Below are positions 1 through 61,573 of a stretch of DNA of 61,573 nucleotides, piece by piece. Made by a program: the position numbers and the translations under genes. The stretch is from a virus (taxonomy: Duplodnaviria > Heunggongvirae > Uroviricota > Caudoviricetes). The DNA lies in the IMG/VR virus record IMGVR_UViG_2778261122_000001, positions 1 through 61,573 of that record. One strand, written 5' to 3'. Each line of letters opens with the position of its first letter. The first letter of the stretch is position 1. A model generated the notes under the pieces. The model saw only the letters and a list, made by a program, of their open reading frames with translations. It was not told the origin of the DNA and did no database searches.

Positions 1-1028
1 CAGAAATCACTGAGAACATCCCACGCCTTACGCTGTGTGGTCAGCCAGGCATTACAGGTGATGCGCGGCTCCGTGCCGCCAAAACCATTCGGTACCAACT
101 GGTCGCAGTACTGGCCGATAACGTACAGCGCCCATTTGTCCACATCTGCCGCACCAAGACGTTTCCCCATGCCGTAGCGCGGGTGGGTCAGCATATCCCA
201 CAGACACCAGGCCATGTTGTTGCTGTATGCTGGCTTTAACGTTCCGTCCCAGATACCGCTGTATTGCCGCGTCTGCGGGTTATAGTTCGACGGCACCTGC
301 AGAATACGCCCGCGAAGATGATAATTACGGCTCACCTGCTGGCTGCCGAACTGCTCCGAATCCACCTGTACGCCGACCAGTGCCGTGTTCGGGTAGCACT
401 GTTTCACATCGATGATTTCGGTGTATGACGACCAGAGCGTTTTGTTCTGCAGCTGGTCTGTGGTGCTGTCCGGCGTCATCCTGCGCATCCGGATGTTGAA
501 CGGGCGCGGCGGCAGATTATCCACCACTACCGAGGCCAGATACTGCGAGGTGGTTTTGCCCTTAATGGTGATGTCTTTTTCCGTCACCCAGCCACCGTTA
601 CGCTGTATCTGAACCAGCAGGCGAACTTCCGACGGATTCCTGTCACCCTTTGAGGTGGTTTCCACCAGTGCCTGTACACCGAAGGTAAAGCGCAGACGGT
701 CGATGTTTGCAGACGTAATGGTGCGGGTGATCGGCGTGTCATATTTCACTTCCGTACCCAGCACCGTCTCGGAGCCGGAGGATTCAAACCCCTCCGGCGG
801 TGTCTGCTCCTGCTCACCGGCACGGAACACCACCGTGACACCGGAGATGTTGGTATTCCCCTCAGTGTCCAGCACCGGCGTACTGTTCAGCAGCACGCTT
901 TTTAATCCATCCACCGGACCTTCAATCGGCCCTTCGCTGATGGCATCGATCACACTCAGCAGCTGCGTGGATTTCAGGTTATCCTTCGCTTCGCGCGGGG
1001 TATGCCCCTTACTGCTGCCTTTACCCAT
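1..1028 (-). CDS. J: Tail tip host-specificity protein J, N-terminal part (3' end lies beyond window edge)
   Basis: Minus-strand ATG at 1026..1028 preceded by GGAG; translation MGKGSSKGHTPREAKDNLKS matches remembered lambda J N-terminus; not in ORF track because it runs off the edge. Confidence 0.85.
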   Translation of the reverse strand, partial: MGKGSSKGHTPREAKDNLKSTQLLSVIDAISEGPIEGPVDGLKSVLLNSTPVLDTEGNTNISGVTVVFRAGEQEQTPPEGFESSGSETVLGTEVKYDTPITRTITSANIDRLRFTFGVQALVETTSKGDRNPSEVRLLVQIQRNGGWVTEKDITIKGKTTSQYLASVVVDNLPPRPFNIRMRRMTPDSTTDQLQNKTLWSSYTEIIDVKQCYPNTALVGVQVDSEQFGSQQVSRNYHLRGRILQVPSNYNPQTRQYSGIWDGTLKPAYSNNMAWCLWDMLTHPRYGMGKRLGAADVDKWALYVIGQYCDQLVPNGFGGTEPRITCNAWLTTQRKAWDVLSDF

Positions 1029-1088
1029 TCGTCATGCTCCATAAACGACAAAACCGCCCGGAGGCGGTTTCACATAAAACATTTTGCA

Positions 1089-1760
1089 TCAGCGACCAAT
1101 CACCACAACCTGACCACCGTCCCCTTCGTCTGCCGTGCTGATCTCCTGAAAAACCACCCGCGACCCCACACGCATTTCACCGTACAGAACAGGCAAAACA
1201 TTGCCCTGAGCAACCATGTTATCCAGTGAGGAAAAATAGGTGTTCTGTTTGCCGTTATCCGTTGTCTGTGTACGGGGAGTTCTGGCTTTCGGTGCCAGCA
1301 TCTGCGCCACACCACCGAGCACCATACTGGCACCAAGAGAAAACAGGATGCCGGTCATACCACCGGCCCCAATGGCTGCCCCCCATGCTGCAAGGGTGGC
1401 TCCGGCAGTAAAGAATGATCCGGCAATGGCGGCAGCTCCCAGGACAATCTGGAATACGCCACCTGACTTGGCCCCGGCGACTCTGGGAACAATATGAATC
1501 ACAGCGCCATCAGGCAGAGTCTCATGTAACTGCGCCGTTAATCCGGACGTGCTGACATCCCGTCCGGCAATCCGTACCTGATACCAGCCGTCGCTCAGTT
1601 TCTGACGAAACGCCGGGAGCTGTGTGGCCAGCGCCCGGATAGCTTCAGCCCCCGTTTTCACACGAAGATCGATGCGGCGGCCAAATCGTTGCAAATCCCC
1701 GTAAAGGCAGATGCGTGCCATGCCCGGTGACGCCAGAGGGAGTGTGTGCGTCGCTGCCAT
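1089..1760 (-). CDS. I: Tail assembly protein I
   Basis: 223 aa, same length and near-identical to remembered lambda gpI; position between K and J. Confidence 0.9.
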   Translation of the reverse strand: MAATHTLPLASPGMARICLYGDLQRFGRRIDLRVKTGAEAIRALATQLPAFRQKLSDGWYQVRIAGRDVSTSGLTAQLHETLPDGAVIHIVPRVAGAKSGGVFQIVLGAAAIAGSFFTAGATLAAWGAAIGAGGMTGILFSLGASMVLGGVAQMLAPKARTPRTQTTDNGKQNTYFSSLDNMVAQGNVLPVLYGEMRVGSRVVFQEISTADEGDGGQVVVIGR

Positions 1761-2401
1761 TTGTCGGTATACCTCTCTCGTTTGCTCAGTTGTTCAGGAA
1801 TATGGTGCAGCAGCTCGCCATCACCACAGTAAATGGCGGCATGATTCGGCACCGATGAACCAAAACAGCACAGCAGCACATCGCCCGGTTGTGCTGATGA
1901 CAACGCCACCTGATACAGCCCTGTGGCCTCCAGATTATCCAGATAGAGATTCTGACCTGATTTCCACCAGTCATCATGTCGGTAAAAATCCGGCAAATCG
2001 ATACCTGCAAGATGATAGGCATCGCGGAACAGCGTATAACAGTCTGTCACCCCGTGCTCAAAACGCCGCCCGGTGAGATGCGGCACACAGCGGAACTTAT
2101 GAATCACTCCCCGGCAGACCAGCCACCACGGCAAATCACTCTGCACCTGCAGCCGCCTGTCGGCCTCACTCAGCCAGGGCAGACCACCGGGGTGGCTGTG
2201 GACCAGCGCCACAATCTCACCCTGCATTTCTGCCTGCAGCCAGTCTTCCGGCGACATACGGAAATACGCCTCCGGCTCACCGGAGATATTCACGCAGGGA
2301 AAATATCTTTCCCCCTCCGGCGTTCTCGCCACGAAGCCGCACGACTCCGCTGGCGCGCATCGCCGGGCGTGCGCCAGAATCGCTGATTCTGTCTCTGTCA
2401 T
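1658..2401 (-). CDS. K: Tail assembly protein K (peptidase-like)
   Basis: 247-aa ORF overlapping I as in lambda; HSHP and Cys/His motifs of lambda gpK. Confidence 0.85.
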   Translation of the reverse strand: MTETESAILAHARRCAPAESCGFVARTPEGERYFPCVNISGEPEAYFRMSPEDWLQAEMQGEIVALVHSHPGGLPWLSEADRRLQVQSDLPWWLVCRGVIHKFRCVPHLTGRRFEHGVTDCYTLFRDAYHLAGIDLPDFYRHDDWWKSGQNLYLDNLEATGLYQVALSSAQPGDVLLCCFGSSVPNHAAIYCGDGELLHHIPEQLSKRERYTDKWQRRTHSLWRHRAWHASAFTGICNDLAAASIFV

Positions 2402-2406
2402 GGGAT

Positions 2407-3105
2407 TTACTGCGAAAGTTTGTTAATGGAAAGGAAGCCGCCAAAGTTGCCGACGTTATTGCGGAACTTACAGCCACTCAGGCATTTGCTGCATTTATCC
2501 TTCGTGATATCGGACGTCGGCTGATCATATTCATCCGCGACCGCCGGACCGCTATAACCGCACTCATCGCCGCGATAGGTCCAGGTGCAGGTGTTGGCCA
2601 GCATGATACGTCCCGGAAAAACAGCGCCGTCCGTTTCCGTCGGCGTGGACAGTACAAAAGAGGCACTCACCGCGCTCAGTTCGCTGCACTGCTCAATGCG
2701 CCAACGGCTGATCACCTCCTGCTCCGGATCGGCGTCACTGTTTCCGTTGACGAAGTTCACCGCATCCAGAAAACGGGCGTAAACCTTACGCCGGACCACC
2801 GTTCCGCCGACCAGACTCTGCAGATCTTCCGCCATCCCGGTGACCATACCGTACAGGTTAGAAACCGTCAGCGTGGGGCGCGTACTGGTGCCTTTGCCAT
2901 TCAGTTCAAAACCACTCCCCTGAATGGGATACGGCTGATACTGTCGCCCCTGCCAGGTGACCGGCTCACCTTTTTCGTTCTGCTCATTACAGAAAAAATA
3001 ATGTTCTCCACCGACCTCTGTCAGGTCGATTTCCCAGAGCACCACGCTGGCCGACTGCTCCGCACGGGTGCATTCATTCAGTGTTTCCTGCCGGATATCC
3101 TGCAT
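2407..3105 (-). CDS. L: Minor tail protein L
   Basis: 232 aa, lambda gpL length and sequence; C-terminal Cys cluster. Confidence 0.9.
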   Translation of the reverse strand: MQDIRQETLNECTRAEQSASVVLWEIDLTEVGGEHYFFCNEQNEKGEPVTWQGRQYQPYPIQGSGFELNGKGTSTRPTLTVSNLYGMVTGMAEDLQSLVGGTVVRRKVYARFLDAVNFVNGNSDADPEQEVISRWRIEQCSELSAVSASFVLSTPTETDGAVFPGRIMLANTCTWTYRGDECGYSGPAVADEYDQPTSDITKDKCSKCLSGCKFRNNVGNFGGFLSINKLSQ

Positions 3106-3434
3106 CAGTTCACCACCTGTTCAAACTCTGCGCTGAACTCAACACGCAGCATACTGACCCGCGACGACCATTTTGCGCAGGTCACCTTTATCTGCCGCCA
3201 CTCATAAGGCGGCGTCCACAGGAAGGCTTTCCAGCCCCCGTGCTCAGCCAGAAACGACTCCAGCGCCGTGGCCTCCCAACGGGGAACAGAAAGCGTCACG
3301 CTGTACGTTTTCAGGTCGGCATTCAGCCCGGCAGGCGCTCGCTGGGAATAGCCATCACCAAAGCGCACTTTCCTGACGGAAGGGGCCGAAGCCACATCCA
3401 TACCGGGTTTCACTTTCCAGCGGAAGGTCTTCAT
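3105..3434 (-). CDS. M: Minor tail protein M
   Basis: 109 aa, lambda gpM size and position. Confidence 0.9.
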   Translation of the reverse strand: MKTFRWKVKPGMDVASAPSVRKVRFGDGYSQRAPAGLNADLKTYSVTLSVPRWEATALESFLAEHGGWKAFLWTPPYEWRQIKVTCAKWSSRVSMLRVEFSAEFEQVVN

Positions 3435-5992
3435 CGCCCACCTCCGGAGAACAGACCACCATCACGCATCTGCCCGGTCACAACATCCATTGCCGCCTTA
3501 CGGGCTACGTCATAAACAGCCTTCAGCGCCTGTGGCCCTATCTGACCGTTCGTGCCGTCGTTGTTAATCACCACATGGTTATTCTGCTCAAACGTCCCGG
3601 ACGCCTGCGACCGACTGTCCGCCATGCTGCCCGGTGTACCGACATAACCGCCGGTGGCATAGCCGCGCATCAGCCGGTAAAGATTCCCCACGCCAATCCG
3701 GCTGGTTGCCTCCTTCGTGAAGACAAATTCACCACGGTGAACAATCCCCGCTGGCTCATATTTGCCGCCGGTTCCCGTAAATCCTCCGGTCGCAAAATGG
3801 AGTTTCGCCGCAGCTGCCTGAATGGCTGTACCGCCTGACGCTGATGCGCCACCACTGGCAGCACCGCCAATGGCGCTGCCGATACTCCCGACAATCCCCA
3901 CCATTGCCTGCTTAAGCAGAATTTCTGTCATCATGGACAGCACGGAACGGGTGAAGCTGCGCCAGTTCTGTTCACTGCCGGTCAGCATCGCCGCCATATT
4001 CTGTGCAATACCATCAAAGGTCTGCGTGGCTGCACTTTTAACCTGCGACATACTGTCCGTGGCGCTCTCTTCCCACTCACTCCAGCCTGACCTGAGGCCT
4101 GCCATCCAGCTCCCGCGAAGCAGGTCTTCAGCCGCCCAGGTCTTTTTCTGCTCTGACATGACGTTATTCAGCGCCAGAGGATTATCGCCATACTGTTCCT
4201 TCAGGCGCTGTTCTGTGGCTTCCCGCGCTGCCTGCCGGTCAGTCAGCCCCCGGCTTTTCGCATCAATGGCGGCCCGTTTTGCCCGTTGCTGCTGTGCGAA
4301 TTTATCCGCCTGCTGCGCCAGCGCATTCAGGCGCTCCTGATACGTGACCTTATCGCCAAGTGCAGCCAGCTGGCGTTTGTACTCCAGCGTCTCATCTTTA
4401 TGCGCCAGCAGGGATTTCTCCTGTGCGGACAGCTGGCGACGTTGTGCCGCCTCCTCCAGTACCGCGAACTGACTCTCCGCCTTCCACAAATCCCGGCGCT
4501 GCTGGCTGATTTTCTCATTCGCTCCGGCATGCTTCTCCAGCGTCCGGAGTTCTGCCTGAAGCGTCAGCAGGGCAGCATGAGCACTGTCTTCCTGACGATC
4601 GCCCGCAGACACCTTCACGCCGGACTGTTTCGGCTTTTTCAGCGTCGCTTCATAGTCCTTTTTCGCCGCCGCCATCAGCGTGTTGTAATCTGCCTGCAGG
4701 ATTTTCCCGTCTTTCAGTGCCTTATTCAGTTCTTCCTGACGGGCGGTATATTTCTCCAGCGGCGTCTGCAGGCGTTCGTAAGCCTTCTGCGCCTCTTCGG
4801 TATATTTCAGCCGTGACGCTTCGGTATCGCTCTGCTGCTGCGCATTTTTGTCCTGTTGAGTCTGCTGCTCAGCCTTCTTTCTCGCGGCTTCAAGCGCAAG
4901 ACGGGCCTTTTCACGATCATCCCAGTAACGCGCCCGCGCTTCATCGTTAACAAAATAATCATCCTTGCGCAGACTCCAGATGTCGTCCGCTTTCTTAAAC
5001 GCAGCCTCTGCCTTAATCAGCATCTCCTGCGTGGTATCAGGACGACCAATATCCAGCACCGCATCCCACATGGATTTGAATGCCCGCGCTGTCCTGTCTG
5101 CCCAGGTCTCCAGCGTACCCATGTTCTCTTTCAGGCGGCGGGTCTGGTCATCAAACCCTTTCGTCGCGGCCTCGTTCGCCGCCTGCAATGCCCCGGCTTC
5201 ATCGCCGGAACGCTGCAACTGAGCAACATACGCAATCTGCTCCGCCGTCACGTTATGGAACTGACGTGCCATCGCTGTCAGTCCCGACGTCGGGTCTGTG
5301 GTCAGCTTCCCGAAGGCTTCAGCGACCTTGTCCACCTCCACGCCGGATGCAGAGGAGAAACGCGCCACACTCTGGCTGATCGCCTCAAACTGCTCACCAC
5401 CACGCACACCTGCATTCACCAGCGCCGTCAGTGACTCGCTGGTCTGGTTAAACGTCAGCCCTGCCGCCTGCCCGGCTCTGGACAGGACCAGCATACGATC
5501 TGCCGTCAGACCCGACTGATTGCCGGAAAGGACCAGCGTTTTGTTGAAATCGGACAGGGTTGAGTTGCCCTGATACCAGGCATACGCCAGCGCACCGGTC
5601 GCCACCGCCAGCGAGGTGGCCCCGACCATCGGCAGGGTGATCGCACCGGCAAGCCCTCTGAACATGGGGATCATCCCGCCGAAGGAGTCCTTCACCTGAC
5701 CACCCTGTTGCAGCAGGATCAGCCACGGACTTTGCCCGCCTGCAAGCTGCGTGGCCACGTCGGTGAACTGCGCAGGCAGCATACGCATGGCGGCTTTATA
5801 CTGCCCGACGGAAATCCCCGCTTTCTGTGCAGCCAGTGCCTGTCGGCTCAGCGACTGTTCAACGACTGCCGCTGTTTTTTTCGCATCACTTTCCGTACCG
5901 GAAAAATGACGCCTGACTCTGGCCATCTGCTCGTCAAATCTGGCCGCATCCAGACTTAAATCAACGACCAGATCGCCTACCGGTTCAGCCAT
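3431..5992 (-). CDS. H: Tail tape measure protein H
   Basis: 853 aa, same length as lambda gpH; long coiled-coil middle, Gly-rich C-terminus. Confidence 0.9.
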   Translation of the reverse strand: MAEPVGDLVVDLSLDAARFDEQMARVRRHFSGTESDAKKTAAVVEQSLSRQALAAQKAGISVGQYKAAMRMLPAQFTDVATQLAGGQSPWLILLQQGGQVKDSFGGMIPMFRGLAGAITLPMVGATSLAVATGALAYAWYQGNSTLSDFNKTLVLSGNQSGLTADRMLVLSRAGQAAGLTFNQTSESLTALVNAGVRGGEQFEAISQSVARFSSASGVEVDKVAEAFGKLTTDPTSGLTAMARQFHNVTAEQIAYVAQLQRSGDEAGALQAANEAATKGFDDQTRRLKENMGTLETWADRTARAFKSMWDAVLDIGRPDTTQEMLIKAEAAFKKADDIWSLRKDDYFVNDEARARYWDDREKARLALEAARKKAEQQTQQDKNAQQQSDTEASRLKYTEEAQKAYERLQTPLEKYTARQEELNKALKDGKILQADYNTLMAAAKKDYEATLKKPKQSGVKVSAGDRQEDSAHAALLTLQAELRTLEKHAGANEKISQQRRDLWKAESQFAVLEEAAQRRQLSAQEKSLLAHKDETLEYKRQLAALGDKVTYQERLNALAQQADKFAQQQRAKRAAIDAKSRGLTDRQAAREATEQRLKEQYGDNPLALNNVMSEQKKTWAAEDLLRGSWMAGLRSGWSEWEESATDSMSQVKSAATQTFDGIAQNMAAMLTGSEQNWRSFTRSVLSMMTEILLKQAMVGIVGSIGSAIGGAASGGASASGGTAIQAAAAKLHFATGGFTGTGGKYEPAGIVHRGEFVFTKEATSRIGVGNLYRLMRGYATGGYVGTPGSMADSRSQASGTFEQNNHVVINNDGTNGQIGPQALKAVYDVARKAAMDVVTGQMRDGGLFSGGGR

Positions 5993-6419
5993 ACCGGACT
6001 CCTCCTGCGATCCCTTCTGATACTGTCATCAGCATTACGTCATCCTCCGTCATGTCCGCCACATCCGGGGAAGCGGGGATAACTTCATTCCCGTCCGGGC
6101 CAAAACGAACGCCTCCGGCAAGCCCTGCCGCTTTCTGCATCAGCACATCATCTTCAGGCTCTTCGTCAGCCTCGCGCCGGTTCAGCAGACTGAAATCCAG
6201 CGGATGCATATCCGGATCGCTGAAAAACAGGCTGAGCACGGTGTACGTCAGCCCGGAAAAGTGCATATCCAGCAGAACATCATGAAAATAATGGGTACTG
6301 TAAAAGCGGTGCCAGTCGGCATACTCCGTGGATGACATCCCGGCAAGCATGGCGCGCCAGTCGGGTCGCCCCATCTCACGCGCCAGTTTCAGGGCAAAAC
6401 TCAGCTCACCGTCGAACAC
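5985..6419 (-). CDS. T: Tail assembly chaperone T segment, expressed as G-T fusion by -1 frameshift
   Basis: ORF opens at the slippery site in the -1 frame relative to G; overlaps H start. Confidence 0.8.
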   Translation of the reverse strand: MFDGELSFALKLAREMGRPDWRAMLAGMSSTEYADWHRFYSTHYFHDVLLDMHFSGLTYTVLSLFFSDPDMHPLDFSLLNRREADEEPEDDVLMQKAAGLAGGVRFGPDGNEVIPASPDVADMTEDDVMLMTVSEGIAGGVRYG

Positions 6420-6823
6420 TTTCCCGCAGAAACAGGCTCTGCGGGCCCGGCGTCCTCTGCCTGTTCAGGTGCATCATTCACAACAAACTCAGACATACCG
6501 GACAGACGCATTACCACATTTTCAGCCTGAGCAATTGCCTCTGTGGGCCAGGTGGTAAGCACTTCCTGCTCAATCTGTTTAACGGCTTCATTCATGGACG
6601 GCATCTTTGTCTTCTGCGGATGGCTATGCCACAGGGACATCGCCACCAGAAAAGCACCGGTTCTGACGAGATCTTCCACGCTCACCTGTCGATTGAGACT
6701 GGATCCCGCCTGTTCTGCCTGTCGTTTCAGCAGGGCGAGATGCTCAATACGCTGCAGGGCTGACAGTTCAGAAAGCGTGACGCTCACACCGTTATATTCA
6801 AATGATTCGGTTTTCAGGAACAT
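6401..6823 (-). CDS. G: Tail assembly chaperone G
   Basis: 140 aa, lambda gpG length; slippery site near 3' end. Confidence 0.9.
   Translation of the reverse strand: MFLKTESFEYNGVSVTLSELSALQRIEHLALLKRQAEQAGSSLNRQVSVEDLVRTGAFLVAMSLWHSHPQKTKMPSMNEAVKQIEQEVLTTWPTEAIAQAENVVMRLSGMSEFVVNDAPEQAEDAGPAEPVSAGKCSTVS
6419..6425 (-). other. Programmed -1 ribosomal frameshift slippery heptamer GGGAAAG (G to G-T)
   Basis: Plus strand reads ctttccc, i.e. G_GGA_AAG on the coding strand six codons before the G stop; T frame begins exactly here. Confidence 0.75.
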
Positions 6824-6838
6824 CGCTGACTCTCCGGA

Positions 6839-7579
6839 TTAACTGTCGGTGACGGTGATTTCTGCAACCGCAGCAAGTTCACCATTACCGGATACGACCG
6901 GAATGTTGACCTTGCCTGCAGCAACACCTTTCACGGTGATGGTCATACCACTGACCGACACGGTGGCTTTTGTTTTATCCGCAGACACCGCACGGAAGCT
7001 CTTGTCGGTTGCGCCTTCCGGCTGGAATGCCACGGTCAGCGTGGTGCTCTGCCCTTTCACCACCGAGGTGCTGGCAGGCGTCACGGTCATGCCGGTTGCC
7101 GCTGTTACCGTGCTGCGATCTTCTGCCATCGACGGACGTCCCACGTTGGTGACTTTCACCGTGCGGGTGATCACTTCCTTCGCCGTCACCGCCTTACCGA
7201 TACTGCTGACCCAGCCGCGGAACACATCGACCGTGCCGTTCGGGAAGCGGATTTTATAGGCACGGGTATCACCTTCATTAAACCACGCCAGCAGCGCCTG
7301 CTGCCCCTGCTCTCCGGGCATCCACGCCAGCGTGAAGCTGGTATCTCCGGCGGATTTCTGCCCCTGTCCGGTCGAGGTCCAGTCCGCATCTTCATCATCG
7401 AGATAACTGTCGTCATAGGACTCAGCGGTCAGTTCGCCGGGCGTCAGGTCTTTAACTTTTGCCAGACGCGACCAGTCATTGTCTGAAAGCGGGTTTGCAT
7501 AAGGGTCGCCGCTCCCGTTATAAACCCACAGGGTGGTCCCGGCCCCTTTCACCGGTGCCAGAGGATTTGGTGTTGGCAT
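6839..7579 (-). CDS. V: Major tail tube protein V
   Basis: Start trimmed to MPTPNP; matches remembered lambda gpV including C-terminal Ig-like domain. Confidence 0.9.
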
Positions 7580-7586
7580 ATCGTCC

Positions 7587-7982
7587 TCACATTTCATAGG
7601 TAATGACATAAGTCAGATCGGCTGAACTCCACAGGCCCGCATCATCGTCGCGCCGGTAGTCATAGCCACTGGCCACCATACTGGTGATCAAATCTGACAG
7701 TGCCGGGATATCGCTCATTACCGGATAAATCCGGGACTCCATCCACGAATCCAGCTCTGAATCCGGCACCTGAGCAGGCAGGAAAACTTCAATATGCAGC
7801 TCCGCCTGCCAGGTATCGCTGTCCAGCTCTTCGCCCGTGTATTCAGCGCCGGTGAGATAAACGGCAATTGCCGGAAAATCCGCCTCATCAAAAACAGCGG
7901 GGCGACCATCAAAAAGCGTCGCCCCGGTGTCATGCTTCTCCAGTGCATCCAGTACGGCTGCTCGGAGTTCAGTATGTTTCAT
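7587..7982 (-). CDS. U: Tail terminator protein U
   Basis: 131 aa, lambda gpU size and position. Confidence 0.9.
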
Positions 7983-8557
7983 CGCTTTATTACCATCCTC
8001 AGTTGATGCTGCAGCGCATAGCCCAGCTCTTTCGGAAGACGCTCACGCCGTATCCGCTCAATATTCTGTTTAAACGCCGTGGTCAGCGGCACCGCCATCG
8101 GAATTTTCACCACATCAATGGGGTAACGGTTTTTCCCGGCCACACGCTGCATGACATGCCAGCGGCCATTTTTCAGTTGCTGAATAAACGCGCCGGGAAT
8201 ACGACGGTTTCCCACCACAAGCACACTGCCGCCACCTTTCAGGGCTGAACGCTGCCCCTTTTTACGACGCCTGCGTCGGGACAGGACAACCCGCGCGTTA
8301 CCCAGCCTGATTACGGGCAAATCCCCCCGGTTAACCTTGATTCTGGCCTGCGGATTTTTGACCGTGGCCCTTTTCAGCCTGGCCCTTTCCTTTACCAGTT
8401 TCCGGCGTACCTTTGTCTCACGGGCAACCTGTGACGCCGACTGCGATATCGCGGATGAAGCAACGCGGTTAATGGCCATTGCTGCGGCACCAGGCACCGC
8501 CGTTTTGCTGATACGGCTGAGGTTTTCAACGGCCTGCTCAAGACCTTTTATGGCCAT
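7979..8557 (-). CDS. Z: Tail completion protein Z
   Basis: 192 aa, lambda gpZ size and position. Confidence 0.9.
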   Translation of the reverse strand: MAIKGLEQAVENLSRISKTAVPGAAAMAINRVASSAISQSASQVARETKVRRKLVKERARLKRATVKNPQARIKVNRGDLPVIRLGNARVVLSRRRRRKKGQRSALKGGGSVLVVGNRRIPGAFIQQLKNGRWHVMQRVAGKNRYPIDVVKIPMAVPLTTAFKQNIERIRRERLPKELGYALQHQLRMVIKR

Positions 8558-8632
8558 ACCTCCTCCTTTCAGCGACGACGGTTAACGGCAGGCGGTACGC
8601 CCCGTCCAAGCCAGAGATGACAGCTTCCGCCA

Positions 8633-8923
8633 TCATCCGGCGAAACCCGGTCTATCCAGATAGTTTTCCTCACCGATGGTCAGCGTGTCTCCACGCCGCA
8701 GCTGCCGCACATCATCAGTCCGGACAAACAGGGACGGGCTGGAGCCTTCAACGCGCACACCCTGTCCGGCATAGCTGATATTTTCAGGGTCATCAAAAAC
8801 ACCACGTATCACAGCACCGGACTGCTCACCGGATGTCATGGTGGCTGACGTTCCCATATACCCGCGTATCGTTTCATCAGCGCGGGCAATGGCAGCATCG
8901 AACAGGTTATCGAAATCAGCCAC
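8633..8923 (-). CDS. FII: Head-tail joining protein FII, apparently truncated by a frameshift (possible pseudogene)
   Basis: N-terminal 90 aa match lambda FII; ORF stops at 96 aa while another frame continues with WIDRVSPDDGGSCHLWLGRGVPPAVNRRR to a stop at 8569..8571 next to the Z start. Confidence 0.7.
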   Translation of the reverse strand: MADFDNLFDAAIARADETIRGYMGTSATMTSGEQSGAVIRGVFDDPENISYAGQGVRVEGSSPSLFVRTDDVRQLRRGDTLTIGEENYLDRPGFAG

Positions 8924-8934
8924 AGCGCCTCCCG

Positions 8935-9333
8935 TTATTGCATTCTGGCCAGGCCACGCTCTGTCATTTCGGCTGCCACACCGGCAGAGACACGAAACGC
9001 CGTTCCCGGCAGCACAAATGCCACAGGTTTATCCCTCGTGGCGTGAAGTGCATCAGTATGCAGCGTCACCAGTGCCACGACCGTGACCAGTTCAGCCGTA
9101 TCCTGAATCACGGTATCCGGCTGCGCTGATACCACCTCATTTTCATGCCCGGTCAGCACATTTTCCGGGCTGAGAGGGGTGTCCTGACCGGCAGTGTCAT
9201 CCGTGTCATCAAGCTCCTCTTCCAGCTCTGCCACACGGAGCGCCAGTTCTTCTTTCGTCCCCGTCAGGCTGACATCACGGTTCAGTTGCTCACCCAGCGA
9301 GCGGAGACGGGCAATCAGTTCATCTTTCGTCAT
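8935..9333 (-). CDS. FI: DNA packaging/head assembly protein FI
   Basis: Start trimmed to MTKDELIARLRSLGEQ, matching remembered lambda FI. Confidence 0.85.
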   Translation of the reverse strand: MTKDELIARLRSLGEQLNRDVSLTGTKEELALRVAELEEELDDTDDTAGQDTPLSPENVLTGHENEVVSAQPDTVIQDTAELVTVVALVTLHTDALHATRDKPVAFVLPGTAFRVSAGVAAEMTERGLARMQ

Positions 9334-9374
9334 GGACTCCTCCACAGAGAGAAAATGGCCCCGAAGGGCCATGA

Positions 9375-10400
9375 TTACGCCAGTTGTACGGACACGAATT
9401 CATCAGGGTCAGCCAGCAGCATCAGCGGTGCTGACTGAATCATGGTGAACTCACGCGCCGGATCGCCGGTAGTCACCCAGTTTTTCGGGTAACGGGCAGA
9501 GGCGTTAATGCCTTCGCGCTGTGCGTCCGCATCCTGAATACAGCCATAGGTACGCAGACCGCGTGCCTGAGTGTTCCCCAGCACCATCGTGTTGTCCGGC
9601 AGGAAGTTCTTTTTGACGCCGTTTTCCACGTACTGTCCGGAATACACGACGATGGCCACATCGCCATACATTCCCTTATAAGACACCGCTTTGCCCAGGT
9701 CTTTTACCGCTGTCTCCAGCTCGGAATGAGAGCCGCGACGGGTATCCAGCTTATCCTTGACGGCCTTGAAGGAACGGAACAGCGCCCATCCTTTCGGATC
9801 AAACACGATGATATTCACCACGCCGCTGGCGTTCAGCGCGTAGGCTTCGATATCGTCGGTCGGGTCATACGTGGACTTGTCGCGCTTGCTCCACTCCGTG
9901 CCACCGGACTGTGTGATGTTGTTTGCCGCACTGCGCCCCATATCCACCTCAACCGGATCAAAGGCTTCACCGGTCATGGTGTATTTGCCCTTAAGCACGG
10001 CAGAAACTGCCTGCATCTCTTCGACCTGGGCAATGGCCAGCTCTTCGTCACGCATGTTCTGCATGATGATGCGACGGCGGCGGTAAGCCGGGTCCGCCAG
10101 ATTCTGCGGATCTTCATCCGGCAGGCGACGCAGGGTCATCTGCGGATTCACCTCATGCTTCGGCTTGACATATCCCGGCGTAAATTCAGAGGTGGAGCCG
10201 CCACGGGAACGGATAACCTCACCGGAAACAATCGGCGAAACGTACAGCGCCATGTTTACCAGTCCCGGAATTTGTGAGAGATAGACTTTCTCCGTGGTGA
10301 AGGGATAGCTCTCACGGAAAAAGAGACGCAGAAACAGCGGATCAAACTTAAATTTCTGCTCATTTGCCGCCAGCAGCTGGGCGGTTGTGTACATCGACAT
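9375..10400 (-). CDS. E: Major capsid protein E
   Basis: Start trimmed to MSMYTTAQLLAANEQ, lambda gpE N-terminus; 341 aa. Confidence 0.9.
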   Translation of the reverse strand: MSMYTTAQLLAANEQKFKFDPLFLRLFFRESYPFTTEKVYLSQIPGLVNMALYVSPIVSGEVIRSRGGSTSEFTPGYVKPKHEVNPQMTLRRLPDEDPQNLADPAYRRRRIIMQNMRDEELAIAQVEEMQAVSAVLKGKYTMTGEAFDPVEVDMGRSAANNITQSGGTEWSKRDKSTYDPTDDIEAYALNASGVVNIIVFDPKGWALFRSFKAVKDKLDTRRGSHSELETAVKDLGKAVSYKGMYGDVAIVVYSGQYVENGVKKNFLPDNTMVLGNTQARGLRTYGCIQDADAQREGINASARYPKNWVTTGDPAREFTMIQSAPLMLLADPDEFVSVQLA

Positions 10401-10455
10401 AAAAAAATCCCGTAAAAAAAGCCGCACAGGCGGCCTTTAGTGATGAAGGGTAAAG

Positions 10456-10788
10456 TTAAACGATGCTGATTGCCGTTCCGGCAAACGCGGTCCGTTTTTT
10501 CGTCTCGTCGCTGGCAGCCTCCGGCCAGAGCACATCCTCATAACGGAACGTGCCGGACTTGTAGAACGTCAGCGTGGTGCTGGTCTGGTCAGCAGCAACC
10601 GCAAGAATGCCAACGGCAGCACCGTCGGTGGTGCCATCCCACGCAACCAGCTTACGGGTGGAGGTGTCCAGCATCAGCGGAGTCATTGCAGGCGCTTTCG
10701 CACTCAATCCGCCGGGCGCGGTTGCGGTATGAGCCGGGTCACTGTTGCCCAGCGGCTGGTAATGGGTAAAGGTTTCTTTGCTCGTCAT
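10456..10788 (-). CDS. D: Head decoration protein D
   Basis: Start trimmed to [12 protein letters not shown], lambda gpD; 110 aa. Confidence 0.9.
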
Positions 10789-10797
10789 AAACATCCC

Positions 10798-12097
10798 TTA
10801 CACTGGTGTGTTCAGCAAATCGTTAACGGCATCAGATGCCGGGTTACCTGCAGCCAGTGGTGCCGGTGCACCCTGCATCAGACGATCCAGCGCAGTGTCA
10901 CTGCGCGCCTGTGCACTCTGTGGTGCTGCGGCCAGAATGCGGCGGGCCGTTTCCACGGTCATTCCGGGGGTTTCTGCCAGAACGCGCGCCTGTTCTTCGC
11001 GTCCGTGAGCCTCCTCACAGTTGAGGATCCCCATAATGCGGCTGTTTTCTGCCGCAACCGCTGCGGTGATCTGCGCGTTCACGTCCGGCTGCGCCGCGCT
11101 GGCGTTTTCGCCCTCCGTCGCTTGCACCACGTCAGTAACGTCAGCCTGCGAAGCGGTGGCTGAAACAGTTGTTGATTGAGTCTCTTTGGTCATTCGCCCT
11201 CCTGAGAGACGGGATTTACGTGCATCCAGTGCATCACGCATGACGGTGATCGCATCGGTGCTGTTAACAAGTTCATCAGCCAGTCCGGCATCAATGGCCT
11301 CCTGACCGCTGTACACTGCAGCCTCGGTATCCAGCACAGCCTGCACGGACAGGCCGGTATATGCCGACACCTTCTGCGCAAACATCTGGCGGGTTGCATC
11401 CATCCGGGACTGCAGTGTCTCCCGGACGTCATCCGGAAGATGGCTGTAGGGGTTGCCATCCACCTTATGGCTGCCGCTGTAAATCAGCGTGATTTCCACG
11501 CCCTGTTTCTCCAGCGCAGCACCGTAATTACTGTGAGCCATCATGACGCCGATGGAGCCTGTCCGGGCGGTCTGCGTGACCAGACGCCGGGAGGCGGCGC
11601 TGGCAAGCAGCTGACCTGCACTGCAGTTCATGTCGTTGGCCAGCGCCCATACAGGTTTTATGTCACGCACACGGGCGATGATGTCAGCGCAGTCAAATGC
11701 CCCTGCCACCATTCCACCGGGCGTGTCCATATCGAGCAGAATGCCGTCCACCATCGGGTCACTGGCAGCCTGTTGCAGACGGGCGATAATGCCGTTGTAA
11801 CCGGTCATCCCCGAATAAGGCTGCAGCGCCCGCGTCCGGCTGACCAGCGTACCGGACACCGGCAGCACGGCGATGCCGTTCATGACCTGATAACTGCGGG
11901 CCTGTCGTGGTCCGTCACCATCACCGGCTAACGCCAGCGTCGCGGGTGCCTCCTGGGCAGTCAGGCTGTCGCCGGACACCGCATCCGTCAGGCGGCTGAT
12001 CCCTGGCTGGCCTGCAAGCGCACAAAAGAAAACCCGCGCATAGGCGGGTTCAAGCATCAGCGGCTCATTAAAGGCCATGCTGGCAATATGCGGGAGA

Positions 12098-12117
<20 letters not shown>
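10798..12117 (-). CDS. C: Capsid assembly protease C with in-frame nested scaffold Nu3
   Basis: GTG start after GAGGAGGAG; translation TAELRNLPHIASMAFNEP matches lambda gpC. Confidence 0.85.
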
Positions 12118-15798
<3,681 letters not shown>

Positions 15799-15824
<26 letters not shown>

Positions 15825-16344
15825 TCAGCAACCCCGGTATCAGTTCATCCAGCGCGGCTGCTTTGTTCATGGCTTTGATGATATCCCGTTTCAGGAAATC
15901 AACATGTCGGTTTTCCAGTTCCGGAAAACGCCGCTGCACCGACAGGGGGATCCCGTCGAGAATACTGGCAATTTCACCTGCGATCCGCGACAGCACGAAA
16001 GTACAGAATGCGGTTTCCACCACTTCAGCGGAGTCTCTGGCATTTTTCAGCTCCTGTGCGTCGGCCTGCGCACGCGTAAGTCGATGGCGTTCGTACTCAA
16101 TAGTCCCTGGCTGGAGATCTGTCTCGCTGGCCTGTCGCAGTTCTTCAACCTCCCGGCGCAGCTTTTCGTTCTCAATTTCAGCATCCCTTTCGGCATACCA
16201 TTTTATGACGTCGGCAGAGTCATAAAGCACCTCATTACCCTTCCCACCGCCTCGCAGAACGGGCATTCCCTGCTCCTGCCAGTTCTGAATAGTACGGATA
16301 CTCGCGCCGAAAATGTCAGCCAGCTGCTTTTTGTTGACTTCCAT
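15799..16344 (-). CDS. Nu1: Terminase small subunit Nu1
   Basis: 181 aa; MEVNKKQLADIFGASIRTIQNWQEQG HTH matches lambda Nu1. Confidence 0.9.
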
Positions 16345-16521
16345 TGTTCATTCCACGGACAAAAACAGAGAAAGGAAACGACAGAGGCCAAAAAGCCCGT
16401 TTTCAGCACCTGTCGTTTCCTTTCTTTTCAGGGAGTGTTTTAAATAAAAACATTAAGTTACGGCGAAGAAGAACGGAAACGCCTTAAACCGGAAAATTTT
16501 CATAAATAGCGAAAACCCGCG

Positions 16522-16533
16522 AGGTCGCCGCCC
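16522..16533. other. cosN cohesive-end site (cosB between it and Nu1, cosQ on the other side)
   Basis: Plus strand aggtcgccgccc is the reverse complement of the lambda 12-nt cohesive end GGGCGGCGACCT; flanks match lambda left and right ends. Confidence 0.8.
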
Positions 16534-16681
16534 CGTAACCTGTTGGATCGACGGAAAGGACCCAAAAACGAGAATGATTATCACTTACAGCAAGAATCGA
16601 ATCTGATCTATTATGGTGCTTGCTATTATGTGCCGGCACAAGTGCGTCGTTTACCGTCATTTCACACAGAGGCATCATCAA

Positions 16682-16933
16682 ATGAAAATCAGAAATATTC
16701 TCGCTATCTCCCTTGCAACATCATCCTTCAGTTGCCTGGCATTTAAATCCTCGCCCAATGTGCTACCAGGACCAACGAATCAACTAACTGCGGTAGAAAG
16801 TAAAATTATCGGACATTTTTATGCCCCACACAGTGCATTACCCGGAACAACCATCACAGGGACATGTGACGCCTCCCCCGTCCCGGGATGCACCTGTCCG
16901 TTTTGTACTATGCTGCGTAGCCAAAACCGATAA
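16682..16933 (+). CDS. Hypothetical small secreted protein
   Basis: Start trimmed to MKIRNILAISLATSSFSCLA signal-peptide-like N-terminus; no recognised family. Confidence 0.3.
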   Translation: MKIRNILAISLATSSFSCLAFKSSPNVLPGPTNQLTAVESKIIGHFYAPHSALPGTTITGTCDASPVPGCTCPFCTMLRSQNR

Positions 16934-17296
16934 CATCCGCATTTACCTGGTATTCCATGATGAGTTCACGCAGCGACTGATAGAGGAAGGAAAGATGGTT
17001 AGTAAAAACAAGGCGCATTGCCGCCGCATGCTGCAGGCATTGCAACAGACGAGAGCAGGTATTTTTGAGCAGTTGGAAAACTGCCAGCATACTTTGCCCG
17101 AGTATATCGCCATCTCATCGGAAACCAGTGCAACTCTTATTCATCGGGTTCCACCAGAGAAAAAGAAGAAATGAACAGTGAGGCGTTGTGTGGCATACAA
17201 CGCCTTCTTCCATCATTCCTCGTCAGCCATGACAAAAATATAACCGCTGGCTCTTTCATTTTTCTCCTGCTTCCAGCCCCTCTCTACCTGGAAGCA

Positions 17297-17623
17297 TCAG
17301 GGACGTGACGGCGTAAAGATAAATTGTCTCTTCACTCCCTGACAGGGACGATTCTTTTCAAATCGCCATTTCGCCATGGCCTTCACCACTTCATCACGAA
17401 ACAAATTATGAGGCTCTGAGCGGAGAAAAACGATCCGTGTCACAGTCCCATCAGCACCAATATCGAACTTAACCTCAACCAGTCCCTTGATATAATTTGC
17501 TGCAGCATATTCCGGATATCGTGGATACACCGTCACTAATTGCCGGGGCTCATCAGCTTTTTGCTGCGAGCATCCCACTGCCAGGACAGATAACAGAAAA
17601 AGTAGTAAAAGGCGTCTTTTCAT
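17297..17623 (-). CDS. Lipoprotein with TonB C-terminal-like domain (lambda right-end envelope protein type)
   Basis: Start trimmed to MKRRLLLLFLLSVLAVGCSQQ lipobox; position between bor and cos. Confidence 0.5.
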   Translation of the reverse strand: MKRRLLLLFLLSVLAVGCSQQKADEPRQLVTVYPRYPEYAAANYIKGLVEVKFDIGADGTVTRIVFLRSEPHNLFRDEVVKAMAKWRFEKNRPCQGVKRQFIFTPSRP

Positions 17624-18105
17624 TTTTATTCCTACGGGTCTTATTCTGACAATATATCCTGTGTTCCAGACTGCCACATCACCACATCCTGTGCCATTAT
17701 CTGACTCACATTACATACATCGCATCGGGATACAGTAGTAGCACTTTCTGTAATACAGCTTCCGGTTTCTTCCACCATCGCACCGGGATAAACCCGCGAA
17801 TCATTAACGCGGTAAAAACTCGGTGTGCATCGTTTTTGATTATTCCCGCACACTCACGCAGAAGGAATTCCCCGTCGGGCTACGGTCATGGTTAATGCGG
17901 GAATACGGCGACGATACAGCGCAGCTAAAAGGGTAATGGACGGATAGACCGGTTTATTTCATTCCACAGGATTCTGAGTGTCCCCAACTTCCTCCAATAG
18001 TCTGAGCGTACACCTATATAGTTTTAATTTTCATCAATCCATTTAACTATCGTTTAATTGTTGTCACATAGGATTCTGCCGTTTTTAACAATGCAGGATA
18101 ATAAG

Positions 18106-18399
18106 ATGAAAAAAATGTTGTTTTCTGCCGCTCTGGCAATGCTTATTACAGGATGTGCTCAACAGACGTTTACTGTTGGAAACAAACCGACAGCAGTAAC
18201 ACCAAAGGAAACCATCACCCATCACTTCTTCGTTTCGGGAATTGGACAGGAGAAAACTGTTGATGCAGCCAAAATTTGTGGCAGCGCAGAAAATGTTGTT
18301 AAAACAGAAACCCAGCAAACATTCGTAAATGGATTGCTCGGTTTTATTACTTTAGGCATTTATACTCCGCTGGAAGCGCGTGTGTATTGCTCACAATAA
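18106..18399 (+). CDS. bor: Bor lipoprotein (serum-resistance lysogenic conversion protein)
   Basis: Start trimmed to MKKMLFSAALAMLITGCAQQTFTV; matches remembered lambda Bor; opposite strand to late genes as in lambda. Confidence 0.85.
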   Translation: MKKMLFSAALAMLITGCAQQTFTVGNKPTAVTPKETITHHFFVSGIGQEKTVDAAKICGSAENVVKTETQQTFVNGLLGFITLGIYTPLEARVYCSQ

Positions 18400-18430
18400 T
18401 TGCATGAGTTGCCCATCGATATGGGCAGCT

Positions 18431-18907
18431 CTATCTGCACTGCTCATTAATATACTTCTGGGTTCCTTCCAGTTGTTTTTGCATAGTGATCAGCCTCTCT
18501 CTGAGGGTGAAATAATCCCGTTCAGCGGTGTCTGCCAGTCGGGGGGAGGCTGCATTATCCACGCCGGAGGCGGTGGTGGCTTCACGCACTGACTGACAGA
18601 CTGCTTTGATGTGCAACCGACGACGACCAGCGGCAACATCATCACGCAGAGCATCATTTTCAGCTTTCGCATCAGCTAACTCCTTCGTGTATTTAGCATC
18701 GAGTGCATCAGCAGCACGCTGGCGCTGCTGCATGTCAGTAATGGTGGCGGTCGCCTGCTTCAGCTCACTGACTTTTTTATCACGCTGTTCTTTATAGGCG
18801 ATGGCGTTATCACGGTAATGATTGACCGCCCACGACAGGCAGACGATGATGCAGATAACCAGAGCATAAATAATCGCGGCGACTCTGCTCACTGATCTAT
18901 CCCCCAA
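18431..18907 (-). CDS. Rz: Spanin inner-membrane subunit Rz
   Basis: N-terminal TM segment, coiled coil, C-terminus matches lambda Rz. Confidence 0.85.
18490..18672 (-). CDS. Rz1: Spanin outer-membrane lipoprotein Rz1, embedded in Rz
   Basis: 60 aa, lipobox VVVGC, proline-rich, embedded +1 frame. Confidence 0.8.
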
Positions 18908-19422
18908 CAGGCTAATGCGCTTTCCTGGTCACGACGAATAACCTGCCCATAGCAGTTATTTGAACGTATGCGGCAATCGCGCCCACCATCTTTTATCCAC
19001 CAACGAATCGCCTCGCATGCACCCTTACGATCACCGGCATTCAGCCGCTTATAAAACGTCGACGGGAAACACTTACCGGGGCCAATGTTATAGGGACAAA
19101 ATGACGCTATACCCGCTTTCTGTGGTTCGGTCAGAGGTACTTTAATATTGCGCTCCACCCATGCCAGCGCCTTATCACGTTCAATAGCGTTAACCTGGTC
19201 GCATTTTTCCTTCGACAGCTTCATTCCCGGTATGACGGGCTTACCATCCACCATTGTGGCACCACGACAGATGGTCCATATACCGGAACCATCGCGGTAT
19301 GCCGTAGTGTGGTTACCCTCTTTTTCATCCAGAAACTGGTCAAGTATTTGAGGAGCAGACGCGCCTGCAGCAATCAGCGCCAGAACAGCAGCTGACAGGC
19401 CGTATTTGATTTTTGCGCTCAT
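18889..19422 (-). CDS. R: Endolysin, T4-lysozyme-type with N-terminal signal-anchor (SAR-like)
   Basis: 177 aa; hydrophobic N-terminal segment then lysozyme domain; resembles Qin RrrQ. Confidence 0.8.
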
Positions 19423-19477
19423 GGATATTTATCAGGATGCTACCAATGAAAGATACTGGAAAGCCAACTGCAAAAAG

Positions 19478-19792
19478 CTAACAACCCGTAATCGAGTTAT
19501 CAGAACTGTTAATTTTTATGGTATACCGCACCTTTGAACAGGGGCGCGTTTCTGGCAACAGCTCGTCCCCTTCACATAACCCGGCAGCAACATCCAGGAA
19601 GACCTGTCTGATGCTCCTTCTGGCTGCTGCCTCATAAAACTCCAGCGCGGCACCTTCAACACGGTCCAGCGAGATGTCCAGGTCAAAAATTTCACCGTCA
19701 AAGCGTTTTTTGTCCCGTAACGCTAAAGTTACCGTAACTTTATTCTCAAAATTGCGGATCCCTTTCACAATCAGTTCATAGTTTTGAGTCAT
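19478..19792 (-). CDS. Hypothetical protein between holin and endolysin
   Basis: 104-aa ORF tightly packed between S and R; family not confidently recognised. Confidence 0.5.
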   Translation of the reverse strand: MTQNYELIVKGIRNFENKVTVTLALRDKKRFDGEIFDLDISLDRVEGAALEFYEAAARRSIRQVFLDVAAGLCEGDELLPETRPCSKVRYTIKINSSDNSITGC

Positions 19793-19796
19793 TGAA

Positions 19797-20012
19797 TTAC
19801 TCTTCCCGTGCAGCCTTACGCTTGTCTTCTTTAATCTTGAAATAAAGGTTTGTCAGATACGTCAGCAAGCCAAATACCAGACTACCCAGCACACCTATTG
19901 CCGCCCACTGTGAGGGCGTGACTTTATCGAGCAACTGTAAAAACCAGTACCCGGCACTACCTGCTGAGGTGCCATAGGCGACACCCGTTGTTAACTTATC
20001 CATGGATTTCAT
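19797..20012 (-). CDS. S: Class II holin (phage 21 S-type pinholin)
   Basis: 71 aa, two TM segments, MKSMDK dual-start motif, charged C-terminus. Confidence 0.85.
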
Positions 20013-20078
20013 AACCCCACCTCGCAGATGCGGGTGCTGTGTAATGGAAATAAAAAGGCCACCTGCGTGGCCACCAGA

Positions 20079-21131
20079 TTATTTCCCCACCAGCTCGTTT
20101 ATCTCTTTCACTGTCTGGTTAAACCGCTCTGACTCAAGCTCAACACCTAAGGCCCGACGCCCCAGCGCCATTGCTGCTTTTATTGTGGAACCGGATCCCA
20201 TAAAAAAATCAGCAACCAGATCACCAGGTCGACTACTGGCATTGATTATTTGCCTGAGCATATCCGCCGGTTTCTCACACGGATGTTTACCCGGGTAGAA
20301 CTGAACGGGTTTATGCATCCAGACATCGGTATAAGGCACGGAGACTGATACGGAGAAATAGCGCCGGAGAGATTTAAACTCATCCAGCAATTCAGAATAT
20401 TTGCGATTCAGTGAATCATAAGATGCCACCAGCTGGTGGTGTGGTTGTTCCAGTTGTTGTTCCTGAAACTTCTCTGCCGCTATACGGGAAAACAGTGCCT
20501 GTAACTTCCGATAGTCAGCCTCATTCGGCAACTGCCACTGACTGGCACCAAACCAGTGGGAAACCATATTTTTCTTACCTGTGGCTTCGGCAATTTGTTT
20601 TGCCGTTATACCCAGTTCGGCACGAGCATCCCTGAAATACGATATCAGCGGTGCCATTATGTGCTGTTTGAGTTCCCTTTCTTTTGCCGCATAGCTGTCA
20701 CTTTTGCCGCGATATGGCCCCTGGTAATGTTCAGCAAACAGAACGCGCTCTGTGGCAGGAAAATATGCGCGCAGACTTTCTTTATTACACCCATTCCAAC
20801 GTCCGGACGGCTTCGCCCAGATGATATGGTTAAGCACGTTGAAACGTTCACGCATCATAATCTCAATATCAGATGCCAGGCGATGCCCACAGAACAGGTA
20901 AAGGCTTCCGGCAGGTTTCAATACCCGCCAGAACTGGGCCAGACAGTGGTCCAGCCACTTAAGGTAATCTTCGTCCCCTTTCCACTGATTGTCCCAACCG
21001 TTGGGTTTCACCTTGAAGTAAGGCGGATCGGTAACAATCAGGTCAATGGAATCATCAGGCAGGGACTGAATAAAATGCAGGCAATCAGCGTTGATTAAAT
21101 CAACACTGTTTATTTTTACAGTATTTTTCAT
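20079..21131 (-). CDS. DNA methyltransferase (amino-MTase, DPPY motif)
   Basis: DLIVTDPPY near N-terminus and FFMGSGST AdoMet motif near C-terminus (motif IV before motif I). Confidence 0.8.
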   Translation of the reverse strand: MKNTVKINSVDLINADCLHFIQSLPDDSIDLIVTDPPYFKVKPNGWDNQWKGDEDYLKWLDHCLAQFWRVLKPAGSLYLFCGHRLASDIEIMMRERFNVLNHIIWAKPSGRWNGCNKESLRAYFPATERVLFAEHYQGPYRGKSDSYAAKERELKQHIMAPLISYFRDARAELGITAKQIAEATGKKNMVSHWFGASQWQLPNEADYRKLQALFSRIAAEKFQEQQLEQPHHQLVASYDSLNRKYSELLDEFKSLRRYFSVSVSVPYTDVWMHKPVQFYPGKHPCEKPADMLRQIINASSRPGDLVADFFMGSGSTIKAAMALGRRALGVELESERFNQTVKEINELVGK

Positions 21132-21281
21132 GGATCAGTAAGCGTAACTCTGGTAGGCTCACTCTGCTTTTGCGCTAAAGCAGTGGGCCGTGGTTCGCTT
21201 GTGACCAGTAAGCATGAGCGAATGGCTGGCAGGTGCTACCAACACCCACCAGCCGCCCATTTTCACAGCAGGAAACCGCCA

Positions 21282-21509
21282 TTACTGGCAGCGTCTGAAT
21301 TTATTCCCGTACCCGCCGTTATCCTTCGCCAGACCCGCCAGAACTAACTGAGTCAGTATTAACTGGCACCGGGCTTCGCTTACTCCGGTAGTTCTCGTCA
21401 TCATGCGTGGCGTTACCCACTTGTCAGCAGGTAAGAAATGAAGGACTGCGGCGGCGGTTTCTGTCATATCTTGCTGTTTTAGCATGTCTTTTTCCCTTCT
21501 GGTTAACAT
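21282..21509 (-). CDS. Hypothetical small protein
   Basis: 75-aa ORF upstream of the MTase; no recognised family. Confidence 0.3.
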   Translation of the reverse strand: MLTRREKDMLKQQDMTETAAAVLHFLPADKWVTPRMMTRTTGVSEARCQLILTQLVLAGLAKDNGGYGNKFRRCQ

Positions 21510-21755
21510 GACATACCAATAACTCTTGTCTAAAAAGCCAGCAAGATAAAAAGTCAGTATTCACGACCACCAGCGTGTTTACTGTACTGCACCAAGTTTA
21601 CAGGTACAAAAAAACCGCTCAGCGGCGGGTTTAAGTTGTGTGGCGAAGTAACCATTCTTAACAGCATATTTGATTTTTTACGATTGTAAACGGTTGATTA
21701 TTCATCTCCAATAAAAATAATTGTGTGGGTATGCCCTTAACAATGGATAAGAAAC

Positions 21756-22202
21756 ATGAATAAAATGACTGTACTATTACTTAGCGCAACTATCATTTCA
21801 GGTTGTACTTCTTCCGTACCATTGATAAAGAAAACTCAATCAGGAAAACCTGAGGGGGTTTATCAAAATACGACAAAAGATAAAGTCAAAGATGCCCTTG
21901 TGAATTACTGCAATAGTAGAGGGTTGATAATTTACAACGCGGATAACAGCAGTGTTATATGTGGTAAAGAACTGGAAGGCGGCTCTGCTGTTTTCGGACA
22001 AATGTTAATCGGCAATGCCTATTCAACAACCCCGGTATCAAAAGTCAGATTTACTATCGCTCAAGTTAATAACGATACAAAAGTGTGGGCCGATATGTGG
22101 ATGGAAACTCAAATGGCAATGGGGCAAGTACAACAAATGGCTATAACAGACAACGCAAGCAAAAACACTATCCAACAACGTCTTGATGAGTTAAAACCTT
22201 AA
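21756..22202 (+). CDS. Lipoprotein of unknown function (insertion gene)
   Basis: MNKMTVLLLSATIISGCTSS signal peptide with lipobox; lies in AT-rich insertion. Confidence 0.6.
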   Translation: MNKMTVLLLSATIISGCTSSVPLIKKTQSGKPEGVYQNTTKDKVKDALVNYCNSRGLIIYNADNSSVICGKELEGGSAVFGQMLIGNAYSTTPVSKVRFTIAQVNNDTKVWADMWMETQMAMGQVQQMAITDNASKNTIQQRLDELKP

Positions 22203-22429
22203 GTCAATTAATTACATAAAATGGGGAGAGAAAATCGACTCCCCACACATTAAACTGATTTAATTACCTGTACTAGCTATAACTCCAACTGACAATTTGA
22301 GTAACCAGAACGAAATCAAGTTTGACAGCCCGCTTTGAGAGAAAAGCAAAAAATACGCTGCTGTACGGCTGATAAAAGAAACTAAGAATGCAAATTACCA
22401 GCCTGAAGACCATCGTTATGCCAGTACCA

Positions 22430-23692
22430 CTATATATCCCAGATCTCGCCATTATAAAGATGCTCGCTAATCTTTGGTGGATTTTTCTTAACATTAGGGT
22501 GACTCGCCAAAATGAGTCTTAATGTCCTGATAGCAACATAGGCCTTTATAACAATATCCCTTTGTTGTTTGAAATACTCCTGATTGAAGTTATTGTTATC
22601 GATGGCATGTGCTGGTTTTTGTCTAAGTTGCCTTACCTTTCTAAAGGTGTCAATCATATCTTTAACTGGCGCAGGATCTGTTGGCTGGAAATATTTATCA
22701 AGCCATGACTCAAGTATTTGTATAGTGCCTTTAGGCCTTACGACTATTTTCCCATCCTCGCGCTCCTCTTCAATTTCAAGCTCCACATCATCCTCGAAGA
22801 ATTTCTTATTAAGATTGTCGGACATCATTTTATCCAACAAAAGCATGAAATTATTAAATTCTGAACGAGTTGGTCGCAAAAGAAACCCGAACTCTTTAGG
22901 CATGTCATCGCTGTAATCTTTTCTAAAAAGTTCAGCCTTTCCTATTAACACGCTCATTTTATTAATTATTTTAAGTTCTTCCGTAAATGCACTAAAAATA
23001 GAAATTTTAGTCCCCCAAGCTCCTAATATGCTTGCAGCATAGTAATCGGGATGCAACTTTATATCTCCTTTTACTTCTTTCGCTGCCCAAACATTTTGGT
23101 GTTCAGGACTGAGATCACTCAGGTATCTCAAGAAAACTGCAACATATCTATTTAGACTGTCATCATAAGCAAACCCAAATGTTTTAAGCAATATTTGATC
23201 GTGTTCAGGAATATTGTCTGATTCATAATACTCATCCGTAATAGATATTTCCCCATGTATAAAGTCTGTAAAGTATGAATAACGTGGATCATTTCGGTAG
23301 TATTCCAAAACAGACAAATCAAAAGTTCTATAGTCAAATTGTCCCGCACCTCTTGCTAGCTCCATTTCATATGGTGACTTACTATAAGCAGAAAGCTTAC
23401 TAGATTTGGCTAGCATATTTTCATGGGGATATAAGCATATGTAATCTAAACTCTCTGAATCATCGAAATTCTTAAGGATATTATCCTTGGGGATTTTTGA
23501 AAACGCTTTAATATGAGGGTTATCCCCAAAACAAGCAGTTAAAATATCATCTTCGATTCCTTTTCTAACCAAAACTTTGAAAGTTTCGCTTTTGATATCG
23601 AAAAGACCATCTAACTTATAAATAGGCAATCCATTAAAATCACCTGATGAAAAATATTGTTCCTCGACTATTTCATATATTTCTTTAATCAT
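22430..23692 (-). CDS. Hypothetical 420-aa protein in AT-rich insertion downstream of Q
   Basis: Long uninterrupted ORF with AT-rich codon usage unlike flanking genes; no motif recognised. Confidence 0.6.
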   Translation of the reverse strand: MIKEIYEIVEEQYFSSGDFNGLPIYKLDGLFDIKSETFKVLVRKGIEDDILTACFGDNPHIKAFSKIPKDNILKNFDDSESLDYICLYPHENMLAKSSKLSAYSKSPYEMELARGAGQFDYRTFDLSVLEYYRNDPRYSYFTDFIHGEISITDEYYESDNIPEHDQILLKTFGFAYDDSLNRYVAVFLRYLSDLSPEHQNVWAAKEVKGDIKLHPDYYAASILGAWGTKISIFSAFTEELKIINKMSVLIGKAELFRKDYSDDMPKEFGFLLRPTRSEFNNFMLLLDKMMSDNLNKKFFEDDVELEIEEEREDGKIVVRPKGTIQILESWLDKYFQPTDPAPVKDMIDTFRKVRQLRQKPAHAIDNNNFNQEYFKQQRDIVIKAYVAIRTLRLILASHPNVKKNPPKISEHLYNGEIWDI

Positions 23693-24093
23693 CTCACAAT
23701 CCCAATATATGGTTGTTTACAATTTGTTTAAATAGTCACCAGCCAAGCTAAGCGATTGTATATTCATTACGTTCGAAACTATTTATTGTGTAACAATATC
23801 AGCTAAGTTACTGGCTATAGTATATGAGTTTAAAATTCTGCGCTCTCATAAGCATACTATATATAGTTATACCCCGAGTGATTGTGCTAAGCAACTGATT
23901 GCGCCCTACTAGATTTTATTTTTATGGTAAAATGTAGACCTCACTTCTAGCTTGGAGTTATTCCCTATTTATTAAGTACTACGTCCATATATGGCATAGT
24001 GCTACCTGTCAGCTCAGGTTTGGCACTGTGCCATAATAGCTGTTTCAGCTCACGTCTGAACAAATATAAATAACCCCCTCACTTAGAAGTGTT

Positions 24094-24459
24094 CTAACGG
24101 TCCATTTCTAGCTCAATTTCTAACATCATTAACATGCCATCAACTACACCTTCAGCCTTTTGCAATAAACGCCCAACCCAGCAATCAGAACGCCCATGTT
24201 TACGGGCAAGCGCCATAAACGTCATACCACCTACATAATAATCCACTAATAAATCGTGCAAATCGCTGTTGTTCTTTTTCAGGCGAGCCATGCACCCACA
24301 AATGATCATCGCGTCATCGTCACAACATTGCGGGCGGGATTTTACTTTTGAAGGGATTAGTCCTTTAAATCCTGCAGCAATAGACGACCAGGTGACATCC
24401 TCGTGATTATTTGCCACCCATGCACCCCAACGTTCAAGAACCATTTGAATATCACGCAT
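24094..24459 (-). CDS. Q: Late-gene antiterminator Q, phage 82/QuuD type
   Basis: Start trimmed to [14 protein letters not shown]; Cys-rich core as in remembered DLP12 QuuD. Confidence 0.8.
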
Positions 24460-24476
24460 CAACTTTCTCCACAAAA

Positions 24477-25472
24477 TCAGGCCAGCACGCCAATTGCCAG
24501 CGCACGATCGATAAAACGAAATATCAGCTCCAGCTGGGAGCCATACATCTCTTCAAATGCCACGGTATCCGCATGCAGCTCGTCGTGATGCTTTCTGCAC
24601 AAAGGCAACACAAAGAGGTCATGCGCTTTTGTACCCATTCCACCCTGACCGTGACCTATCAGGTGGTGGGGATCATCAGCAGGCTTTCCACAACATGCAC
24701 ACGGCTGTGTCTTAACCCAGCGCGTGTACTTTTCATTAACCCAGCGGCGACGTTTTGGGCGTAACATAAAAGACTCCGGCGACTCTGGATCCACTTTCAG
24801 CGCCAGCACCTTTTTCGCTTTATCCTGGATAATGCTGGTGGCAGGAACCGAAGGAACAAGGTCACTCTCCCGGGTGACAGACGGCACAACAGGCTTCGGT
24901 AATCTCAGTGCCTTACGGGCTGCACTTTCCGGTAAGGCATCCGCCAGGTCATTACGAACCAGCCACCAGCACAGTTCCGGCATTGTCACAACGTGACTAT
25001 CATCAAAACCGAGATCACGGCGCACAACAGATAACACCCAGCGGGCACAGCTATCCGTTGCCATTGATTCCAGCCGTTCCGTGAACTGATCGCGCAGCTG
25101 GTTATCGCAGTGCCAGCACAGACGGATTGCGCCCGGCGCGTGTCGCATTGTGGTCATGTTCTCGCTGTGCCAGTCGGAATGAGGCCACTGGCAGCCTTTT
25201 TCACGAAGTAACCAGCTTTCAAGACATTCCACGCCACCAGCACGACGGATCACTGCCTCATTGCGGAACACGGCCCGAACGGCAGGATCATCCGCCAGCG
25301 GTTGTGATGCCGCCGGAACGGCACCACTGGCGAAAGATGAATAACGTTCCGGCTCAGGCTCCAGCAGGACACGCCCCTGCATAAACAGGGGCATCAGCTC
25401 TGAACCTGGCCTGAACAATACGATCCCCATACGCGGGGCAATTTCAGGGGTCAGTAGTGCTCTCACGGTCAC
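24477..25472 (-). CDS. nin-region protein with C-terminal Cys/His-rich HNH-like motif
   Basis: 331 aa; C-terminal [28 protein letters not shown]...CRKHHDELH. Confidence 0.55.
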
Positions 25473-25473
25473 C

Positions 25474-26271
25474 TCAATGAACGGTATCGAGCAGCTTTAA
25501 CAGCTCAGGGAATCGGGATTCGAAGAAATGCGGCTGCGTCTCGCGCGGATTTGCGGGACTGGTGATATTCTTGCCGAACATGCAGCCTTTCGCTGTCAGC
25601 GACCAGAATTTTTTGATGTTGTTAATCGCGGTACGGCTGTATCGTTCGCGCTGCTCGACGATCCCCAGCTTCACCATCTGGTGATATGCCTGATTAGCTG
25701 TCAGGCGGATACCATACTGCTTCAGCAGTGCACTCAGTGACAGCGTGGGGCGGCTTGAGCCATCAGGCGCGTCAGCAGGAGCATCAATGGCATAGCGCGG
25801 TGCCAGATTCGGTAAGCCAACAGCCTCCTGGAGTTTCTGACAGGCACCAAGCACTGAAGAGTTAGACAGGTTTAATTCCCGGTGCATAAAGTCCAGCAGA
25901 ATCACACCAGCCTGCATCTTGTCAGCAGCCTGTCCGGATAATTTTTCCGGTGCGCTGGTTACCATGTCGAAAGTACGGATCACCTTCAGATGGAATGACG
26001 GGCTGATCCACATTGCATAGGCATACACCAGTTCTTTGCAGACATACGTCCCCTGGTTATTTCCGCCACGAATAACGTTAACTGGCTCTATATTGACCGA
26101 GTTGCAAATCTGCAACTCGCTTATTAAACGCTCAGTTTGCTCATTGCGGAGCCAGAATGCAGGCTTATGCTTATCCAGAGAACCAGCAGCCCTGTGCAGA
26201 TCGTTCAGGCTGTAACGCCCATAAGCATCACGACGAACTTCAATACCATCAATGACCATCAGATTATTCAT
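25474..26271 (-). CDS. KilA-N domain protein
   Basis: N-terminal KilA-N-like pattern (YSLNDLHRAAG...KPAFWLRNEQT). Confidence 0.65.
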   Translation of the reverse strand: MNNLMVIDGIEVRRDAYGRYSLNDLHRAAGSLDKHKPAFWLRNEQTERLISELQICNSVNIEPVNVIRGGNNQGTYVCKELVYAYAMWISPSFHLKVIRTFDMVTSAPEKLSGQAADKMQAGVILLDFMHRELNLSNSSVLGACQKLQEAVGLPNLAPRYAIDAPADAPDGSSRPTLSLSALLKQYGIRLTANQAYHQMVKLGIVEQRERYSRTAINNIKKFWSLTAKGCMFGKNITSPANPRETQPHFFESRFPELLKLLDTVH

Positions 26272-26290
26272 ACTTCGTTTCTCCTCTTAA

Positions 26291-26671
26291 TCAGGCGGCT
26301 GCACCCGCCGTTTTCTCGTACTTACTGATAGTTATCTCGACCTTCCCTTCCGGGATAACCGGTCCCCACTCCACCAGCATTCTTTTCACCTGGCTGTCGT
26401 CTTCCCACACACCCGCGTGGGTCAGGGCGTCAAACAGCGCCTTGTTATAGTTGTCCAGATCGCGGATCCGGTTATCCGGAGGAAACAACACGATCTCCAC
26501 TGAAGCAGGTGCCGACGTTGGTTTCGGCAGACGATGTAACTGCTCAACTATTGCTGTGCACGCCGCACTCTGGAATTTTCGCCCCGCCGCGCTTATCAGG
26601 CTCTTACCAGCAAATGCCCCTTTGTTGGGGTAGGTGTTCACGCTGGGTGGAAAAGGCAGAATCAGCGTCAT
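26291..26671 (-). CDS. rusA: RusA-family Holliday junction resolvase
   Basis: 126 aa with the RDLDN catalytic motif and RusA-like size. Confidence 0.75.
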   Translation of the reverse strand: MTLILPFPPSVNTYPNKGAFAGKSLISAAGRKFQSAACTAIVEQLHRLPKPTSAPASVEIVLFPPDNRIRDLDNYNKALFDALTHAGVWEDDSQVKRMLVEWGPVIPEGKVEITISKYEKTAGAAA

Positions 26672-26994
26672 ACTTTCAGCCCCCTCTCATGTAACCAGTG
26701 GGCTGCACGCAGCCTGGCGTTTTCCTCACCAGCAAGCAGTGCGCGGATAATCCCGGCCGCCTCGCTGTCGTCGTCCTTCACCGCGGTATGAAGCGTGATG
26801 CCCCGGGCCACGCCACGCTTTATCGTGATGACGCCTTTTTTCTCCAGTGCGCGAAGATGCTCCACCGCTGCATTCACTGAACGGTATCCCAGCATGGTAG
26901 CCACCTCCTGATTGGTTGGCGGGAAGCCACGTTCTTTCTGGTAAGAAATCAGCATATCCAGCACCTGCTGCTGGCATTGAGTTAACGTCGTCAT
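26668..26994 (-). CDS. LexA N-terminal-type DNA-binding domain protein without peptidase domain
   Basis: Start trimmed to MTTLTQCQQQVLDML; GFPPTNQEVATMLGYRSVNAAVEHLRALEKKGVITI follows the LexA winged-helix pattern; ends at ~108 aa. Confidence 0.65.
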   Translation of the reverse strand: MTTLTQCQQQVLDMLISYQKERGFPPTNQEVATMLGYRSVNAAVEHLRALEKKGVITIKRGVARGITLHTAVKDDDSEAAGIIRALLAGEENARLRAAHWLHERGLKV

Positions 26995-27245
26995 TAAGCC
27001 CCCACGTAATTCCCTGACAGATACCACTCTTCACCCGATGCAGCGCGCTTGCTGCTTTTCCGTAAGCACCGCTCACGATGCGCCAGAAAATTGTTTCGTT
27101 CTGGCTGGGAGTGGCTTTCACGGAATGCCTCCATCCACACCGTTGCAGCACGACGGTATAAACCCCTGGACTCCAGTTCTTCAGCATGGCGGGTCAGGCA
27201 CAAAATCACCCGGGGGTCGTTAGTGCCGACATAGAAATTGCGCAC
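26994..27245 (-). CDS. Hypothetical protein
   Basis: 83-aa ORF, stop/start overlap with neighbours. Confidence 0.35.
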   Translation of the reverse strand: MRNFYVGTNDPRVILCLTRHAEELESRGLYRRAATVWMEAFRESHSQPERNNFLAHRERCLRKSSKRAASGEEWYLSGNYVGA

Positions 27246-27481
27246 AGGTCTGGTTTCACAAACTGGTTCCGCTCCTGCGATATCTCAGCCTGGCGCGGGA
27301 AATGTCTGCGTGTATCCTCTTCACAACGGTGAGCCACACGCCCACTCTGACGTAACTTGCTTGCTGACTGCAGAACTCGCTGCCGTGAGTAACCTGCAAA
27401 AGCATCCGCAATGTCTCCGGAAGTACACCCCGGATGGGCTTCAATGAATTTCTGAACGTCATTCAAAAGGCTCATGATCAC
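27206..27481 (-). CDS. Hypothetical protein
   Basis: 91-aa ORF in operon context. Confidence 0.35.
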   Translation of the reverse strand: MIMSLLNDVQKFIEAHPGCTSGDIADAFAGYSRQRVLQSASKLRQSGRVAHRCEEDTRRHFPRQAEISQERNQFVKPDLCAISMSALTTPG

Positions 27482-28419
27482 CCCCTGAATCCTGCCGGGA
27501 TCTGGCTGTAGTCCACATTGTCGTAACTGGCTTTGAAGTACGGGTCTTCGCGTTTTTCTGTGTACGTGCTGACGGACGGCGATAAGCGCAGGGAAAGTTC
27601 ATCCCATTTTTCCCGCAGCTTCGACGGGCTGAACACGTTACGGCACCAGAACGGGTCGCGGCTGACGCGGCTGTACATCTCGCAGATTTGTTTGTGGGTA
27701 CGACCGTCCTGTACACACATCAGGCGAATTTCATTTGCCCAGGCTGTCCAGTTCGGTTCTTTGGGACGAACCACCTCGCCGTCACATTCGGCGGCCTGCT
27801 CGTACAGGGCGATGATTTTTTTCCAGAGCCACTGTGCGCAGGTCAAATCATCCTGCGTTCCCCACTGGCGCTTTTTAGGGCTGAATACAACCGCATCAGG
27901 ATGGCGAGTTAAAAAATCCTGTTCAGCCTTCTGCATGTCCGGTTGCGAAGCGTCCGGACGAGAAGGTTTTTTATCTGACGGATCATGTTTTGATTTTACT
28001 GACGGATCCCCGCCAGATTCTGACGGGTGAAAACCCGCTTTTTTGCCAGATTTCGACGCATCAAATTTTGACGGGTCAGATTTTGATGCGTCAGATTTTG
28101 ACGGGTCAGAATCTGACAGTTGAGAAAATGCCGCTGCCTGAAGCTTCGCAACGTTAAGCTGATAAACATTCGACGCATTGCGGTTACCCTGGCGACGCGC
28201 CTTACGCGTTAACCAGCCTTCTGCTTCCAGCCGTGCGATAGCCGTTCTGACGGTGCTCATCCCCGCGCCAATCTGGCGGGCAATGGTTTCAATTGATGGC
28301 CAGCACACACCTTCGTCATTACTGAAATCAGCCAGGCGGGCCATAATTGCCACGCTGGATAACTTCATGCCTGACGCAGCGCAACCATCCCATACATAGC
28401 CGGTTAATTTAGTGCTCAT
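27478..28419 (-). CDS. Replication initiator protein (origin iterons inside the gene)
   Basis: 313 aa; N-terminal HTH-like region, linker SDPSKSDASKSDPSKFDASKSG encoded by the DNA iterons; lambda-O-like architecture. Confidence 0.65.
   Translation of the reverse strand: MSTKLTGYVWDGCAASGMKLSSVAIMARLADFSNDEGVCWPSIETIARQIGAGMSTVRTAIARLEAEGWLTRKARRQGNRNASNVYQLNVAKLQAAAFSQLSDSDPSKSDASKSDPSKFDASKSGKKAGFHPSESGGDPSVKSKHDPSDKKPSRPDASQPDMQKAEQDFLTRHPDAVVFSPKKRQWGTQDDLTCAQWLWKKIIALYEQAAECDGEVVRPKEPNWTAWANEIRLMCVQDGRTHKQICEMYSRVSRDPFWCRNVFSPSKLREKWDELSLRLSPSVSTYTEKREDPYFKASYDNVDYSQIPAGFRG
27970..28130. repeat. Origin iterons: about eight direct repeats of a ~15-16-bp unit (ATTTTGACGGGTCAG-like)
   Basis: Visible tandem units gattttgacgggtcag, attttgatgcgtcag, attttgacgggtcag, aatctgacag inside the replication gene. 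Confidence 0.7.
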
Positions 28420-28428
28420 GACCGACCT

Positions 28429-28767
28429 CTATTTCCCTGAATTTACGACGAAACTGTTCGAGCGGGCTGAAGCACTCATGCTCATAGCCTTCGCGGAGGT
28501 AGATAACCCGTTGTGTTTCCGGCTCCCAACGAATGACTCTGACGGGCACTCCGTAGTGATCTTTGAACCAGCGGTTAACTTGTCGCAAAGGACTGTCTCC
28601 TTTTGCCGGTTGAAATCGCCCACAGCCCACTCTGCAAAGCTGTGGGTTACAATTTCCCTGTCACCTGGTACATTCACTGCATAGCAATACTCCACCTTCG
28701 CTTTTCCACCCGGTACAGGAAGTGCAATCAGTTGCGAGCGACGGTAGTGTGTTGTTAAACTGTTCAT
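28429..28767 (-). CDS. Hypothetical early protein
   Basis: 112-aa ORF with ATGA overlap to upstream gene; alternative 73-aa ORF 28409..28630 cannot be excluded. Confidence 0.3.
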
Positions 28768-29315
28768 GCGTTAGTTTCTCCACAGTCACGACACGCCACG
28801 GCGCCCGGAGCTGCACACTCGCGGGCGTCATTACTTTCTGAAATGCAAAAAATTTTGTAGACCAGTGCTGCATGCTCCTGCAGCTTCGAAATTGAGAGGT
28901 ACAGCTCGTCATTAATTGCTGTCTTCTCATGCGGTTCCACTACACCGTCTTCGATTGCTGAACGAATCTGTTTTGAATAACTGCCGATCTGTTCAATGAC
29001 TTCCAGCAGACGCTGGTTAATATCGGCGTTGTCCACATCCTCGACGTCAGGAAGAGACACAAAGACGCCATTTGCAGACTGCGCCACAGCATCAGCAATG
29101 AAGTGAGTTCCACCAGCACGTTGCAAAATCATTGCCCATCCCAGCGGGAAAATCTGATCGCCATCGGCACGAAGGCGGTTAAATAATGCGTTCTCTGTTA
29201 CATCCAGCCAGTCAGCAGCTTCAGCGTAACCCCCCGGCAACGCTGCGATAGTTTTTCTGACAGCTTTCACGTACCACTCAGGCTGTTTGTCTACTTTCCA
29301 GTGATGCTTACCCAC
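28764..29315 (-). CDS. Hypothetical early regulatory protein at the cII position
   Basis: 183-aa ORF directly downstream of cro; positional inference only. Confidence 0.4.
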
Positions 29316-29568
29316 GGTTCACCTCCTGTTCCTGTGGTTTAAACCCATTCTGGTTTTGGCTAGATTGAAAACGTGCCGGATAAAGAATCTGCATTTCGCT
29401 GATTTCACCCTTAAAAAAATTGGCTAAACGTTCTGCAAGCTCGATAGATGGAATCTGTTCCAGCCTCTCAATACGACTCAACGTCGCTGGATTGACTTGA
29501 ACACCCGCAGCAACATGCTGCAAAGTGAAACCATGCGCCTTACGCACATTTCGTAATGGTGATTGCAT
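29308..29568 (-). CDS. cro: Cro-like HTH repressor
   Basis: 86 aa, HTH pattern, divergent from cI. Confidence 0.65.
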   Translation of the reverse strand: MQSPLRNVRKAHGFTLQHVAAGVQVNPATLSRIERLEQIPSIELAERLANFFKGEISEMQILYPARFQSSQNQNGFKPQEQEVNRG

Positions 29569-29665
29569 ATAACCTCCAAATATTGCGCGTTATGCATGTT
29601 ATTTCACGCAAGTATTTTGCGCAAGTTGATTTGCTTATCACGCAATAAAGAAATGTAATAAACGC
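29569..29665. promoter_or_regulatory. Divergent immunity promoter/operator region (PR/PRM-like)
   Basis: 97-bp gap between divergent cro and cI with repeated TTGCGC / CACGCAA half-site motifs. Confidence 0.6.
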
Positions 29666-30358
29666 ATGAACATAGGAAACCGAGTCAGACAACTTCGCCA
29701 AGCGAAGAACATGAAAATCGCCGATCTCGCTGAAGCAATAGGAGTAGATGCGGCGAACATCTCGCGCTTAGAAACGGGTAAGCAGAAACAATTTACCGAA
29801 CAAACACTGAGTAATATTGCCAAGAGCTTAGGTGTTGATATTGCTGATCTCTTTACCTCTGCCCTCAAAAGCAATACTGTATATAAAAACAGTAATGATG
29901 AGGATGTTGCGCAGGTGAAGGATGTGTTCCGTATTGAAATGCTGGATATCAGTGCCAGTGCGGGAAATGGCCTTATCCAGGGCGGTGATGTCATTGATGT
30001 GATTCATGCCATCGAATACAGAACTGATAATGCTGTATCAATGTTCGGCGGACGACCAGCCAATCACATCAAAGTTATCAACGTTCGTGGGGACAGTATG
30101 TGTCCAACCATTGAGCCAGGAGATCTCATCTTCGTTGATGTCAGCATCAATCAGTTTGATGGTGATGGTATATATGTCTTTGGTTTTGATGACAAAATAT
30201 ACGTTAAAAGACTTCAAATGATTCCTGACAAACTGCTGGTGATTTCTGATAACCAGATTTACCGTGAATGGGGAATTACTAGCGAAAACGAACACCGATT
30301 CATGGTCTTTGGAAAGGTCTTAATCAGTCAGTCGCAAACCCTTAAGAGACATAATTAA
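29666..30358 (+). CDS. cI: CI-type prophage repressor (HTH plus S24 LexA-like autopeptidase)
   Basis: N-terminal HTH; C-terminal GDSM Ser and VKRL Lys of the S24 dyad. Confidence 0.85.
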   Translation: MNIGNRVRQLRQAKNMKIADLAEAIGVDAANISRLETGKQKQFTEQTLSNIAKSLGVDIADLFTSALKSNTVYKNSNDEDVAQVKDVFRIEMLDISASAGNGLIQGGDVIDVIHAIEYRTDNAVSMFGGRPANHIKVINVRGDSMCPTIEPGDLIFVDVSINQFDGDGIYVFGFDDKIYVKRLQMIPDKLLVISDNQIYREWGITSENEHRFMVFGKVLISQSQTLKRHN

Positions 30359-30377
30359 CTTCAATATCCCATCCATC

Positions 30378-30399
30378 GGCCACCGAAAGGTGGCTTTTT
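30378..30399 (+). terminator. Intrinsic terminator downstream of cI
   Basis: GGCCACC-gaaa-GGTGGC hairpin followed by TTTTT. Confidence 0.6.
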
Positions 30400-30685
30400 A
30401 TCACCCATCATTTTGCACATCTCGCAAAATATTACTTGCGCATTTCGCATTTTAATTTTATCTTTTGTTCCAGACCAACTACAGGATTACAACAAAATCT
30501 GGTTGCAACACGGTGCATGGTGCATGTGTCGTAAGCGGTCAGTAAATGTCAAAAACGAACAGTCAGGACGACCAAGAAGTAGCCGCCTTGGGCATATGAA
30601 GTCCAAGATGATTCGTTAGCAACAAAAAAGCGCCCTATAGGACGCTTCGCTCTTTAACAATCTGGATATCCACAACAGTAGCAAT

Positions 30686-31167
30686 CTACAGATTGCCGTT
30701 AAGTTTTCTGGCCAACTCCTCAATGGATGGAGGCGATACGTAATCCGGATTTTTATTCATCAGAAACTTATTTTCACAGTGGAGGCACCTGCTTTTATGA
30801 AAAAGCTCATCTTCGCTAACCGGGAATGGTTGAAGTATCGATACTATCTTTTGTCCAAAACATTTTGGGCAAAGATGCATGGTTATGCTGCCACCGTTCA
30901 CGATTACCTCCTTCGAGTATACAAAAGTACCCGACTCAAGTTGGTTAAGGATATAGCCTTCCGTCTGAGCCTCAAAGTTTTCGAATTCTGCAATTTTAGC
31001 TTTGAGAGAAGCATTTATTTCTTGATAAGAGCCCACCAGTTCAACGAGAGACACGCATTCGCGCTGAATAGACGCAAGCTTTGAGTTCAGCTCACCAATA
31101 GCCGCATTTACTTCAGCTTGAGTTTTTGCCTCGTTCATTAGTTTTGCAATCTGGGCTGTTTCACGAA
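30686..31167 (-). CDS. Hypothetical coiled-coil protein with C-terminal CPKC...CLHC zinc-ribbon-like motif
   Basis: Start trimmed to MTAIRETAQ; upstream in-frame extension crosses hairpin-rich GC-rich DNA and is probably non-coding. Confidence 0.45.
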
Positions 31168-31214
31168 TAGCCGTCATTGCTGCCGTTAATTCAGCGATCA
31201 CATTGAATACTCTT

Positions 31215-31268
31215 ATTGTTGTTGGGGATATCCAGATTAACCGAATCCTTGTTGTTGGGGAATAACCA
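31215..31268. repeat. Two direct repeats of TTGTTGTTGGGGA(T/A)ATA(T/A)CCAG, 33 bp apart
   Basis: 31215..31234 and 31248..31268 share 18 of 20 positions; lie 50-100 bp upstream of the 30686..31167 gene. Confidence 0.5.
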
Positions 31269-31486
31269 GGTCCACCTCGCCTGATGTGGCTAAAAGCAGG
31301 CACATAACAGCTAAGTATTTTCAACCAGAGAGAATCCTTAGCGTTGTGGTGAATGCGGCTCAGCGCACGCGGGTTAAGGTTGAGGCTGACAGTCGACCTT
31401 CTGTGGATACCCACCCGCCTGGTGTGCAACCTTCGCCAGGCACCGGGAGGCACCCGGCACCACAACTTTATGCTGTGTGTAGTCCT

Positions 31487-31621
31487 GGCGGTACCAGTTT
31501 GTACCCTTGCTTCCGGCTGGTACCGTCCTTTTTACAAAACAGAGAAGAGCCTCACCGGACGACGGGCTCATAACCCAATCCATCCGGGCGGCTGCCACCG
31601 CAGGTGTTCTTCTCTGTTTTG
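31487..31621 (+). other. Hairpin-dense GC-rich noncoding element (candidate structured RNA)
   Basis: GGCGGTACCAG/CTGGTACCG stem followed by TTTTT (31487..31533), then a perfect 14-bp inverted repeat CAAAACAGAGAAGA/TCTTCTCTGTTTTG around a 59-nt loop (31535..31621); strand unknown. Confidence 0.35.
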
Positions 31622-31746
31622 TGGAGAAACTAACCGCCCCTACGGGGGCATTTATGGAAATGTAATTGACTCAATAATCGCCGGACGGTGAGGGCTTCCT
31701 TTTACCCGAATTCAGCGCGGTGCAGCGCATATACGTGGAGAACAAA

Positions 31747-32283
31747 ATGTCATTTATTAAAACTTTTTCCGGGAAGCATTTTTATTATGACAGGATAAAT
31801 AAAGACGACATCGTTATTAACGATATCGCGGTTTCCCTTTCAAATATCTGTCGCTTTGCAGGACATCTTTCACACTTCTACAGTGTCGCCCAACATGCGG
31901 TGCTTTGCAGCCAGCTGGTGCCGCAGGAATTTGCTTTTGAAGCTTTAATGCATGATGCAACAGAAGCATATTGCCAGGACATCCCCGCACCACTGAAACG
32001 ACTTCTTCCTGACTATAAACGGATGGAAGAAAAAATAGACGCCGTAATCCGTGAGAAATACGGGTTACCTCCTGTTATGAGCACGCCAGTGAAATATGCC
32101 GATCTCATTATGCTGGCAACCGAACGCCGCGATCTCGGGCTTGATGATGGCTCTTTCTGGCCTGTGCTGGAAGGTATCCCGGCAACAGAGATGTTCAACG
32201 TGATTCCACTGGCTCCAGGCCATGCCTACGGGATGTTTATGGAACGCTTTAACGAATTATCGGAGTTACGCAAATGCGCATGA
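31747..32283 (+). CDS. HD-domain phosphohydrolase
   Basis: Start trimmed to MSFIKTF after GGAGAA; H...HD metal-binding pattern (FAGHLSHFYSVAQHAV...LMHDATEAY). Confidence 0.75.
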   Translation: MSFIKTFSGKHFYYDRINKDDIVINDIAVSLSNICRFAGHLSHFYSVAQHAVLCSQLVPQEFAFEALMHDATEAYCQDIPAPLKRLLPDYKRMEEKIDAVIREKYGLPPVMSTPVKYADLIMLATERRDLGLDDGSFWPVLEGIPATEMFNVIPLAPGHAYGMFMERFNELSELRKCA

Positions 32284-32636
32284 ATGTTTTCGAAATGGAA
32301 GGGTTTCTTCGTGGGAGATGTGTACCGCGAGATCTGAAAGTGAATGAAACGGATGCTGAATACCTGGTGCGTAAATTCGATGCGCTTGAAGCTAAATGTG
32401 CAGCACAGGAAAACAAAGTAATACCAGTGTCAACTGAACTGCCACCAGCAAATGAAAGTGTTTTGTTATTCGATGCTAACGGAGAAGGCTGGCTAATTGG
32501 CTGGCGTTCTCTCTGGTACACCTGGGGACAAAAAGAAACCGGAGAATGGCAGTGGACATTTCAGGTCGGGGACCTTGAAAACGTCAATATCACTCACTGG
32601 GCAGTAATGCCAAAAGCACCGGAGGCTGGAGCATAA
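32274..32636 (+). CDS. Hypothetical early protein
   Basis: 120-aa ORF overlapping upstream stop. Confidence 0.45.
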   Translation: MRMNVFEMEGFLRGRCVPRDLKVNETDAEYLVRKFDALEAKCAAQENKVIPVSTELPPANESVLLFDANGEGWLIGWRSLWYTWGQKETGEWQWTFQVGDLENVNITHWAVMPKAPEAGA

Positions 32637-32941
32637 TGACCACTTTTACCGACAAAGAACTGATTAAAGAAATTAAAGAGCGTATCAGCAGCCTTGACGT
32701 GCGAGACGATATTGAGCGCCGTGCTTATGAAATCGCACTCCTATCTCTGGAAGTAGAACCAGATGAACGCGAAGCTTATGAATTATTCATGGAAAAGCGT
32801 TTTGGTGACTTAGTAGATCGTCGGAGAGCAAAAAACGGCGATAACGAATACATGGCATGGGATATGACTCTCGGTTGGATCGTCTGGCAGCAACGAGCTG
32901 GTATCCATTTCTCAACAATGTCACAGCAAGAGGTGAAATAA
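32636..32941 (+). CDS. Hypothetical early protein
   Basis: 101-aa ORF, ATGA overlap with neighbours. Confidence 0.45.
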   Translation: MTTFTDKELIKEIKERISSLDVRDDIERRAYEIALLSLEVEPDEREAYELFMEKRFGDLVDRRRAKNGDNEYMAWDMTLGWIVWQQRAGIHFSTMSQQEVK

Positions 32942-33291
32942 TGGAGCCATACAGCCTCACACTCGATGAGGCCTGTCATTTTCTCAAGATATCCAGACCG
33001 ACTGCCATTAACTGGATACGCACAGGGCGTCTTCAGGCAACACGCAAAGATCCCACTAAGAATAAATCTCCTTACCTCACAACACGACAAGCCTGCATTG
33101 CGGCTCTTCAGTCTCCGCTGCATACTGTCCAGGTGAGCGCGGGTGATGGCATAACAGAGGAAAGAAAATGTCACTCTTCCGCAGAGGTGAAATATGGTAC
33201 GCCAGTTTCACATTGCCGAACGGTAAAAGATTTAAACAGTCTCTTGGAACAAAGGACAAAAGGCAGGCGACAGAACTCCATGACAAGCTAA
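32941..33291 (+). CDS. xis: Excisionase-like DNA-binding protein
   Basis: [36 protein letters not shown] pattern directly upstream of int; 3' extent uncertain. Confidence 0.45.
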
Positions 33292-34331
33292 AGGCTGAAG
33301 CATGGCGGGTCAGCAAACTTGGTGAAATACCTGATATAACGTTCGAGGAAGCGTGTGTCAGGTGGCTTGAAGAGAAAGCACATAAAAAATCACTGGACGA
33401 TGACAAAAGCCGGATCGGATTCTGGCTTCAACATTTCGCAGGAATGCAACTAAGAGACATTACTGAATCAAAAATTTATTCAGCAATGCAGAAAATGACG
33501 AACCGGCGTCATGAGGAAAACTGGAAACTCAGGGCAGAAGCATGCAGAAAAAAAGGGAAACCTGTTCCAGAATACACGCCAAAACCAGCGTCCGTTGCAA
33601 CGAAGGCTACGCATCTTTCATTTATAAAGGCCCTACTAAGAGCCGCAGAGCGTGAATGGAAAATGCTGGATAAGGCACCAATTATTAAAGTGCCTCAACC
33701 AAAGAATAAACGGATCCGCTGGCTGGAGCCCCATGAAGCACAAAGGCTGATTGATGAATGTCCGGAGCCATTAAAGTCTGTTGTTGAATTTGCACTGGCA
33801 ACAGGCTTAAGACGCTCGAACATCATCAACCTTGAATGGCAACAAATAGATATGCAGCGCCGGGTGGCATGGATAAACCCGGAAGAGAGTAAATCAAACC
33901 GCGCAATTGGCGTTGCGCTGAATGATACTGCATGTCGCGTATTGAAAAAACAAATCGGGAATCATCACCGTTGGGTATTTGTGTACAAGGAAAGCTGTAC
34001 CAAACCAGACGGAACGAAAGCGCCAACAGTAAGGAAGATGCGGTATGACGCAAACACAGCCTGGAAAGCGGCGCTGAGACGGGCTGGTATTGATGATTTC
34101 AGATTTCACGACTTGAGACACACCTGGGCAAGTTGGCTGGTTCAAGCCGGAGTCCCGTTGTCAGTGTTACAGGAAATGGGAGGCTGGGAGTCTATCGAAA
34201 TGGTTCGTCGATATGCTCACCTTGCACCTAATCACCTTACCGAACACGCACAGCAAATAGACTCGATCCTGAACCCATCGGTCCCAAATTTGTCCCAGTC
34301 AAAAAATAAGGAAGGTACTAATGATGTGTAA
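33168..34331 (+). CDS. int: Tyrosine integrase, P22 Int type (thrW-targeting)
   Basis: [33 protein letters not shown] matches remembered P22 Int; C-terminal R...HxxR...Y catalytic pattern. Confidence 0.9.
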
Positions 34332-34345
34332 CTTATTGATTTAAA

Positions 34346-34392
34346 TGGTGCCGATAATAGGAGTCGAACCTACGACCTTCGCATTACGAATC
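34346..34392 (-). other. Partial tRNA-Thr(CGU) 3' end, 47 nt: attachment-site core between the two prophages
   Basis: Reverse complement GATTCGTAATGCGAAGGTCGTAGGTTCGACTCCTATTATCGGCACCA equals the 3' portion of E. coli thrW from the anticodon loop to CCA; 5' half absent. Confidence 0.8.
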
Positions 34393-34727
34393 TGTAGCAC
34401 CAATCATAACTATCTGTTTTAGCAAGCATTAACCGCATTCACTAACCTATAGTTGATGGCACAAACAGAAAGTTGATGCATGATGTTGCCATGTGTATGT
34501 CACAAATACGGCACAACGATCTTCAAACATGTAGCCACACATCCACAGAAGAGCACAAAGCCTTGCAATCCAGTGCAAAGCTTTGTGTGTTTAAATTTTG
34601 TCTAAGCATTCTAGTGAAAACATAGTAAAATCAGTAACGGCTGGAAATCATTCAATACTCGCACTATCGAAAGTTAACCAGCCAGCCGCAGTATCCTATC
34701 ATGACAAGTTACTGCGGCTTTTTATAT

Positions 34728-35024
34728 TTAACGGATCAACAGCCAGACCAGCAGACACACCACCACTGGCACAGCAAAATCCAACAAACTTCCCACATCC
34801 CACACGCGTGGATCAAAACCGCCCCACCACGGCATATTCATACGCTTGCCATGCCCGAACATTTCTATCCAGCGATATTCTGCCTGGGTGTGTTCTCGGG
34901 ATATAAAAAACACACACCCTATTACAGCCCCAGTTATCGGATCATTAAATAAACTCAAAAACAGAAACTGTAGCGATAATGATATTAGCACATGAATGAA
35001 ATGAGATATGTCCATACTTACCAA
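34728..35024 (-). CDS. Hypothetical small membrane protein downstream of tailspike
   Basis: 98-aa ORF with about three hydrophobic segments. Confidence 0.35.
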
Positions 35025-36676
35025 CTCAAAAGAATATTTACATCACCTACGCTAATAGGATTTGGAGTGACATTTTGAAATGTTACCCTGACGATATTAT
35101 CGGAAACAGCAATAGCATCTGAAATTATACCTATTGGGAGATCATTCAACACTGTCATTTGTAGAGGAACTTCATTAGATATGATATATCCGGTCAATGT
35201 TCTTTGCATTGAGAACCTGCCACTTGCTGAAATCGTGCCAACATTCAACGTTGATTTTACTTTCTTTCCTGAATATGTAACACCATTCAAATCTATATGT
35301 GAGTTATTTATTAATGTCAACGCAGAATATCCTGAAAAATCACTATTAGCCCCGGCCTGCCTTACTACAGAGAATTTATCAGCTCGTATTGCAAAGTCAC
35401 CAGTTGCTTCCGATGCATTAATGTTATTGGTAACAACAACACCTCCATCAACACAGTTAATAGCATATGTTGCATTTCCTTTTATCGTTATGTTTCTTAA
35501 ACTTAAATAAGATGCAAACTGGCATGTGGCAAAAGCAATTGCTCCATCTGATAGATACCCATCTGAAAATTCAACAGACGAAGAATACCTTGATCCTATA
35601 CACGATTGAGTTCTCGGTTTAAAAATAGATCCGCCTTTAATATAACAATCCGCCGCATGCTCAACCTTAAGAGAGTCTTCCCCTGAATTGTAAGAAGTGA
35701 ATTCTGTGCCCCTCACGCTTGCACTGTACACACATTCAAGGGAAATATTAGCATTTGATATATGAACCCCATTAACCCCAAACTGAGATCCAGAGCCAGA
35801 AACAAGAACTCCACAAACAGAGCCTCCATTTACAATCAAATTGTTTGCATCCCAAACTACGCAACTACCACATTGTGAATCAGGGTAGTATCCACCTCCG
35901 ATAATGAGTCCGTAATCACCATCTGTTTCAACAGCAACATTTTTTATGCTGTATATATTTGATCTAAATTGTATTCCTTTTGTTGTTTTTATTATGGAAT
36001 TTATTGGTTTTGCCACAACCCCGTTAACTGGGCCTGAAATTATACCATTGTGACTCATATCCAATGTTAAAACATTTCCATCCTTGGAAATTATCATCGC
36101 TCCACATGAAATGTCTCTCCTGCCAGAAAGTATACAATATTTACCAACATGAAAATTATCTGCATTCTGAACAGAAACTTTAAATATACCAGTCAACACA
36201 TCATAAGAAACATCATATACATTAACAGGACTATAATCCACACCCAATATATTCAGAGGAATATTATCAAACTCATCATAATGTGAATAACCATCAGGAA
36301 TGTGAATATACTGCCCGTATTCTATCTGTGATCTAAGCTGATCGGGATCGTACTTCAGCACATTAGGAAAATAGAACTGCTGTGATCCATATGCATCGTA
36401 CACAGCCATAGAATGCCCTTGTACAGTAACGAACTTAGCAATCTGTCCGTTATATACTGGATACCCTGCGGCATTGATGACGATTGGCTGTGCAACAGGA
36501 ACGTGAGAACCATCTTCGTTTTCTACATAAACCTGAATCTGGTTTTCTGGATTTACCGGGTCAGTATCAATTTTACCGATATAAATTTTGCCATTGGCTA
36601 CGGCTTTAAAAGAACGCGCCATAGTGAAGAGTTGCGATGGCATCGATACGATCACATTGGCTGTAATGTCTGTCAT
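35018..36676 (-). CDS. Tailspike protein with P22 gp9-type N-terminal head-binding domain
   Basis: First ~110 aa ([43 protein letters not shown]) match remembered P22 gp9; remainder divergent. Confidence 0.85.
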
Positions 36677-36813
36677 TTAATTTGCTCCAGATACAAGGAA
36701 TCGCCGCAGCGTGGCTACGGTTGGTATTTGTTTGGTTTTTGAACTACGAAAATTTCGTAGTGCTATCCATCAAGGCCATCGCCGCTGAGTTGCTGCGGTG
36801 AATTTTGGGCATA

Positions 36814-36836
36814 AAAAAACCCAGCCGAAGCTGGGT
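36814..36836 (-). terminator. Intrinsic terminator after ant
   Basis: On minus strand CCCAGC-ttcg-GCTGGG followed by TTTTTTT. Confidence 0.55.
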
Positions 36837-36876
36837 CGTTGCGTTGGTTATTGACCTACACTTTTCGTGCAGGTAG

Positions 36877-37755
36877 TTAAAGTTTAATTGAGTGGCACGC
36901 TCTATCACGTATCGCTGCGAATGAAGCTATCTCTTTAAGTGCCCAGCTTTGCTCAGCCATTAAATGGCGAAGTGCTTTTAGTTCAGCTCTTACTGCTGAA
37001 ACGTCATACCCCGCTTTTGTCAGAATATTGATTAGTTTATACGCCGGGCTGCATTCAACGAGTGCGCTTCGGTCAAGAGCAACAGTATCACCGCATTGCT
37101 GCCTGATAATGGCGTAAGGTGCATTTTCAGCAAACCATGAAATCGGGAAGTTAATATCCAGTTTTGGCGCTGGTAACTCTTCTTGTTTGCCGATGAACTC
37201 GCCTTCAAGCACTACCCTGTGGATGTACTCTACGGCCAGCGGGATTTGTTCAATTGAAAGTTCATCAATGCTGTCAATACCAAAACGCTGATGAACCATA
37301 TTGTATGCATCGTCATAGCGAAGTCCTTTCTTTCCTACCAGCATGTTTACTGCATCGCGTAGCGGTGTTCTTTCCTCAACAGTGGTTTTCTTTCCTTTTA
37401 CATACTCGTCATGTTTGCGAATTGAAGGCAGAACTTCTGCTGTTACCCACTTGCGGAATTTGTGCGGGACTGAACCTTTATTGACTGCATCGCGGCAGCG
37501 CAGAACCAATGTATACATACCTGATTCGCTCACAATGCTTATATTCTGCTCACCACCAAGGGTGTAACTTAAAGTTACTCCCTTTTCATCGTCATCAAGT
37601 GCAGTAAGCGCCTTGCGTGAGTTAGTCAAAGCTAAAGCATCACAAACATCTTTAGCTACAAACCACGGCTCGCCGCACTTGTTAATGACGCGAATTTCAC
37701 TGTCGCCAAATTTGAAGATGGTGAAATCGTTTTGTGCCTTTGCTATACTTTTCAT
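36877..37755 (-). CDS. ant: Antirepressor Ant
   Basis: 292 aa, antirepressor-like N-terminal domain; arc-ant-tailspike order as in P22. Confidence 0.8.
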
Positions 37756-37817
37756 GTCAATATTTCCTAATCCGATTTGTTGATACCGAAGCCCTGACTG
37801 TTACCGCAGTTGGGGCT

Positions 37818-38042
37818 TCAACTTTTCACTTCTTTAAAGTGCCTACCTTCTACAGTTGCTCTGAGATAAAAATTCTTATCTTTACCGTTTAGTGCTTCCC
37901 AAGCATCAACAATGCACTTATTACAGATGTGGACTTCTCGATAACCAATAGCTTTCCTGTCAATATTAGTGAACATAACAGTTTCTTTATCTGTCAATGT
38001 GGATGCATGACAGAAGTCGCAATCTATATAAGATACCTTCAT
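37818..38042 (-). CDS. Hypothetical Cys-rich protein inserted between arc and ant
   Basis: 74 aa with CDFC...CNKC spacing. Confidence 0.35.
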   Translation of the reverse strand: MKVSYIDCDFCHASTLTDKETVMFTNIDRKAIGYREVHICNKCIVDAWEALNGKDKNFYLRATVEGRHFKEVKS

Positions 38043-38197
38043 ACCGTTATCCCCTCTCTCTTCAGGCTGTCCATCACTCGCTTGTAAATCTCAGAGTTAA
38101 CAGATCGCCCGTTCTCTTCCGCCACCTTACGCACCAAATCCAATACTTCTTTAGGCCACCGCAAATTGAACTGCGGCATTTTGCTCATTCCTTTCAT
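38039..38197 (-). CDS. arc: Arc repressor
   Basis: Start trimmed to MKGMSKMPQFNLRWPKEVLDLVRKVAEENGRSVNSEIYKRVM; matches P22 Arc, 52 aa. Confidence 0.9.
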   Translation of the reverse strand: MKGMSKMPQFNLRWPKEVLDLVRKVAEENGRSVNSEIYKRVMDSLKREGITV

Positions 38198-38287
38198 ATT
38201 CACCTCACAATATAGGTCCACCGTGGACCTATTGAGAATATAGTAGAGTGCTTCTATCATGTCAATACACTAACTTGGGGTGATGGC

Positions 38288-38536
38288 ATGGCTAGAGACG
38301 ATCCGCACTTTAACTTCCGTATGCCTTTGGAAGTAAGAGAAAAATTGAAATTAAGAGCAGAGGCTAACGGAAGGTCAATGAACTCTGAGTTATTACAAAT
38401 CGTTCAGGATGCTCTCTCAAAGCCATCACCGATTGCAGGCTATCGAGACGAAGCTGAACGCTTGGCTGATCAGCAAGCAGAAATTGTTAAGAAGATGGTG
38501 TTTGAAACCCTGAAAAAAATGTACGAGACCAGATAG
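38288..38536 (+). CDS. mnt: Mnt repressor
   Basis: MARDDPHFNFRMPLEVREKLKLRAEANGRSMNSELLQIVQDALSKPSP matches P22 Mnt; divergent from arc. Confidence 0.9.
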   Translation: MARDDPHFNFRMPLEVREKLKLRAEANGRSMNSELLQIVQDALSKPSPIAGYRDEAERLADQQAEIVKKMVFETLKKMYETR

Positions 38537-38578
38537 GTCAATGTTTGTTCGTTGATATAAAATAACAAGGTATACATT

Positions 38579-39178
38579 GTGATTGAGATAGGCGTTATGG
38601 CCATCCTGAATCAAGAGCCAGGAAAAATTGAAAACGTTTTTTCTGACATATCAACATCTATCGAGCGTTCAATTTCAGACTTTGATCGCAGTCATAGCGG
38701 CTCTTTGTCTAAAAAACAGGCTTCTGAAGCTCTTAGCAAGATCTACTGCGTTATGTCACCTGTAGAGGAAGTTTGCAAAAAGTACATTACATTCATTGAC
38801 ATATTAAGTAATGGTACGGAAGAAGATATTTCCTCACTTGATATTCAACATGACGATGTAGATATGTTGAACGATCAGATATCTAAGCTTGATTATGGTA
38901 TCGCGAAACTGTTGTATACCTTCTTCATCGCTGAGAACAGCGATGCGTGGAAGCCCCATATGTCAACTCTTACAACAATGAAAAACCACTCAATAAATAC
39001 TTTTATAGAATACAAAAGGCTAACTATGGGGCTTGTGACGCTAGCAATGCAGCACATACCACTATCATATGCTGAACCTGAAGAGTTCACTGAAGAAGAG
39101 TTGGCTTCATTCAAGAAATCAGTTGAAGATTCACATAAAAGATTTGGCATGGAAGCACCAAAATGGAAAACCGCATAA
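38579..39178 (+). CDS. Hypothetical protein X1 (first gene of cluster downstream of mnt)
   Basis: 199-aa ORF, GTG start, AT-rich, no TM segment, no recognised motif. Confidence 0.55.
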   Translation: MIEIGVMAILNQEPGKIENVFSDISTSIERSISDFDRSHSGSLSKKQASEALSKIYCVMSPVEEVCKKYITFIDILSNGTEEDISSLDIQHDDVDMLNDQISKLDYGIAKLLYTFFIAENSDAWKPHMSTLTTMKNHSINTFIEYKRLTMGLVTLAMQHIPLSYAEPEEFTEEELASFKKSVEDSHKRFGMEAPKWKTA

Positions 39179-39582
39179 GCATTGTTGTAGATGCAGCGGC
39201 TGGACCATTAGAACAATACTTTGCGAAGGCTCTTGCAAACTACAAAAACAGAGGCACCGTTTCAGCTTATCTTGGTAAAATTGGTGGGTTTGAGAGAAAC
39301 CATCACGCCGTCTTATCGGGAATTTACAAGTCGCACATCAGGATCCCTGGAGTAGATGATCCTTGGTTAAAAACAACGCCAATACATCGTAGAGTTAGCG
39401 ATAACTTTTTGATATTTGCGGTACACAACACATATCCAATTCATATCCAGATCATTGCTATCATTAAACCTGATGGTCATGAGAAGGTAAAAAAACTATT
39501 GCCAGCCATCATTGATATAACTGAAAAAAGATTCCAATCTCTAAATGAGAGGGAGCTTAACTCGTTGATTTCATACAAATAA
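39163..39582 (+). CDS. Hypothetical protein X2
   Basis: 139-aa ORF overlapping X1 by 16 nt; no recognised family. Confidence 0.55.
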   Translation: MENRISIVVDAAAGPLEQYFAKALANYKNRGTVSAYLGKIGGFERNHHAVLSGIYKSHIRIPGVDDPWLKTTPIHRRVSDNFLIFAVHNTYPIHIQIIAIIKPDGHEKVKKLLPAIIDITEKRFQSLNERELNSLISYK

Positions 39583-39604
39583 AATATCAACTAAGGAGGT
39601 TGGC

Positions 39605-40027
39605 GTGTTTGGCATATTAACGAGAAGCAAGATAAAAAAATTAAGGGCGGAACTTGTCGAAACACAAAAATTAGCTTCACATTTTTACAAAATGAAACAC
39701 GACGCTGAAGAGCGTGCATTCGTTGAGTTATGCGACCTATCTATTCGTATGGGGGTAGAGCCAGATGTAGCGGCAAAAACTCAAGAAGGCGTTAATATAC
39801 TTGCAGATGTTGTTTTAAACAGACAATATGCGTTTTATCTAAACGAAAAAGCCATTCAAATTTACTCGCAAATTTTCCTCTTGGAAAAAAGGAGAGGAAC
39901 TCGCGATAGAGAAGAGTGGCTAAATGAAGTTGTTAAAAAATCTGGCTGGGAAGTTGTTTCATCAGAGCTACCTTTTATTTGTGCTGATTTAATCGAAGAG
40001 GCAAAAGAGCGCCTATCCGATGGTTAG
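39605..40027 (+). CDS. Hypothetical protein X3
   Basis: 140-aa ORF after GGAGG; no recognised family. Confidence 0.55.
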   Translation: MFGILTRSKIKKLRAELVETQKLASHFYKMKHDAEERAFVELCDLSIRMGVEPDVAAKTQEGVNILADVVLNRQYAFYLNEKAIQIYSQIFLLEKRRGTRDREEWLNEVVKKSGWEVVSSELPFICADLIEEAKERLSDG

Positions 40028-40059
40028 CCAAAGCCATCCTTGGCTTTATGGAGATTAAC

Positions 40060-40125
40060 ATGGTAACAGTTGGTTGGATTATCGCGTTCCTTATTGCATT
40101 TTGGGTTGGTCGTCACTGGCTGTAG
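40060..40125 (+). CDS. Candidate 21-aa hydrophobic peptide (MVTVGWIIAFLIAFWVGRHWL)
   Basis: ATG six nt after GGAG, following hairpin 40030..40047; overlaps 3' end of gene 16 on the opposite strand; below ORF-track cutoff. Confidence 0.3.
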   Translation: MVTVGWIIAFLIAFWVGRHWL

Positions 40126-42247
40126 TATCTTGCTGAGATAACCATGTGATAAACCCCGTGCGAGCAATGGTTTTTGCTTCATCTGTTGACAGGGTTTTCT
40201 CCCATCTCTTAAATGCATTAGATCGCATCAGCTTCCTTTCTATTACGCGTCTCACTTCTGCTCTGTCTACTGGTGCGTTTTGCAGACGAAATAGCATTGA
40301 TTTAAACTCAGGAGAGGACAGTAGAGCATCAGCAGCCTTTATCCTGCTTGTTTTCCCTGACATCAATGCAGCCGATATTACCCCTGAAGCACCTGCTCCC
40401 AAAAGGCCAAATGAGCTTGTAATTCCTTCCGCCGCAATAGCTTTTGATGCTATTCCATAAATTTTTGCGAGACTACCCTTTTCTTTCAGAAAGTTATTAA
40501 CTTGCTGATCCACAAGGCTACTAGCATACTGCTTACCAGTATTGAGTCTATTCATAGCCTTAGCTGCTTGATAAATCGTATCAAGGCGCTTTGATGCATC
40601 TGTGCCAATAGCATCACGGAGAGCCTTCATATTGGCCCCATTGCGTGACATTCCGTTATACCATTTTACAAATCCATCAACTCCTAATTGCTGACCAGGT
40701 GATTTGGCATAGCTGGTAAATGCTTTATTCATTGAGGTGAGCGCAACTTCCTGCCGCATATCCTTTGGAATCGACTTCATTAATTGCCTAAAGTCGCCAC
40801 CGTTTCCTTTTGCCATATTAACAACAGCACTTTCAACTTTTGGAATTGCTGATTGCTGAAGTTTTCTACCCAAGACGGTTACAGCATCATCTTCAATGGA
40901 TTTTCGTTTTTTTACCAACTCCTTACCAAGCGTCCATAATTCCCCTGCGCCATATTTTTCTGCGACAGCCTGTTGGTCATCTGTTATGGCTGCATATAAC
41001 TTTTTAAGAACACCTGTTTCTTCATCCTTGAATGGACCAGAGCCTTTGCCAATAGCTTGTCCAACCTGCTTTCTAGCGAGATCTAAACGCCCATACGTTG
41101 GCAAGGTGTTTGGATCAAGTCGGTTCAATGTCCGCTTCATTATTGGAGATAATTCATCAATTCCACCTATGTCATCAGCAAAATCCTCTAAAAAATTCAA
41201 TGTATTAGTTGCCTCAATCCGGTCTCTTACAGGTACCTTTTCGGCAATTTTGTTGTAGATGTTATCTGACTGATTTTGTAATGATGAAATGGTTTTATCA
41301 AAATTATCTGCAAGCCTGTCAGAAACCAGTTGCTTATCAAGGTTTCCCCCAAATGAAGTTATCATTTCATCAGCTTTTCTTCCTAATTCAGTAATAAAAC
41401 GCTTATGCGCCTCACTAATCTCTGTTCCAGGGAGACTTGCCACTGCATTATCAAGAGCCCTGACAGCAGGATTATTAGAGATCATGCCTGGAGTGGCATA
41501 ATTTTCCAGTTCTAGCTCACGAATAGCATTTATCGCGTTAAAATCAGGATTAACTTCATCGGCGAAATCTTGAATAGCTCGTTGCCCACCAATAAATTTA
41601 TTATCCATTGCACCAGCAGCTTTCTTTAACGTTGCTTTAGATGATTTACTGCCCATCCCTACGGATGAGCGATAAATATCTCCGGCACTATTTTTAATTT
41701 TTCCTGCAATCTTCCCAAGCGCTGGACCAACAATCTCGGCTACAGGGCCAGCCACAGCGCCAATAGCAGCGCCGGAAGCAACATCGCTATTTGTTCCATT
41801 GGCTACAATAGCCCCTTCTCCAGCACCAAGCCCTGCGGCGGCAGCCAGCCTTGCCGCCCCTTTGGGAACCTGAGAAATAATCCCACCACCACTAACAAAT
41901 GGCGCTGCTTGTCCAACAAACTCACCAACATCTTGTGCGGTTGATGGTTTTGCCGCTAACTTCTGCTGTAGAGACTGAATTGCGGCTTGCTCTTCTGGTG
42001 TCATATCCTGAAACAGGCCAACACCTTTACCAACATCCATCAATCCACTGAGAACGCCATACATAAAACGGTCGAAACCGTTAGCATTATTAACAACATT
42101 TTCCTGTCTGGAATTTTCCTCTGGCGAAACCAAAGGTGATTGCTGCTGTTCTGGTTGGGAATCAAGCACAAAGCCATCAGGAAGTTGTGAGTTATCAGGC
42201 TGTTCATCCAGAACAAACCCCTCTGGTAAACCTACATTGGTTGCCAT
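40091..42247 (-). CDS. Ejection (DNA transfer) protein, P22 gp16 type
   Basis: 718 aa, Gly/Ala-rich; position before gp20/gp7/gp14 as in P22. Confidence 0.75.
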   Translation of the reverse strand: MATNVGLPEGFVLDEQPDNSQLPDGFVLDSQPEQQQSPLVSPEENSRQENVVNNANGFDRFMYGVLSGLMDVGKGVGLFQDMTPEEQAAIQSLQQKLAAKPSTAQDVGEFVGQAAPFVSGGGIISQVPKGAARLAAAAGLGAGEGAIVANGTNSDVASGAAIGAVAGPVAEIVGPALGKIAGKIKNSAGDIYRSSVGMGSKSSKATLKKAAGAMDNKFIGGQRAIQDFADEVNPDFNAINAIRELELENYATPGMISNNPAVRALDNAVASLPGTEISEAHKRFITELGRKADEMITSFGGNLDKQLVSDRLADNFDKTISSLQNQSDNIYNKIAEKVPVRDRIEATNTLNFLEDFADDIGGIDELSPIMKRTLNRLDPNTLPTYGRLDLARKQVGQAIGKGSGPFKDEETGVLKKLYAAITDDQQAVAEKYGAGELWTLGKELVKKRKSIEDDAVTVLGRKLQQSAIPKVESAVVNMAKGNGGDFRQLMKSIPKDMRQEVALTSMNKAFTSYAKSPGQQLGVDGFVKWYNGMSRNGANMKALRDAIGTDASKRLDTIYQAAKAMNRLNTGKQYASSLVDQQVNNFLKEKGSLAKIYGIASKAIAAEGITSSFGLLGAGASGVISAALMSGKTSRIKAADALLSSPEFKSMLFRLQNAPVDRAEVRRVIERKLMRSNAFKRWEKTLSTDEAKTIARTGFITWLSQQDTTASDDQPKMQ

Positions 42248-43581
42248 TGTCCGTTCCTGTAAATAATTTTCTGACCAGTTTTAGGATTTTTCGCGGTCAT
42301 ACCTTCTCGAAATGTTTGACCGCCAGATGTTGCTTGTTGTGTCTGTTGTTGCGCAGGCTGCTGAATATCTTCATACAGCTTGGCTTTTCTGGATTGCAAT
42401 TGCTTAGTTAGTCCGCTGGGGAGAGAATCTCCATAAGTTGAAAGATAATCATCCATTTGCTGATTAAACTTTTCGCCTTCAGTATTTGCCATCAGTTTTG
42501 AGGTGTTGATTAAGTCTTGGACTTGCTCATTATTCAGCATCTTGCCGTTAGATAATTGGCTAACATAGTTACCAAGTGTGCCGAATATTCCATCAGTGCG
42601 TTTTACCTGCACTTGCTCACCTTCGCGTACCACAGATTGCGGATCCAGCGATTTCATATAGTTGAAAATCATTCCCAACTGCGCGGCTGGAGTGTTGCGC
42701 TTCCCAAGGGCTTGTAGGTTGTCAGAAGCACTGCGCATTGCAGAATAATTCTTTGAGAACCCATTAATATCACTATTCAGATCTCGAACAAGTTTTGGGT
42801 CAATCTTTCCGCTTTCCTGTTGTTTCATCCCTAATTCCTGCAACTTCAGGGCGACGTTATCATTATGCATTTGTGCCCGCTGAGCCCTGTCTAGTTGAGC
42901 GTTCTGGATATTTGCCCATCCTCTCGCATTCTCCATATCAGCCTGACGGATGCTTTCATCCAATCGCCCTTTCTCAAGTTGGCGACCAACCATCTTGTCC
43001 TGTAAATCCCAATACTTTTCATGGCCTAATGCAAACTGACCATATTGTCCGATAAGTTGTGATGTTGCTTGTGGGTCTTTTTGATACATGCTGAGGAGTT
43101 GTTGTGGGTCTACCCCCTGATTAGACAATCTGGTTGCATTGTTTCCAATCCACTTGCTAAATGCATCACCACCCATCATGGAGGCAATTTGACCGCCTGC
43201 CGCTAGATTGCCAATTTCATCACGCTGGTCTTCGTCAGCCCACTTCATACCAGACTGAATCTTCTCTAATTGACCAGGATATTTGGTCATCAGATCTCGA
43301 ACCTGCTGTCGATCACCGGACTGGATGGCTGCCGCATATTCTTTTTGGAATGCAGCATCCGCTTCCTGTTGCTTTGCGGCTTGATATGTTTGAGCGACAC
43401 TACCAAGTCCCTGCAACGCCTGAAGGCCGATGTTATTGCGACCTGAACGCTCCATTTCGTTGTTCTGGCGAATATAGGCCAACGCCTCACTTACATCACT
43501 TGCCTTTGGCGCATTTGAGTTTTGCCCACCGATACCAGCAAGAAAACCGCCTGAGTTGATTCCTTGTTGCCAAGTAGCCAT
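42232..43581 (-). CDS. Ejection protein, P22 gp20 type
   Basis: 449 aa; position and size. Confidence 0.75.
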   Translation of the reverse strand: MATWQQGINSGGFLAGIGGQNSNAPKASDVSEALAYIRQNNEMERSGRNNIGLQALQGLGSVAQTYQAAKQQEADAAFQKEYAAAIQSGDRQQVRDLMTKYPGQLEKIQSGMKWADEDQRDEIGNLAAGGQIASMMGGDAFSKWIGNNATRLSNQGVDPQQLLSMYQKDPQATSQLIGQYGQFALGHEKYWDLQDKMVGRQLEKGRLDESIRQADMENARGWANIQNAQLDRAQRAQMHNDNVALKLQELGMKQQESGKIDPKLVRDLNSDINGFSKNYSAMRSASDNLQALGKRNTPAAQLGMIFNYMKSLDPQSVVREGEQVQVKRTDGIFGTLGNYVSQLSNGKMLNNEQVQDLINTSKLMANTEGEKFNQQMDDYLSTYGDSLPSGLTKQLQSRKAKLYEDIQQPAQQQTQQATSGGQTFREGMTAKNPKTGQKIIYRNGQWQPM

Positions 43582-43590
43582 ATTCCCACC

Positions 43591-44265
43591 TTAAAACAAT
43601 GATCCAAGACCACCGATAATACCGCCACCAATAGCGCCAACAGCTGTACCTATTCCAGGCACCACAGAGCCAATCATCGCCCCTGATGCCGCACCGCTCA
43701 TGGCACCGCCCAAAGCTGATTGCAATCCTGATGGTCGGTTAGCATTCGCCGCAGATGCTGCCGCCTGCTGTTGATACAATTGGCTGACGTTGTTAGCGTA
43801 GTTCTGTCCGGCGTTTGCCTGACCTGTAAGAGCACCAAGGCCGATATTTGCCAGATTGTTGTAGTTGTTCATCTGACCTGACAGCCAGTTTTGACCGAGT
43901 GTAGGTGCGATTGCTGCTAACTGGTTTCCTGTTGCTGTAGAGCCTAATCCACCCGTTGCCTCTGCTGCTGCCAGACTCTGGTAACGCGCCTGCCCTGCAA
44001 GGTCTTTATACTGCTGGGAGTTGTAATACTGGTTAAGCGCCTGACCTTGCCCCTGAAGAGAGGAAAGATTCTGCAACTGTGATACGTACTGCTGAGCGAG
44101 TGGCGTGAACGGTGCAAGGTTTTGCATGTTCGTCTGCCACATTTCACGCTGCAGTTCGATGCCCTTTTCAGTTGCGCGTGCCTGGGCTTTTGAACCGCCA
44201 TCACTGCCACCTTTGCAGTAAACAGTTTTGCTGAGGTGCTTATTGGCAATCTGGAAAATTAACAT
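43591..44265 (-). CDS. Ejection protein, P22 gp7 type
   Basis: 224 aa, Gly-rich C-terminus; position and size. Confidence 0.75.
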   Translation of the reverse strand: MLIFQIANKHLSKTVYCKGGSDGGSKAQARATEKGIELQREMWQTNMQNLAPFTPLAQQYVSQLQNLSSLQGQGQALNQYYNSQQYKDLAGQARYQSLAAAEATGGLGSTATGNQLAAIAPTLGQNWLSGQMNNYNNLANIGLGALTGQANAGQNYANNVSQLYQQQAAASAANANRPSGLQSALGGAMSGAASGAMIGSVVPGIGTAVGAIGGGIIGGLGSLF

Positions 44266-44722
44266 TCTTTAGCTCCTCGTATTTTGAGCGCGGTAACTGA
44301 TAAATCGTGATGCCTACAGGCTTTCCATTGCTGGTATAAGCATCATCAAGGTGACCAACACGGGTAGCGCCAAGCAAACGGATAATTGCCCGTCCGTATT
44401 TCGTTGTGTCAGGAACCATGGTGATGCTGTTAAGGAATGGTGAGTTTTCGAGAAGCCATTTGCAGAATAATCGATGCCCTTGCAGTGCATATTCACCACG
44501 GAATCCGGGGTCGTACACCGCATGGCATTCAACAACGCTATGCCAGAAGTTACGCACTTCATGAACGCCAGCCAGCACTAATCCTTCGTAGATGCCGAGG
44601 TATACCGCATCAGGCTTGATGTAGTATTTATCTCCACTGTCTACGATATTTCCCGTGTTTGCCGGGTTGTTAAGGAATTCTGCAAGCTTCACCGGGTTAT
44701 CGATGAGCTTTATTTCCATCAC
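44240..44722 (-). CDS. Head-completion/ejection-associated protein, P22 gp14 type
   Basis: 160 aa; position and size. Confidence 0.7.
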
Positions 44723-45672
44723 TGCTCCGCAATGATTTTGATTGTTGTGGCAGTAAACGCCGCACCATTTGACTGAATGGTTAACGTGCTGCCATTTGTG
44801 GCAAGAAAGCCGTCTTTATCCACGCTGAAGAACGTAGCTAACAAGATGTTATCGGTTGTTGTCGCCGAGTTGCGACTGCTTACCAGTGTGTCAGGAACAG
44901 AGCCGGAAAAGGTTAGCTGCATTGACCTGTTGGTGGTTCCGCTGGGCCACGTCCCGACAATAGACAGCTTGAAGAACAAGGTTTTGTTCTCGTTGAACAC
45001 AACCATCTTGTTGTTAACGGTGTCGAAGAATGGTGCCAACGTGCCGGATGACGGCGTGAGCGTTTTCAGCAGGCTAACAAGGTTGGTCGGCGCTGTTGGA
45101 ATGGTTACCGATACTCCTGAGTAAACAACCTCTGACTTCTTGCGAGTAGTGGCATACTCAAGCGCAGATATTCTTGTTGAGTGATCACCAACTGTGCTTT
45201 GAAGCGTCGAAATGCTTCCTTCAGCCGCTGTTAGCCTGGTATCCAGTGCGTCGATATCTGTTGCATTCTGAGTTATGCGCGCATTATGGTTTGCTAACTC
45301 AGATTCATTGGCAGCAATTCGCGTCTCGTGATCAGCCAGCTCTGTTTCAGCAGCCGTAATCCTTGTTTCATGATCTGCAAGAGTGCTTTCCGCTGCTGAA
45401 ATTCTATGTTCATGATTGGTGAGAGTTGCTTCAGCAGCTTCAATTCTGGATTCATGGTCTGCAAGGGTGACATCCTGCTCATCATTCTTCACCTGTGCAT
45501 CATAAGCCCCCTTCCCTGCTTCGTTGGCCTTGTTTGCCACGTTACCAACATCAGCACCCTGTGCAATAACGTACAACAGATATGACTGCGAGAAGATATC
45601 GCGTGGAAGGACTGATGTGTCGAGTCGTGTAGCCTGAATGATTACCGGCTCATTGAGATTCGAATCAGCCAT
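44719..45672 (-). CDS. Tail needle protein (gp26 type) with heptad-repeat coiled coil and C-terminal knob
   Basis: Tandem [11 protein letters not shown] heptads mirrored as DNA repeats; 317 aa. Confidence 0.75.
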
Positions 45673-47090
45673 TACTCAATCCTTATCTGGCAACCAGACA
45701 GAGTGACAGGTGACTTCGTGATAACGCGCAATTTGAAGCCAACATTTTTCCTGATGCGCCCTACTCGCTTCCACAAAACGCGCTTGTCGTAAACGAACGG
45801 TTCATTCTGCTCAATCATCTGCTCACGCCCGTAATTGATGCCGTCAGTGGTTGCAGAGAGAAAAAGGCGGTCAGCATACTGCGCAACTCCAGTTGACGAT
45901 TCAACTTCAAGGTCGAAAACTCTGGTGTTATCCGCTTTGAACAACGGAGTAAACAGCAGGTGTTCCTGTTGCTTGTCGTACTGACTGCTGATGTCGAACT
46001 GCAATTTCCCGGTCACGGACTCCAGCTTATCGCCGCACGTTATCTGATTGCCTTCGTAAATGAAGTCGATAGCGCGGTACACATCGTTATACAGGCCTGT
46101 TTTCAGCACACACCATTGCGGACCATTGGCGCTTGAAGATGCGTCGTACACCAGAACATGGCGCGGAAGATGGATAATCAGCAGCTCATGCGCATCAAAT
46201 CGCAGAGACTCCATCACGCCATCAGCCAGTTCATCAGCAGTGTAGGAGCGTAGTATTTTCTCAATGCTCGCGCTGGCGATTGGTGATACCTGACCGGAGC
46301 CGATGATATACACAGACGGCGCACCTGTTGCCGGATTGCTGATAAACGCATAGGAATCAGCGAATGGCGTTTTGCAGTAAGTCCCGGCGATACCTTTTTG
46401 CACCATCAGTGATGGCTGTGCGACATACAAAGCAGCACCAACTGTGGTTGCGCCAGTCAGGGAGAAATATTCAATAGTCGATGTACCAAAGCAGACGATG
46501 AAGTCTCGCCATGTTCCGATTCCGATGATGCCGTCAGGCTGTGATTCTGCGCGATATTGTGCGCTGTATCGGTCAGGATGCGATTCGTCTCCAAGGTCAG
46601 TGATAAACCATGAATCAGTACCGTCTTTTGACCACGCATAACGCCCACGTAAGCGCGTAATATCACGAACCGAACCTAACTCATACTGCGTAAACCCGCT
46701 GTCTGCAGGCCAGTTTGAGACGGTTTTAACCGTGCCATCATAGCGATACTCGACCAGTTGACCGTTAACGCCTACCGCCTGTGATGTCCGACCATGCGCC
46801 ATTGATACACGACCACTTCCGGCGACGTCACCGACTTCGCTTTCGCCTTTGTAGAGCTTGCCGCCACACACACGATAAACAGCATTCTGCGCCATGTTGT
46901 ACTCGACGCCGCGCGATACGCCGTTTACATCAGAGCGTTTGGCAATGCCCGGGAATGAGCGAAGATATCCGCTGCTGTTCAGGATTTCTTTGGGTGTAGC
47001 CAACATATTCACTGGCAGATAGTCGATATAGTCGGCGTTTCGAAAGTCTTTGCCGACACCTTTCATAAGCGGAAGTTGCTGAATCGGCAT
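45672..47090 (-). CDS. Tail hub protein, P22 gp10 type
   Basis: 472 aa, same length as P22 gp10; position. Confidence 0.8.
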
Positions 47091-47099
47091 TTATTCACC

Positions 47100-47561
47100 T
47101 CACGTACTCGGATCATCTTTCTCGATGTAAAACCGATTCCACGTAAACGCGCTTTTGTTACCACTACCGCGAGGCATGTCATTTCGCCGCTCAAGTGGTG
47201 GTATTTTGGTTAAAGCGATACAGATTGTCTGATATGCACTGTCAGCAGCGGTAAGGAGAACGTCTGACGGCTGAATGACGTTATCCATGCACACTTGCAC
47301 AGCGAGTTTCAAAGCGACGCCATCATTTGCCCATGCAGGGATACCTGAATCATCGTCAGGTAACGGCATGATGCCGTTTTCTGTATCCGCAAACTGATAT
47401 CCAAGCTCGATACCTTTCGCCTGCCATGCTGCCATCATGTCTTCGAGGTCATTAATGGCATCTTCAATTGCCTGAGGGTCGGCATCTGTCAACGTGGCAT
47501 TGGAATACAGCCCGGCTTTTCGTAAAGCCTTAAGAACGAGATCACCCTTCGTTTTCGCCAT
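47100..47561 (-). CDS. Head-completion/tail adaptor protein, P22 gp4 type
   Basis: 153 aa; position between coat and gp10. Confidence 0.6.
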   Translation of the reverse strand: MAKTKGDLVLKALRKAGLYSNATLTDADPQAIEDAINDLEDMMAAWQAKGIELGYQFADTENGIMPLPDDDSGIPAWANDGVALKLAVQVCMDNVIQPSDVLLTAADSAYQTICIALTKIPPLERRNDMPRGSGNKSAFTWNRFYIEKDDPST

Positions 47562-47769
47562 CTTCTTCCGCCTTAGCCACTTTTTGCTTCGTTGCGGTTT
47601 CTTCAGGAGTTTTTACCCAGCCTTTTTTCAGGTGAGATTTAACTTCTTCGTCATCAACAATGATGTAATCGACAGTAAACTGACCACAGGTGATCATGTT
47701 GCCCGGCTTATAGAGCATTGTTCGTGCCATTGTCTTCTCCCAATAAAAATGGGGCCGAAGCCCCACCAA
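47542..47769 (-). CDS. Hypothetical small protein between coat and gp4
   Basis: 75-aa ORF in operon. Confidence 0.4.
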   Translation of the reverse strand: MVGLRPHFYWEKTMARTMLYKPGNMITCGQFTVDYIIVDDEEVKSHLKKGWVKTPEETATKQKVAKAEEDGENEG

Positions 47770-47771
47770 AA

Positions 47772-49025
47772 TTACTGCCCGGCAATAACGATGCCCGTAT
47801 ATTCAGGAACAAGTACAGAGCAACCGTACAGAGTGGTGAAACGAGCAGTGGTTACGCCTTTGATGTGGTCGAAGGCGTAAGACATGATCAGCGTAGCGCC
47901 CTGCTCGGTGGTTGCTGTCATTACCTGTGGACCCTGACCAGTCGGGAACGCCAGTTTGCCGTACATCAGCTCAACAGAACCATCAGCCCAGAACAGGTTA
48001 GCCGGTGCAGCATTCTTGTTGAGAATGGTGATTGCTGCGCTATTTGCCGCGTTAGCATCAACGTTTGCATATGGTCGGCTGGCGACATCCGCGTTGTCAG
48101 GCGGCAGAATTTTCGGGGAGATAGTTACTGTCGTTCCGCTTACTGCCAGAACGCGGAATACCTGCGGCTGCCCGGTGGTATCTTTGGTGATCTGGTGTAC
48201 GGAATTCACCCCTGCAATGGTAAACGCATCGCCAACCTGCAAACCTTCAGCAGATACCGTAATGGTCCCCTGTCGGTTATCAACTGGCATATCGTTAGCA
48301 TCTTTCGCGTCAACTTTGTGCGCAGGTGCTGCTGCCAGCGTCAGGGAAGTTGCTGTACCCTTCGGAACACGACCAGAAATATCGGTCTTGTAGCTATCGA
48401 AGGACGCAACCGGAGGGATCTGCGCTTTTTCGTATGCTGTCAGGGTTGCGCCCTGAGCATAAGCACGGTGACCAAGCTCGCCAGCAAGGTCTTTATAGTT
48501 GAAGGGGTTCCAGAAAGAGCGACGGTTGATACCTTGAGGTACACCAATCGCCGTCATGGTGGCATCAATACCTGCCGCACAGTTCCACAAATCACGGCCC
48601 TGTGAACCTGTGGTTGAGTCAGCCATCGTGATCACGTTAGTAGCACGCTGCGTGACCATGGAAATCAGGTCAGAGTCAATCTGTGCAGCAAGGCGCATAC
48701 CTGCGGCTCGACCAGCTTCAGTTTTATGTTCCGGGTCACGCATTTCACGCGCATCCAGAGTGTACAGAATGTTTTTCGGCTCCTTGAACACAGAAGGAAC
48801 AAGGCGCTGAACCAGTGCTGTTGGCGTTTTGCTGCTGAGATCGAGGCCTTCTTCAATGTTCATGTGGTAATGCTGCGGACGATACAGAACATCACCTGCT
48901 CGCTGCATTGCTGTATCACCGGGACGGAATTTTTTAGCGTTACGGGAAACTACGCAGGCGGCCTCAAAGCCTTCAACGTAGTTTTCGAACATGATTTCAA
49001 GGTCTTTTGCTAATTGGTTAGCCAT
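47772..49025 (-). CDS. Major coat protein (P22-like)
   Basis: 417 aa; position between scaffold and gp4. Confidence 0.8.
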   Translation of the reverse strand: MANQLAKDLEIMFENYVEGFEAACVVSRNAKKFRPGDTAMQRAGDVLYRPQHYHMNIEEGLDLSSKTPTALVQRLVPSVFKEPKNILYTLDAREMRDPEHKTEAGRAAGMRLAAQIDSDLISMVTQRATNVITMADSTTGSQGRDLWNCAAGIDATMTAIGVPQGINRRSFWNPFNYKDLAGELGHRAYAQGATLTAYEKAQIPPVASFDSYKTDISGRVPKGTATSLTLAAAPAHKVDAKDANDMPVDNRQGTITVSAEGLQVGDAFTIAGVNSVHQITKDTTGQPQVFRVLAVSGTTVTISPKILPPDNADVASRPYANVDANAANSAAITILNKNAAPANLFWADGSVELMYGKLAFPTGQGPQVMTATTEQGATLIMSYAFDHIKGVTTARFTTLYGCSVLVPEYTGIVIAGQ

Positions 49026-49043
49026 GCTTAATGCTCCGATAGG

Positions 49044-49937
49044 TTATTTTTTTGCCTTTTTAGCGGCGAAATACGGCGTCCAGTCACCAGTTTCCAGCGC
49101 CTTGGCTTTCAATTTGTCGAGGTTGTTGATTACTGCGCCGTTGCTCCCCTTAACTGTCGGGGTTGTGGCTGCCGTGGTTTTTGCTTTTGGCATGATTCTG
49201 GCCTTAGATTCGATACGTTCCAGCAGACGACCAATTGCTACGGGGTTGGTAGCTTCTGCCAGTTGCTTGCGCAGTTCAGCGTTGCGACCAAGCGCCAGAA
49301 CAACGATTTCCGGCTTCTCTGACTCAAACAGGATCGCGTTTTGTGTCTCGATGGGGATTTCCTCGAGTACGGCCTGTTCTGCTTCCTGATAGCCAGGAAC
49401 CTTGAGAGCCTTAACACGTTGCTGATATTTGGATAATCGCTCTTGATAAGCAGCCTGAAGCTCCTGCTCCTTCTGCTTGCGAACCATCTCCTGTTGCTGG
49501 TACTTTCCGTTATCCTCTGCCCACTTAGCCATGCGTTGCTGATAGATTTCTTCATCGAAACCGATGTCCTCATCATCCAGTTTTGGCATTCGCGGTGGTT
49601 GAGTTATTACCGGCTGCTGCTCGACGGGTTTCTGAGACTGACGCATCAGCTCTTTCAGCTCGCGGTCTTTCTCTTTAATCGTCTTGCGCAGGTGTTTTAC
49701 CAGTCCATGCTCTGCGCCATCTTCGCTGGTTGGCGAATCCAGCTTTTCGTCACCAAAGTAGAATTCCTGTTCTGATTCGTCGTCATCAGTTTCAGTAGCT
49801 TCCTCTGCATCATTGCCGGAGGACTCACTGCCATCTTCTGTTTCGACTTCTTCAGCCAGTTCGACATCATCAGGAATCTGCTCTGACGCGTCGGTTTCGA
49901 TTTCAACTTCTGGTGTGTTTTCTGCCATCTGGTCCAT
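49044..49937 (-). CDS. Scaffolding protein
   Basis: 297 aa, acidic N-terminus, helical, basic C-terminus; between portal and coat. Confidence 0.8.
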   Translation of the reverse strand: MDQMAENTPEVEIETDASEQIPDDVELAEEVETEDGSESSGNDAEEATETDDDESEQEFYFGDEKLDSPTSEDGAEHGLVKHLRKTIKEKDRELKELMRQSQKPVEQQPVITQPPRMPKLDDEDIGFDEEIYQQRMAKWAEDNGKYQQQEMVRKQKEQELQAAYQERLSKYQQRVKALKVPGYQEAEQAVLEEIPIETQNAILFESEKPEIVVLALGRNAELRKQLAEATNPVAIGRLLERIESKARIMPKAKTTAATTPTVKGSNGAVINNLDKLKAKALETGDWTPYFAAKKAKK

Positions 49938-50027
49938 TTGTTACCCCTGTTTACTCGATGTTCAGCCCATCGGAAGGCAATAGGGTGCCAGGCCTCATAA
50001 AGACAGCCATTGCACGTTATGGGTTAA

Positions 50028-52226
50028 TTACTGCTGTGGTTGTTGCTGAGTTGATTTTTGCAGGATGCTGCTGATGTCCATGCGCTGCGCATGACCCTGT
50101 GCCTGACTTTTCAGGACAAGCTCTGCATCAGCACGGGCATTGTCTCCTTGCTGTTGCTGGAACTGTCCGAGCAGTTTCAGAGCCTCGCGGATATCAGATT
50201 TCTGCTGACTATCGGCAGATGCGAGTATTTTCACAACATTTGCCGCTGCAACCTGAGCATCAGTCTGTGCCTGGAATGCTTTAACCTGAATGGCTGCCTG
50301 TTCGTTCTGCGCTTTCTGCAATTCAGCCTGACCAGCAAGAAGCTGACCTTGCGCAGCAACCATAGCCGGATCTGGCTGACTGGCCTGTTGTTGTTTCGCC
50401 TGCTCAACCATCTGCTGTTCTTCTGGTGTTCTCGGCTTGATAACTCCAGACAGAAGCAACTGATTGCGGTTGTATTCTTTAAGGTCGTCCATCCCTTCAC
50501 CGTCCATATTGTCGAGAATCATCGACGATACAAGGTCGTGCTTCGGCGTTCCTGGTGGGATAAGTGCCAGCATGGAAAGTAACGACTTAACCGTTGCATC
50601 ACGGCGAGTAGCGAACGACTGACCAACATCGACAGTCACTTCATAGTTACCCTGCGAAAGGTCGTTAAGCGCGATAACCTGCCCTGTCTGACGGTCAACC
50701 ACTTCACCAGTCATCAGCGCCACGTCATCGCTGCCGTCCTCATTAACGATACGCATCGGCGTATCACTGCCATAGACCTCACGCGCCATAGAAAGCCACA
50801 CGACGCCAGCGCGGCGCATGGATTTAGCCATGTTGTCCATGTAGATATAGGACTGCGTGTCCATCCGGTTAAAGATGCTATCAACGGTATCGGTGGCGAC
50901 GTTGCTCGGCATGTTCTCAAGCTGCGACGCACCTGTAATTTGCTGAATAGCCGTTCCGGTGTACTGCAATAGCCCGGCAAGAGCAGGAGGCATTTGTGTC
51001 GGAGGTGTATAACTGCTGACCTGAGCCTGCGCAGTAATATCTCCGTTTTTGTTTTTCAGACTTACCATCGGCAGGAACGCCGGGCGCTTTTTGTTGCGCT
51101 CCGCCCAATTATTGGCGAGAGGACCAGGAATCATGTCAACATCAACTACAGGAATGCCATCACCGCCAGCCTGAGTAGCGTTATCTGCAATCATGGAAAC
51201 CATCAGGTTCTCAAGACGCTGTGCATCCATCGCTTTTGCTGCGTGGCCTTCGATTCGCTCCTGATTATCAACAAATGAGCGACGCCCATATACCGGGATG
51301 AGAGGAATATGTTCGCCCGGAATACGCTTCGGTTCTTCCAGCCATTCAGCGCCAGACAGAAGACCGCAATAAACGCGGCGTTTCTTCACCGTTCGCTCGC
51401 CAATCAGTTCGAATGCACCATCGGTCAGCTCGTCGACAATATCTTTGATTTGCTCTTCATCATAGATTGCTGTTTCTCCGCTGACAGGATTGCGCCACGC
51501 CGTGAGCTTCACCTTCTCTATGCGAACTTCGTAGTAGCGTCCAACATAGATGGCATCGGGCGTTGACCAGTCATACTGAGCACCAGTGTCATCACGAGAA
51601 AGGCTTGCCGCGATGGAATCAGGATATTCAGTCTCGAACGCTTTAGGCGTCATGGAGAACATTTCCATAGCCCACATAGCATCAGAGCGGTCATATTGCT
51701 TGCTGTCCTGATCGAAGAAGACGCATGTCGCTGGGTCGTAAACCGGGAGAAGGCTGATGCGGCGCTGCTCGTTACTCGGATCCATTTCATCTTCGTAATC
51801 GGCACACATGCGGAAACAACCGAATCCGCCCGTTACGGCATCATCAAATGCGTTATCACACGCTTCGCCACCGGATGTTTCCTGATAGTCAGCGCGGAAT
51901 TTGCCGTTCATCTTTTCGGCTAACGCTTCCGATGCCTTGTCGTCCTTCGGCCTGAATTTAACGCTGATGCGATTCTGTCGATACTCGCCAATGATGCGAT
52001 CACATTCACGGGCAATCTTATTCAGTTCAAAGCGCGGGTAATGCTCAAACCTGCCTTCATCAAATGAGTAACCAGCGTTTGTGCTGCCTTCCCACTGTGC
52101 GCCGGATACCCGGACGAAACGTTGAGCCTCAATAATCTGCTCACGCATATCCTGCGTTGCTGACCAGGCATTATCAAAGTTGCACAGCACCTTGCGATGC
52201 CAGTCAGTCATCTTTTTTTCTTCCAT
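50028..52226 (-). CDS. Portal protein (P22 gp1 type)
   Basis: 732 aa; C-terminal Gln-rich helical barrel region. Confidence 0.85.
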   Translation of the reverse strand: MEEKKMTDWHRKVLCNFDNAWSATQDMREQIIEAQRFVRVSGAQWEGSTNAGYSFDEGRFEHYPRFELNKIARECDRIIGEYRQNRISVKFRPKDDKASEALAEKMNGKFRADYQETSGGEACDNAFDDAVTGGFGCFRMCADYEDEMDPSNEQRRISLLPVYDPATCVFFDQDSKQYDRSDAMWAMEMFSMTPKAFETEYPDSIAASLSRDDTGAQYDWSTPDAIYVGRYYEVRIEKVKLTAWRNPVSGETAIYDEEQIKDIVDELTDGAFELIGERTVKKRRVYCGLLSGAEWLEEPKRIPGEHIPLIPVYGRRSFVDNQERIEGHAAKAMDAQRLENLMVSMIADNATQAGGDGIPVVDVDMIPGPLANNWAERNKKRPAFLPMVSLKNKNGDITAQAQVSSYTPPTQMPPALAGLLQYTGTAIQQITGASQLENMPSNVATDTVDSIFNRMDTQSYIYMDNMAKSMRRAGVVWLSMAREVYGSDTPMRIVNEDGSDDVALMTGEVVDRQTGQVIALNDLSQGNYEVTVDVGQSFATRRDATVKSLLSMLALIPPGTPKHDLVSSMILDNMDGEGMDDLKEYNRNQLLLSGVIKPRTPEEQQMVEQAKQQQASQPDPAMVAAQGQLLAGQAELQKAQNEQAAIQVKAFQAQTDAQVAAANVVKILASADSQQKSDIREALKLLGQFQQQQGDNARADAELVLKSQAQGHAQRMDISSILQKSTQQQPQQ

Positions 52227-52227
52227 A

Positions 52228-53643
52228 TCAACCTACACCACAAGGAATTGAGTAACTGTAATAGTCGGGTTGCGCAGCCGACTCCGGGCAATGCATACAC
52301 ATCATCAGCGCATCAGCCAGGTTAGGAGATGGAATACCGAGCTTCTGCTTCATTTCGACCTTAGTCATAAGCTCCAGCTTCCCGTTGTTATTGAATTTGC
52401 GCTGAATCTGCGTCAGTTCTGCAAACAGCTTCTCCAGCATCTTCTCGCCTATTGCTTCTTTGTCGAAACTCAGCATGTCGTCGGGGTCTGCATACTCACC
52501 GTGGACAACCGCCCGATATGTCAGATAAAGCCTGTCAGCCAGCGCGTAATAGAATTGCGCTCGCTTATTGCGGAACACATCACCAATAGTGCGAACGTTG
52601 TCACCCTGTACGACTTCATCAGCCCATGCTCCGGCCTGATACGGAGCATCTTCATCGAATGGCGATTCGCTGCCCTTGAACATCGTGGCGGTGATTTTCT
52701 TGCCGGAGAACGCTTCCGTTGTCTGTCTGCGTAGCCCGGCACCAACACCATCACCATCCCACAGGTAATGGTCAGCGCCGTCTTCAATCGCCAGCGAAGT
52801 AGCCCAGTCAGCACCCTCGTTGATGTCCATCAGCAGACCTTCGGCAATGCGCTTAACTACCGAACCGTGGCGCGATGCATAACCTTTGGCATCCGGCCCT
52901 GTATCTGATGGGTCATGCGCAGAAACAACCGCGCCTTTCGCTTTCCATCCGAGTTTCTTGTGCGCATCGGTTGCGGCTTCAAGCCATTCACGTTTGATGA
53001 TTGCCATATCACTTGCGCTTACCGGCTCACCAAGCCAGATGTGACGATACAGTGTCGGATTTCTGCGTTTACACTCTTCCATCTCCAGACGGAGAACTTC
53101 AGGAAAGTGCGGATTGTCGGTGTAGTTCACCGTCAGCAGGCAAATATCATCGGGAGGATTTACAACGAATCGCTGATAGGTATCGTCGAGGATGTTCTTC
53201 GGGTTAAAGCTCACCCATATTTCGGAAAACGGCTTGCGGATGGTTGGTATCAGGATATCCCATGATTCCTTCGTTACCGCTTCCGCTTCTTCCACCCAGC
53301 AGATATCAATACCTTCGAGCGATTTAATCTTCGTCGGGTTGTTTTTGATGCCGTAGAACATGAACTCAGCATTCGTTCCGAGATGACGAATCATGGAACG
53401 CTGAATTTCAAACTCAGCCGAATACCCTTCACGCTCGATGGTATCTTCAAGCAACCGGATTACCGAATCGCTGATACTGTTTTGCAGTTCACGAGCGCAG
53501 AGAATACGCACTGGCTGACGACGCGCCGCTTCAACAAGCAGTCTCGCAATTGCCCATGACTTACCGCTACCTCGACCGCCTTTGGCGACTTTGTAGCGAT
53601 GCGCCTCAATGAACGGTTCAAAGATAGGATTAATCGAGGTCAT
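52228..53643 (-). CDS. Terminase large subunit
   Basis: 471 aa; Walker A-like VAKGGRGSGKS near N-terminus. Confidence 0.85.
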   Translation of the reverse strand: MTSINPIFEPFIEAHRYKVAKGGRGSGKSWAIARLLVEAARRQPVRILCARELQNSISDSVIRLLEDTIEREGYSAEFEIQRSMIRHLGTNAEFMFYGIKNNPTKIKSLEGIDICWVEEAEAVTKESWDILIPTIRKPFSEIWVSFNPKNILDDTYQRFVVNPPDDICLLTVNYTDNPHFPEVLRLEMEECKRRNPTLYRHIWLGEPVSASDMAIIKREWLEAATDAHKKLGWKAKGAVVSAHDPSDTGPDAKGYASRHGSVVKRIAEGLLMDINEGADWATSLAIEDGADHYLWDGDGVGAGLRRQTTEAFSGKKITATMFKGSESPFDEDAPYQAGAWADEVVQGDNVRTIGDVFRNKRAQFYYALADRLYLTYRAVVHGEYADPDDMLSFDKEAIGEKMLEKLFAELTQIQRKFNNNGKLELMTKVEMKQKLGIPSPNLADALMMCMHCPESAAQPDYYSYSIPCGVG

Positions 53644-54065
53644 TTTCCGAACAGAGTGCTCATCGGTGATGTTTCAATCTGGATTGCGCCGCCGTCTTTG
53701 CCGACAAGCTCGTTAGTTACCTTGTCGCCATACTTACGGGGATTCATTCGGGCCAACGCCCATTTGCGGGTATCAACGCGAAGTCTTGCCTTTGCCACCT
53801 CAGCAGCATCTGGAATCGCAGTGTCAGCAATTTCGAATATCTCTTCGAAAATAGAATCAGCTCGCGCCTCAGTTGCCTTCGCGTACTTGTCTCTAAATTC
53901 TTCATGCTCTGACAGCCAGCGAAATACAGTAGCCTTTGCTGGCATGCCTGGGCGCTTGCAAACCTTAACCAGACTTTCCCCGGAGGCAAGCAGCGCACAG
54001 ATATCATCAGCCACCTCCGGCAGGTAATCCGAAGGGCGACCGACATTCTTTTTCTCAGTCGCCAT
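53640..54065 (-). CDS. Terminase small subunit
   Basis: 141 aa, N-terminal HTH-like; 4-nt overlap with TerL. Confidence 0.75.
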   Translation of the reverse strand: MATEKKNVGRPSDYLPEVADDICALLASGESLVKVCKRPGMPAKATVFRWLSEHEEFRDKYAKATEARADSIFEEIFEIADTAIPDAAEVAKARLRVDTRKWALARMNPRKYGDKVTNELVGKDGGAIQIETSPMSTLFGK

Positions 54066-54144
54066 ATTGATTATTTCCCTTCTGCTTGCTTATCCCATTC
54101 ATCGCGGAATTTGGATGGGTTGTCGAAACCTTGAGTTGCCATGT

Positions 54145-54387
54145 TTACGCTCCGGTGGTGAACAGGTCTAACGCTTCCTTCGATTTACGCACCGCTTCGA
54201 TAGTGCGGGTCGTGATATCTGAATTAGCGCCGCCTGACTGGAAGTGAATTTTAAATAGCTCAAGCTTCAGCTCGTCAGTACCAATGAATTGAAATGCTTC
54301 TTCTGCGGCTGCGTTCTGGTTCATGACCAGTTTGTAAATCTCTAACTGGAATTTCTGTTCTTCAGTCATGGGAATAATCTCTGCCAT
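54145..54387 (-). CDS. Hypothetical small protein upstream of terS
   Basis: 80-aa ORF. Confidence 0.4.
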   Translation of the reverse strand: MAEIIPMTEEQKFQLEIYKLVMNQNAAAEEAFQFIGTDELKLELFKIHFQSGGANSDITTRTIEAVRKSKEALDLFTTGA

Positions 54388-54549
54388 TGTTGGCTCCGTT
54401 TATCCGTTAAAAGGGATATCAGTTAAGTTATCCCGTGCAGGGTATAAGCCATTATCAAGCCCACCCGTAGATAGGCTTTGTAATGGATAGCCGTTGCTCA
54501 GTTCTAGTAATGCTTTGATTTTTTCGATAACGCAGTTTTGCGTTTGCCA

Positions 54550-55071
54550 TCAGCACGCGATATCGAGAGTCAACTGCAGTTGCTCACGCCAGTACTCGAC
54601 ATTTGCTTCAATAACCGGCTTATCCCATCGCCAGCGAGCCATCTCTCTTGCCCCATTGCTGGCTTTTGATTTCCGGTCATCGCGAATGCGACATGCTTGC
54701 TCATATTTCTGCTGCTCAGTCAGTTCACCGCGAAGCAGACTATCAATGTGCAGGTCGCACCATACGGAGAATTTCGGATCGCACCATCTTGCAAAGGCAA
54801 CTGATAACTTTGGATGCAGCCATGTTCCGCCGCCCCTGTCCTTTCGTGCCTTGCTTGTTTTTACATACCCGGAATCACGGGTATGTAGAATTTTCGATGG
54901 TTCACCTGAATAAACCTCATCCAGAGCTCTAACGTATTCGAGAGTTTCAGCGTTGGACAACCAGTGATCCAGACGCTTCCCGAAACGTTTTGCAATATCA
55001 GTGGCATTAATCCAGCCATCAGTATTGAAGCGGATAGGTTCGCCTTTGTAATTTAGTGGAACGATATTCAT
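54550..55071 (-). CDS. KilA-N domain protein
   Basis: 173 aa; WINATDIAKRFGK...GGGTWLHPKLSVAFARW pattern. Confidence 0.65.
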   Translation of the reverse strand: MNIVPLNYKGEPIRFNTDGWINATDIAKRFGKRLDHWLSNAETLEYVRALDEVYSGEPSKILHTRDSGYVKTSKARKDRGGGTWLHPKLSVAFARWCDPKFSVWCDLHIDSLLRGELTEQQKYEQACRIRDDRKSKASNGAREMARWRWDKPVIEANVEYWREQLQLTLDIAC

Positions 55072-55415
55072 AGCGTCTTACCTTTTAGAAAGATGAGCCT
55101 GTTCGCACAGAAAAGCCGCCCCGAGATGGTCGCCACCATATACGGCAGTTCTCAGGCTCAGCTTTCTGAAAGACTCGGGATTGTTACGCGCTGCGATGCG
55201 CGGTTTACTGCAGATGTAAAAAAGCCCCGCTACTGCGAGGCTAAATCCTGGTGTTTGTGATGACTGGCCCTTATCTCAACGCAGCCCCTTACCGCGCGCC
55301 AGATGCTCAATATCAAGCATCAGCAATGAGATGTTTAATCTGGATTCACTCCAGAAGTGATCACCACCCTGTCTACAGAGCCAGATGTGAAGGATGATGA
55401 GTAAAATTATCGCTA

Positions 55416-55895
55416 TCATCGAAGGCATTGCGTCCCGATGTATTCCTGAAGCGTTCTCAGTGCTGTTTGGTCGCGGATAATTCCGTCCCGGATACCGAGA
55501 ACGTTTCGTCCAGCAACTGGAGAGAGTTCGACGGTGGCATCATTGCCCATGCCGGAGGCGCTGGAGGTTTCGGCTGAGGATGGCACAGGGCATTTTCCTT
55601 TGACGAGCACCCTGCCACCATTATCAAGCTTGCGCCGAAGAGCATCATTTTCAGCTTTCGCATCAGCTAACTCCTTCGTGTATTTAGCATCGAGTGCATC
55701 AGCAGAACGCTGGCGCTGCTGCATGTCAGTAATGGTGGCGGTCGCCTGCTTCAGCTCACTGACTTTTTTATCTCGCTGTTCTTTATAGGTAATGGCGTTA
55801 TCACGGTAATGATTAACAGCCCATGACAGGCAGACGATGACGCAGATAATCAGAGCGGAAATAATCGCGGTTAACCTGCTCATTGCTGCCCCCAC
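55416..55895 (-). CDS. Rz: Spanin inner-membrane subunit Rz
   Basis: N-terminal ~80 aa almost identical to prophage A Rz; C-terminus differs. Confidence 0.85.
55457..55663 (-). CDS. Rz1: Spanin outer-membrane lipoprotein Rz1 (embedded)
   Basis: MRKLKMML...AGCSS lipobox, proline-rich. Confidence 0.75.
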
Positions 55896-56377
55896 AAACA
55901 GACTTCACGCTCAATATCACGACGGGTCATCAGCCCTTTCCATTGCTTACCGCCAGCGTATGTCCAGCGACGTAGCTGGTCACATGCGCCTTTGATATCG
56001 CCCTGGTTTATTTTGCGAAGAAGCGTCGATGTTCTGAAATTGCCTGCACCCACGTTGTAAACGAACGAGTAAAGAGCGCCGCGCGTTGTTTCCGGTATAT
56101 CGACTTTGATGTACGGGTTAATTTGTCTGGCGACCGTGGCAAGGTCTTTATTCAGGAGGGCTTTGCATTCTGCTTCGGTATACGTTTTACCGGGAATGAT
56201 GTCTTTTCCTGTATGCCCGTAACATACAGTCCATACACCAACTATGTCTTTGTAAGGATTATGTCTCACACCTTCCAGACCATCGTTACCACTTGGGCCA
56301 GTGATTAACACAGATGCTATGGCAATAGCCCCGCCACCAATAGCAGCAGCAACGGCTTTTCGTAATGATGGAGGCAT
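55880..56377 (-). CDS. R: SAR-endolysin (phage 21 R / RrrD type lysozyme)
   Basis: 165 aa; matches remembered E. coli RrrD/R21. Confidence 0.85.
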
Positions 56378-56592
56378 TATTCACCTCTCGCAGCCTTTCG
56401 TCTGTCTTCTCTGATTTTGAAATACAGATTTGTCAGATAAGTGAGAAAACCCAACACAAGGCTTCCAAGCACTCCAATCGCAGCCCACTGTGACGGACTG
56501 ACCTGATCCAACCACTGCAAAAACCAGTATCCTGCACTACCAGCAGATGTTCCGTAGGCAATGCCAGTTGAGATTTTGTCCATTGATTTCAT
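56377..56592 (-). CDS. S: Pinholin S (phage 21 S21 type)
   Basis: 71 aa, close to remembered S21. Confidence 0.85.
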
Positions 56593-56862
56593 AGCAACGC
56601 CTCCGCCAGTAACGGATTGCGTAGTTCTTATATTGGGAAGGGGAAAAAAGAAGGCCGCAGCGTAACTATCACTGATGAATTCAGGATAGCCAGTGGCTAC
56701 GGCTCAGTTTTGGTTGTGCTGTTGCTGGGCGGCGATGACGCCTGTACGCATTTGGTGATCCGGTTCTGCTTCCGGCATTCGCTTAATTCAGCACAACGGA
56801 AAGAGCACTCGTGCATTTAAGCCAAGCCCCATAAGGGAGAATGCTCTTACCTGTTACACAGA

Positions 56863-56924
56863 TATAAAAAATCCCGAAACCGTTATGCAGGCTCTAACTA
56901 TTACCTGCGAACTGTTTCGGGATT
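56863..56924 (-). terminator. tR'-like terminator at the end of a lambda-type 6S leader
   Basis: Minus strand AATCCCGAAAC...GTTTCGGGATT hairpin followed by TTTTTTAT, as in the remembered lambda 6S RNA 3' end. Confidence 0.7.
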
Positions 56925-57054
56925 GCATTTTGCAGACCTCTCAGCCTGCGATGGTTGGAGTTCCAGACGATGCGTCGAAGTGACCAACTAGGCGGAATCG
57001 GTAGTAAGCGCCGCCTCTTTTTATCTTACTACCACAACGAGCGAATTAACCCAT

Positions 57055-57546
57055 CTATCCCATACTGGAGAATTCACCATGATATTTTATCCTGGCATTT
57101 TCCATTGCCTTTCTAGCCTCCTCGATATCGTCAAAACACCCTACATGAATCCTTTTACCATTAACTCTAATTCTTCCAACCCACTTGTTTGCAGCAGAAT
57201 TAAAAGTCACCCCCTTCACACCAGATGAATTGTTTTTCCTCATCTTGCTGTTCCATGAGTTTTGAGTGTTAGTAACAACACGAAGATTGGCTATCCGGTT
57301 ATCAGACCTATCACCATTAATATGGTCAATAACATCGGTTGGCCAATCATTGTAAACCATCAGCCATGCAATTCTATGGACATATAGCCGCATTCCATAA
57401 AGTTTTACCTGCAGATATCCATTTGTTTTATAGCCAACAACAGCGCCATAGATAAATCTAGAGGACCGAGGTGGATTCTTCCATGTAAGAATTCCAGTAT
57501 CTGGATTGTAATTAAAAAGTCTCAATGCATCTTCACGTTTTAACAT
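57055..57546 (-). CDS. HNH homing endonuclease with AP2-like C-terminal DNA-binding domain
   Basis: YVHRIAW...DHINGDRSDNRIANLR HNH motif; C-terminal GVTFNSAANKWVGRIRVNGKRIHVGCF AP2-like. Confidence 0.8.
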   Translation of the reverse strand: MLKREDALRLFNYNPDTGILTWKNPPRSSRFIYGAVVGYKTNGYLQVKLYGMRLYVHRIAWLMVYNDWPTDVIDHINGDRSDNRIANLRVVTNTQNSWNSKMRKNNSSGVKGVTFNSAANKWVGRIRVNGKRIHVGCFDDIEEARKAMENARIKYHGEFSSMG

Positions 57547-57739
57547 AGGCGAACCACATAGATATTAGAGCCTGCTGACATAGAAATATCACCACGAGAG
57601 AAGTCGCCAAAAGCGATATTTCTCAGGCTCTATTCCTATGTGCTCTCGAGTTTATGATGCGCATGTCAGTGCGCTTAGAACTTAAAGATGAGGTGGGTAA
57701 AAGCTGAAAGAATGTGAACGGATATAAATCTGCCATTCT

Positions 57740-57780
57740 TGGGTCAAATTTACCCAACTTTATTCAAAAAGTCAATATCA
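57740..57780 (-). promoter_or_regulatory. Late promoter pR' with Q-utilisation region (lambda type)
   Basis: Minus strand TTGACTTTTTGAATAAAGTTGGGTAAATTTGACCCAAGAATGG closely matches remembered lambda pR'. Confidence 0.65.
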
Positions 57781-57817
57781 TGCCGTCAATATGTTGCCAT
57801 CCGTGGCAATCATGCTG

Positions 57818-58441
57818 CTAACGTGTGACTGCATTCAAAATATTGTCTGCAATTGACTCTTCCTTGTGGCATTGCACCACCAGAGCGTCATACAGCGGCT
57901 TAACAGTGCGTGACCAGGTGGGTTGGGTAAGGTTTGGGATTAGCATCGTTACAGCGCGATATGCGGCGCTTGCTGGCATTCTTGAATAGCCGACACCTTT
58001 GCATCTTCCGCACTCTTTCTCAACAACTCTCCCCCACTGCTCTGTTTTGGCTATATCAACCGCACGGCCTGTACCGTGGCAATCTCTGCATCTTGCGCCC
58101 GGCGTCGCGGCACTACGGCAATAATCCGCATAAGCGAATGTTGCGAGCACTTGCAGTACCTTTGCCTTAGTATTTCCTTCAAGCTTTGCCACACCACGGT
58201 ATTTCCCCGATACATTGTGTGCAAATTGCATCAGATAGTTGATAGCCTTTTGTTTGTCGTTCTGGCTGAGTTCGTGCTTACCACAGAATGCAGCCATTCC
58301 GAATCCGGCTTGTGATTGCGCCATCCCCATAGCAGCCATCACATCAGTACCGGAAAGAGAGTCAGAAGCCGTAGCCCGTGGTGAGTCGCTCATCATCGGG
58401 CTTTTTGGCGAGTGAAATTTAGCTACGCTTTCGAGTCTCAT
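57818..58441 (-). CDS. Q: Late antiterminator Q (lambda type)
   Basis: 207 aa, near-identical to remembered lambda Q. Confidence 0.9.
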   Translation of the reverse strand: MRLESVAKFHSPKSPMMSDSPRATASDSLSGTDVMAAMGMAQSQAGFGMAAFCGKHELSQNDKQKAINYLMQFAHNVSGKYRGVAKLEGNTKAKVLQVLATFAYADYCRSAATPGARCRDCHGTGRAVDIAKTEQWGRVVEKECGRCKGVGYSRMPASAAYRAVTMLIPNLTQPTWSRTVKPLYDALVVQCHKEESIADNILNAVTR

Positions 58442-58626
58442 CGTCTTCCCTTTTTGCCTGGCGTGACCATCAGGACGCCGTTAACTATTACGTGACGCTC
58501 GCCTTTGCTGTCTCGGTTGTACTTGAGCACTGTTCCTCTTGCGCAGGAAAGCATCCTCGCCACTTCGGTCTGATTGCCTCGTGTCTGGATAAGAAGCTCT
58601 GGTATCGTTTGAATTGTGGCGTTCAT
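58438..58626 (-). CDS. NinH-like small DNA-binding protein
   Basis: 62 aa; GNQTEVARMLSCARGTVLKY resembles lambda NinH. Confidence 0.6.
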   Translation of the reverse strand: MNATIQTIPELLIQTRGNQTEVARMLSCARGTVLKYNRDSKGERHVIVNGVLMVTPGKKGRR

Positions 58627-58985
58627 ACGTTCTCCAGTTCGGTGATTTTTATTCCAAGCCTTCCGCCTGGTACTTTCACGCCACGAATTACGCGAATGTC
58701 ATCGAATTGCTCGTCGTCTTCCGCAAATCCGGCGTGGATAAGGGAGTCGAGTAAACCCTTCAGGATGTTATCGAGGTCGCGGCGGCGGGAGTCTGGAACG
58801 TCTGCGATGACTTTGATGCGGAGTCGTGATTTGGTGAAAATGTCTAACTTAAGTTGGCGGATGATTTGCTGAACATCTTTTCGGTATTTCTGGCCTTTAT
58901 CGCTGATGTAGTATTGACTTCCCCTTCTTCGCCAGTAGGTATTCAGCGACGGTGGGTATGGAAGCACAAACTGATATTCGTTCAT
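58623..58985 (-). CDS. rusA: RusA-family Holliday junction resolvase
   Basis: 120 aa with RRRDLDN motif. Confidence 0.8.
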   Translation of the reverse strand: MNEYQFVLPYPPSLNTYWRRRGSQYYISDKGQKYRKDVQQIIRQLKLDIFTKSRLRIKVIADVPDSRRRDLDNILKGLLDSLIHAGFAEDDEQFDDIRVIRGVKVPGGRLGIKITELENV

Positions 58986-59272
58986 GGCTTAATCTTCCCC
59001 TCCTTCAGCAGTATCGCCTGCGTCCTGATCACGCCTTCGAGGTGGTAAAGTCTGGCGTCTTTGTTGTCGAGATTATGGGTGCGTCGGTCGATTTCATCGT
59101 GACACGCGCTACAAGCCCATGCGCCGATCAGGTCGTCAGGCTTCATCCCCGTTCCACAAATTCCAGCCATTCTGTAATGTGCCAGAACTGTAGTTTCAGG
59201 ATTTCCATTACATACGCCGTAAATACGTACCTGGCATTCTCTGCCGCGCGCTTCTTTGCGTAGGTTAGCCAT
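58982..59272 (-). CDS. nin-region Cys-rich protein (YbcO-like)
   Basis: 96 aa with CxxRxxGVC...CSACH pattern. Confidence 0.55.
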   Translation of the reverse strand: MANLRKEARGRECQVRIYGVCNGNPETTVLAHYRMAGICGTGMKPDDLIGAWACSACHDEIDRRTHNLDNKDARLYHLEGVIRTQAILLKEGKIKP

Positions 59273-59477
59273 TTACCTTCCCTCGCAATTGAAGAATTGA
59301 CTGAAGGTCTTTTTTAATAAATATGCGAGTGCGAATTGAGCAGTAGTTTTCCTTCATTCTGGCGTAGTAATAGTCCTTTCGTTGTTTAAGCTTGTTGGCA
59401 TCCGCTGTCATCCAGTCTTTTACAGCAAACTTAATTAACCAGCGGTGGCAGAGATACCATTTCAGGTAATCACTCAT
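59265..59477 (-). CDS. Hypothetical nin-region protein
   Basis: 70-aa ORF. Confidence 0.35.
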   Translation of the reverse strand: MSDYLKWYLCHRWLIKFAVKDWMTADANKLKQRKDYYYARMKENYCSIRTRIFIKKDLQSILQLRGKVNG

Positions 59478-59646
59478 CGTCTTCTTCCTCGTACATTGAG
59501 CTATTCGGATCGCTCATCAGTTCTGCGCAGCAGTGCTCACACACGTGAACTTCCAGCACATGCAGCTTCTGACCGCAGTTAGCGCACGTTAAAGCTCGCT
59601 CGACGCTTTCTTTCTGGTATTGAAGGGATTGGGATGGGCTAAGCAT
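59470..59646 (-). CDS. ninF: NinF-like protein (coordinates approximate)
   Basis: Hand translation [46 protein letters not shown] matches remembered lambda NinF; below ORF-track cutoff. Confidence 0.55.
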   Translation of the reverse strand: MLSPSQSLQYQKESVERALTCANCGQKLHVLEVHVCEHCCAELMSDPNSSMYEEEDDE

Positions 59647-60047
59647 TATTGGATTCTCTGCATCATGAGAAAGACAATCATGGCGGCGCGGAGGGGATTT
59701 TCATGTATAGCTCGCTTAGATTTACAGTAGGCCACACCGCGTGCCCCCCACTCGTCTTCATCGAGATTGATAATGCTAATCCTGTATTTTTCAATAATCG
59801 GCCATGCGTCTGCTGGGTTTGCGCATGGGTTAAAGGATCCGCGCTCAACTTCTACTTCAACTGCGTCTCCGTTTACAATGTCTCCCTCAAATGAGACAAA
59901 CACCATATCGCCATTCTCACCTTCTTTGTAATCCGGTGATCCGTTATGAATGGCTTCGAATACCGCCACGTTAATTTCAAAATCACTTAACTGTGAATAA
60001 TCCATTGTCATTTCCTCGCACGATGTCTTAGCCACCGGATATCCCAC
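59646..60047 (-). CDS. Hypothetical nin-region protein (true start probably internal MTMDY near 60005)
   Basis: 133-aa ORF; TAATG overlap with NinF-like start. Confidence 0.45.
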
Positions 60048-60184
60048 AGGTGAGCCGTGTAGTTGAAGGTTTTTACGTCAGATTCTTTTGGGATTGGCTT
60101 GGGTTTATTTCTGGTGCGTTTCGTTGGAAGGTATTTGCAGTTTTCGCAGATGATGTCGGTGATACTTCGTCGCTGTCGTCTCAT
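60008..60184 (-). CDS. ninE: NinE-like protein (coordinates approximate to within a few nt)
   Basis: Hand translation [34 protein letters not shown] matches remembered lambda NinE; below ORF-track cutoff. Confidence 0.5.
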
Positions 60185-60591
60185 TCGTACCTCCTGTCGG
60201 TAAACCTGACACCCTGACCAATAGCCCAGGCTGTTGTGTACTCGATCAGACTTGCCATACGCTTCACGCTCATCTGCGCGCTGCTTTCGCGAATGTTGAC
60301 GAATTCGCCTTCAAGGCCGCGCAAAACATCAGCTTCCTGTTTTGTTGCCACTGCATGACCGCTAATCAACAAAACCTTCCATTGTTCTGGTTTTAACCAT
60401 TTGCCGCACCATTGAACCTGACGAGCGATATCCGCCAGCATCGCGTGAAATTTTGCGTTCTGGTCAAGGTTGCGCTTGTAGTCAGTAATGCGGATGGTAA
60501 CTGGCTTGTCTTTATCGAGTGGTGTTGCGAGGATGGCGTTGATTGCGGCTTGCTGTTGTTGCTTACTTCGGAGGAAGATTGTTTGCTTCAT
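60181..60591 (-). CDS. ninB: NinB recombination protein
   Basis: 136 aa, NinB-like pattern and position. Confidence 0.7.
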
Positions 60592-60593
60592 CG

Positions 60594-60860
60594 TTACTCC
60601 TTCACTTTGACTCCAGCGGCGCTTAGCTCTTTTCTCATGTCATCTCTGCGGTGGTAAGTCCCGCCAGAAGCGTCTATTCCATGAGATGGCCATTTAATTT
60701 CGATAGCTGCGCGAGACTTAACCCATGACTGCCAAGCAATCATCTTGATGGCCTGAACGTGAAGTTCTTCGCTGTTGTTAATAGACTCGAACTCTTCACC
60801 AAACCACTCCAAAAACTGCTTTCTTGATTCGTCCATATCAATCCCCGTTAGTCGTTTCAC
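60594..60860 (-). CDS. Hypothetical nin-region protein
   Basis: 88-aa ORF upstream of ninB. Confidence 0.35.
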   Translation of the reverse strand: MKRLTGIDMDESRKQFLEWFGEEFESINNSEELHVQAIKMIAWQSWVKSRAAIEIKWPSHGIDASGGTYHRRDDMRKELSAAGVKVKE

Positions 60861-61239
60861 TCACGAATATGACAAAACCAGCCATGTTAATTTGCATGAG
60901 TTTTTTCAACACTTTGTCTCGCCGGCTACGTTTTGGTTTTGGCCTGTGGTTGAATCTTTCACAAACTGGAAGGCTTGATGATTTCCAGTACCTATTACGC
61001 CTTGCTCCATCTTCCGCCATATCGGCATGAATAAGGTCTGCTAGTGTGCTCATATTCACCTCTCCAGTTACATTGGTTTTGTAATGTTGCTAGTCATCTT
61101 GCGAATAAAAAGATGCGTACGTAGCTTTGCTTCCCACATGTAAATCTCCTCAAGGCGAGATAAATCTACGAATACCGGACCTTTGTAATCTGGTCTTGAT
61201 GCCCTTATGTATGAGCTAATAGTTTGTGCATCTTGCTCG

Positions 61240-61443
61240 TCAAGATTCATGACTTCCCTCTCTAACAGATTTCAGGCTATTCCACTCCGTTACCGCACTG
61301 CGATAATTCGCGGCCGCCACAGCAGCGTGGTTAGCGCAGTAGATTTGGCACCCGTTCTCCATATCGAATATTGTCGGTGATTTTCCGCATTTACATTTTT
61401 TGGCACGCGGTGCGTCTGAACACATTCCGTTAACGGTGTCCAT
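61240..61443 (-). CDS. Hypothetical Cys-rich small protein
   Basis: 67 aa with CKCG...C...C pattern. Confidence 0.3.
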   Translation of the reverse strand: MDTVNGMCSDAPRAKKCKCGKSPTIFDMENGCQIYCANHAAVAAANYRSAVTEWNSLKSVREGSHES

Positions 61444-61573
61444 CAGGATCCCCCTCGTTCTTAATCCAATAAAAAAGGGCTACTGTGTAAATAGCCCCTG
61501 TTATTAGCTCAGTGATGTAGATGGTCATACGTCAGCCCCTTGTGCATATCGTCTGCCACGCGCAGCAGGTGCA

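Follow-up and report, generated by a model that had tools for sequence, protein, structure and literature searches.

The slot beside receptor-binding genes and attachment sites is home to cor, llp, gtrABC and oac, and the HK97 moron gene gp15 lies in the tail operon. Conversion genes normally track the receptor. In P22, gtrABC is a cassette of 120, 310 and 486 aa in the interval from the tailspike gene (gene 9) to att/int; it is transcribed convergently to gene 9, from the other strand, and is read from a promoter of its own. The same slot in Sf6 and Sf101 holds Oac/OafA, an acyltransferase_3 protein that exceeds 300 aa and spans the membrane about 10 times. Cor (phi80, N15, HK022, T1) and Llp (T5), encoded by small accessory genes adjoining a receptor-binding gene, sit in the outer membrane as lipoproteins, block the receptor FhuA specifically and vary in step with the receptor-binding protein; HK97 gp15, P22 SieA and T4 Imm are small accessory proteins of the inner membrane that affect a post-adsorption step. 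DicB, which blocks inner-membrane phage receptors (PMC6832061), offers a further parallel, as a functional analogy only.

The small gene described here lies in a 61,573-nt stretch of Caudoviricetes DNA (IMG/VR record IMGVR_UViG_2778261122_000001; hereafter, the window), and its product belongs to the family phrog_1443. The first-pass annotation had assigned it to the tailspike–att interval that in P22 holds gtrABC, a placement with which the window ORFs and the P22 annotation agree. Beyond this shared slot the two differ: the small gene encodes a single protein of 95 aa, and it is co-directional with the tailspike gene, whose stop it follows by 2 nt. A comparison of its product with P22 GtrA gave a BLASTP E-value of 6.7, there is no match to PF04138, and no GtrB or GtrC partners lie between tailspike and att. 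Oac/OafA likewise shares the slot, and vB_EcoP-611R6 carries OafA and the small gene side by side (in the order tailspike, OafA acetylase, 38-aa side-fibre remnant, small gene), but a three-helix protein of 95 aa without a Pfam match is unlike an acyltransferase of this kind.

In contrast to Cor and Llp, the phrog_1443 protein is predicted to be a polytopic inner-membrane protein, and its gene stands behind many unrelated receptor-binding proteins. The likeness to HK97 gp15, SieA and Imm is one of functional analogy, and gp15 also sits within the tail operon, much as the phrog_1443 gene often sits in a late operon; however, Pfam and PADLOC searches gave no homology to these proteins, and phrog_1443 shows much stronger conservation and a wider distribution. 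In the Kapi1 study, an ORF in the tailspike–att slot, ‘hyp24’, was assayed for O-antigen modification with a negative result (PMC8787464). That ORF is an unrelated one of 34 aa, and the result therefore has no bearing on phrog_1443, which is absent from P22 and from Kapi1, the closest backbone.

The last gene of a P22-like prophage

The window comprises two prophages in tandem. A lambda-like siphovirus, 96% identical to PhiR47_2 and its relatives, extends from position 1 to about 34.3 kb and includes an integrase gene identified with Pfam (33168..34331, plus strand). A P22-like podovirus follows from about 34.7 to 61.5 kb, with a backbone 96% identical to Kapi1 and CUS-3. The region between them (34332..34691) is an attP-like junction of the thrW type, 95% identical to the attP regions of HK75, mEpX2 and HK446, and is what one would expect at the junction of two prophages that share one att site. 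No tRNA gene was found in the window, and no Rfam model matched the interval between the ORF and att. The junction is context only and has no part in the function of the small gene.

The small gene is the last gene of the P22-like prophage, placed between the tailspike gene and the attP-like region. The tailspike gene (35018..36676, minus strand) encodes 552 aa, is recognized by Pfam Head_binding (PF09008, E = 1.3e-66) and by tailspike PHROGs, and ends with a TAA at 35018-35020. In the ORF list of the window, the small gene appears as a minus-strand ORF of 98 aa with a TTG start (34728..35024); the TTG at 35024 adds three residues and shares bases with the final two sense codons of the tailspike gene. 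In the family alignments and in public gene calls, the protein begins instead at the ATG at 35015-35013 (MDISHFIH...) and has 95 aa. The true start is likely ATG 35015, rather than TTG 35024, and the gene then occupies 34728..35015 on the minus strand, with a TAA stop at 34728-34730. The first-pass annotation was thus right to place the ORF past the tailspike stop, and its 98-aa form gives way to the family's start and length.

Only 2 nt separate the tailspike stop from the small-gene ATG on the same strand, and for this reason co-transcription of the two genes, with translational coupling of the small gene to the tailspike gene, is almost certain. The gap leaves no room for a promoter of its own, and promoter-like sites near the gene were no commoner than expected by chance, giving no evidence of independent expression.

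A very common family under purifying selection

The protein matches phrog_1443, a PHROG family annotated as of unknown function, with an E-value of 3.1e-44, such that residues 4-98 of the 98-aa form align to profile positions 1-95 of 97. Some E. coli members are named ‘Ybl63’ in UniProt, and the coliphage 21 member is CPT_21_24, a ‘putative membrane protein’. A search of 5.8 billion proteins returned 555 homologous clusters at 90% identity, nearly all of 95-100 aa and all ‘hypothetical’, and a profile run exhaustively against 1.8 billion representatives returned 438 clusters at 50% identity, all single-domain. The homologues span the Gamma-, Beta-, Alpha- and Deltaproteobacteria.

Curated resources were silent on the family. 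The ORF has no Pfam match at E ≤ 1, and Pfam searches with 56 diverse members gave scattered weak matches only (PhoR, VirB3, cytochrome b561, holin), which we treat as noise. Neither NCBIfam nor the PADLOC defence models gave a match, and profiles built from close and from distant members found no PDB sequence at E ≤ 10. Judged by these comparisons, the small protein belongs to phrog_1443 and to no other tested family. Our literature searches found nothing on the family as phrog_1443, Ybl63 or SEED FIG00639861, and papers on phage 21 and on exclusion genes near tail-fibre genes yielded nothing about it.

The family is nonetheless among the commonest accessory families of E. coli prophages. DNA of the type at 34625-34898 (the C-terminal 57 codons plus roughly 100 nt downstream) is about 92% identical to that of lambda-like phages and is present in 3807 of 5426 complete E. 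coli genomes (about 70%), often in more than one copy (median 2, maximum 9 places per genome). For so common a family, we found neither a Pfam entry nor a published function, and no structure of its own or of a similar protein. A function assigned to it would cover thousands of ‘hypothetical proteins’.

The ratio dN/dS between E. coli alleles is 0.15-0.34, indicating purifying selection, and comparisons across genera show saturated synonymous sites but proteins that are still about 55% identical. The ORF at 34728..35015 is a genuine gene under selection; it is ordinary for the window and a typical member of a very common uncharacterized family of phage accessory genes. Even the most distant members all have His8, Arg40, Glu41 and Trp72, and Gln44, Ala45, Glu46 and Pro83 are at least 90% conserved; the window protein carries all eight. 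Close members share a common core within codons 40-72 that includes the motif MPWWGGFD, followed by S..D...P...C. The window allele departs from its close relatives at four positions, with H5, L20, P26 and S39 where at least 90% of close members have P, G, W and A, respectively.

The exact 95-aa protein occurs in 196 blocks of public assemblies. In the loci shown for these, it is preceded by the same 552-aa tailspike, in P22-like prophages with differing integrases and chromosomal flanks, and a 94%-identical allele has the same order of tailspike, then small gene. Among the loci that carry the exact protein, the Pfam SIEA model matches a neighbouring gene.

Predicted structure and topology

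An AlphaFold2 model built from a 96-sequence alignment (mean pLDDT 93.9, pTM 0.78) has three helices, at residues 4-23, 26-52 and 74-94, and the Kyte-Doolittle profile peaks at about residues 6-23, 26-39 and 76-94. The hydropathy profile and the model thus bear out the three or so hydrophobic segments of the first-pass annotation. Helix 1 (34947..35006, minus strand) carries the invariant His8 and a small or polar face formed by Ala9, Gln16 and Gly20, the last of which is Leu20 in the window allele. Helix 2 (34860..34940, minus strand) contains a G29xxxG33-C34 packing motif, the invariant Arg40-Glu41 pair and an amphipathic extension. The most conserved core, codons 40-72 (34800..34898, minus strand), has near-identical DNA among E. 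coli alleles. Helix 3 (34734..34796, minus strand) carries the conserved Ser76, Asp79, Pro83 and Cys87 and is followed by a short basic C-terminal tail.

Averaged over 231 members, lysine and arginine number 0.65 at the N-terminus, 0.13 in the turn between helices 1 and 2, 5.6 in the loop at residues 40-75 and 0.77 in the C-terminal tail. An arrangement with the N-terminus and loop inside and the C-terminus outside is favored because the loop is rich in these residues (positive-inside rule). With moderate confidence, we predict a cytoplasmic-membrane protein of this orientation, whose Arg/Trp-rich loop would lie on the cytoplasmic face. The depositors' annotation of the phage 21 member differs, with two TMDs by TMHMM, both termini inside, and a SignalP signal. 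Counted from the tight turn between helices 1 and 2, His8 and Arg40/Glu41 are equally deep, and Asp79 lies five residues into helix 3. Residue depth was derived from helix positions rather than from coordinates, and on this basis we predict, again with moderate confidence, that His8, Arg40-Glu41 and Asp79 lie close together, one to two helical turns deep in the membrane from the face that bears the N-terminus and loop.

A lipobox-like motif, V/I-x-G-Cys34, is present in gammaproteobacterial and betaproteobacterial members (VIGC, residues 31-34, in the window protein). We judged lipoprotein processing at Cys34 unlikely, given that the n-region is acidic (MD...) and that cleavage would remove the invariant His8. 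Processing would also lose the conserved Gln16, the cysteine is absent in distant members, and the AlphaFold2 helix at residues 26-52 is unbroken.

Linkage to receptor-binding genes

Across tail types and hosts, the phrog_1443 gene usually lies directly behind a receptor-binding gene, where the late operon ends. A co-directional upstream ORF ends no more than 400 nt from the gene start at 145 of 159 loci, and in 90 of those 145 the gap is at most 30 nt. Phages of all three tail types are represented. P22-like tailspikes precede the gene in the window, in loci L078-L081 and in the P22-like coliphage JEP4, where the small gene overlaps the tailspike stop. In lambda-like E. coli phages the module runs J, a lom-like gene, a side fibre (about 790 aa), an acidic protein of 89-93 aa (phrog_1361), a second fibre protein and phrog_1443, and phage 21 has a shorter module of side tail fibre, a 92-aa ORF and the phrog_1443 gene. 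Further afield, the gene starts at the base after a 939-aa Peptidase_S74 fibre in a P2/HP1-like myovirus prophage of Leclercia, stands behind a 935-aa S74 spike in Desulfovibrio and behind a ConA-like tail protein in Chelativorans, and in Comamonas is separated from the upstream gpJ (2520 aa) by a 72-aa ORF and is itself followed by holin-, endolysin- and Rz-like ORFs. Three Aeromonas phages have the gene as well (E = 1e-19 to 1e-26, bona fide members): in the 236-kb jumbo phage ACP1 a tailspike gene lies just downstream of it, in the podophage 4_4512 it stands inside the structural operon, and in 62AhydR11PP the nearby tailspike gene is convergent.

Neighbor clustering over 71 loci revealed no universally conserved partner gene. 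The sole semi-conserved neighbor is the small acidic protein of 72-93 aa (phrog_1361/18574), found in E. coli phages and some Comamonas phages. The phrog_1443 gene, carried by 56 of 50,697 phage records, is a dispensable accessory gene.

The family also has members outside phages. A solitary chromosomal copy in Aeromonas is syntenic in five species, between the genes for pirin and a PA4780-type kinase; two genes for MsbB/LpxM-type lipid A acyltransferases lie nearby and are convergently transcribed, not part of one operon with it. The regions upstream of the Aeromonas chromosomal copies have no recognizable regulatory box. In sphingomonads and other MAGs, a solitary copy is coupled to the end of ligA.

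The near-constant seat beside a receptor-binding gene, in podo-, sipho- and myoviruses and across four proteobacterial classes, suggests that host recognition is generally linked to an activity at the inner membrane. The small gene is a moderately interesting lead in that its family is ubiquitous, strongly conserved, linked to receptor binding and absent from curated domain and structure databases.

Possible functions at the cytoplasmic membrane

The small protein may be a protective accessory protein of the exclusion type that acts at the cytoplasmic membrane, a tentative reading, among those in the first-pass annotation, to which we assign a probability of about 0.3. It would attach, on the cytoplasmic leaflet, to a conserved lipid or protein of the inner membrane, and once bound it would interfere with a post-adsorption step of other phages, for example passage of the genome across the inner membrane, such that a lysogen or an already infected cell would be protected. 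We favor such a role because the slot is a classical one for exclusion and conversion genes and because the gene is patchy among close relatives, dispensable, independent of any phage partner and retained by cells as solitary copies. These chromosomal copies are consistent with a function that benefits the cell.

Several observations weigh against exclusion. The family matches no PADLOC defence model. The presence of family DNA in a median of two and up to nine places per E. coli genome implies that carrier lambdoid phages are not kept from accumulating, and these multiple copies make broad or homotypic exclusion less likely. A core conserved to such a degree is unusual for an exclusion protein and hints at catalysis or ligand binding. 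The seat in late operons without a promoter of its own, among them that of the 236-kb jumbo phage and the middle of the podophage structural operon, fits a role in the lytic cycle at least equally well.

Such a lytic role, in which the protein would be a late helper at the inner membrane, made along with the receptor-binding protein, that for example tunes holin triggering or lysis timing or prepares the membrane for release, with no part in conversion or defence, is one we regard as conceivable but doubtful. It is suggested by the close coupling to late structural genes (in most phage loci the gap is between -4 and 36 nt), by the seats in the jumbo phage and in the podophage structural operon, by the Comamonas copy that directly precedes lysis-like ORFs, and by the fact that every prophage retains its own intact copy under purifying selection, in up to nine places per genome. 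The protein also resembles class I holins (lambda S105, P22 gp13), which are proteins of about 100 aa with three membrane helices and late expression. Class I holins, however, belong to a lysis cassette with endolysin and spanin and have a charged C-terminal domain, whereas the small gene of E. coli phages is far from that cassette, at the opposite end of the late region, and encodes a C-terminal tail of 1-6 residues; lysis-like ORFs lie downstream at the Comamonas locus only. The long conserved loop and the buried invariant charges are also unlike holins, and a weak holin match (Phage_holin_8, E = 0.0036) in one of the 56 diverse members was treated as noise. A late helper would, moreover, have to be reconciled with close relatives that do without the gene and with solitary copies kept in non-phage chromosomal settings.

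A third reading, a minimal form of the surface modification raised in the first-pass annotation and one that we consider unlikely, is that the protein is a compact envelope-modifying enzyme, or a lipid- or ion-binding protein, that would use a site formed by His8, Arg40-Glu41 and Asp79. Candidate targets would be sugars linked to undecaprenyl phosphate, the lipid A-core, an anionic phospholipid or a metal ion, and the outcome would be an altered surface or membrane. The extreme conservation of charged and aromatic residues in four proteobacterial classes is what catalysis or specific ligand binding predicts, the gene occupies the gtrABC/oac slot, and a protein of this kind would work without any conserved partner gene. 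The two MsbB/LpxM-type genes adjoining the Aeromonas chromosomal copy could be read in the same way, but they are convergent and form no operon with it. We found no similarity of sequence or fold to a known transferase, phosphatase, flippase or transporter, and the family is constant whatever the receptor-binding protein and the surface chemistry of the host. We know of no characterized glycan- or lipid-modifying enzyme as small as 95 residues.

A more radical version, and quite an unlikely one, is that phrog_1443 represents a new class of minimal three-helix membrane enzymes or ligand binders, with a buried His/Arg-Glu/Asp site and a Trp/Arg-rich interfacial loop, that would act on a universal inner-membrane intermediate or disarm membrane-based abortive-infection systems. 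If this were true, the mechanism would be novel, different from both receptor masking and a block to DNA entry.

A conserved core at the edge of exchanged cassettes

The DNA that encodes the protein is mosaic. The N-terminal 39 codons, together with the receptor-binding part of the tailspike gene, have essentially no match in the 5426 complete E. coli genomes, and GC content is 33% in these codons and 35% in the C-terminal 500 nt of the spike, compared with 53% in the rest of the ORF. The core DNA is 92-95% identical among E. coli phages that are otherwise mosaic. An alignment of five alleles resolves two types of N-terminal block and two types of C-terminal block, which occur in all combinations around the near-identical core. 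Codons 40-72 are thus the apparent crossover zone between an N-terminal block linked to the tailspike and a C-terminal block common among lambdoid phages. Given that the blocks of the alleles are reassorted around it, we take the conserved core to be the crossover point for receptor-binding cassettes that pass between phages; the donor of the tailspike also had a phrog_1443 homologue directly behind its spike. That the near-identical core provides the downstream homology arm for swapping receptor-binding modules can be seen directly in these alleles, and we regard this as a side effect. The core marks the downstream boundary of tail-fibre and tailspike cassette exchange, which is useful for predicting and engineering host range.

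It could be argued that this is all there is to the gene, that is, a recombination linker at the DNA level beside a variable receptor-binding cassette, whose protein matters little. The identity of the core DNA, its presence in 70% of complete genomes, the reassorted blocks and the jump in GC content inside the ORF would all fit. We consider this very improbable, and as a sole explanation it is largely refuted by the dN/dS result: the protein is conserved in Leclercia, Comamonas, Aeromonas and the alphaproteobacteria despite synonymous saturation, hundreds of clusters preserve its frame and length, and solitary chromosomal copies have no fibre neighbor.

The readings as a chance ORF, which the first-pass annotation would accept if homologues and a transcript were lacking, or as a decayed remnant of gtrABC, which it suggested, have the position between tailspike and att alone in their favor, and we reject both, at a probability close to nil, in view of the full-length match to the phrog_1443 profile, the hundreds of homologous clusters, purifying selection, the want of similarity to GtrA or to any Pfam family, and an orientation opposite to that of the P22 gtr operon.

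Two RNA hairpins lie downstream of the gene, both on the minus strand. A strong one, GCCGCAGUA...UACUGCGGC (34684..34719, z = -4.4), begins 9 nt past the small-gene stop, is without a clear U-run, and also follows the small gene in 18 other loci. The second, CACAAAGC...GCUUUGUG (34554..34587), is terminator-like with a 14-bp stem, and it also lies a few tens of bases 3' of the gene in JEP4, 611R6 and the P0001 contig.

A recombination joint within the small membrane gene

The small membrane gene (34728-35015, minus strand) is itself mosaic. GC content steps within the ORF, with a joint near position 34898: the N-terminal 39 codons are 33% GC, resembling the receptor domain of the adjacent tailspike, and the rest is 53%. 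When five phages were compared, the N- and C-terminal allele blocks occurred in every combination. The conserved core of the small ORF is therefore a recombination joint, used in swapping receptor-binding modules.

A search of 5426 complete E. coli genomes found no counterpart of the receptor-binding part of the tailspike (35018-36676) beyond a single partial match at 66% identity; the identical pair of spike and small ORF is common among draft assemblies. The best PHROG match of the tailspike is to the family ‘tailspike with colanic acid degradation activity’. A gene of the Bro-N/P22 antirepressor type (292 aa, 36877-37755) and small Arc/Mnt-like ORFs (38039-38536) are located upstream of the tailspike. 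From their layout, which recurs identically in three P22-like loci that carry both tailspike and small ORF (L079-L081), we judge them to be a putative P22 immI-like region.

Two prophages in tandem

The window holds two tandem prophages. The first (1-34331), a lambda-like siphovirus, shares 96% identity with PhiR47_2/PhiR11_1; the second (34700-61573) is a P22-like podovirus with 96% identity to the Kapi1/CUS-3 backbones. The junction between them (34332-34691) is a complete attP-like sequence of the thrW type, with no tRNA gene. The integrase gene adjoining the small ORF (33168-34331, plus strand) is most likely a gene of the lambda-like prophage rather than of the P22-like one.

Phage neighborhoods of the homologs

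In phage vB_EcoP-611R6 (L076, 1905-3788), the tailspike gene is followed by an OafA-type O-acetylase gene, a 38-aa remnant, the small membrane gene and an integrase gene. The remnant, which bears the annotation ‘tail fiber protein’, suggests that the small membrane gene came from a lambda-like side-fiber module. Coliphage 21 (L001, OL657228) carries a complete sitABCD operon, encoding an iron/manganese ABC transporter, directly after its small-ORF homolog and on the opposite strand (4386-7835); this is a cargo island occupying the same fiber-to-att slot.

Between fiber and membrane genes, E. coli and Comamonas phages often encode a small acidic soluble protein of 72–93 aa (phrog_1361/phrog_18574; coliphage 21, 3710-3988; L087, 3995-4276; L024, 5432-5998; the Comamonas testosteroni prophage L002, 7766-7984), which is absent from the window. 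In the Comamonas prophage, the region after the homolog (8300-10033) contains two multi-TM ORFs, along with an endolysin-like ORF of 183 aa and an Rz-like ORF of 171 aa. These ORFs, which returned zero matches in an NCBIfam search, look like a lysis cassette positioned downstream of the tail genes.

Chromosomal copies and a lipobox-like motif

Family members also occur outside phages. Five Aeromonas chromosomes (L003, L007, L010, L012, L018) carry a solitary, syntenic copy flanked by genes for a pirin and a RIO1-like kinase of the PA4780 family; just past this pair, two genes encode lipid A acyltransferases of the MsbB/LpxM type. Because these neighbors are convergently transcribed, they offer only a weak pointer to function. 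In Sphingomonas and other MAGs (L066, L067, L069), the family gene abuts or overlaps the stop codon of ligA, which encodes the NAD-dependent DNA ligase; this setting is non-phage, and here too the gene is translationally coupled to the one upstream.

Residues 31–34 of the small ORF (about 34914-34925) form a lipobox-like motif, V-I-G-C, which reads I-A-G-C in most gamma and beta members of the family. The motif is probably fortuitous, and it is probably the reason why some relatives are labeled ‘lipoprotein’ or credited with a signal peptide.

Follow-up and report, generated by a model that had tools for sequence, protein, structure and literature searches.

Which functions does a P22-like prophage encode at the position where P22 carries sieA? 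SieA occupies the slot between mnt and the ejection gene 16 in P22-like prophages (PMC10883804), and in the prophage described here, which lies in a 61,573-nt stretch of viral DNA (the window), that slot holds three small genes, X1, X2 and X3. The original prediction, made from the letters alone, treated them as one cluster of proteins without recognizable motifs, for which superinfection exclusion or another anti-phage function was the leading hypothesis and a toxin role for X2 a weaker one. Our analysis favors a different answer, i.e., that the interval probably consists of two independent cargo cassettes, a type II-like toxin–antitoxin (TA) module formed by X1-X2 and the single gene X3, placed in the lysogen-expressed mnt unit of a P22-like (CUS-3-type) prophage of E. 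coli.

ORF calls recovered the three co-oriented genes exactly where they had been placed and with the expected lengths (Table 1), all on the mnt strand and opposite to the structural genes (gene 16, gene 20, gene 7 and the tailspike). The position was also read correctly: the locus is the slot between genes 16 and 9, with a P22-type immI of which Mnt, Arc, Ant and the sar RNA were confirmed. The Pmnt-like and Pant-like promoters show 10/12 and 11/12 matches, respectively, and their face-to-face layout is the arrangement of P22 immI. The gene 16 homologue, which has no Pfam match, is followed by gene 20 (PF16928) and gene 7 (PF25688).

Table 1 Features of the immI region and the cargo slot
Feature	Coordinates	Strand	Description
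sar antisense RNA of immI	37757-37823	+	RF00262, 72.7 bits (gathering score 43)
arc	38039-38197	-	52 aa counted from the RefSeq start; left side of immI
Pmnt-like promoter	38232-38260	+	TTGAGA-17-TATCAT
Pant-like promoter	38265-38237	-	Faces the Pmnt-like promoter
mnt	38288-38536	+	82 aa; Arc-like RHH PF03869 (E 1e-27) and Mnt C-terminal PF11423 (E 5.5e-15)
X1	38579-39178	+	GTG start, 199 aa, pI 4.9, phrog_18235
X2	39163-39582	+	139 aa, pI 9.6, YafO family PF13957
X3 cassette	39589-40027	+	Common junction begins at 39589 (AACTAAGGAGG)
X3 ORF	39605-40027	+	GTG start, 140 aa, pI 5.8, AAGGAGG 6 nt upstream
Hairpin	40030-40047	.	AAAGCCA-TCCT-TGGCTTT; joint between X3 cassette and gene 16 flank
Small hydrophobic ORF	40048-40125	+	25 aa (21 aa from 40060); overlaps the final 35 nt of gene 16
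Gene 16 homologue, ejection protein	40091-42247	-	718 aa; right border of the cargo slot

The view that none of the proteins is SieA-like holds up on two counts. No TM segment is present (the maximal 19-residue Kyte-Doolittle means for X1, X2 and X3 are 0.82, 1.52 and 0.75), and the SieA motif FxRYPxEAxxFNK, taken from PMC10883804, is absent in all six frames of 38200-40300. The cluster is AT-rich, as had been noted, with a GC content of 38.7% (P22-like part, 46.9%; window, 49.5%), and the three genes are similar in this respect (38.5-39%). In comparisons with their orthologues, X1, X2 and X3 display pN values of 0.14-0.29 at saturated synonymous sites (pS about 0.8-0.9), and since pN is low against saturated pS, all three are genuine coding genes under purifying selection. 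In a sequence scan, the stretch from Pmnt to the hairpin behind X3 was free of sites resembling promoters or terminators, so that Pmnt is probably the source of mnt-X1-X2-X3 transcription in the lysogen, which makes the expression together with mnt that had been proposed from gene orientation likely.

The X1-X2 pair

The statement that no motif can be recognized in any of the proteins proved wrong for X2, which matches the Pfam family YafO_toxin (PF13957) with 45.1 bits (cut-off 25; E 1.1e-11) over positions 2-98 of the 101 in the profile, and which RefSeq names 'type II TA system YafO family toxin'. Orthologues of X2 and the distant X1 partners match PF13957 likewise. The family comprises BECR-fold toxins of the RelE/ParE superfamily, encoded in the gene order antitoxin then toxin (PMC11980606). 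The equivalog model for E. coli K-12 YafO (NCBIfam PRK09885) gives X2 only 14.2 bits against a cut-off of 153; judged by these profile scores, X2 is a distant member of the YafO family and no orthologue of K-12 YafO. We infer RNase activity for X2 and regard it as a predicted endoribonuclease-type toxin; a search for a YafO structure or a defined active site with which its catalytic residues could be compared found none. The residues H58, R60, R77, D80, H88 and H106 of X2 are invariant. The toxin role, initially ranked as the weaker idea, has become the best supported one, given the Pfam match and the RefSeq annotation.

X1 and its relatives, down to about 19% identity, immediately precede a gene of the YafO family and either overlap with it or abut it. 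This arrangement was found in no fewer than seven contexts that are unrelated to each other. Among P22-like prophages, it is present in those of E. coli (CUS-3 and UTI89 included) and in one of Salmonella. On the Pectobacterium chromosome it is flanked by an ABC-transporter operon and gcvP, and Xenorhabdus has it at two different housekeeping loci. It further occurs in a lambdoid prophage, right after a cI-type repressor (X1 at 23% identity), on a metagenome contig (X1 at 20% identity), and in the Flyfo siphovirus, where the pair is inserted between tail genes (hhalign 98.4%, YafO 37% identical). The 16-nt overlap of X1 and X2, in which the X2 ATG falls within the Trp196 codon region of X1, was confirmed in the present prophage and is also present in Salmonella, Pectobacterium and Xenorhabdus; other pairs overlap or abut. 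Because the X1 family regularly stands upstream of a YafO gene in unrelated contexts, X1-X2 is, on the evidence of gene order and family assignment, a mobile two-gene, antitoxin-first TA-type module that combines a YafO toxin with an X1 partner. Like type II TA loci, the two genes are adjacent, co-oriented and coupled or overlapping with the antitoxin first, they are mobile as a unit, and their products are acidic and basic, respectively, but no DNA-binding or autoregulatory domain was detected in X1 (searches of Pfam, NCBIfam and folds for HTH, RHH, AbrB and Phd domains), and in prophages the pair is found behind a repressor gene and has no promoter of its own.

A search of PADLOC-DB v2, proposed at the outset as a check for described defense systems, gave no significant match: X2, X3 and the small ORF had no match at all, and X1 had only a weak one to PtuB (E 0.005, 14.5 bits). 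This is compatible with the reading of X1-X2 as a purely selfish addiction or stabilization module without anti-phage activity, the loss of which kills or slows the cell and which thereby guards the immI/late region from deletion, and so is the fact that Pectobacterium and Xenorhabdus carry the pair in housekeeping loci outside phages, reminiscent of selfish chromosomal TA loci. However, the pair recurs at lysogen-expressed sites (behind mnt in three phages that have diverged from each other, and behind a cI-type repressor), it is found as a moron in a tail module, and it is missing from all of 72,556 plasmids, which weakens the classical addiction reading; a purely selfish role is possible, if on the whole somewhat doubtful. 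For the module as such, an anti-phage or prophage-stabilizing role is plausible, and a role in defense proper is speculative.

X3 and the gene 16 border

Wherever X3 occurs, it is the gene next to gene 16, and the boundary of its cassette lies 7 nt past the stop codon of X2. No homology or fold match was obtained anywhere searched, and the AF2 model, which is built on 4 sequences, shows a long helical hairpin. As judged from its boundaries and its distribution (see below), X3 is a separate single-gene cassette (Shine-Dalgarno sequence, ORF and hairpin), and it codes for an orphan that is predicted to be a cytoplasmic helical-hairpin protein.

The SieA slot, the constant position next to gene 16 in E. 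coli and Serratia prophages and the purifying selection on X3 would suit a cytoplasmic exclusion or anti-defense factor directed at the ejection proteins of P22-like phages or at their DNA on entry, as would the weak coiled-coil-type NCBIfam matches, far below cut-off, of hkcB, the CUS-3 occupant of the exact X3 slot. We consider this role unlikely for X3, since the searches for homologues and folds came back empty, the AF2 model draws on so few sequences, and X3, unlike SieA with its site of action in the inner membrane, lacks a TM segment.

Downstream of X3, the hairpin and the 21-aa ORF that had been pointed out both exist, and the second ATG of the small ORF is preceded at 6 nt by GGAG, but the ORF is probably no gene. 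The hairpin has 7 bp, the loop TCCT, an energy that is not unusual (z = -1.1) and no T-run; its pairing is kept in E. coli UMNK88 through one compensatory change from G-C to U-A. Despite that change, the ordinary energy and the missing T-run led us to reject a strong terminator, and the hairpin is a candidate for a weak terminator or an RNA end. The small ORF goes with the gene 16 allele and not with X3, 7 of the 8 codons in which it differs from E. coli A28 carry non-synonymous changes, and the UMNK88 arrangement lacks its start; a type I-like toxin or membrane peptide was rejected as unlikely on these grounds.

The X1 family

X1 is an acidic, all-helical protein. Its GTG start is supported by distant relatives that share the first six residues and yet lack the internal Met7. 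The AF2 model (pLDDT 77.7) consists of a helical bundle, a low-confidence linker (158-171) and a C-terminal helix (172-188), and fold searches with it returned generic bundles only. X1 matches nothing in Pfam, NCBIfam or PDB sequences and resembles neither YafN nor another known antitoxin; in these terms it is a putative antitoxin from a family not described so far, and it exceeds the usual size of type II antitoxins. The partners of YafO in E. coli are mostly unidentified, with 8% of partner clusters 'known' in the SLING survey (PMC10790755). In the library of papers searched, none mentions the protein accessions of this locus and none ties YafO to P22-like prophages.

The family is tiny, with 18 representatives among 1.84 billion, and a narrow X1 alignment profile run against genome contigs found only Pectobacterium. 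Three conserved segments stand out. The aligned close relatives show no variation in ERSISDFDRSH, nor does one relative at 27-29% identity (P0016), but the segment becomes degenerate farther out; AWxPH is nearly family-wide, with W alone invariant and P or H deviating in two members; and SHxRxGxExPxW is the marker of the YafO-paired subfamily. X1 diverges faster than X2 (66-68% compared with 75-81%, and 42% compared with 54-58%). A second subfamily has a different C-terminal end and is partnered by a different family of 127-130-aa proteins, for which a likeness by eye to a diverged YafO was not upheld (hhalign probability 0.07). Two further candidates were rejected: an assignment of X1 to the HEPN proteins, suggested by a four-helix bundle with R...H, finds no Rx4-6H match and a N-terminal motif that is not family-wide, and LexA control as in yafNO would have to rely on a sole CTG-N10-CAG inside X1 with a G+C-rich spacer, which is probably a chance occurrence.

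The large, conserved folded domain of X1 exceeds the needs of toxin binding, and together with the invariance of ERSISDFDRSH in close relatives, the nearly family-wide AWxPH and a fold not matched to any known one, this might indicate that X1 is a sensor or regulator whose bundle recognizes a phage or cellular cue and then releases or activates the YafO-like effector. The same conservation could equally serve oligomerization or stability, and we regard a sensor function as quite unlikely.

Two cassettes and their possible function

Among complete E. coli genomes, X1-X2 is present in 44 and X3 in about 30, and both are present together in just 1 of 5426. CUS-3, UTI89, Salmonella, Pectobacterium and Xenorhabdus have X1-X2 without X3, and E. 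coli and Serratia prophages have X3 without X1-X2; in Serratia, X3 follows mnt by itself. Because these distributions are independent, X1-X2 and X3 are assigned to separate cassettes, contrary to the three-gene unit proposed at first. A single superinfection-exclusion or defense operon of all three genes replacing SieA, for which co-orientation, tight spacing, uniform GC content, the lack of internal promoters and terminators and the residence of SieA in the same slot of P22 (PMC10883804) could be cited, is highly improbable and already largely refuted by this distribution, with the X3 cassette edge so close behind X2 as a further point against it. The same slot holds a gene for a Panacea-domain antitoxin in E. 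coli UMNK88 and other cargo in other P22-like prophages, which documents that cargo is exchanged at conserved joints in the interval from mnt to gene 16, a slot that accommodates SieA, TA modules of the YafO and Panacea types and small orphans.

In the mechanism that we propose for the X1-X2 module, X2 would act as a YafO-type endoribonuclease and stop translation by cutting mRNA, an activity that has been reported for YafO. X1 would neutralize X2 by binding, as we infer, most likely through its C-terminal helix and tail (about 172-196, with SHxRxGxExPxW) behind a flexible linker, and the 16-nt overlap would couple translation such that X1 is made in stoichiometric excess. Since the pair lacks its own promoter here, it would be transcribed from Pmnt by read-through and hence be expressed in the lysogen, and it would be crossed in antisense by the late transcripts that run rightward to gene 9. 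The benefit to the phage may be an abortive-infection-type protection of the lysogen when the antitoxin falls short, stabilization of the prophage, or both.

X1-X2 is not in itself a new kind of system. It shares with E. coli K-12 yafN-yafO (dinB-yafNOP) a basic PF13957 toxin, an antitoxin gene upstream and small adjacent genes, but X1, a bundle protein of 199 aa, is unrelated to YafN (Phd/YefM-type, about 97 aa), X2 falls far short of the K-12 equivalog, and the pair is prophage-borne, horizontally mobile and predicted to depend on the phage Pmnt, whereas yafNO is an SOS-regulated operon. The two genes also exist as ECRS218_0007-0008 of CUS-3 and UTI89, where they likewise follow mnt and have 98.4-99.3% DNA identity to X1-X2; CUS-3, the record of which labels both proteins 'hypothetical', differs in having a second mnt-like gene and hkcB in place of X3. 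SieA of P22 is likewise encoded between genes 16 and 9 on the mnt strand and expressed from the prophage, but it is a polytopic inner-membrane protein carrying FxRYPxEAxxFNK, and X1-X3 are soluble and resemble it neither in this motif nor in overall sequence. Lambda rexAB and other repressor-linked prophage TA/Abi modules are comparable as cargo co-transcribed with the lysogeny repressor, a setting repeated by the X1-YafO pair behind a cI-type repressor; however, there is no sequence relationship, and RexAB is a membrane-depolarizing system and no RNase TA. The PanA (Panacea/SocA) modules also combine larger-than-usual antitoxins with different toxin families, and a Panacea gene occupies the same slot in UMNK88, but X1 lacks a Panacea domain and its family is tiny.

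A bolder proposal, to which we attach little probability, is that X1 founds a new antitoxin/sensor family coupling a YafO-type RNase to the repressor circuit and that, independently, X3 is the first soluble exclusion factor of the SieA slot to act on ejection proteins. If this were true, a superinfecting phage that shuts Pmnt (or the cI promoter) by Arc-type repression or by shut-off of host transcription would cut the supply of X1, X2 would be set free, and the immunity operon would be a dead-man's-switch abortive-infection system.

The present assignment makes a testable toxin-partner module out of a block that is annotated as 'hypothetical' in a well-studied phage group, to which CUS-3 and the prophages carried by UTI89, RS218 and further K1/ExPEC strains belong. 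X1 would define one undescribed family of YafO partners with family-wide markers (AWxPH, and SHxRxGxExPxW in the YafO-paired subfamily), and the slot between mnt and gene 16 is a good place to seek exclusion and defense functions.

The YafO-family toxin X2 and its upstream partner X1

Exactly three plus-strand ORFs, X1, X2 and X3, lie between mnt and gene 16 of the P22-like E. coli prophage, as predicted, and the original prediction was right on the sieA-equivalent slot, their orientation and their non-SieA nature. The cluster is AT-rich as described, its GC content of 38.7% being lower than that of the P22-like part (46.9%) and of the whole window (49.5%). No TM-compatible hydrophobic stretch is present in X1, X2 or X3. 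X1 and X2 share 16 nt, so that the ATG of X2 falls within AAA-TGG, the Lys-Trp196 codons of X1. The view that none of the three carries a motif does not hold, however: X2 matches nearly the whole Pfam model YafO_toxin (PF13957; E 1.1e-11, 45.1 bits, cut-off 25), which turns the toxin idea, previously ranked as the weaker one, into the strong one. Among 5426 complete E. coli genomes, 44 encode a protein identical to X2, which RefSeq/PGAP already lists as 'type II toxin-antitoxin system YafO family toxin'. It is not the K-12 YafO orthologue (14 bits with the equivalog model, cut-off 153). PF13957 is counted among the BECR-fold families of mRNA-degrading toxins in the RelE/ParE superfamily; it has some 1,000 members, and its antitoxin gene precedes the toxin gene (PMC11980606). 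No YafO structure was found in the PDB; His58, Arg60, Arg77, Ser79, Asp80, His88 and His106, invariant in the X2 clade, are candidate catalytic residues.

X1 has no match in Pfam, NCBIfam or PDB sequences, and its sole PHROG match, 18235, is without assigned function. The X1 family is tiny: word-indexed searching retrieved 16 members from 5.8 billion proteins, and a full scan with a HMMER profile yielded 18 among 1.84 billion representatives. In the YafO-paired subfamily, the X1 gene is located directly upstream of the PF13957 gene and overlaps or abuts it in all visible contexts, and the pair is mobile. It is present in E. coli P22-like prophages, including UTI89 and the published phage CUS-3 (ECRS218_0007/0008, 'hypothetical', 98.4% DNA identity); in a P22-like prophage of Salmonella, where X3 is missing and the genes run mnt-X1-X2-gene 16; alone on a Pectobacterium chromosome, flanked by an ABC-transporter operon and gcvP; and in Xenorhabdus at two distinct housekeeping sites, prfC|rimI and slt|ABC-F. 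More distant pairs follow a cI-type repressor gene in a lambdoid prophage, at a rexAB-like position (X1 23% identity), and adjoin a transposase on a metagenome contig (X1 20% identity). The metagenomic Flyfo siphovirus Tbat2_3 carries an X1-like gene (hhalign 98.4%, E 9e-15) and a YafO gene (37% identical to X2) as a moron between tape-measure and distal tail genes (L031, 2373-3363).

X1 is acidic (pI 4.9) versus the basic X2 (pI 9.6), and diverges faster. AF2 models it from 11 sequences (pLDDT 77.7) as an all-helical bundle, to which a C-terminal helix and tail (172-199) are joined by a low-confidence linker (158-171), and the tail motif SHxRxGxExPxW is common to all YafO-paired members. In a second X1 subfamily the tail region has a 4-residue deletion and a different C-terminal extension, PxWVxSGxDFVxW, and the partner is a different family of 127-130 aa, phrog_5954 (compared loci L008, 1455-2457; L026, 1728-2716; L027, 247-1123). 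This uncharacterised family, with the motifs GLPGRNKPSTGVS and LWHYHIG, is possibly another toxin family; hhalign did not relate it to YafO (probability 0.07). In L008, a phage with different tail genes, the second-subfamily pair also follows mnt. Inside X1, a LexA-box-like CTG-N10-CAG (38606-38621) has a G+C-rich spacer and is probably due to chance.

Pairing in many contexts, pI, divergence and tail motif are thus hallmarks of a mobile type II-like toxin-antitoxin (TA) system with an undescribed antitoxin family. An uncharted YafO partner agrees with the SLING survey of E. coli, in which only 8% of 13 partner clusters for YafO_toxin were known antitoxins (PMC10790755). No paper mentioning these proteins was found in the literature searched.

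X3 and the mnt-to-gene-16 slot

The three genes had been taken for one unit, but X3 is, by its distribution, a separate cassette. Its homologues form five clusters among 5.8 billion proteins, and X1-X2 and X3 coexist in one complete E. coli genome only, MS14385. X3 occurs without X1-X2 directly after mnt in a Serratia prophage, in another P22-like prophage contig from a sequencing-run assembly (host unassigned, 55% identical), and in E. coli prophages (preceded by a divergent P63C-domain gene or by a ClpP-like one, or beside a SocA/Panacea antitoxin gene), always as the last gene before gene 16. The shared sequence starts at 39589, 7 nt past the X2 stop and 3 nt ahead of the Shine-Dalgarno sequence, and ends in the hairpin. 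A search of 50,697 phage records did not find X3, and it has no family or fold match; the structure modelled from only 4 sequences (pLDDT 80) consists of a long helical hairpin and two short helices. CUS-3 has in this place hkcB, unrelated in sequence to X3, with weak coiled-coil-type NCBIfam matches far under cut-off.

The predicted hairpin (40030-40047) is present and forms the joint at which X3 cassette and gene-16 flank meet. Though a weak hairpin (z = -1.1, T-run lacking), it stays paired in UMNK88, where two changes turn a G-C pair into U-A. The proposed hydrophobic peptide (25/21 aa), on the other hand, is probably non-coding, judged by 7 non-synonymous versus 1 synonymous codon changes and a start lost in UMNK88. 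This ORF moves with the gene-16 allele, and does so also in Salmonella phage S.Kent 1-2-1 and E. coli A28, where X3 has given way to a YobH-family gene.

Across P22-like prophages the slot is a hotspot of cargo exchange with conserved joints. Other contents are a gene for a SocA/Panacea-domain antitoxin, followed by a 102-aa ORF, in E. coli UMNK88 (L030, 2006-3148), a ClpP-like protease and a P63C-domain protein (locus L017, 4359-5919), and a YobH-family small membrane protein (loci L029, 2796-3002, and L028, 3277-3486).

Immunity region and neighboring prophage

The immI region is of canonical P22 type, as confirmed by the sar RNA match. For the ORF inserted between arc and ant no family match was found; in MS14385 its RefSeq annotation is longer (89 aa). 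Ejection genes 20 and 7 also lie beyond the X cluster, on the minus strand like gene 16. The tailspike is short (552 aa), with the P22 head-binding domain at its N-terminus; its receptor-binding part has low GC (37.7%) and no Pfam match, so that this specificity domain was probably exchanged recently. Two prophages stand in tandem, a lambdoid one of siphovirus type (1-34331) and the P22-like one (35018-61573), the former adjoining the tailspike end of the latter. The lambdoid 420-aa ORF has no match in Pfam, PHROG or PADLOC.

Features of the two prophages
Feature	Position	Strand	Remark
Tape measure, lambdoid	3431-5992		
Major head, lambdoid	9375-10427		
Portal, lambdoid	12098-13699		
TerL, lambdoid	13899-15824		
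DNA methyltransferase, lambdoid	20079-21131		
420-aa ORF, lambdoid	22430-23692	minus	between DNA methyltransferase and HNH endonuclease
HNH endonuclease, lambdoid	24477-25472		
O-like, lambdoid	27478-28419		
CII-like, lambdoid	28764-29315		
CI-like, lambdoid	29666-30358		
Integrase, lambdoid	33168-34331		
Tailspike gene	35018-36676	minus	P22 head-binding domain
Bro-N antirepressor	36877-37755	minus	
sar antisense RNA	37757-37823	plus	Rfam RF00262, 72.7 bits, gathering score 43
Extra ORF, arc-ant	37818-38042	minus	74 aa; two CxxC pairs (CDFC, CNKC)
arc	38039-38197	minus	
Pant-like and Pmnt-like promoters	38232-38265		face to face
mnt	38288-38536	plus	
X1	38579-39178	plus	199 aa
X2	39163-39582	plus	139 aa
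X3	39605-40027	plus	140 aa; GTG start, AAGGAGG 6 nt upstream
Gene 16 (ejection)	40091-42247	minus	

Proposed role of the pair

X1, X2 and X3 are under purifying selection, with pN 0.14-0.29 and pS 0.77-0.94 against Salmonella, Pectobacterium or Serratia orthologues, at which distance synonymous sites are saturated. A sequence scan from Pmnt to the hairpin behind X3 revealed neither promoter-like nor terminator-like sites on the way, and mnt-X1-X2-X3 is therefore probably a single lysogen-expressed transcript. On the model of P22, late transcription heading for gene 9 would cross it in antisense. By analogy with TA biology and the YafO literature, X1 would bind and neutralise X2, and free X2 would cut mRNA and arrest translation.

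The pay-off may, speculatively, be abortive-infection-type defence once antitoxin supply stops, prophage stabilisation, or both. As to the anti-phage role put forward in the original prediction, a PADLOC search gave no significant hit for X1-X2, only a weak PtuB match for X1 (E 0.005). That the pair recurs downstream of lysogeny repressors, three times after mnt and once after cI, favors a function in the lysogen, and the stand-alone chromosomal copies show that it is also able to survive as a selfish module; no copy was found on plasmids.

In kind the system is known: a type II-like TA pair whose toxin family has been described and whose antitoxin family is new, accompanied by an orphan cargo gene. 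A block of 'hypothetical' CUS-3 genes thereby becomes a YafO-family toxin and a member of a putative new antitoxin family, joined here by the cargo gene X3, which CUS-3 does not have.

Follow-up and report, generated by a model that had tools for sequence, protein, structure and literature searches.

The late promoter pR′ of lambdoid phages is constitutively active and its transcription is terminated in lysogens (PMC7547250), and the parts of the sigma70-dependent pause module have been defined by Bird et al. (2016; PMC5001585). The region 3′ of lambdoid pR′ is also a hot spot for foreign DNA, where stx, tRNA genes and the anti-sRNAs AgvB and AsxR are found (PMC4104026). The free-standing HNH genes of phages (PHROG 99/HNH_3; I-HmuI-like genes and Mob of the T-even phages, some with the HNH-AP2 architecture) are small intergenic open reading frames (ORFs), with presence/absence polymorphism at one site and decaying copies. 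Homing endonuclease genes of T4 have RBS-sequestering hairpins, I-TevI autoregulates through an operator, and the c4 antisense RNAs of P1 and P7 control antirepressor genes. The locus compared here with these systems lies in a window of 61,573 nucleotides (positions 1 to 61,573 of IMG/VR virus record IMGVR_UViG_2778261122_000001), and all of its features sit on the minus strand:

57818-58441, minus strand: lambda-type Q antiterminator gene, 207 aa (ORF; Pfam Antiterm, 192.7 bits; 96.6% DNA identity to lambda Q)
57747-57775, minus strand: pR′ late promoter (alignment to lambda 44552-44588; 9/12 matches in a consensus scan)
57721-57740, minus strand: rebuilt sigma70-dependent pause module (compared with the lambda architecture of PMC5001585)
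57056-57738, minus strand: 683-bp insert relative to lambda, HK446 and Kapi1 (BLAST and alignments)
57676-57738, minus strand: 5′ spacer of the insert, homologous to late leaders, near the promoter, in relatives whose Q is of another type (alignment)
57547-57675, minus strand: structured leader RNA, copy 1 (model hit 57538-57675; fold energy, covariation, covariance model at 138 bits)
57624-57632 (copy 1) and 56888-56896 (copy 2, in the tR′ loop), minus strand: 9-bp direct repeat TAGAGCCTG (L002/L003 alleles)
57055-57546, minus strand: HNH_3 + AP2 ORF, 163 aa, identical to WP_000919140.1 (Pfam, PHROG 99)
56865-57055, minus strand: rest of the lambda-type 6S leader, from lambda +4 to tR′ (91-100% identity to lambda and HK446)
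56865-56924, minus strand: tR′ hairpin and U-tract, intact (sequence inspection)
56377-56592, minus strand: S21-type holin gene, the first late gene 3′ of the leader (Pfam Phage_holin_2_1, 122 bits)
55065-55202, minus strand: structured leader RNA, copy 2 (covariance model at 63.7 bits, E = 8e-14)
54550-55071, minus strand: KilA-N gene (Pfam KilA-N, 85.5 bits)

An insert between pR′ and tR′

Judged from its sequence, the Q/pR′/tR′ module is of the lambda type, with Q, a promoter carrying the Q-binding element (QBE), the pause hexamer and an intrinsic terminator all present. The original prediction that pR′ is intact just after Q was borne out: the −35 (TTGACT, 57775-57770) and −10 (TAAATT, 57752-57747) elements align with lambda, as does the QBE contained in the 17-nt spacer, and the transcript start (+1) is at 57740. 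Natural variants aside, pR′ is identical in every allele compared, occupied or empty. In BLAST comparisons with lambda (NC_001416), window positions 58448-57739 correspond to lambda 43878-44588 at 96.6% identity and 57055-56651 to lambda 44590-45003 at 91.3%; the one base lost to the insert is the C at +3 (lambda 44589). At the right junction lambda sequence restarts as GATGGGTTAATTCGCTCG, the G of the HNH TAG stop codon being lambda +4 (57055). This alignment, which had been proposed as a check, fixes the junctions to one base, with pR′ and 6S sequences flanking the HNH gene, and agrees with the prediction that lambda sequence resumes at the stop codon and that some 690 bp including the HNH-AP2 ORF, 683 bp as measured here, sit inside the pR′-tR′ leader. 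Lambda likeness had been placed as far as about 14 nt into the transcript; colinearity stops at +2, and the similarity through +8 is chance-like. A flanking duplication of GATGG had also been described, of which ATGG is exact, whilst the full repeat differs between the left side (GAATGG) and the right (GATGG). The insert consists, in order, of the 5′ spacer, a structured leader RNA of about 135 nt and the HNH-AP2 ORF, all upstream of tR′ and within the pR′-tR′ (‘6S’) interval.

Within 20 nt of its start the insert restores all three parts of the pause module: a −10-like hexamer, AAGAAT, at +1 to +6 (the AA belonging to the target and the GAAT to the insert), a GC discriminator, GGC, at +7 to +9, and then the AT-rich AGATTTATAT. 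The pR′ pause modules of lambda and phage 82 likewise have a hexamer, a GC discriminator and an AT-rich tract, that of lambda reading AACGAT-GGG-TTAATTCG (also given as AACGAT-GGG-TTAATT) against AAGAAT-GGC-AGATTTATAT in the occupied allele; unlike in those two phages, however, part of the hexamer and everything downstream of it come from the insert. Relatives with other Q types have the same pause module after pR′, and IMG/VR held no empty site carrying AAG[AG]ATGGGTTAATTCG. What looks like a clean insertion at the left junction may instead be the exchange of one pause module for a homologous one. Since the first bases of the insert rebuild the pause module, Q loading is probably preserved in its presence. 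It had been suggested that an insertion in the Q-loading and pause region could alter late expression; the location is correct, but the emphasis is probably misplaced, as the QBE and promoter are untouched and the pause module appears to be rebuilt.

The HNH-AP2 protein and its alleles

The ORF product matches Pfam HNH_3 (PF13392) over residues 55-97 (61.5 bits, cut-off 24.8) and PHROG 99 with E = 5e-76, whereas the Pfam AP2 match is marginal, at 33.6 bits against a cut-off of 33.3. Nine residues, D74, H75, N77, D82, N83, R84, N87, R89 and N99, are invariant in 50 homologues of 38-86% identity. An AlphaFold2 model has a pLDDT of 94, and the AP2 fold is matched by Foldseek to the GCC-box domain of AtERF1 (1gcc; rmsd 1.3 Å over 49 residues, probability 1.00) as well as to WRI1 and TEM1 structures. 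For the HNH catalytic fold the matches are weak, namely I-PpoI by Foldseek (probability about 0.5) and I-HmuI by sequence (1U3E, E = 0.66). The protein has both an HNH profile with the conserved catalytic and metal-binding residues and an AP2 profile with the corresponding fold of three strands and a helix. Its relatives are encoded in 3810 phage records, many of them annotated as homing endonucleases, and the nearest sequenced phage protein is about 46% identical. The setting is not that of an intron or intein: no Rfam intron model matches, nothing lies between the stop codon and the junction, and the host sequence is non-coding. The features of a free-standing homing endonuclease gene are found instead, in the form of occupied and empty alleles, horizontal spread, and degeneration and loss.

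Among 697 E. coli genomes with a match to this region, 16 have the insert, every copy at the same site, and it was detected in 0 of 50,697 GenBank phage records. Empty sites in relatives, which the original prediction had named as worth seeking, are present in lambda, HK446, Kapi1, mEp506 and phiv205-1, and about 680 E. coli genomes have empty or partial sites, empty alleles being around 40 times commoner than occupied ones. The insert is a strain-level rather than a species-level feature, because a search for the left-junction pattern in one genome per species gave no match. An identical HNH protein stands behind lambda-type Q in unrelated lambdoid backbones of at least four types, which have lambda cos terminase or P22-like terminases, S-lambda or S21 holins, and tRNA genes or none. 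A partnership with terminase of the kind formed by HK97-type HNH proteins is unlikely, as the carriers differ in terminase type. Homologues at 86, 74, 66 and 62% identity occupy the same Q-to-holin position behind other types of Q, about 250-270 nt after those genes, Xenorhabdus included.

Across 18 alleles, nucleotide diversity within the insert is 0.008 for its leader and 0.010 for the ORF. Outside it the values are higher, at 0.042 for Q, 0.035 for the spacer from Q to pR′ and 0.077 for the lambda leader, and the insert is 4-8 times less diverse than both adjoining flanks. Polymorphism in the flanks begins within 5 nt of the left junction and about 30 nt of the right one, and the near-identical insert is carried on 12-15 flank haplotypes. 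Its GC content is 39.8%, compared with 48-51% for the flanks. Segregating sites in the ORF comprise 14 synonymous and 8 nonsynonymous changes; purifying selection acts on most HNH copies and some are decayed or deleted, with an internal deletion in L014/L023 and a frameshift in L018/L033. In alleles of the L002/L003 type (three genomes), a deletion between the 9-bp repeats has removed the HNH gene and the 5′ arm of tR′ and truncated the RNA, which scores 36 bits with the covariance model against 138 for the intact form. We had considered a separate origin for the L002/L003 leaders, as a ‘leader B’, in which case the insert would measure 568 bp, and rejected this as the RNA family reveals the truncation. 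The suggestion that the insertion marks a selfish element is supported by the presence/absence polymorphism at one site, the unrelated backbones, the low diversity and GC content, the decayed copies and the deletion derivative.

A structured RNA before the start codon

The leader RNA forms a double pseudoknot and ends at the start codon. In copy 1 the P1 hairpin occupies 57659-57674; helix d pairs 57624-57642 with 57555-57574 and helix e pairs 57613-57623 with 57582-57593; pseudoknot PK1 joins 57664-57669 to 57575-57580 and PK2 joins 57643-57648 to 57595-57600; and an invariant UGGCGAC lies at 57603-57609. The inverted repeat noted originally at about 57575..57642 does exist, as 57555-57642, although it is not a private hairpin of this leader but helices d and e of the conserved RNA at 57538-57675. 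The RNA itself, including the second copy in the window, had gone unremarked.

Copy 1 has a fold energy of −64 kcal/mol (z = −3.5). Cells of the alignment are paired in 97% of cases in 20 sequences and 91% in 60, compared with 32-51% when the partners are slid, and 17 of the 35 nested pairs have compensatory changes. G-U pairs are frequent and fit the sense strand only, the reverse-strand model scoring 16-24 bits against 138. The two pseudoknots occur in six and eight sequence classes, each with its matching partner; they were assessed by per-sequence complementarity against non-cognate controls, the loop columns being misaligned in the large model-fitted alignment. For PK2, 98% of cognate against 36% of non-cognate pairs reach 6 bp, whilst the PK1 control is weak, P1 being GC-rich and 48% of non-cognate pairs reaching 5 bp. 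The leader element is a structured cis-acting RNA, covarying, strand-specific and fixed in position before the start codon.

The basal helix ends in the Shine-Dalgarno region, at a constant distance of 21-24 nt from the start codon, and the function of the RNA is probably the control of translation. In plain folding the Shine-Dalgarno sequence is only partly occluded, with an unpaired probability of 0.13 in HNH copies and 0.39 on average. A consensus scan of the sense strand between +1 and the HNH ATG found no promoter or terminator, no U-tract follows the helix in copy 1, and scanning and inspection of the alignments revealed no conserved sigma70 −35/−10 pair within the RNA by which the RBS might be freed, as it is in T4.

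Copy 2 lies 2.3 kb downstream of copy 1, between a post-lysis terminator (55217-55242) and the KilA-N gene, whose start codon marks its end. The same RNA precedes Rha, KilA-N, P22-antirepressor (P22_AR_N) and other HNH genes in three lambdoid late-operon slots, and is found in phi80 (before rha), epsilon34 and Stx2a-converting phages and in phages of Klebsiella, Enterobacter, Providencia and Xenorhabdus; in P22 itself it is absent upstream of ORF201. One subclass, that of a copy in the window, is present in 916 of 5426 complete E. coli genomes (about 17%). The RNA is without any annotation. Rfam 15, in which sar, C4, riboswitches and ribozymes are represented, gave no hit at E ≤ 1 for copy 1 and only noise at E ≤ 10 for copy 2 and the Xenorhabdus member, and a gathering-threshold scan of the whole window returned only sar, at 37757-37823, and nothing at either copy. 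Full-text literature searches for the motif sequence strings and for Rha/KilA RNA motifs yielded unrelated hits only, and neither the Pas-sRNA preprint nor the anti-sRNA paper covers this RNA.

Origin and expected behaviour of the cassette

The reading that we favour, and think probable, is that the insert is a free-standing homing-endonuclease cassette that entered a lambda-type late leader at +3. A rather unlikely account makes the RNA and ORF an interchangeable accessory module of lambdoid late operons, which recombination brought in a single time, by homology in the pR′ −10/+1 region and illegitimately at ATGG, and which modular exchange has since shuffled among phages. HNH-AP2 would then be of use to the phage itself, whether in the exclusion or degradation of rival DNA, say, or in regulation through DNA binding. 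The leader RNA also stands before non-nuclease genes in three late-operon slots, the first 60 or so nt of the insert are homologous to the late leaders of relatives with other Q types, so that the left junction resembles a module swap, and the region 3′ of pR′ is a recognised site of moron insertion (PMC4104026). The low diversity and mosaic flanks could also be explained by ordinary lambdoid recombination around a recently acquired gene; yet a 4-8-fold lower diversity on 12-15 flank haplotypes would need many very short exchange tracts, the series of decay and loss is typical of homing endonuclease genes, and the protein family is annotated as homing endonucleases in thousands of phages. It is scarcely credible that the long leader is ancestral and short lambda-type leaders are deletion products of it. 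Three genomes do have 115 nt from the start of the insert and no HNH gene, but in these L002/L003 alleles the RNA is cut short, the 5′ arm of tR′ is missing and the join falls at the 9-bp repeat, so that they derive from an occupied allele; moreover, empty and occupied alleles differ by exactly one base at the junction, the empty form is far commoner, and the insert stands out by its foreign GC content and reduced diversity.

The inverted repeat lies between promoter and ORF, and the operator of I-TevI offers a precedent for its acting as DNA, as an autoregulatory operator or else a terminator or attenuator. This we regard as very unlikely, given the excess of pairing over slid partners, the compensatory changes, the G-U pairs confined to the sense strand with its far higher model score, the pseudoknots with matching partners in each class and the helix without a trailing U-tract; the unrelated ORFs that follow the element rule out autoregulation by the encoded protein. 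As for the element as RNA, we tentatively suggest a new cis-regulatory class, built of P1, a 30-bp coaxial helix and two copy-variable pseudoknots, which would act in lambdoid late operons as a gate on the translation of genes for DNA-binding proteins that could do harm (Rha, KilA-N, antirepressor, HNH) and, in the HNH allele, would turn the constitutive ‘6S’ transcript of a lysogen into a nuclease mRNA that is translated only under certain conditions. Translation might be triggered by RNase III, by another shared factor or by folding during transcription.

On the reading favoured here, the HNH gene, having no promoter of its own and being co-oriented with the late operon, would be transcribed from pR′. 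As it lies upstream of tR′, this transcription would be Q-independent, in lysogens too, and would give a lengthened ‘6S’ RNA of about 875 nt, although in lysogens it could be held down by Rho-dependent termination within the 190 nt of leader that are not translated. The 5′ end of the insert would supply a working sigma70 pause module, so that Q would still load and the late genes would stay Q-dependent. The leader RNA, its basal helix reaching the Shine-Dalgarno region, would control translation of the nuclease, which would cut the empty lambda-type leaders of co-infecting or superinfecting phages, and repair from the occupied allele would then spread the cassette.

In common with other free-standing HNH genes of phages, this one is a small intergenic ORF, here with HNH_3 and a C-terminal AP2, that shows presence/absence polymorphism at one site and decaying copies; unlike them, it resides in a temperate phage, where a non-coding regulatory transcript houses it, with the promoter on one side and the attenuating terminator on the other, and has a complex pseudoknotted leader RNA attached. 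In the Q-to-holin interval, which tRNA-Asn/Thr genes fill in HK446, L006 and L002, the tRNA cargo lies downstream of tR′ and is therefore Q-dependent (HK446, L006), in contrast to the HNH cassette upstream of tR′, at +3. Nor does the cassette follow the promoter-gene-terminator plan of a classical moron, since it lacks a promoter consensus of its own and its nearest terminator is the resident tR′. The transcript of the HNH allele would share its promoter, terminator and 3′ 190 nt with lambda 6S RNA and StxS, but at a predicted length of about 875 nt against 194 nt for lambda 6S, and with a structured leader and coding sequence. The sar RNA of P22 and c4 of P1 and P7 are likewise cis-encoded RNA devices directly upstream of Ant, KilA, Rha or nuclease genes that would be harmful if expressed at the wrong time, with short complementary segments that vary between copies; they are antisense, however, whereas the leader RNA is a single compact sense-strand double pseudoknot with no homology to them in sequence or model. 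As a cis RNA device before a nuclease gene, it can also be likened to the RBS-sequestering hairpins of T4 homing endonuclease genes.

In conclusion, a coding gene lies inside the best-studied attenuated phage transcript, the lambda pR′-tR′ 6S leader, at +3, where Q loading is decided. As a natural experiment, the allele bears on the extent of the initial transcribed region that Q requires, and it implies Q-independent transcription of a prophage nuclease gene. It also reveals an abundant, unannotated and strongly covarying double-pseudoknot RNA before the poorly understood Rha, KilA-N and antirepressor genes, one that is open to direct tests in phi80 or Stx phages. If the proposed gating is correct, a resident prophage could cut superinfecting lambda-type phages that lack HNH, combining homing with exclusion.

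The insertion and its junctions

The late region of this prophage, which is P22-like and Kapi1-like, lies on the minus strand:

57818-58441, minus: Q, 207 aa (Pfam Antiterm, 193 bits)
57775-57770, minus: −35 element (TTGACT) of the lambda-type promoter pR', 3′ of Q
57752-57747, minus: −10 element (TAAATT) of pR'
57055-57546, minus: HNH-AP2 ORF, 163 aa (HNH_3, 61.5 bits; AP2, 33.6 bits, barely over the cut-off)

The promoter elements place pR' +1 at 57740. By BLAST, lambda (NC_001416) 43878-44588 matches positions 58448-57739 at 96.6% and lambda 44590-45003 matches 57055-56651 at 91.3%, so a single base, C(+3), has been replaced by 683 bp (57056-57738). With lambda sequence on both sides, the original prediction of an HNH gene inside the pR'-tR' late leader is borne out. 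Lambda-like sequence does restart at the HNH stop codon, as had been proposed: the 3′ boundary reads ...GGGATA|G, with lambda +4 supplying the last base of the TAG stop, and GATGGGTTAATTCGCTCG... then runs on to an intact tR' (56865-56924). Upstream, colinearity ends at +2, and not about 14 nt into the transcript as first thought. The GATGG duplication reported at the flanks exists as an imperfect repeat (GAATGG / GATGG), and the inverted repeat noticed in the HNH leader is present but is only one part of a larger leader RNA.

The protein belongs to PHROG 99, annotated as HNH endonuclease, and its HNH motif residues are invariant across 50 homologues. The AlphaFold2 model is confident (pLDDT 94); its C-terminal domain superposes on plant AP2/ERF DNA-binding domains (1gcc, 1.3 Å over 49 residues), and the nuclease part has weak matches to I-PpoI (structure) and I-HmuI (sequence, E = 0.66). 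The nearest protein among sequenced phages is about 46% identical.

Occupied and empty alleles

The insert is absent from all 50,697 GenBank phage records. Empty sites in related phages, sought as a check on the insertion, were found in HK446, Kapi1, mEp506 and phiv205-1, where both flanks match across a 129-bp empty site. The region is matched in 697 of 5426 complete E. coli genomes, 16 of which hold the full insert at 98–99% identity; the insert core occurs at no other place in the 5426. Among 2.9 million viral contigs, none has an empty site that reads G-A/G at +3/+4; the insert thus brings these bases with it. The 16 carriers represent more than one prophage. Among complete E. coli genomes, coverage of positions 37000-61573 reaches 62% at most. 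The identical protein WP_000919140.1 lies behind a lambda-type Q in several distinct contexts: in a phage with the lambda cos terminase and in phages with P22-like terminases, with ninH or a phosphatase gene upstream, with lambda-type or S21 holins, and with tRNA-Asn/Thr present or absent.

Nucleotide diversity across 18 occupied alleles is 0.042 in Q and 0.035 in the 80 bp before the junction, 0.008 in the insert leader and 0.010 in the HNH ORF, and 0.077 in the lambda leader after the junction. The flanks of occupied alleles resemble empty alleles as much as they resemble one another, and flank variation begins within 5 nt of the left junction and about 30 nt of the right. GC content falls from about 50% in the surrounding DNA to 39.8% within the insert. 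Intact copies segregate at 14 synonymous and 8 nonsynonymous sites, and four copies on viral contigs are broken by internal deletion or frameshift. In three further genomes pR' is retained but the insert breaks off after 115 nt, and the 3′ half of tR' follows, joined at a 9-bp repeat, TAGAGCCTG, which stands at 57624-57632 and 56888-56896 in the window. The 5′ arm of tR' is missing from these alleles and the leader RNA is cut to half, so an independent leader type was rejected and we regard them as deletion derivatives. One (NZ_CP065615.1) has a 7-nt deletion in its tR' remnant as well, and an extra 46-nt insertion (about 2590-2640 of the fetched locus) with a terminator-like hairpin, CCCCGCCCTGTCGGGCGAGGG, and T-runs, which may stand in for the terminator destroyed by the deletion.

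Taken together, these polymorphism, diversity and decay data are what a mobile homing endonuclease gene, functional at first and decaying in time, leaves in a population. The predicted selfish element thus gains support at the population level, with homing as its putative route of spread. The insert would be a free-standing HNH homing endonuclease gene, of a known kind, in a new, regulatory niche. HNH endonuclease genes accumulate in lambdoid nin regions too, as in a carrier prophage with another such gene between ninF and ninG (NZ_CP076274.1, locus positions 4214-4780). In a different carrier (NZ_CP100486.1, locus positions 10761-10910) a truncated HNH pseudogene, separate from and unrelated to the late-leader cassette, adjoins the nohD/terminase genes.

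Transcription and the Q-loading pause

The HNH gene is oriented with the late operon, and a consensus scan of the stretch from +1 to the ORF detected neither a promoter nor an intrinsic terminator on the sense strand. Transcription from pR' is constitutive and in the lysogen is halted by the first terminator it meets (PMC7547250). Lying 5′ of tR', the gene would therefore be transcribed independently of Q, in a lengthened 6S RNA of about 875 nt. The 'moron site 3′ of pR'' is an established cargo site (PMC4104026); however, the tRNA cargo of HK446 and of a second locus (L006) lies downstream of tR', whereas the HNH cassette lies upstream.

Bird et al. (2016; PMC5001585) showed that Q of lambda loads at a sigma70-dependent pause set by a −10-like element, a discriminator (GGG at +7-9) and a downstream AT-rich/elemental-pause sequence. 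In the occupied allele the corresponding sequence is AAGAAT-GGC-AGATTTATAT, of which AA is target-derived and the remainder insert-derived; the QBE, upstream of the insertion, is unaltered. Beyond the 99% cluster, the closest proteins are 86, 74, 66 and 62% identical, one of them from Xenorhabdus bovienii, and each is encoded about 250–270 nt 3′ of a Q of other length and type (254–276 aa). Close to the promoter, these loci carry sequence homologous to the first 60 nt or so of the insert, with the same pattern of −10-like hexamer, GG[G/C] and AT-rich tract. The suggested disruption of Q loading is thus probably offset by a pause module carried on the insert, and we infer that loading is preserved, not broken. 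The X. bovienii locus also has an apparent tRNA 3′ half (GGTTCGATTCC...CCACCA; about 1955-2020) right after the HNH stop, followed by a terminator, and a terminator-like hairpin 5′ of its leader RNA.

The leader RNA

About 135 nt 5′ of the HNH start codon are more conserved across relatives than the protein, and a pattern scan found the same element before non-HNH ORFs. It comprises a P1 hairpin, helix d (19 bp, one bulge), helix e (11 bp, stacked on d) and two pseudoknots: PK1 pairs the P1 loop with a 6–7-nt bulge between the 3′ strands of e and d, and PK2 pairs 6–7 nt just 5′ of helix d with the apical loop of e, adjoining an invariant UGGCGAC. In 20 sequences 97.2% of cells are paired, against 32–50% with slid partners, and seven pairs show compensatory changes; the observed score is reached by none of 500 shuffles. 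In 60 distinct sequences, under a model-based alignment that leans towards the structure, the figures are 91% against 35–51%, with compensation in 17 of 35 nested pairs. PK1 takes the forms CUGACG:CGUCAG, CUGACA:UGUCAG, UCUCAC:GUGAGA, UCGCA:UGCGA, UAGCAC:GUGCUA and UCACAC:GUGUGA; PK2 falls into eight matched sequence classes, and its cognate strands pair over at least 6 bp in 98% of sequences, where non-cognate combinations do so in 36%. G-U pairs and low reverse-strand model scores (16–24 bits against 138) assign the structure to the sense strand.

The prophage carries a second copy, together with a known RNA:

55065-55202, minus: leader RNA copy 2 (covariance model, 63.7 bits, divergent)
54550-55071, minus: KilA-N ORF, after copy 2
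37757-37823, plus: sar RNA (Rfam, 72.7 bits), the antisense regulator of the P22 immI antirepressor gene

Copy 2 runs from directly behind the post-lysis terminator (55217-55242) to the KilA-N start codon; its pseudoknots (UCGCA:UGCGA and CCCGAG:CUCGGG) are unlike those of the HNH copy. Its subclass occurs in 916 of 5426 E. coli genomes and is annotated in none. Elsewhere the RNA precedes Rha, KilA-N, P22_AR_N, several HNH lineages and unknown ORFs, always with 21–24 nt from CAGGCUC to the start codon, in three late-operon slots (Q-to-holin, endolysin-to-Rz and after Rz). GenBank has it in 168 phage records, among them phi80 (the rha leader), epsilon34, Sf101 and 73 Stx2a-converting phages, and IMG/VR at over 120 loci. 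Many Xenorhabdus species have it too, in several assemblies on very short contigs, fitting a repeat. Rfam 15 has no matching family, and no description was found in the searchable literature. In phi80 (NC_021190) the RNA spans locus positions 1539-1674 and the annotated rha start, 1632, falls within it; since the start codon at the family's fixed distance is 34 nt downstream, the annotation is probably too long. Xenorhabdus bakwenae has two copies 1.3 kb apart (locus positions 2529-2666 and about 3840-3980), one ahead of Rha in the endolysin-Rz interval, the second beyond Rz; the Rha-like ORF behind this second copy is reduced to its opening codons, so that it may be what is left of a cassette.

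Helix d ends, on its 3′ side, in the purine-rich Shine-Dalgarno region, and this placement suggests that the RNA controls translation, with occlusion only partial by plain folding. The variety of downstream proteins argues against autoregulation and in favour of a shared phage or host factor, or of kinetic control; RNase III acting on the 30-bp coaxial helix is one possibility. This widespread, uncatalogued double-pseudoknot leader RNA, which the insert has in common with antirepressor-type genes, is a more interesting by-product than the insertion itself.
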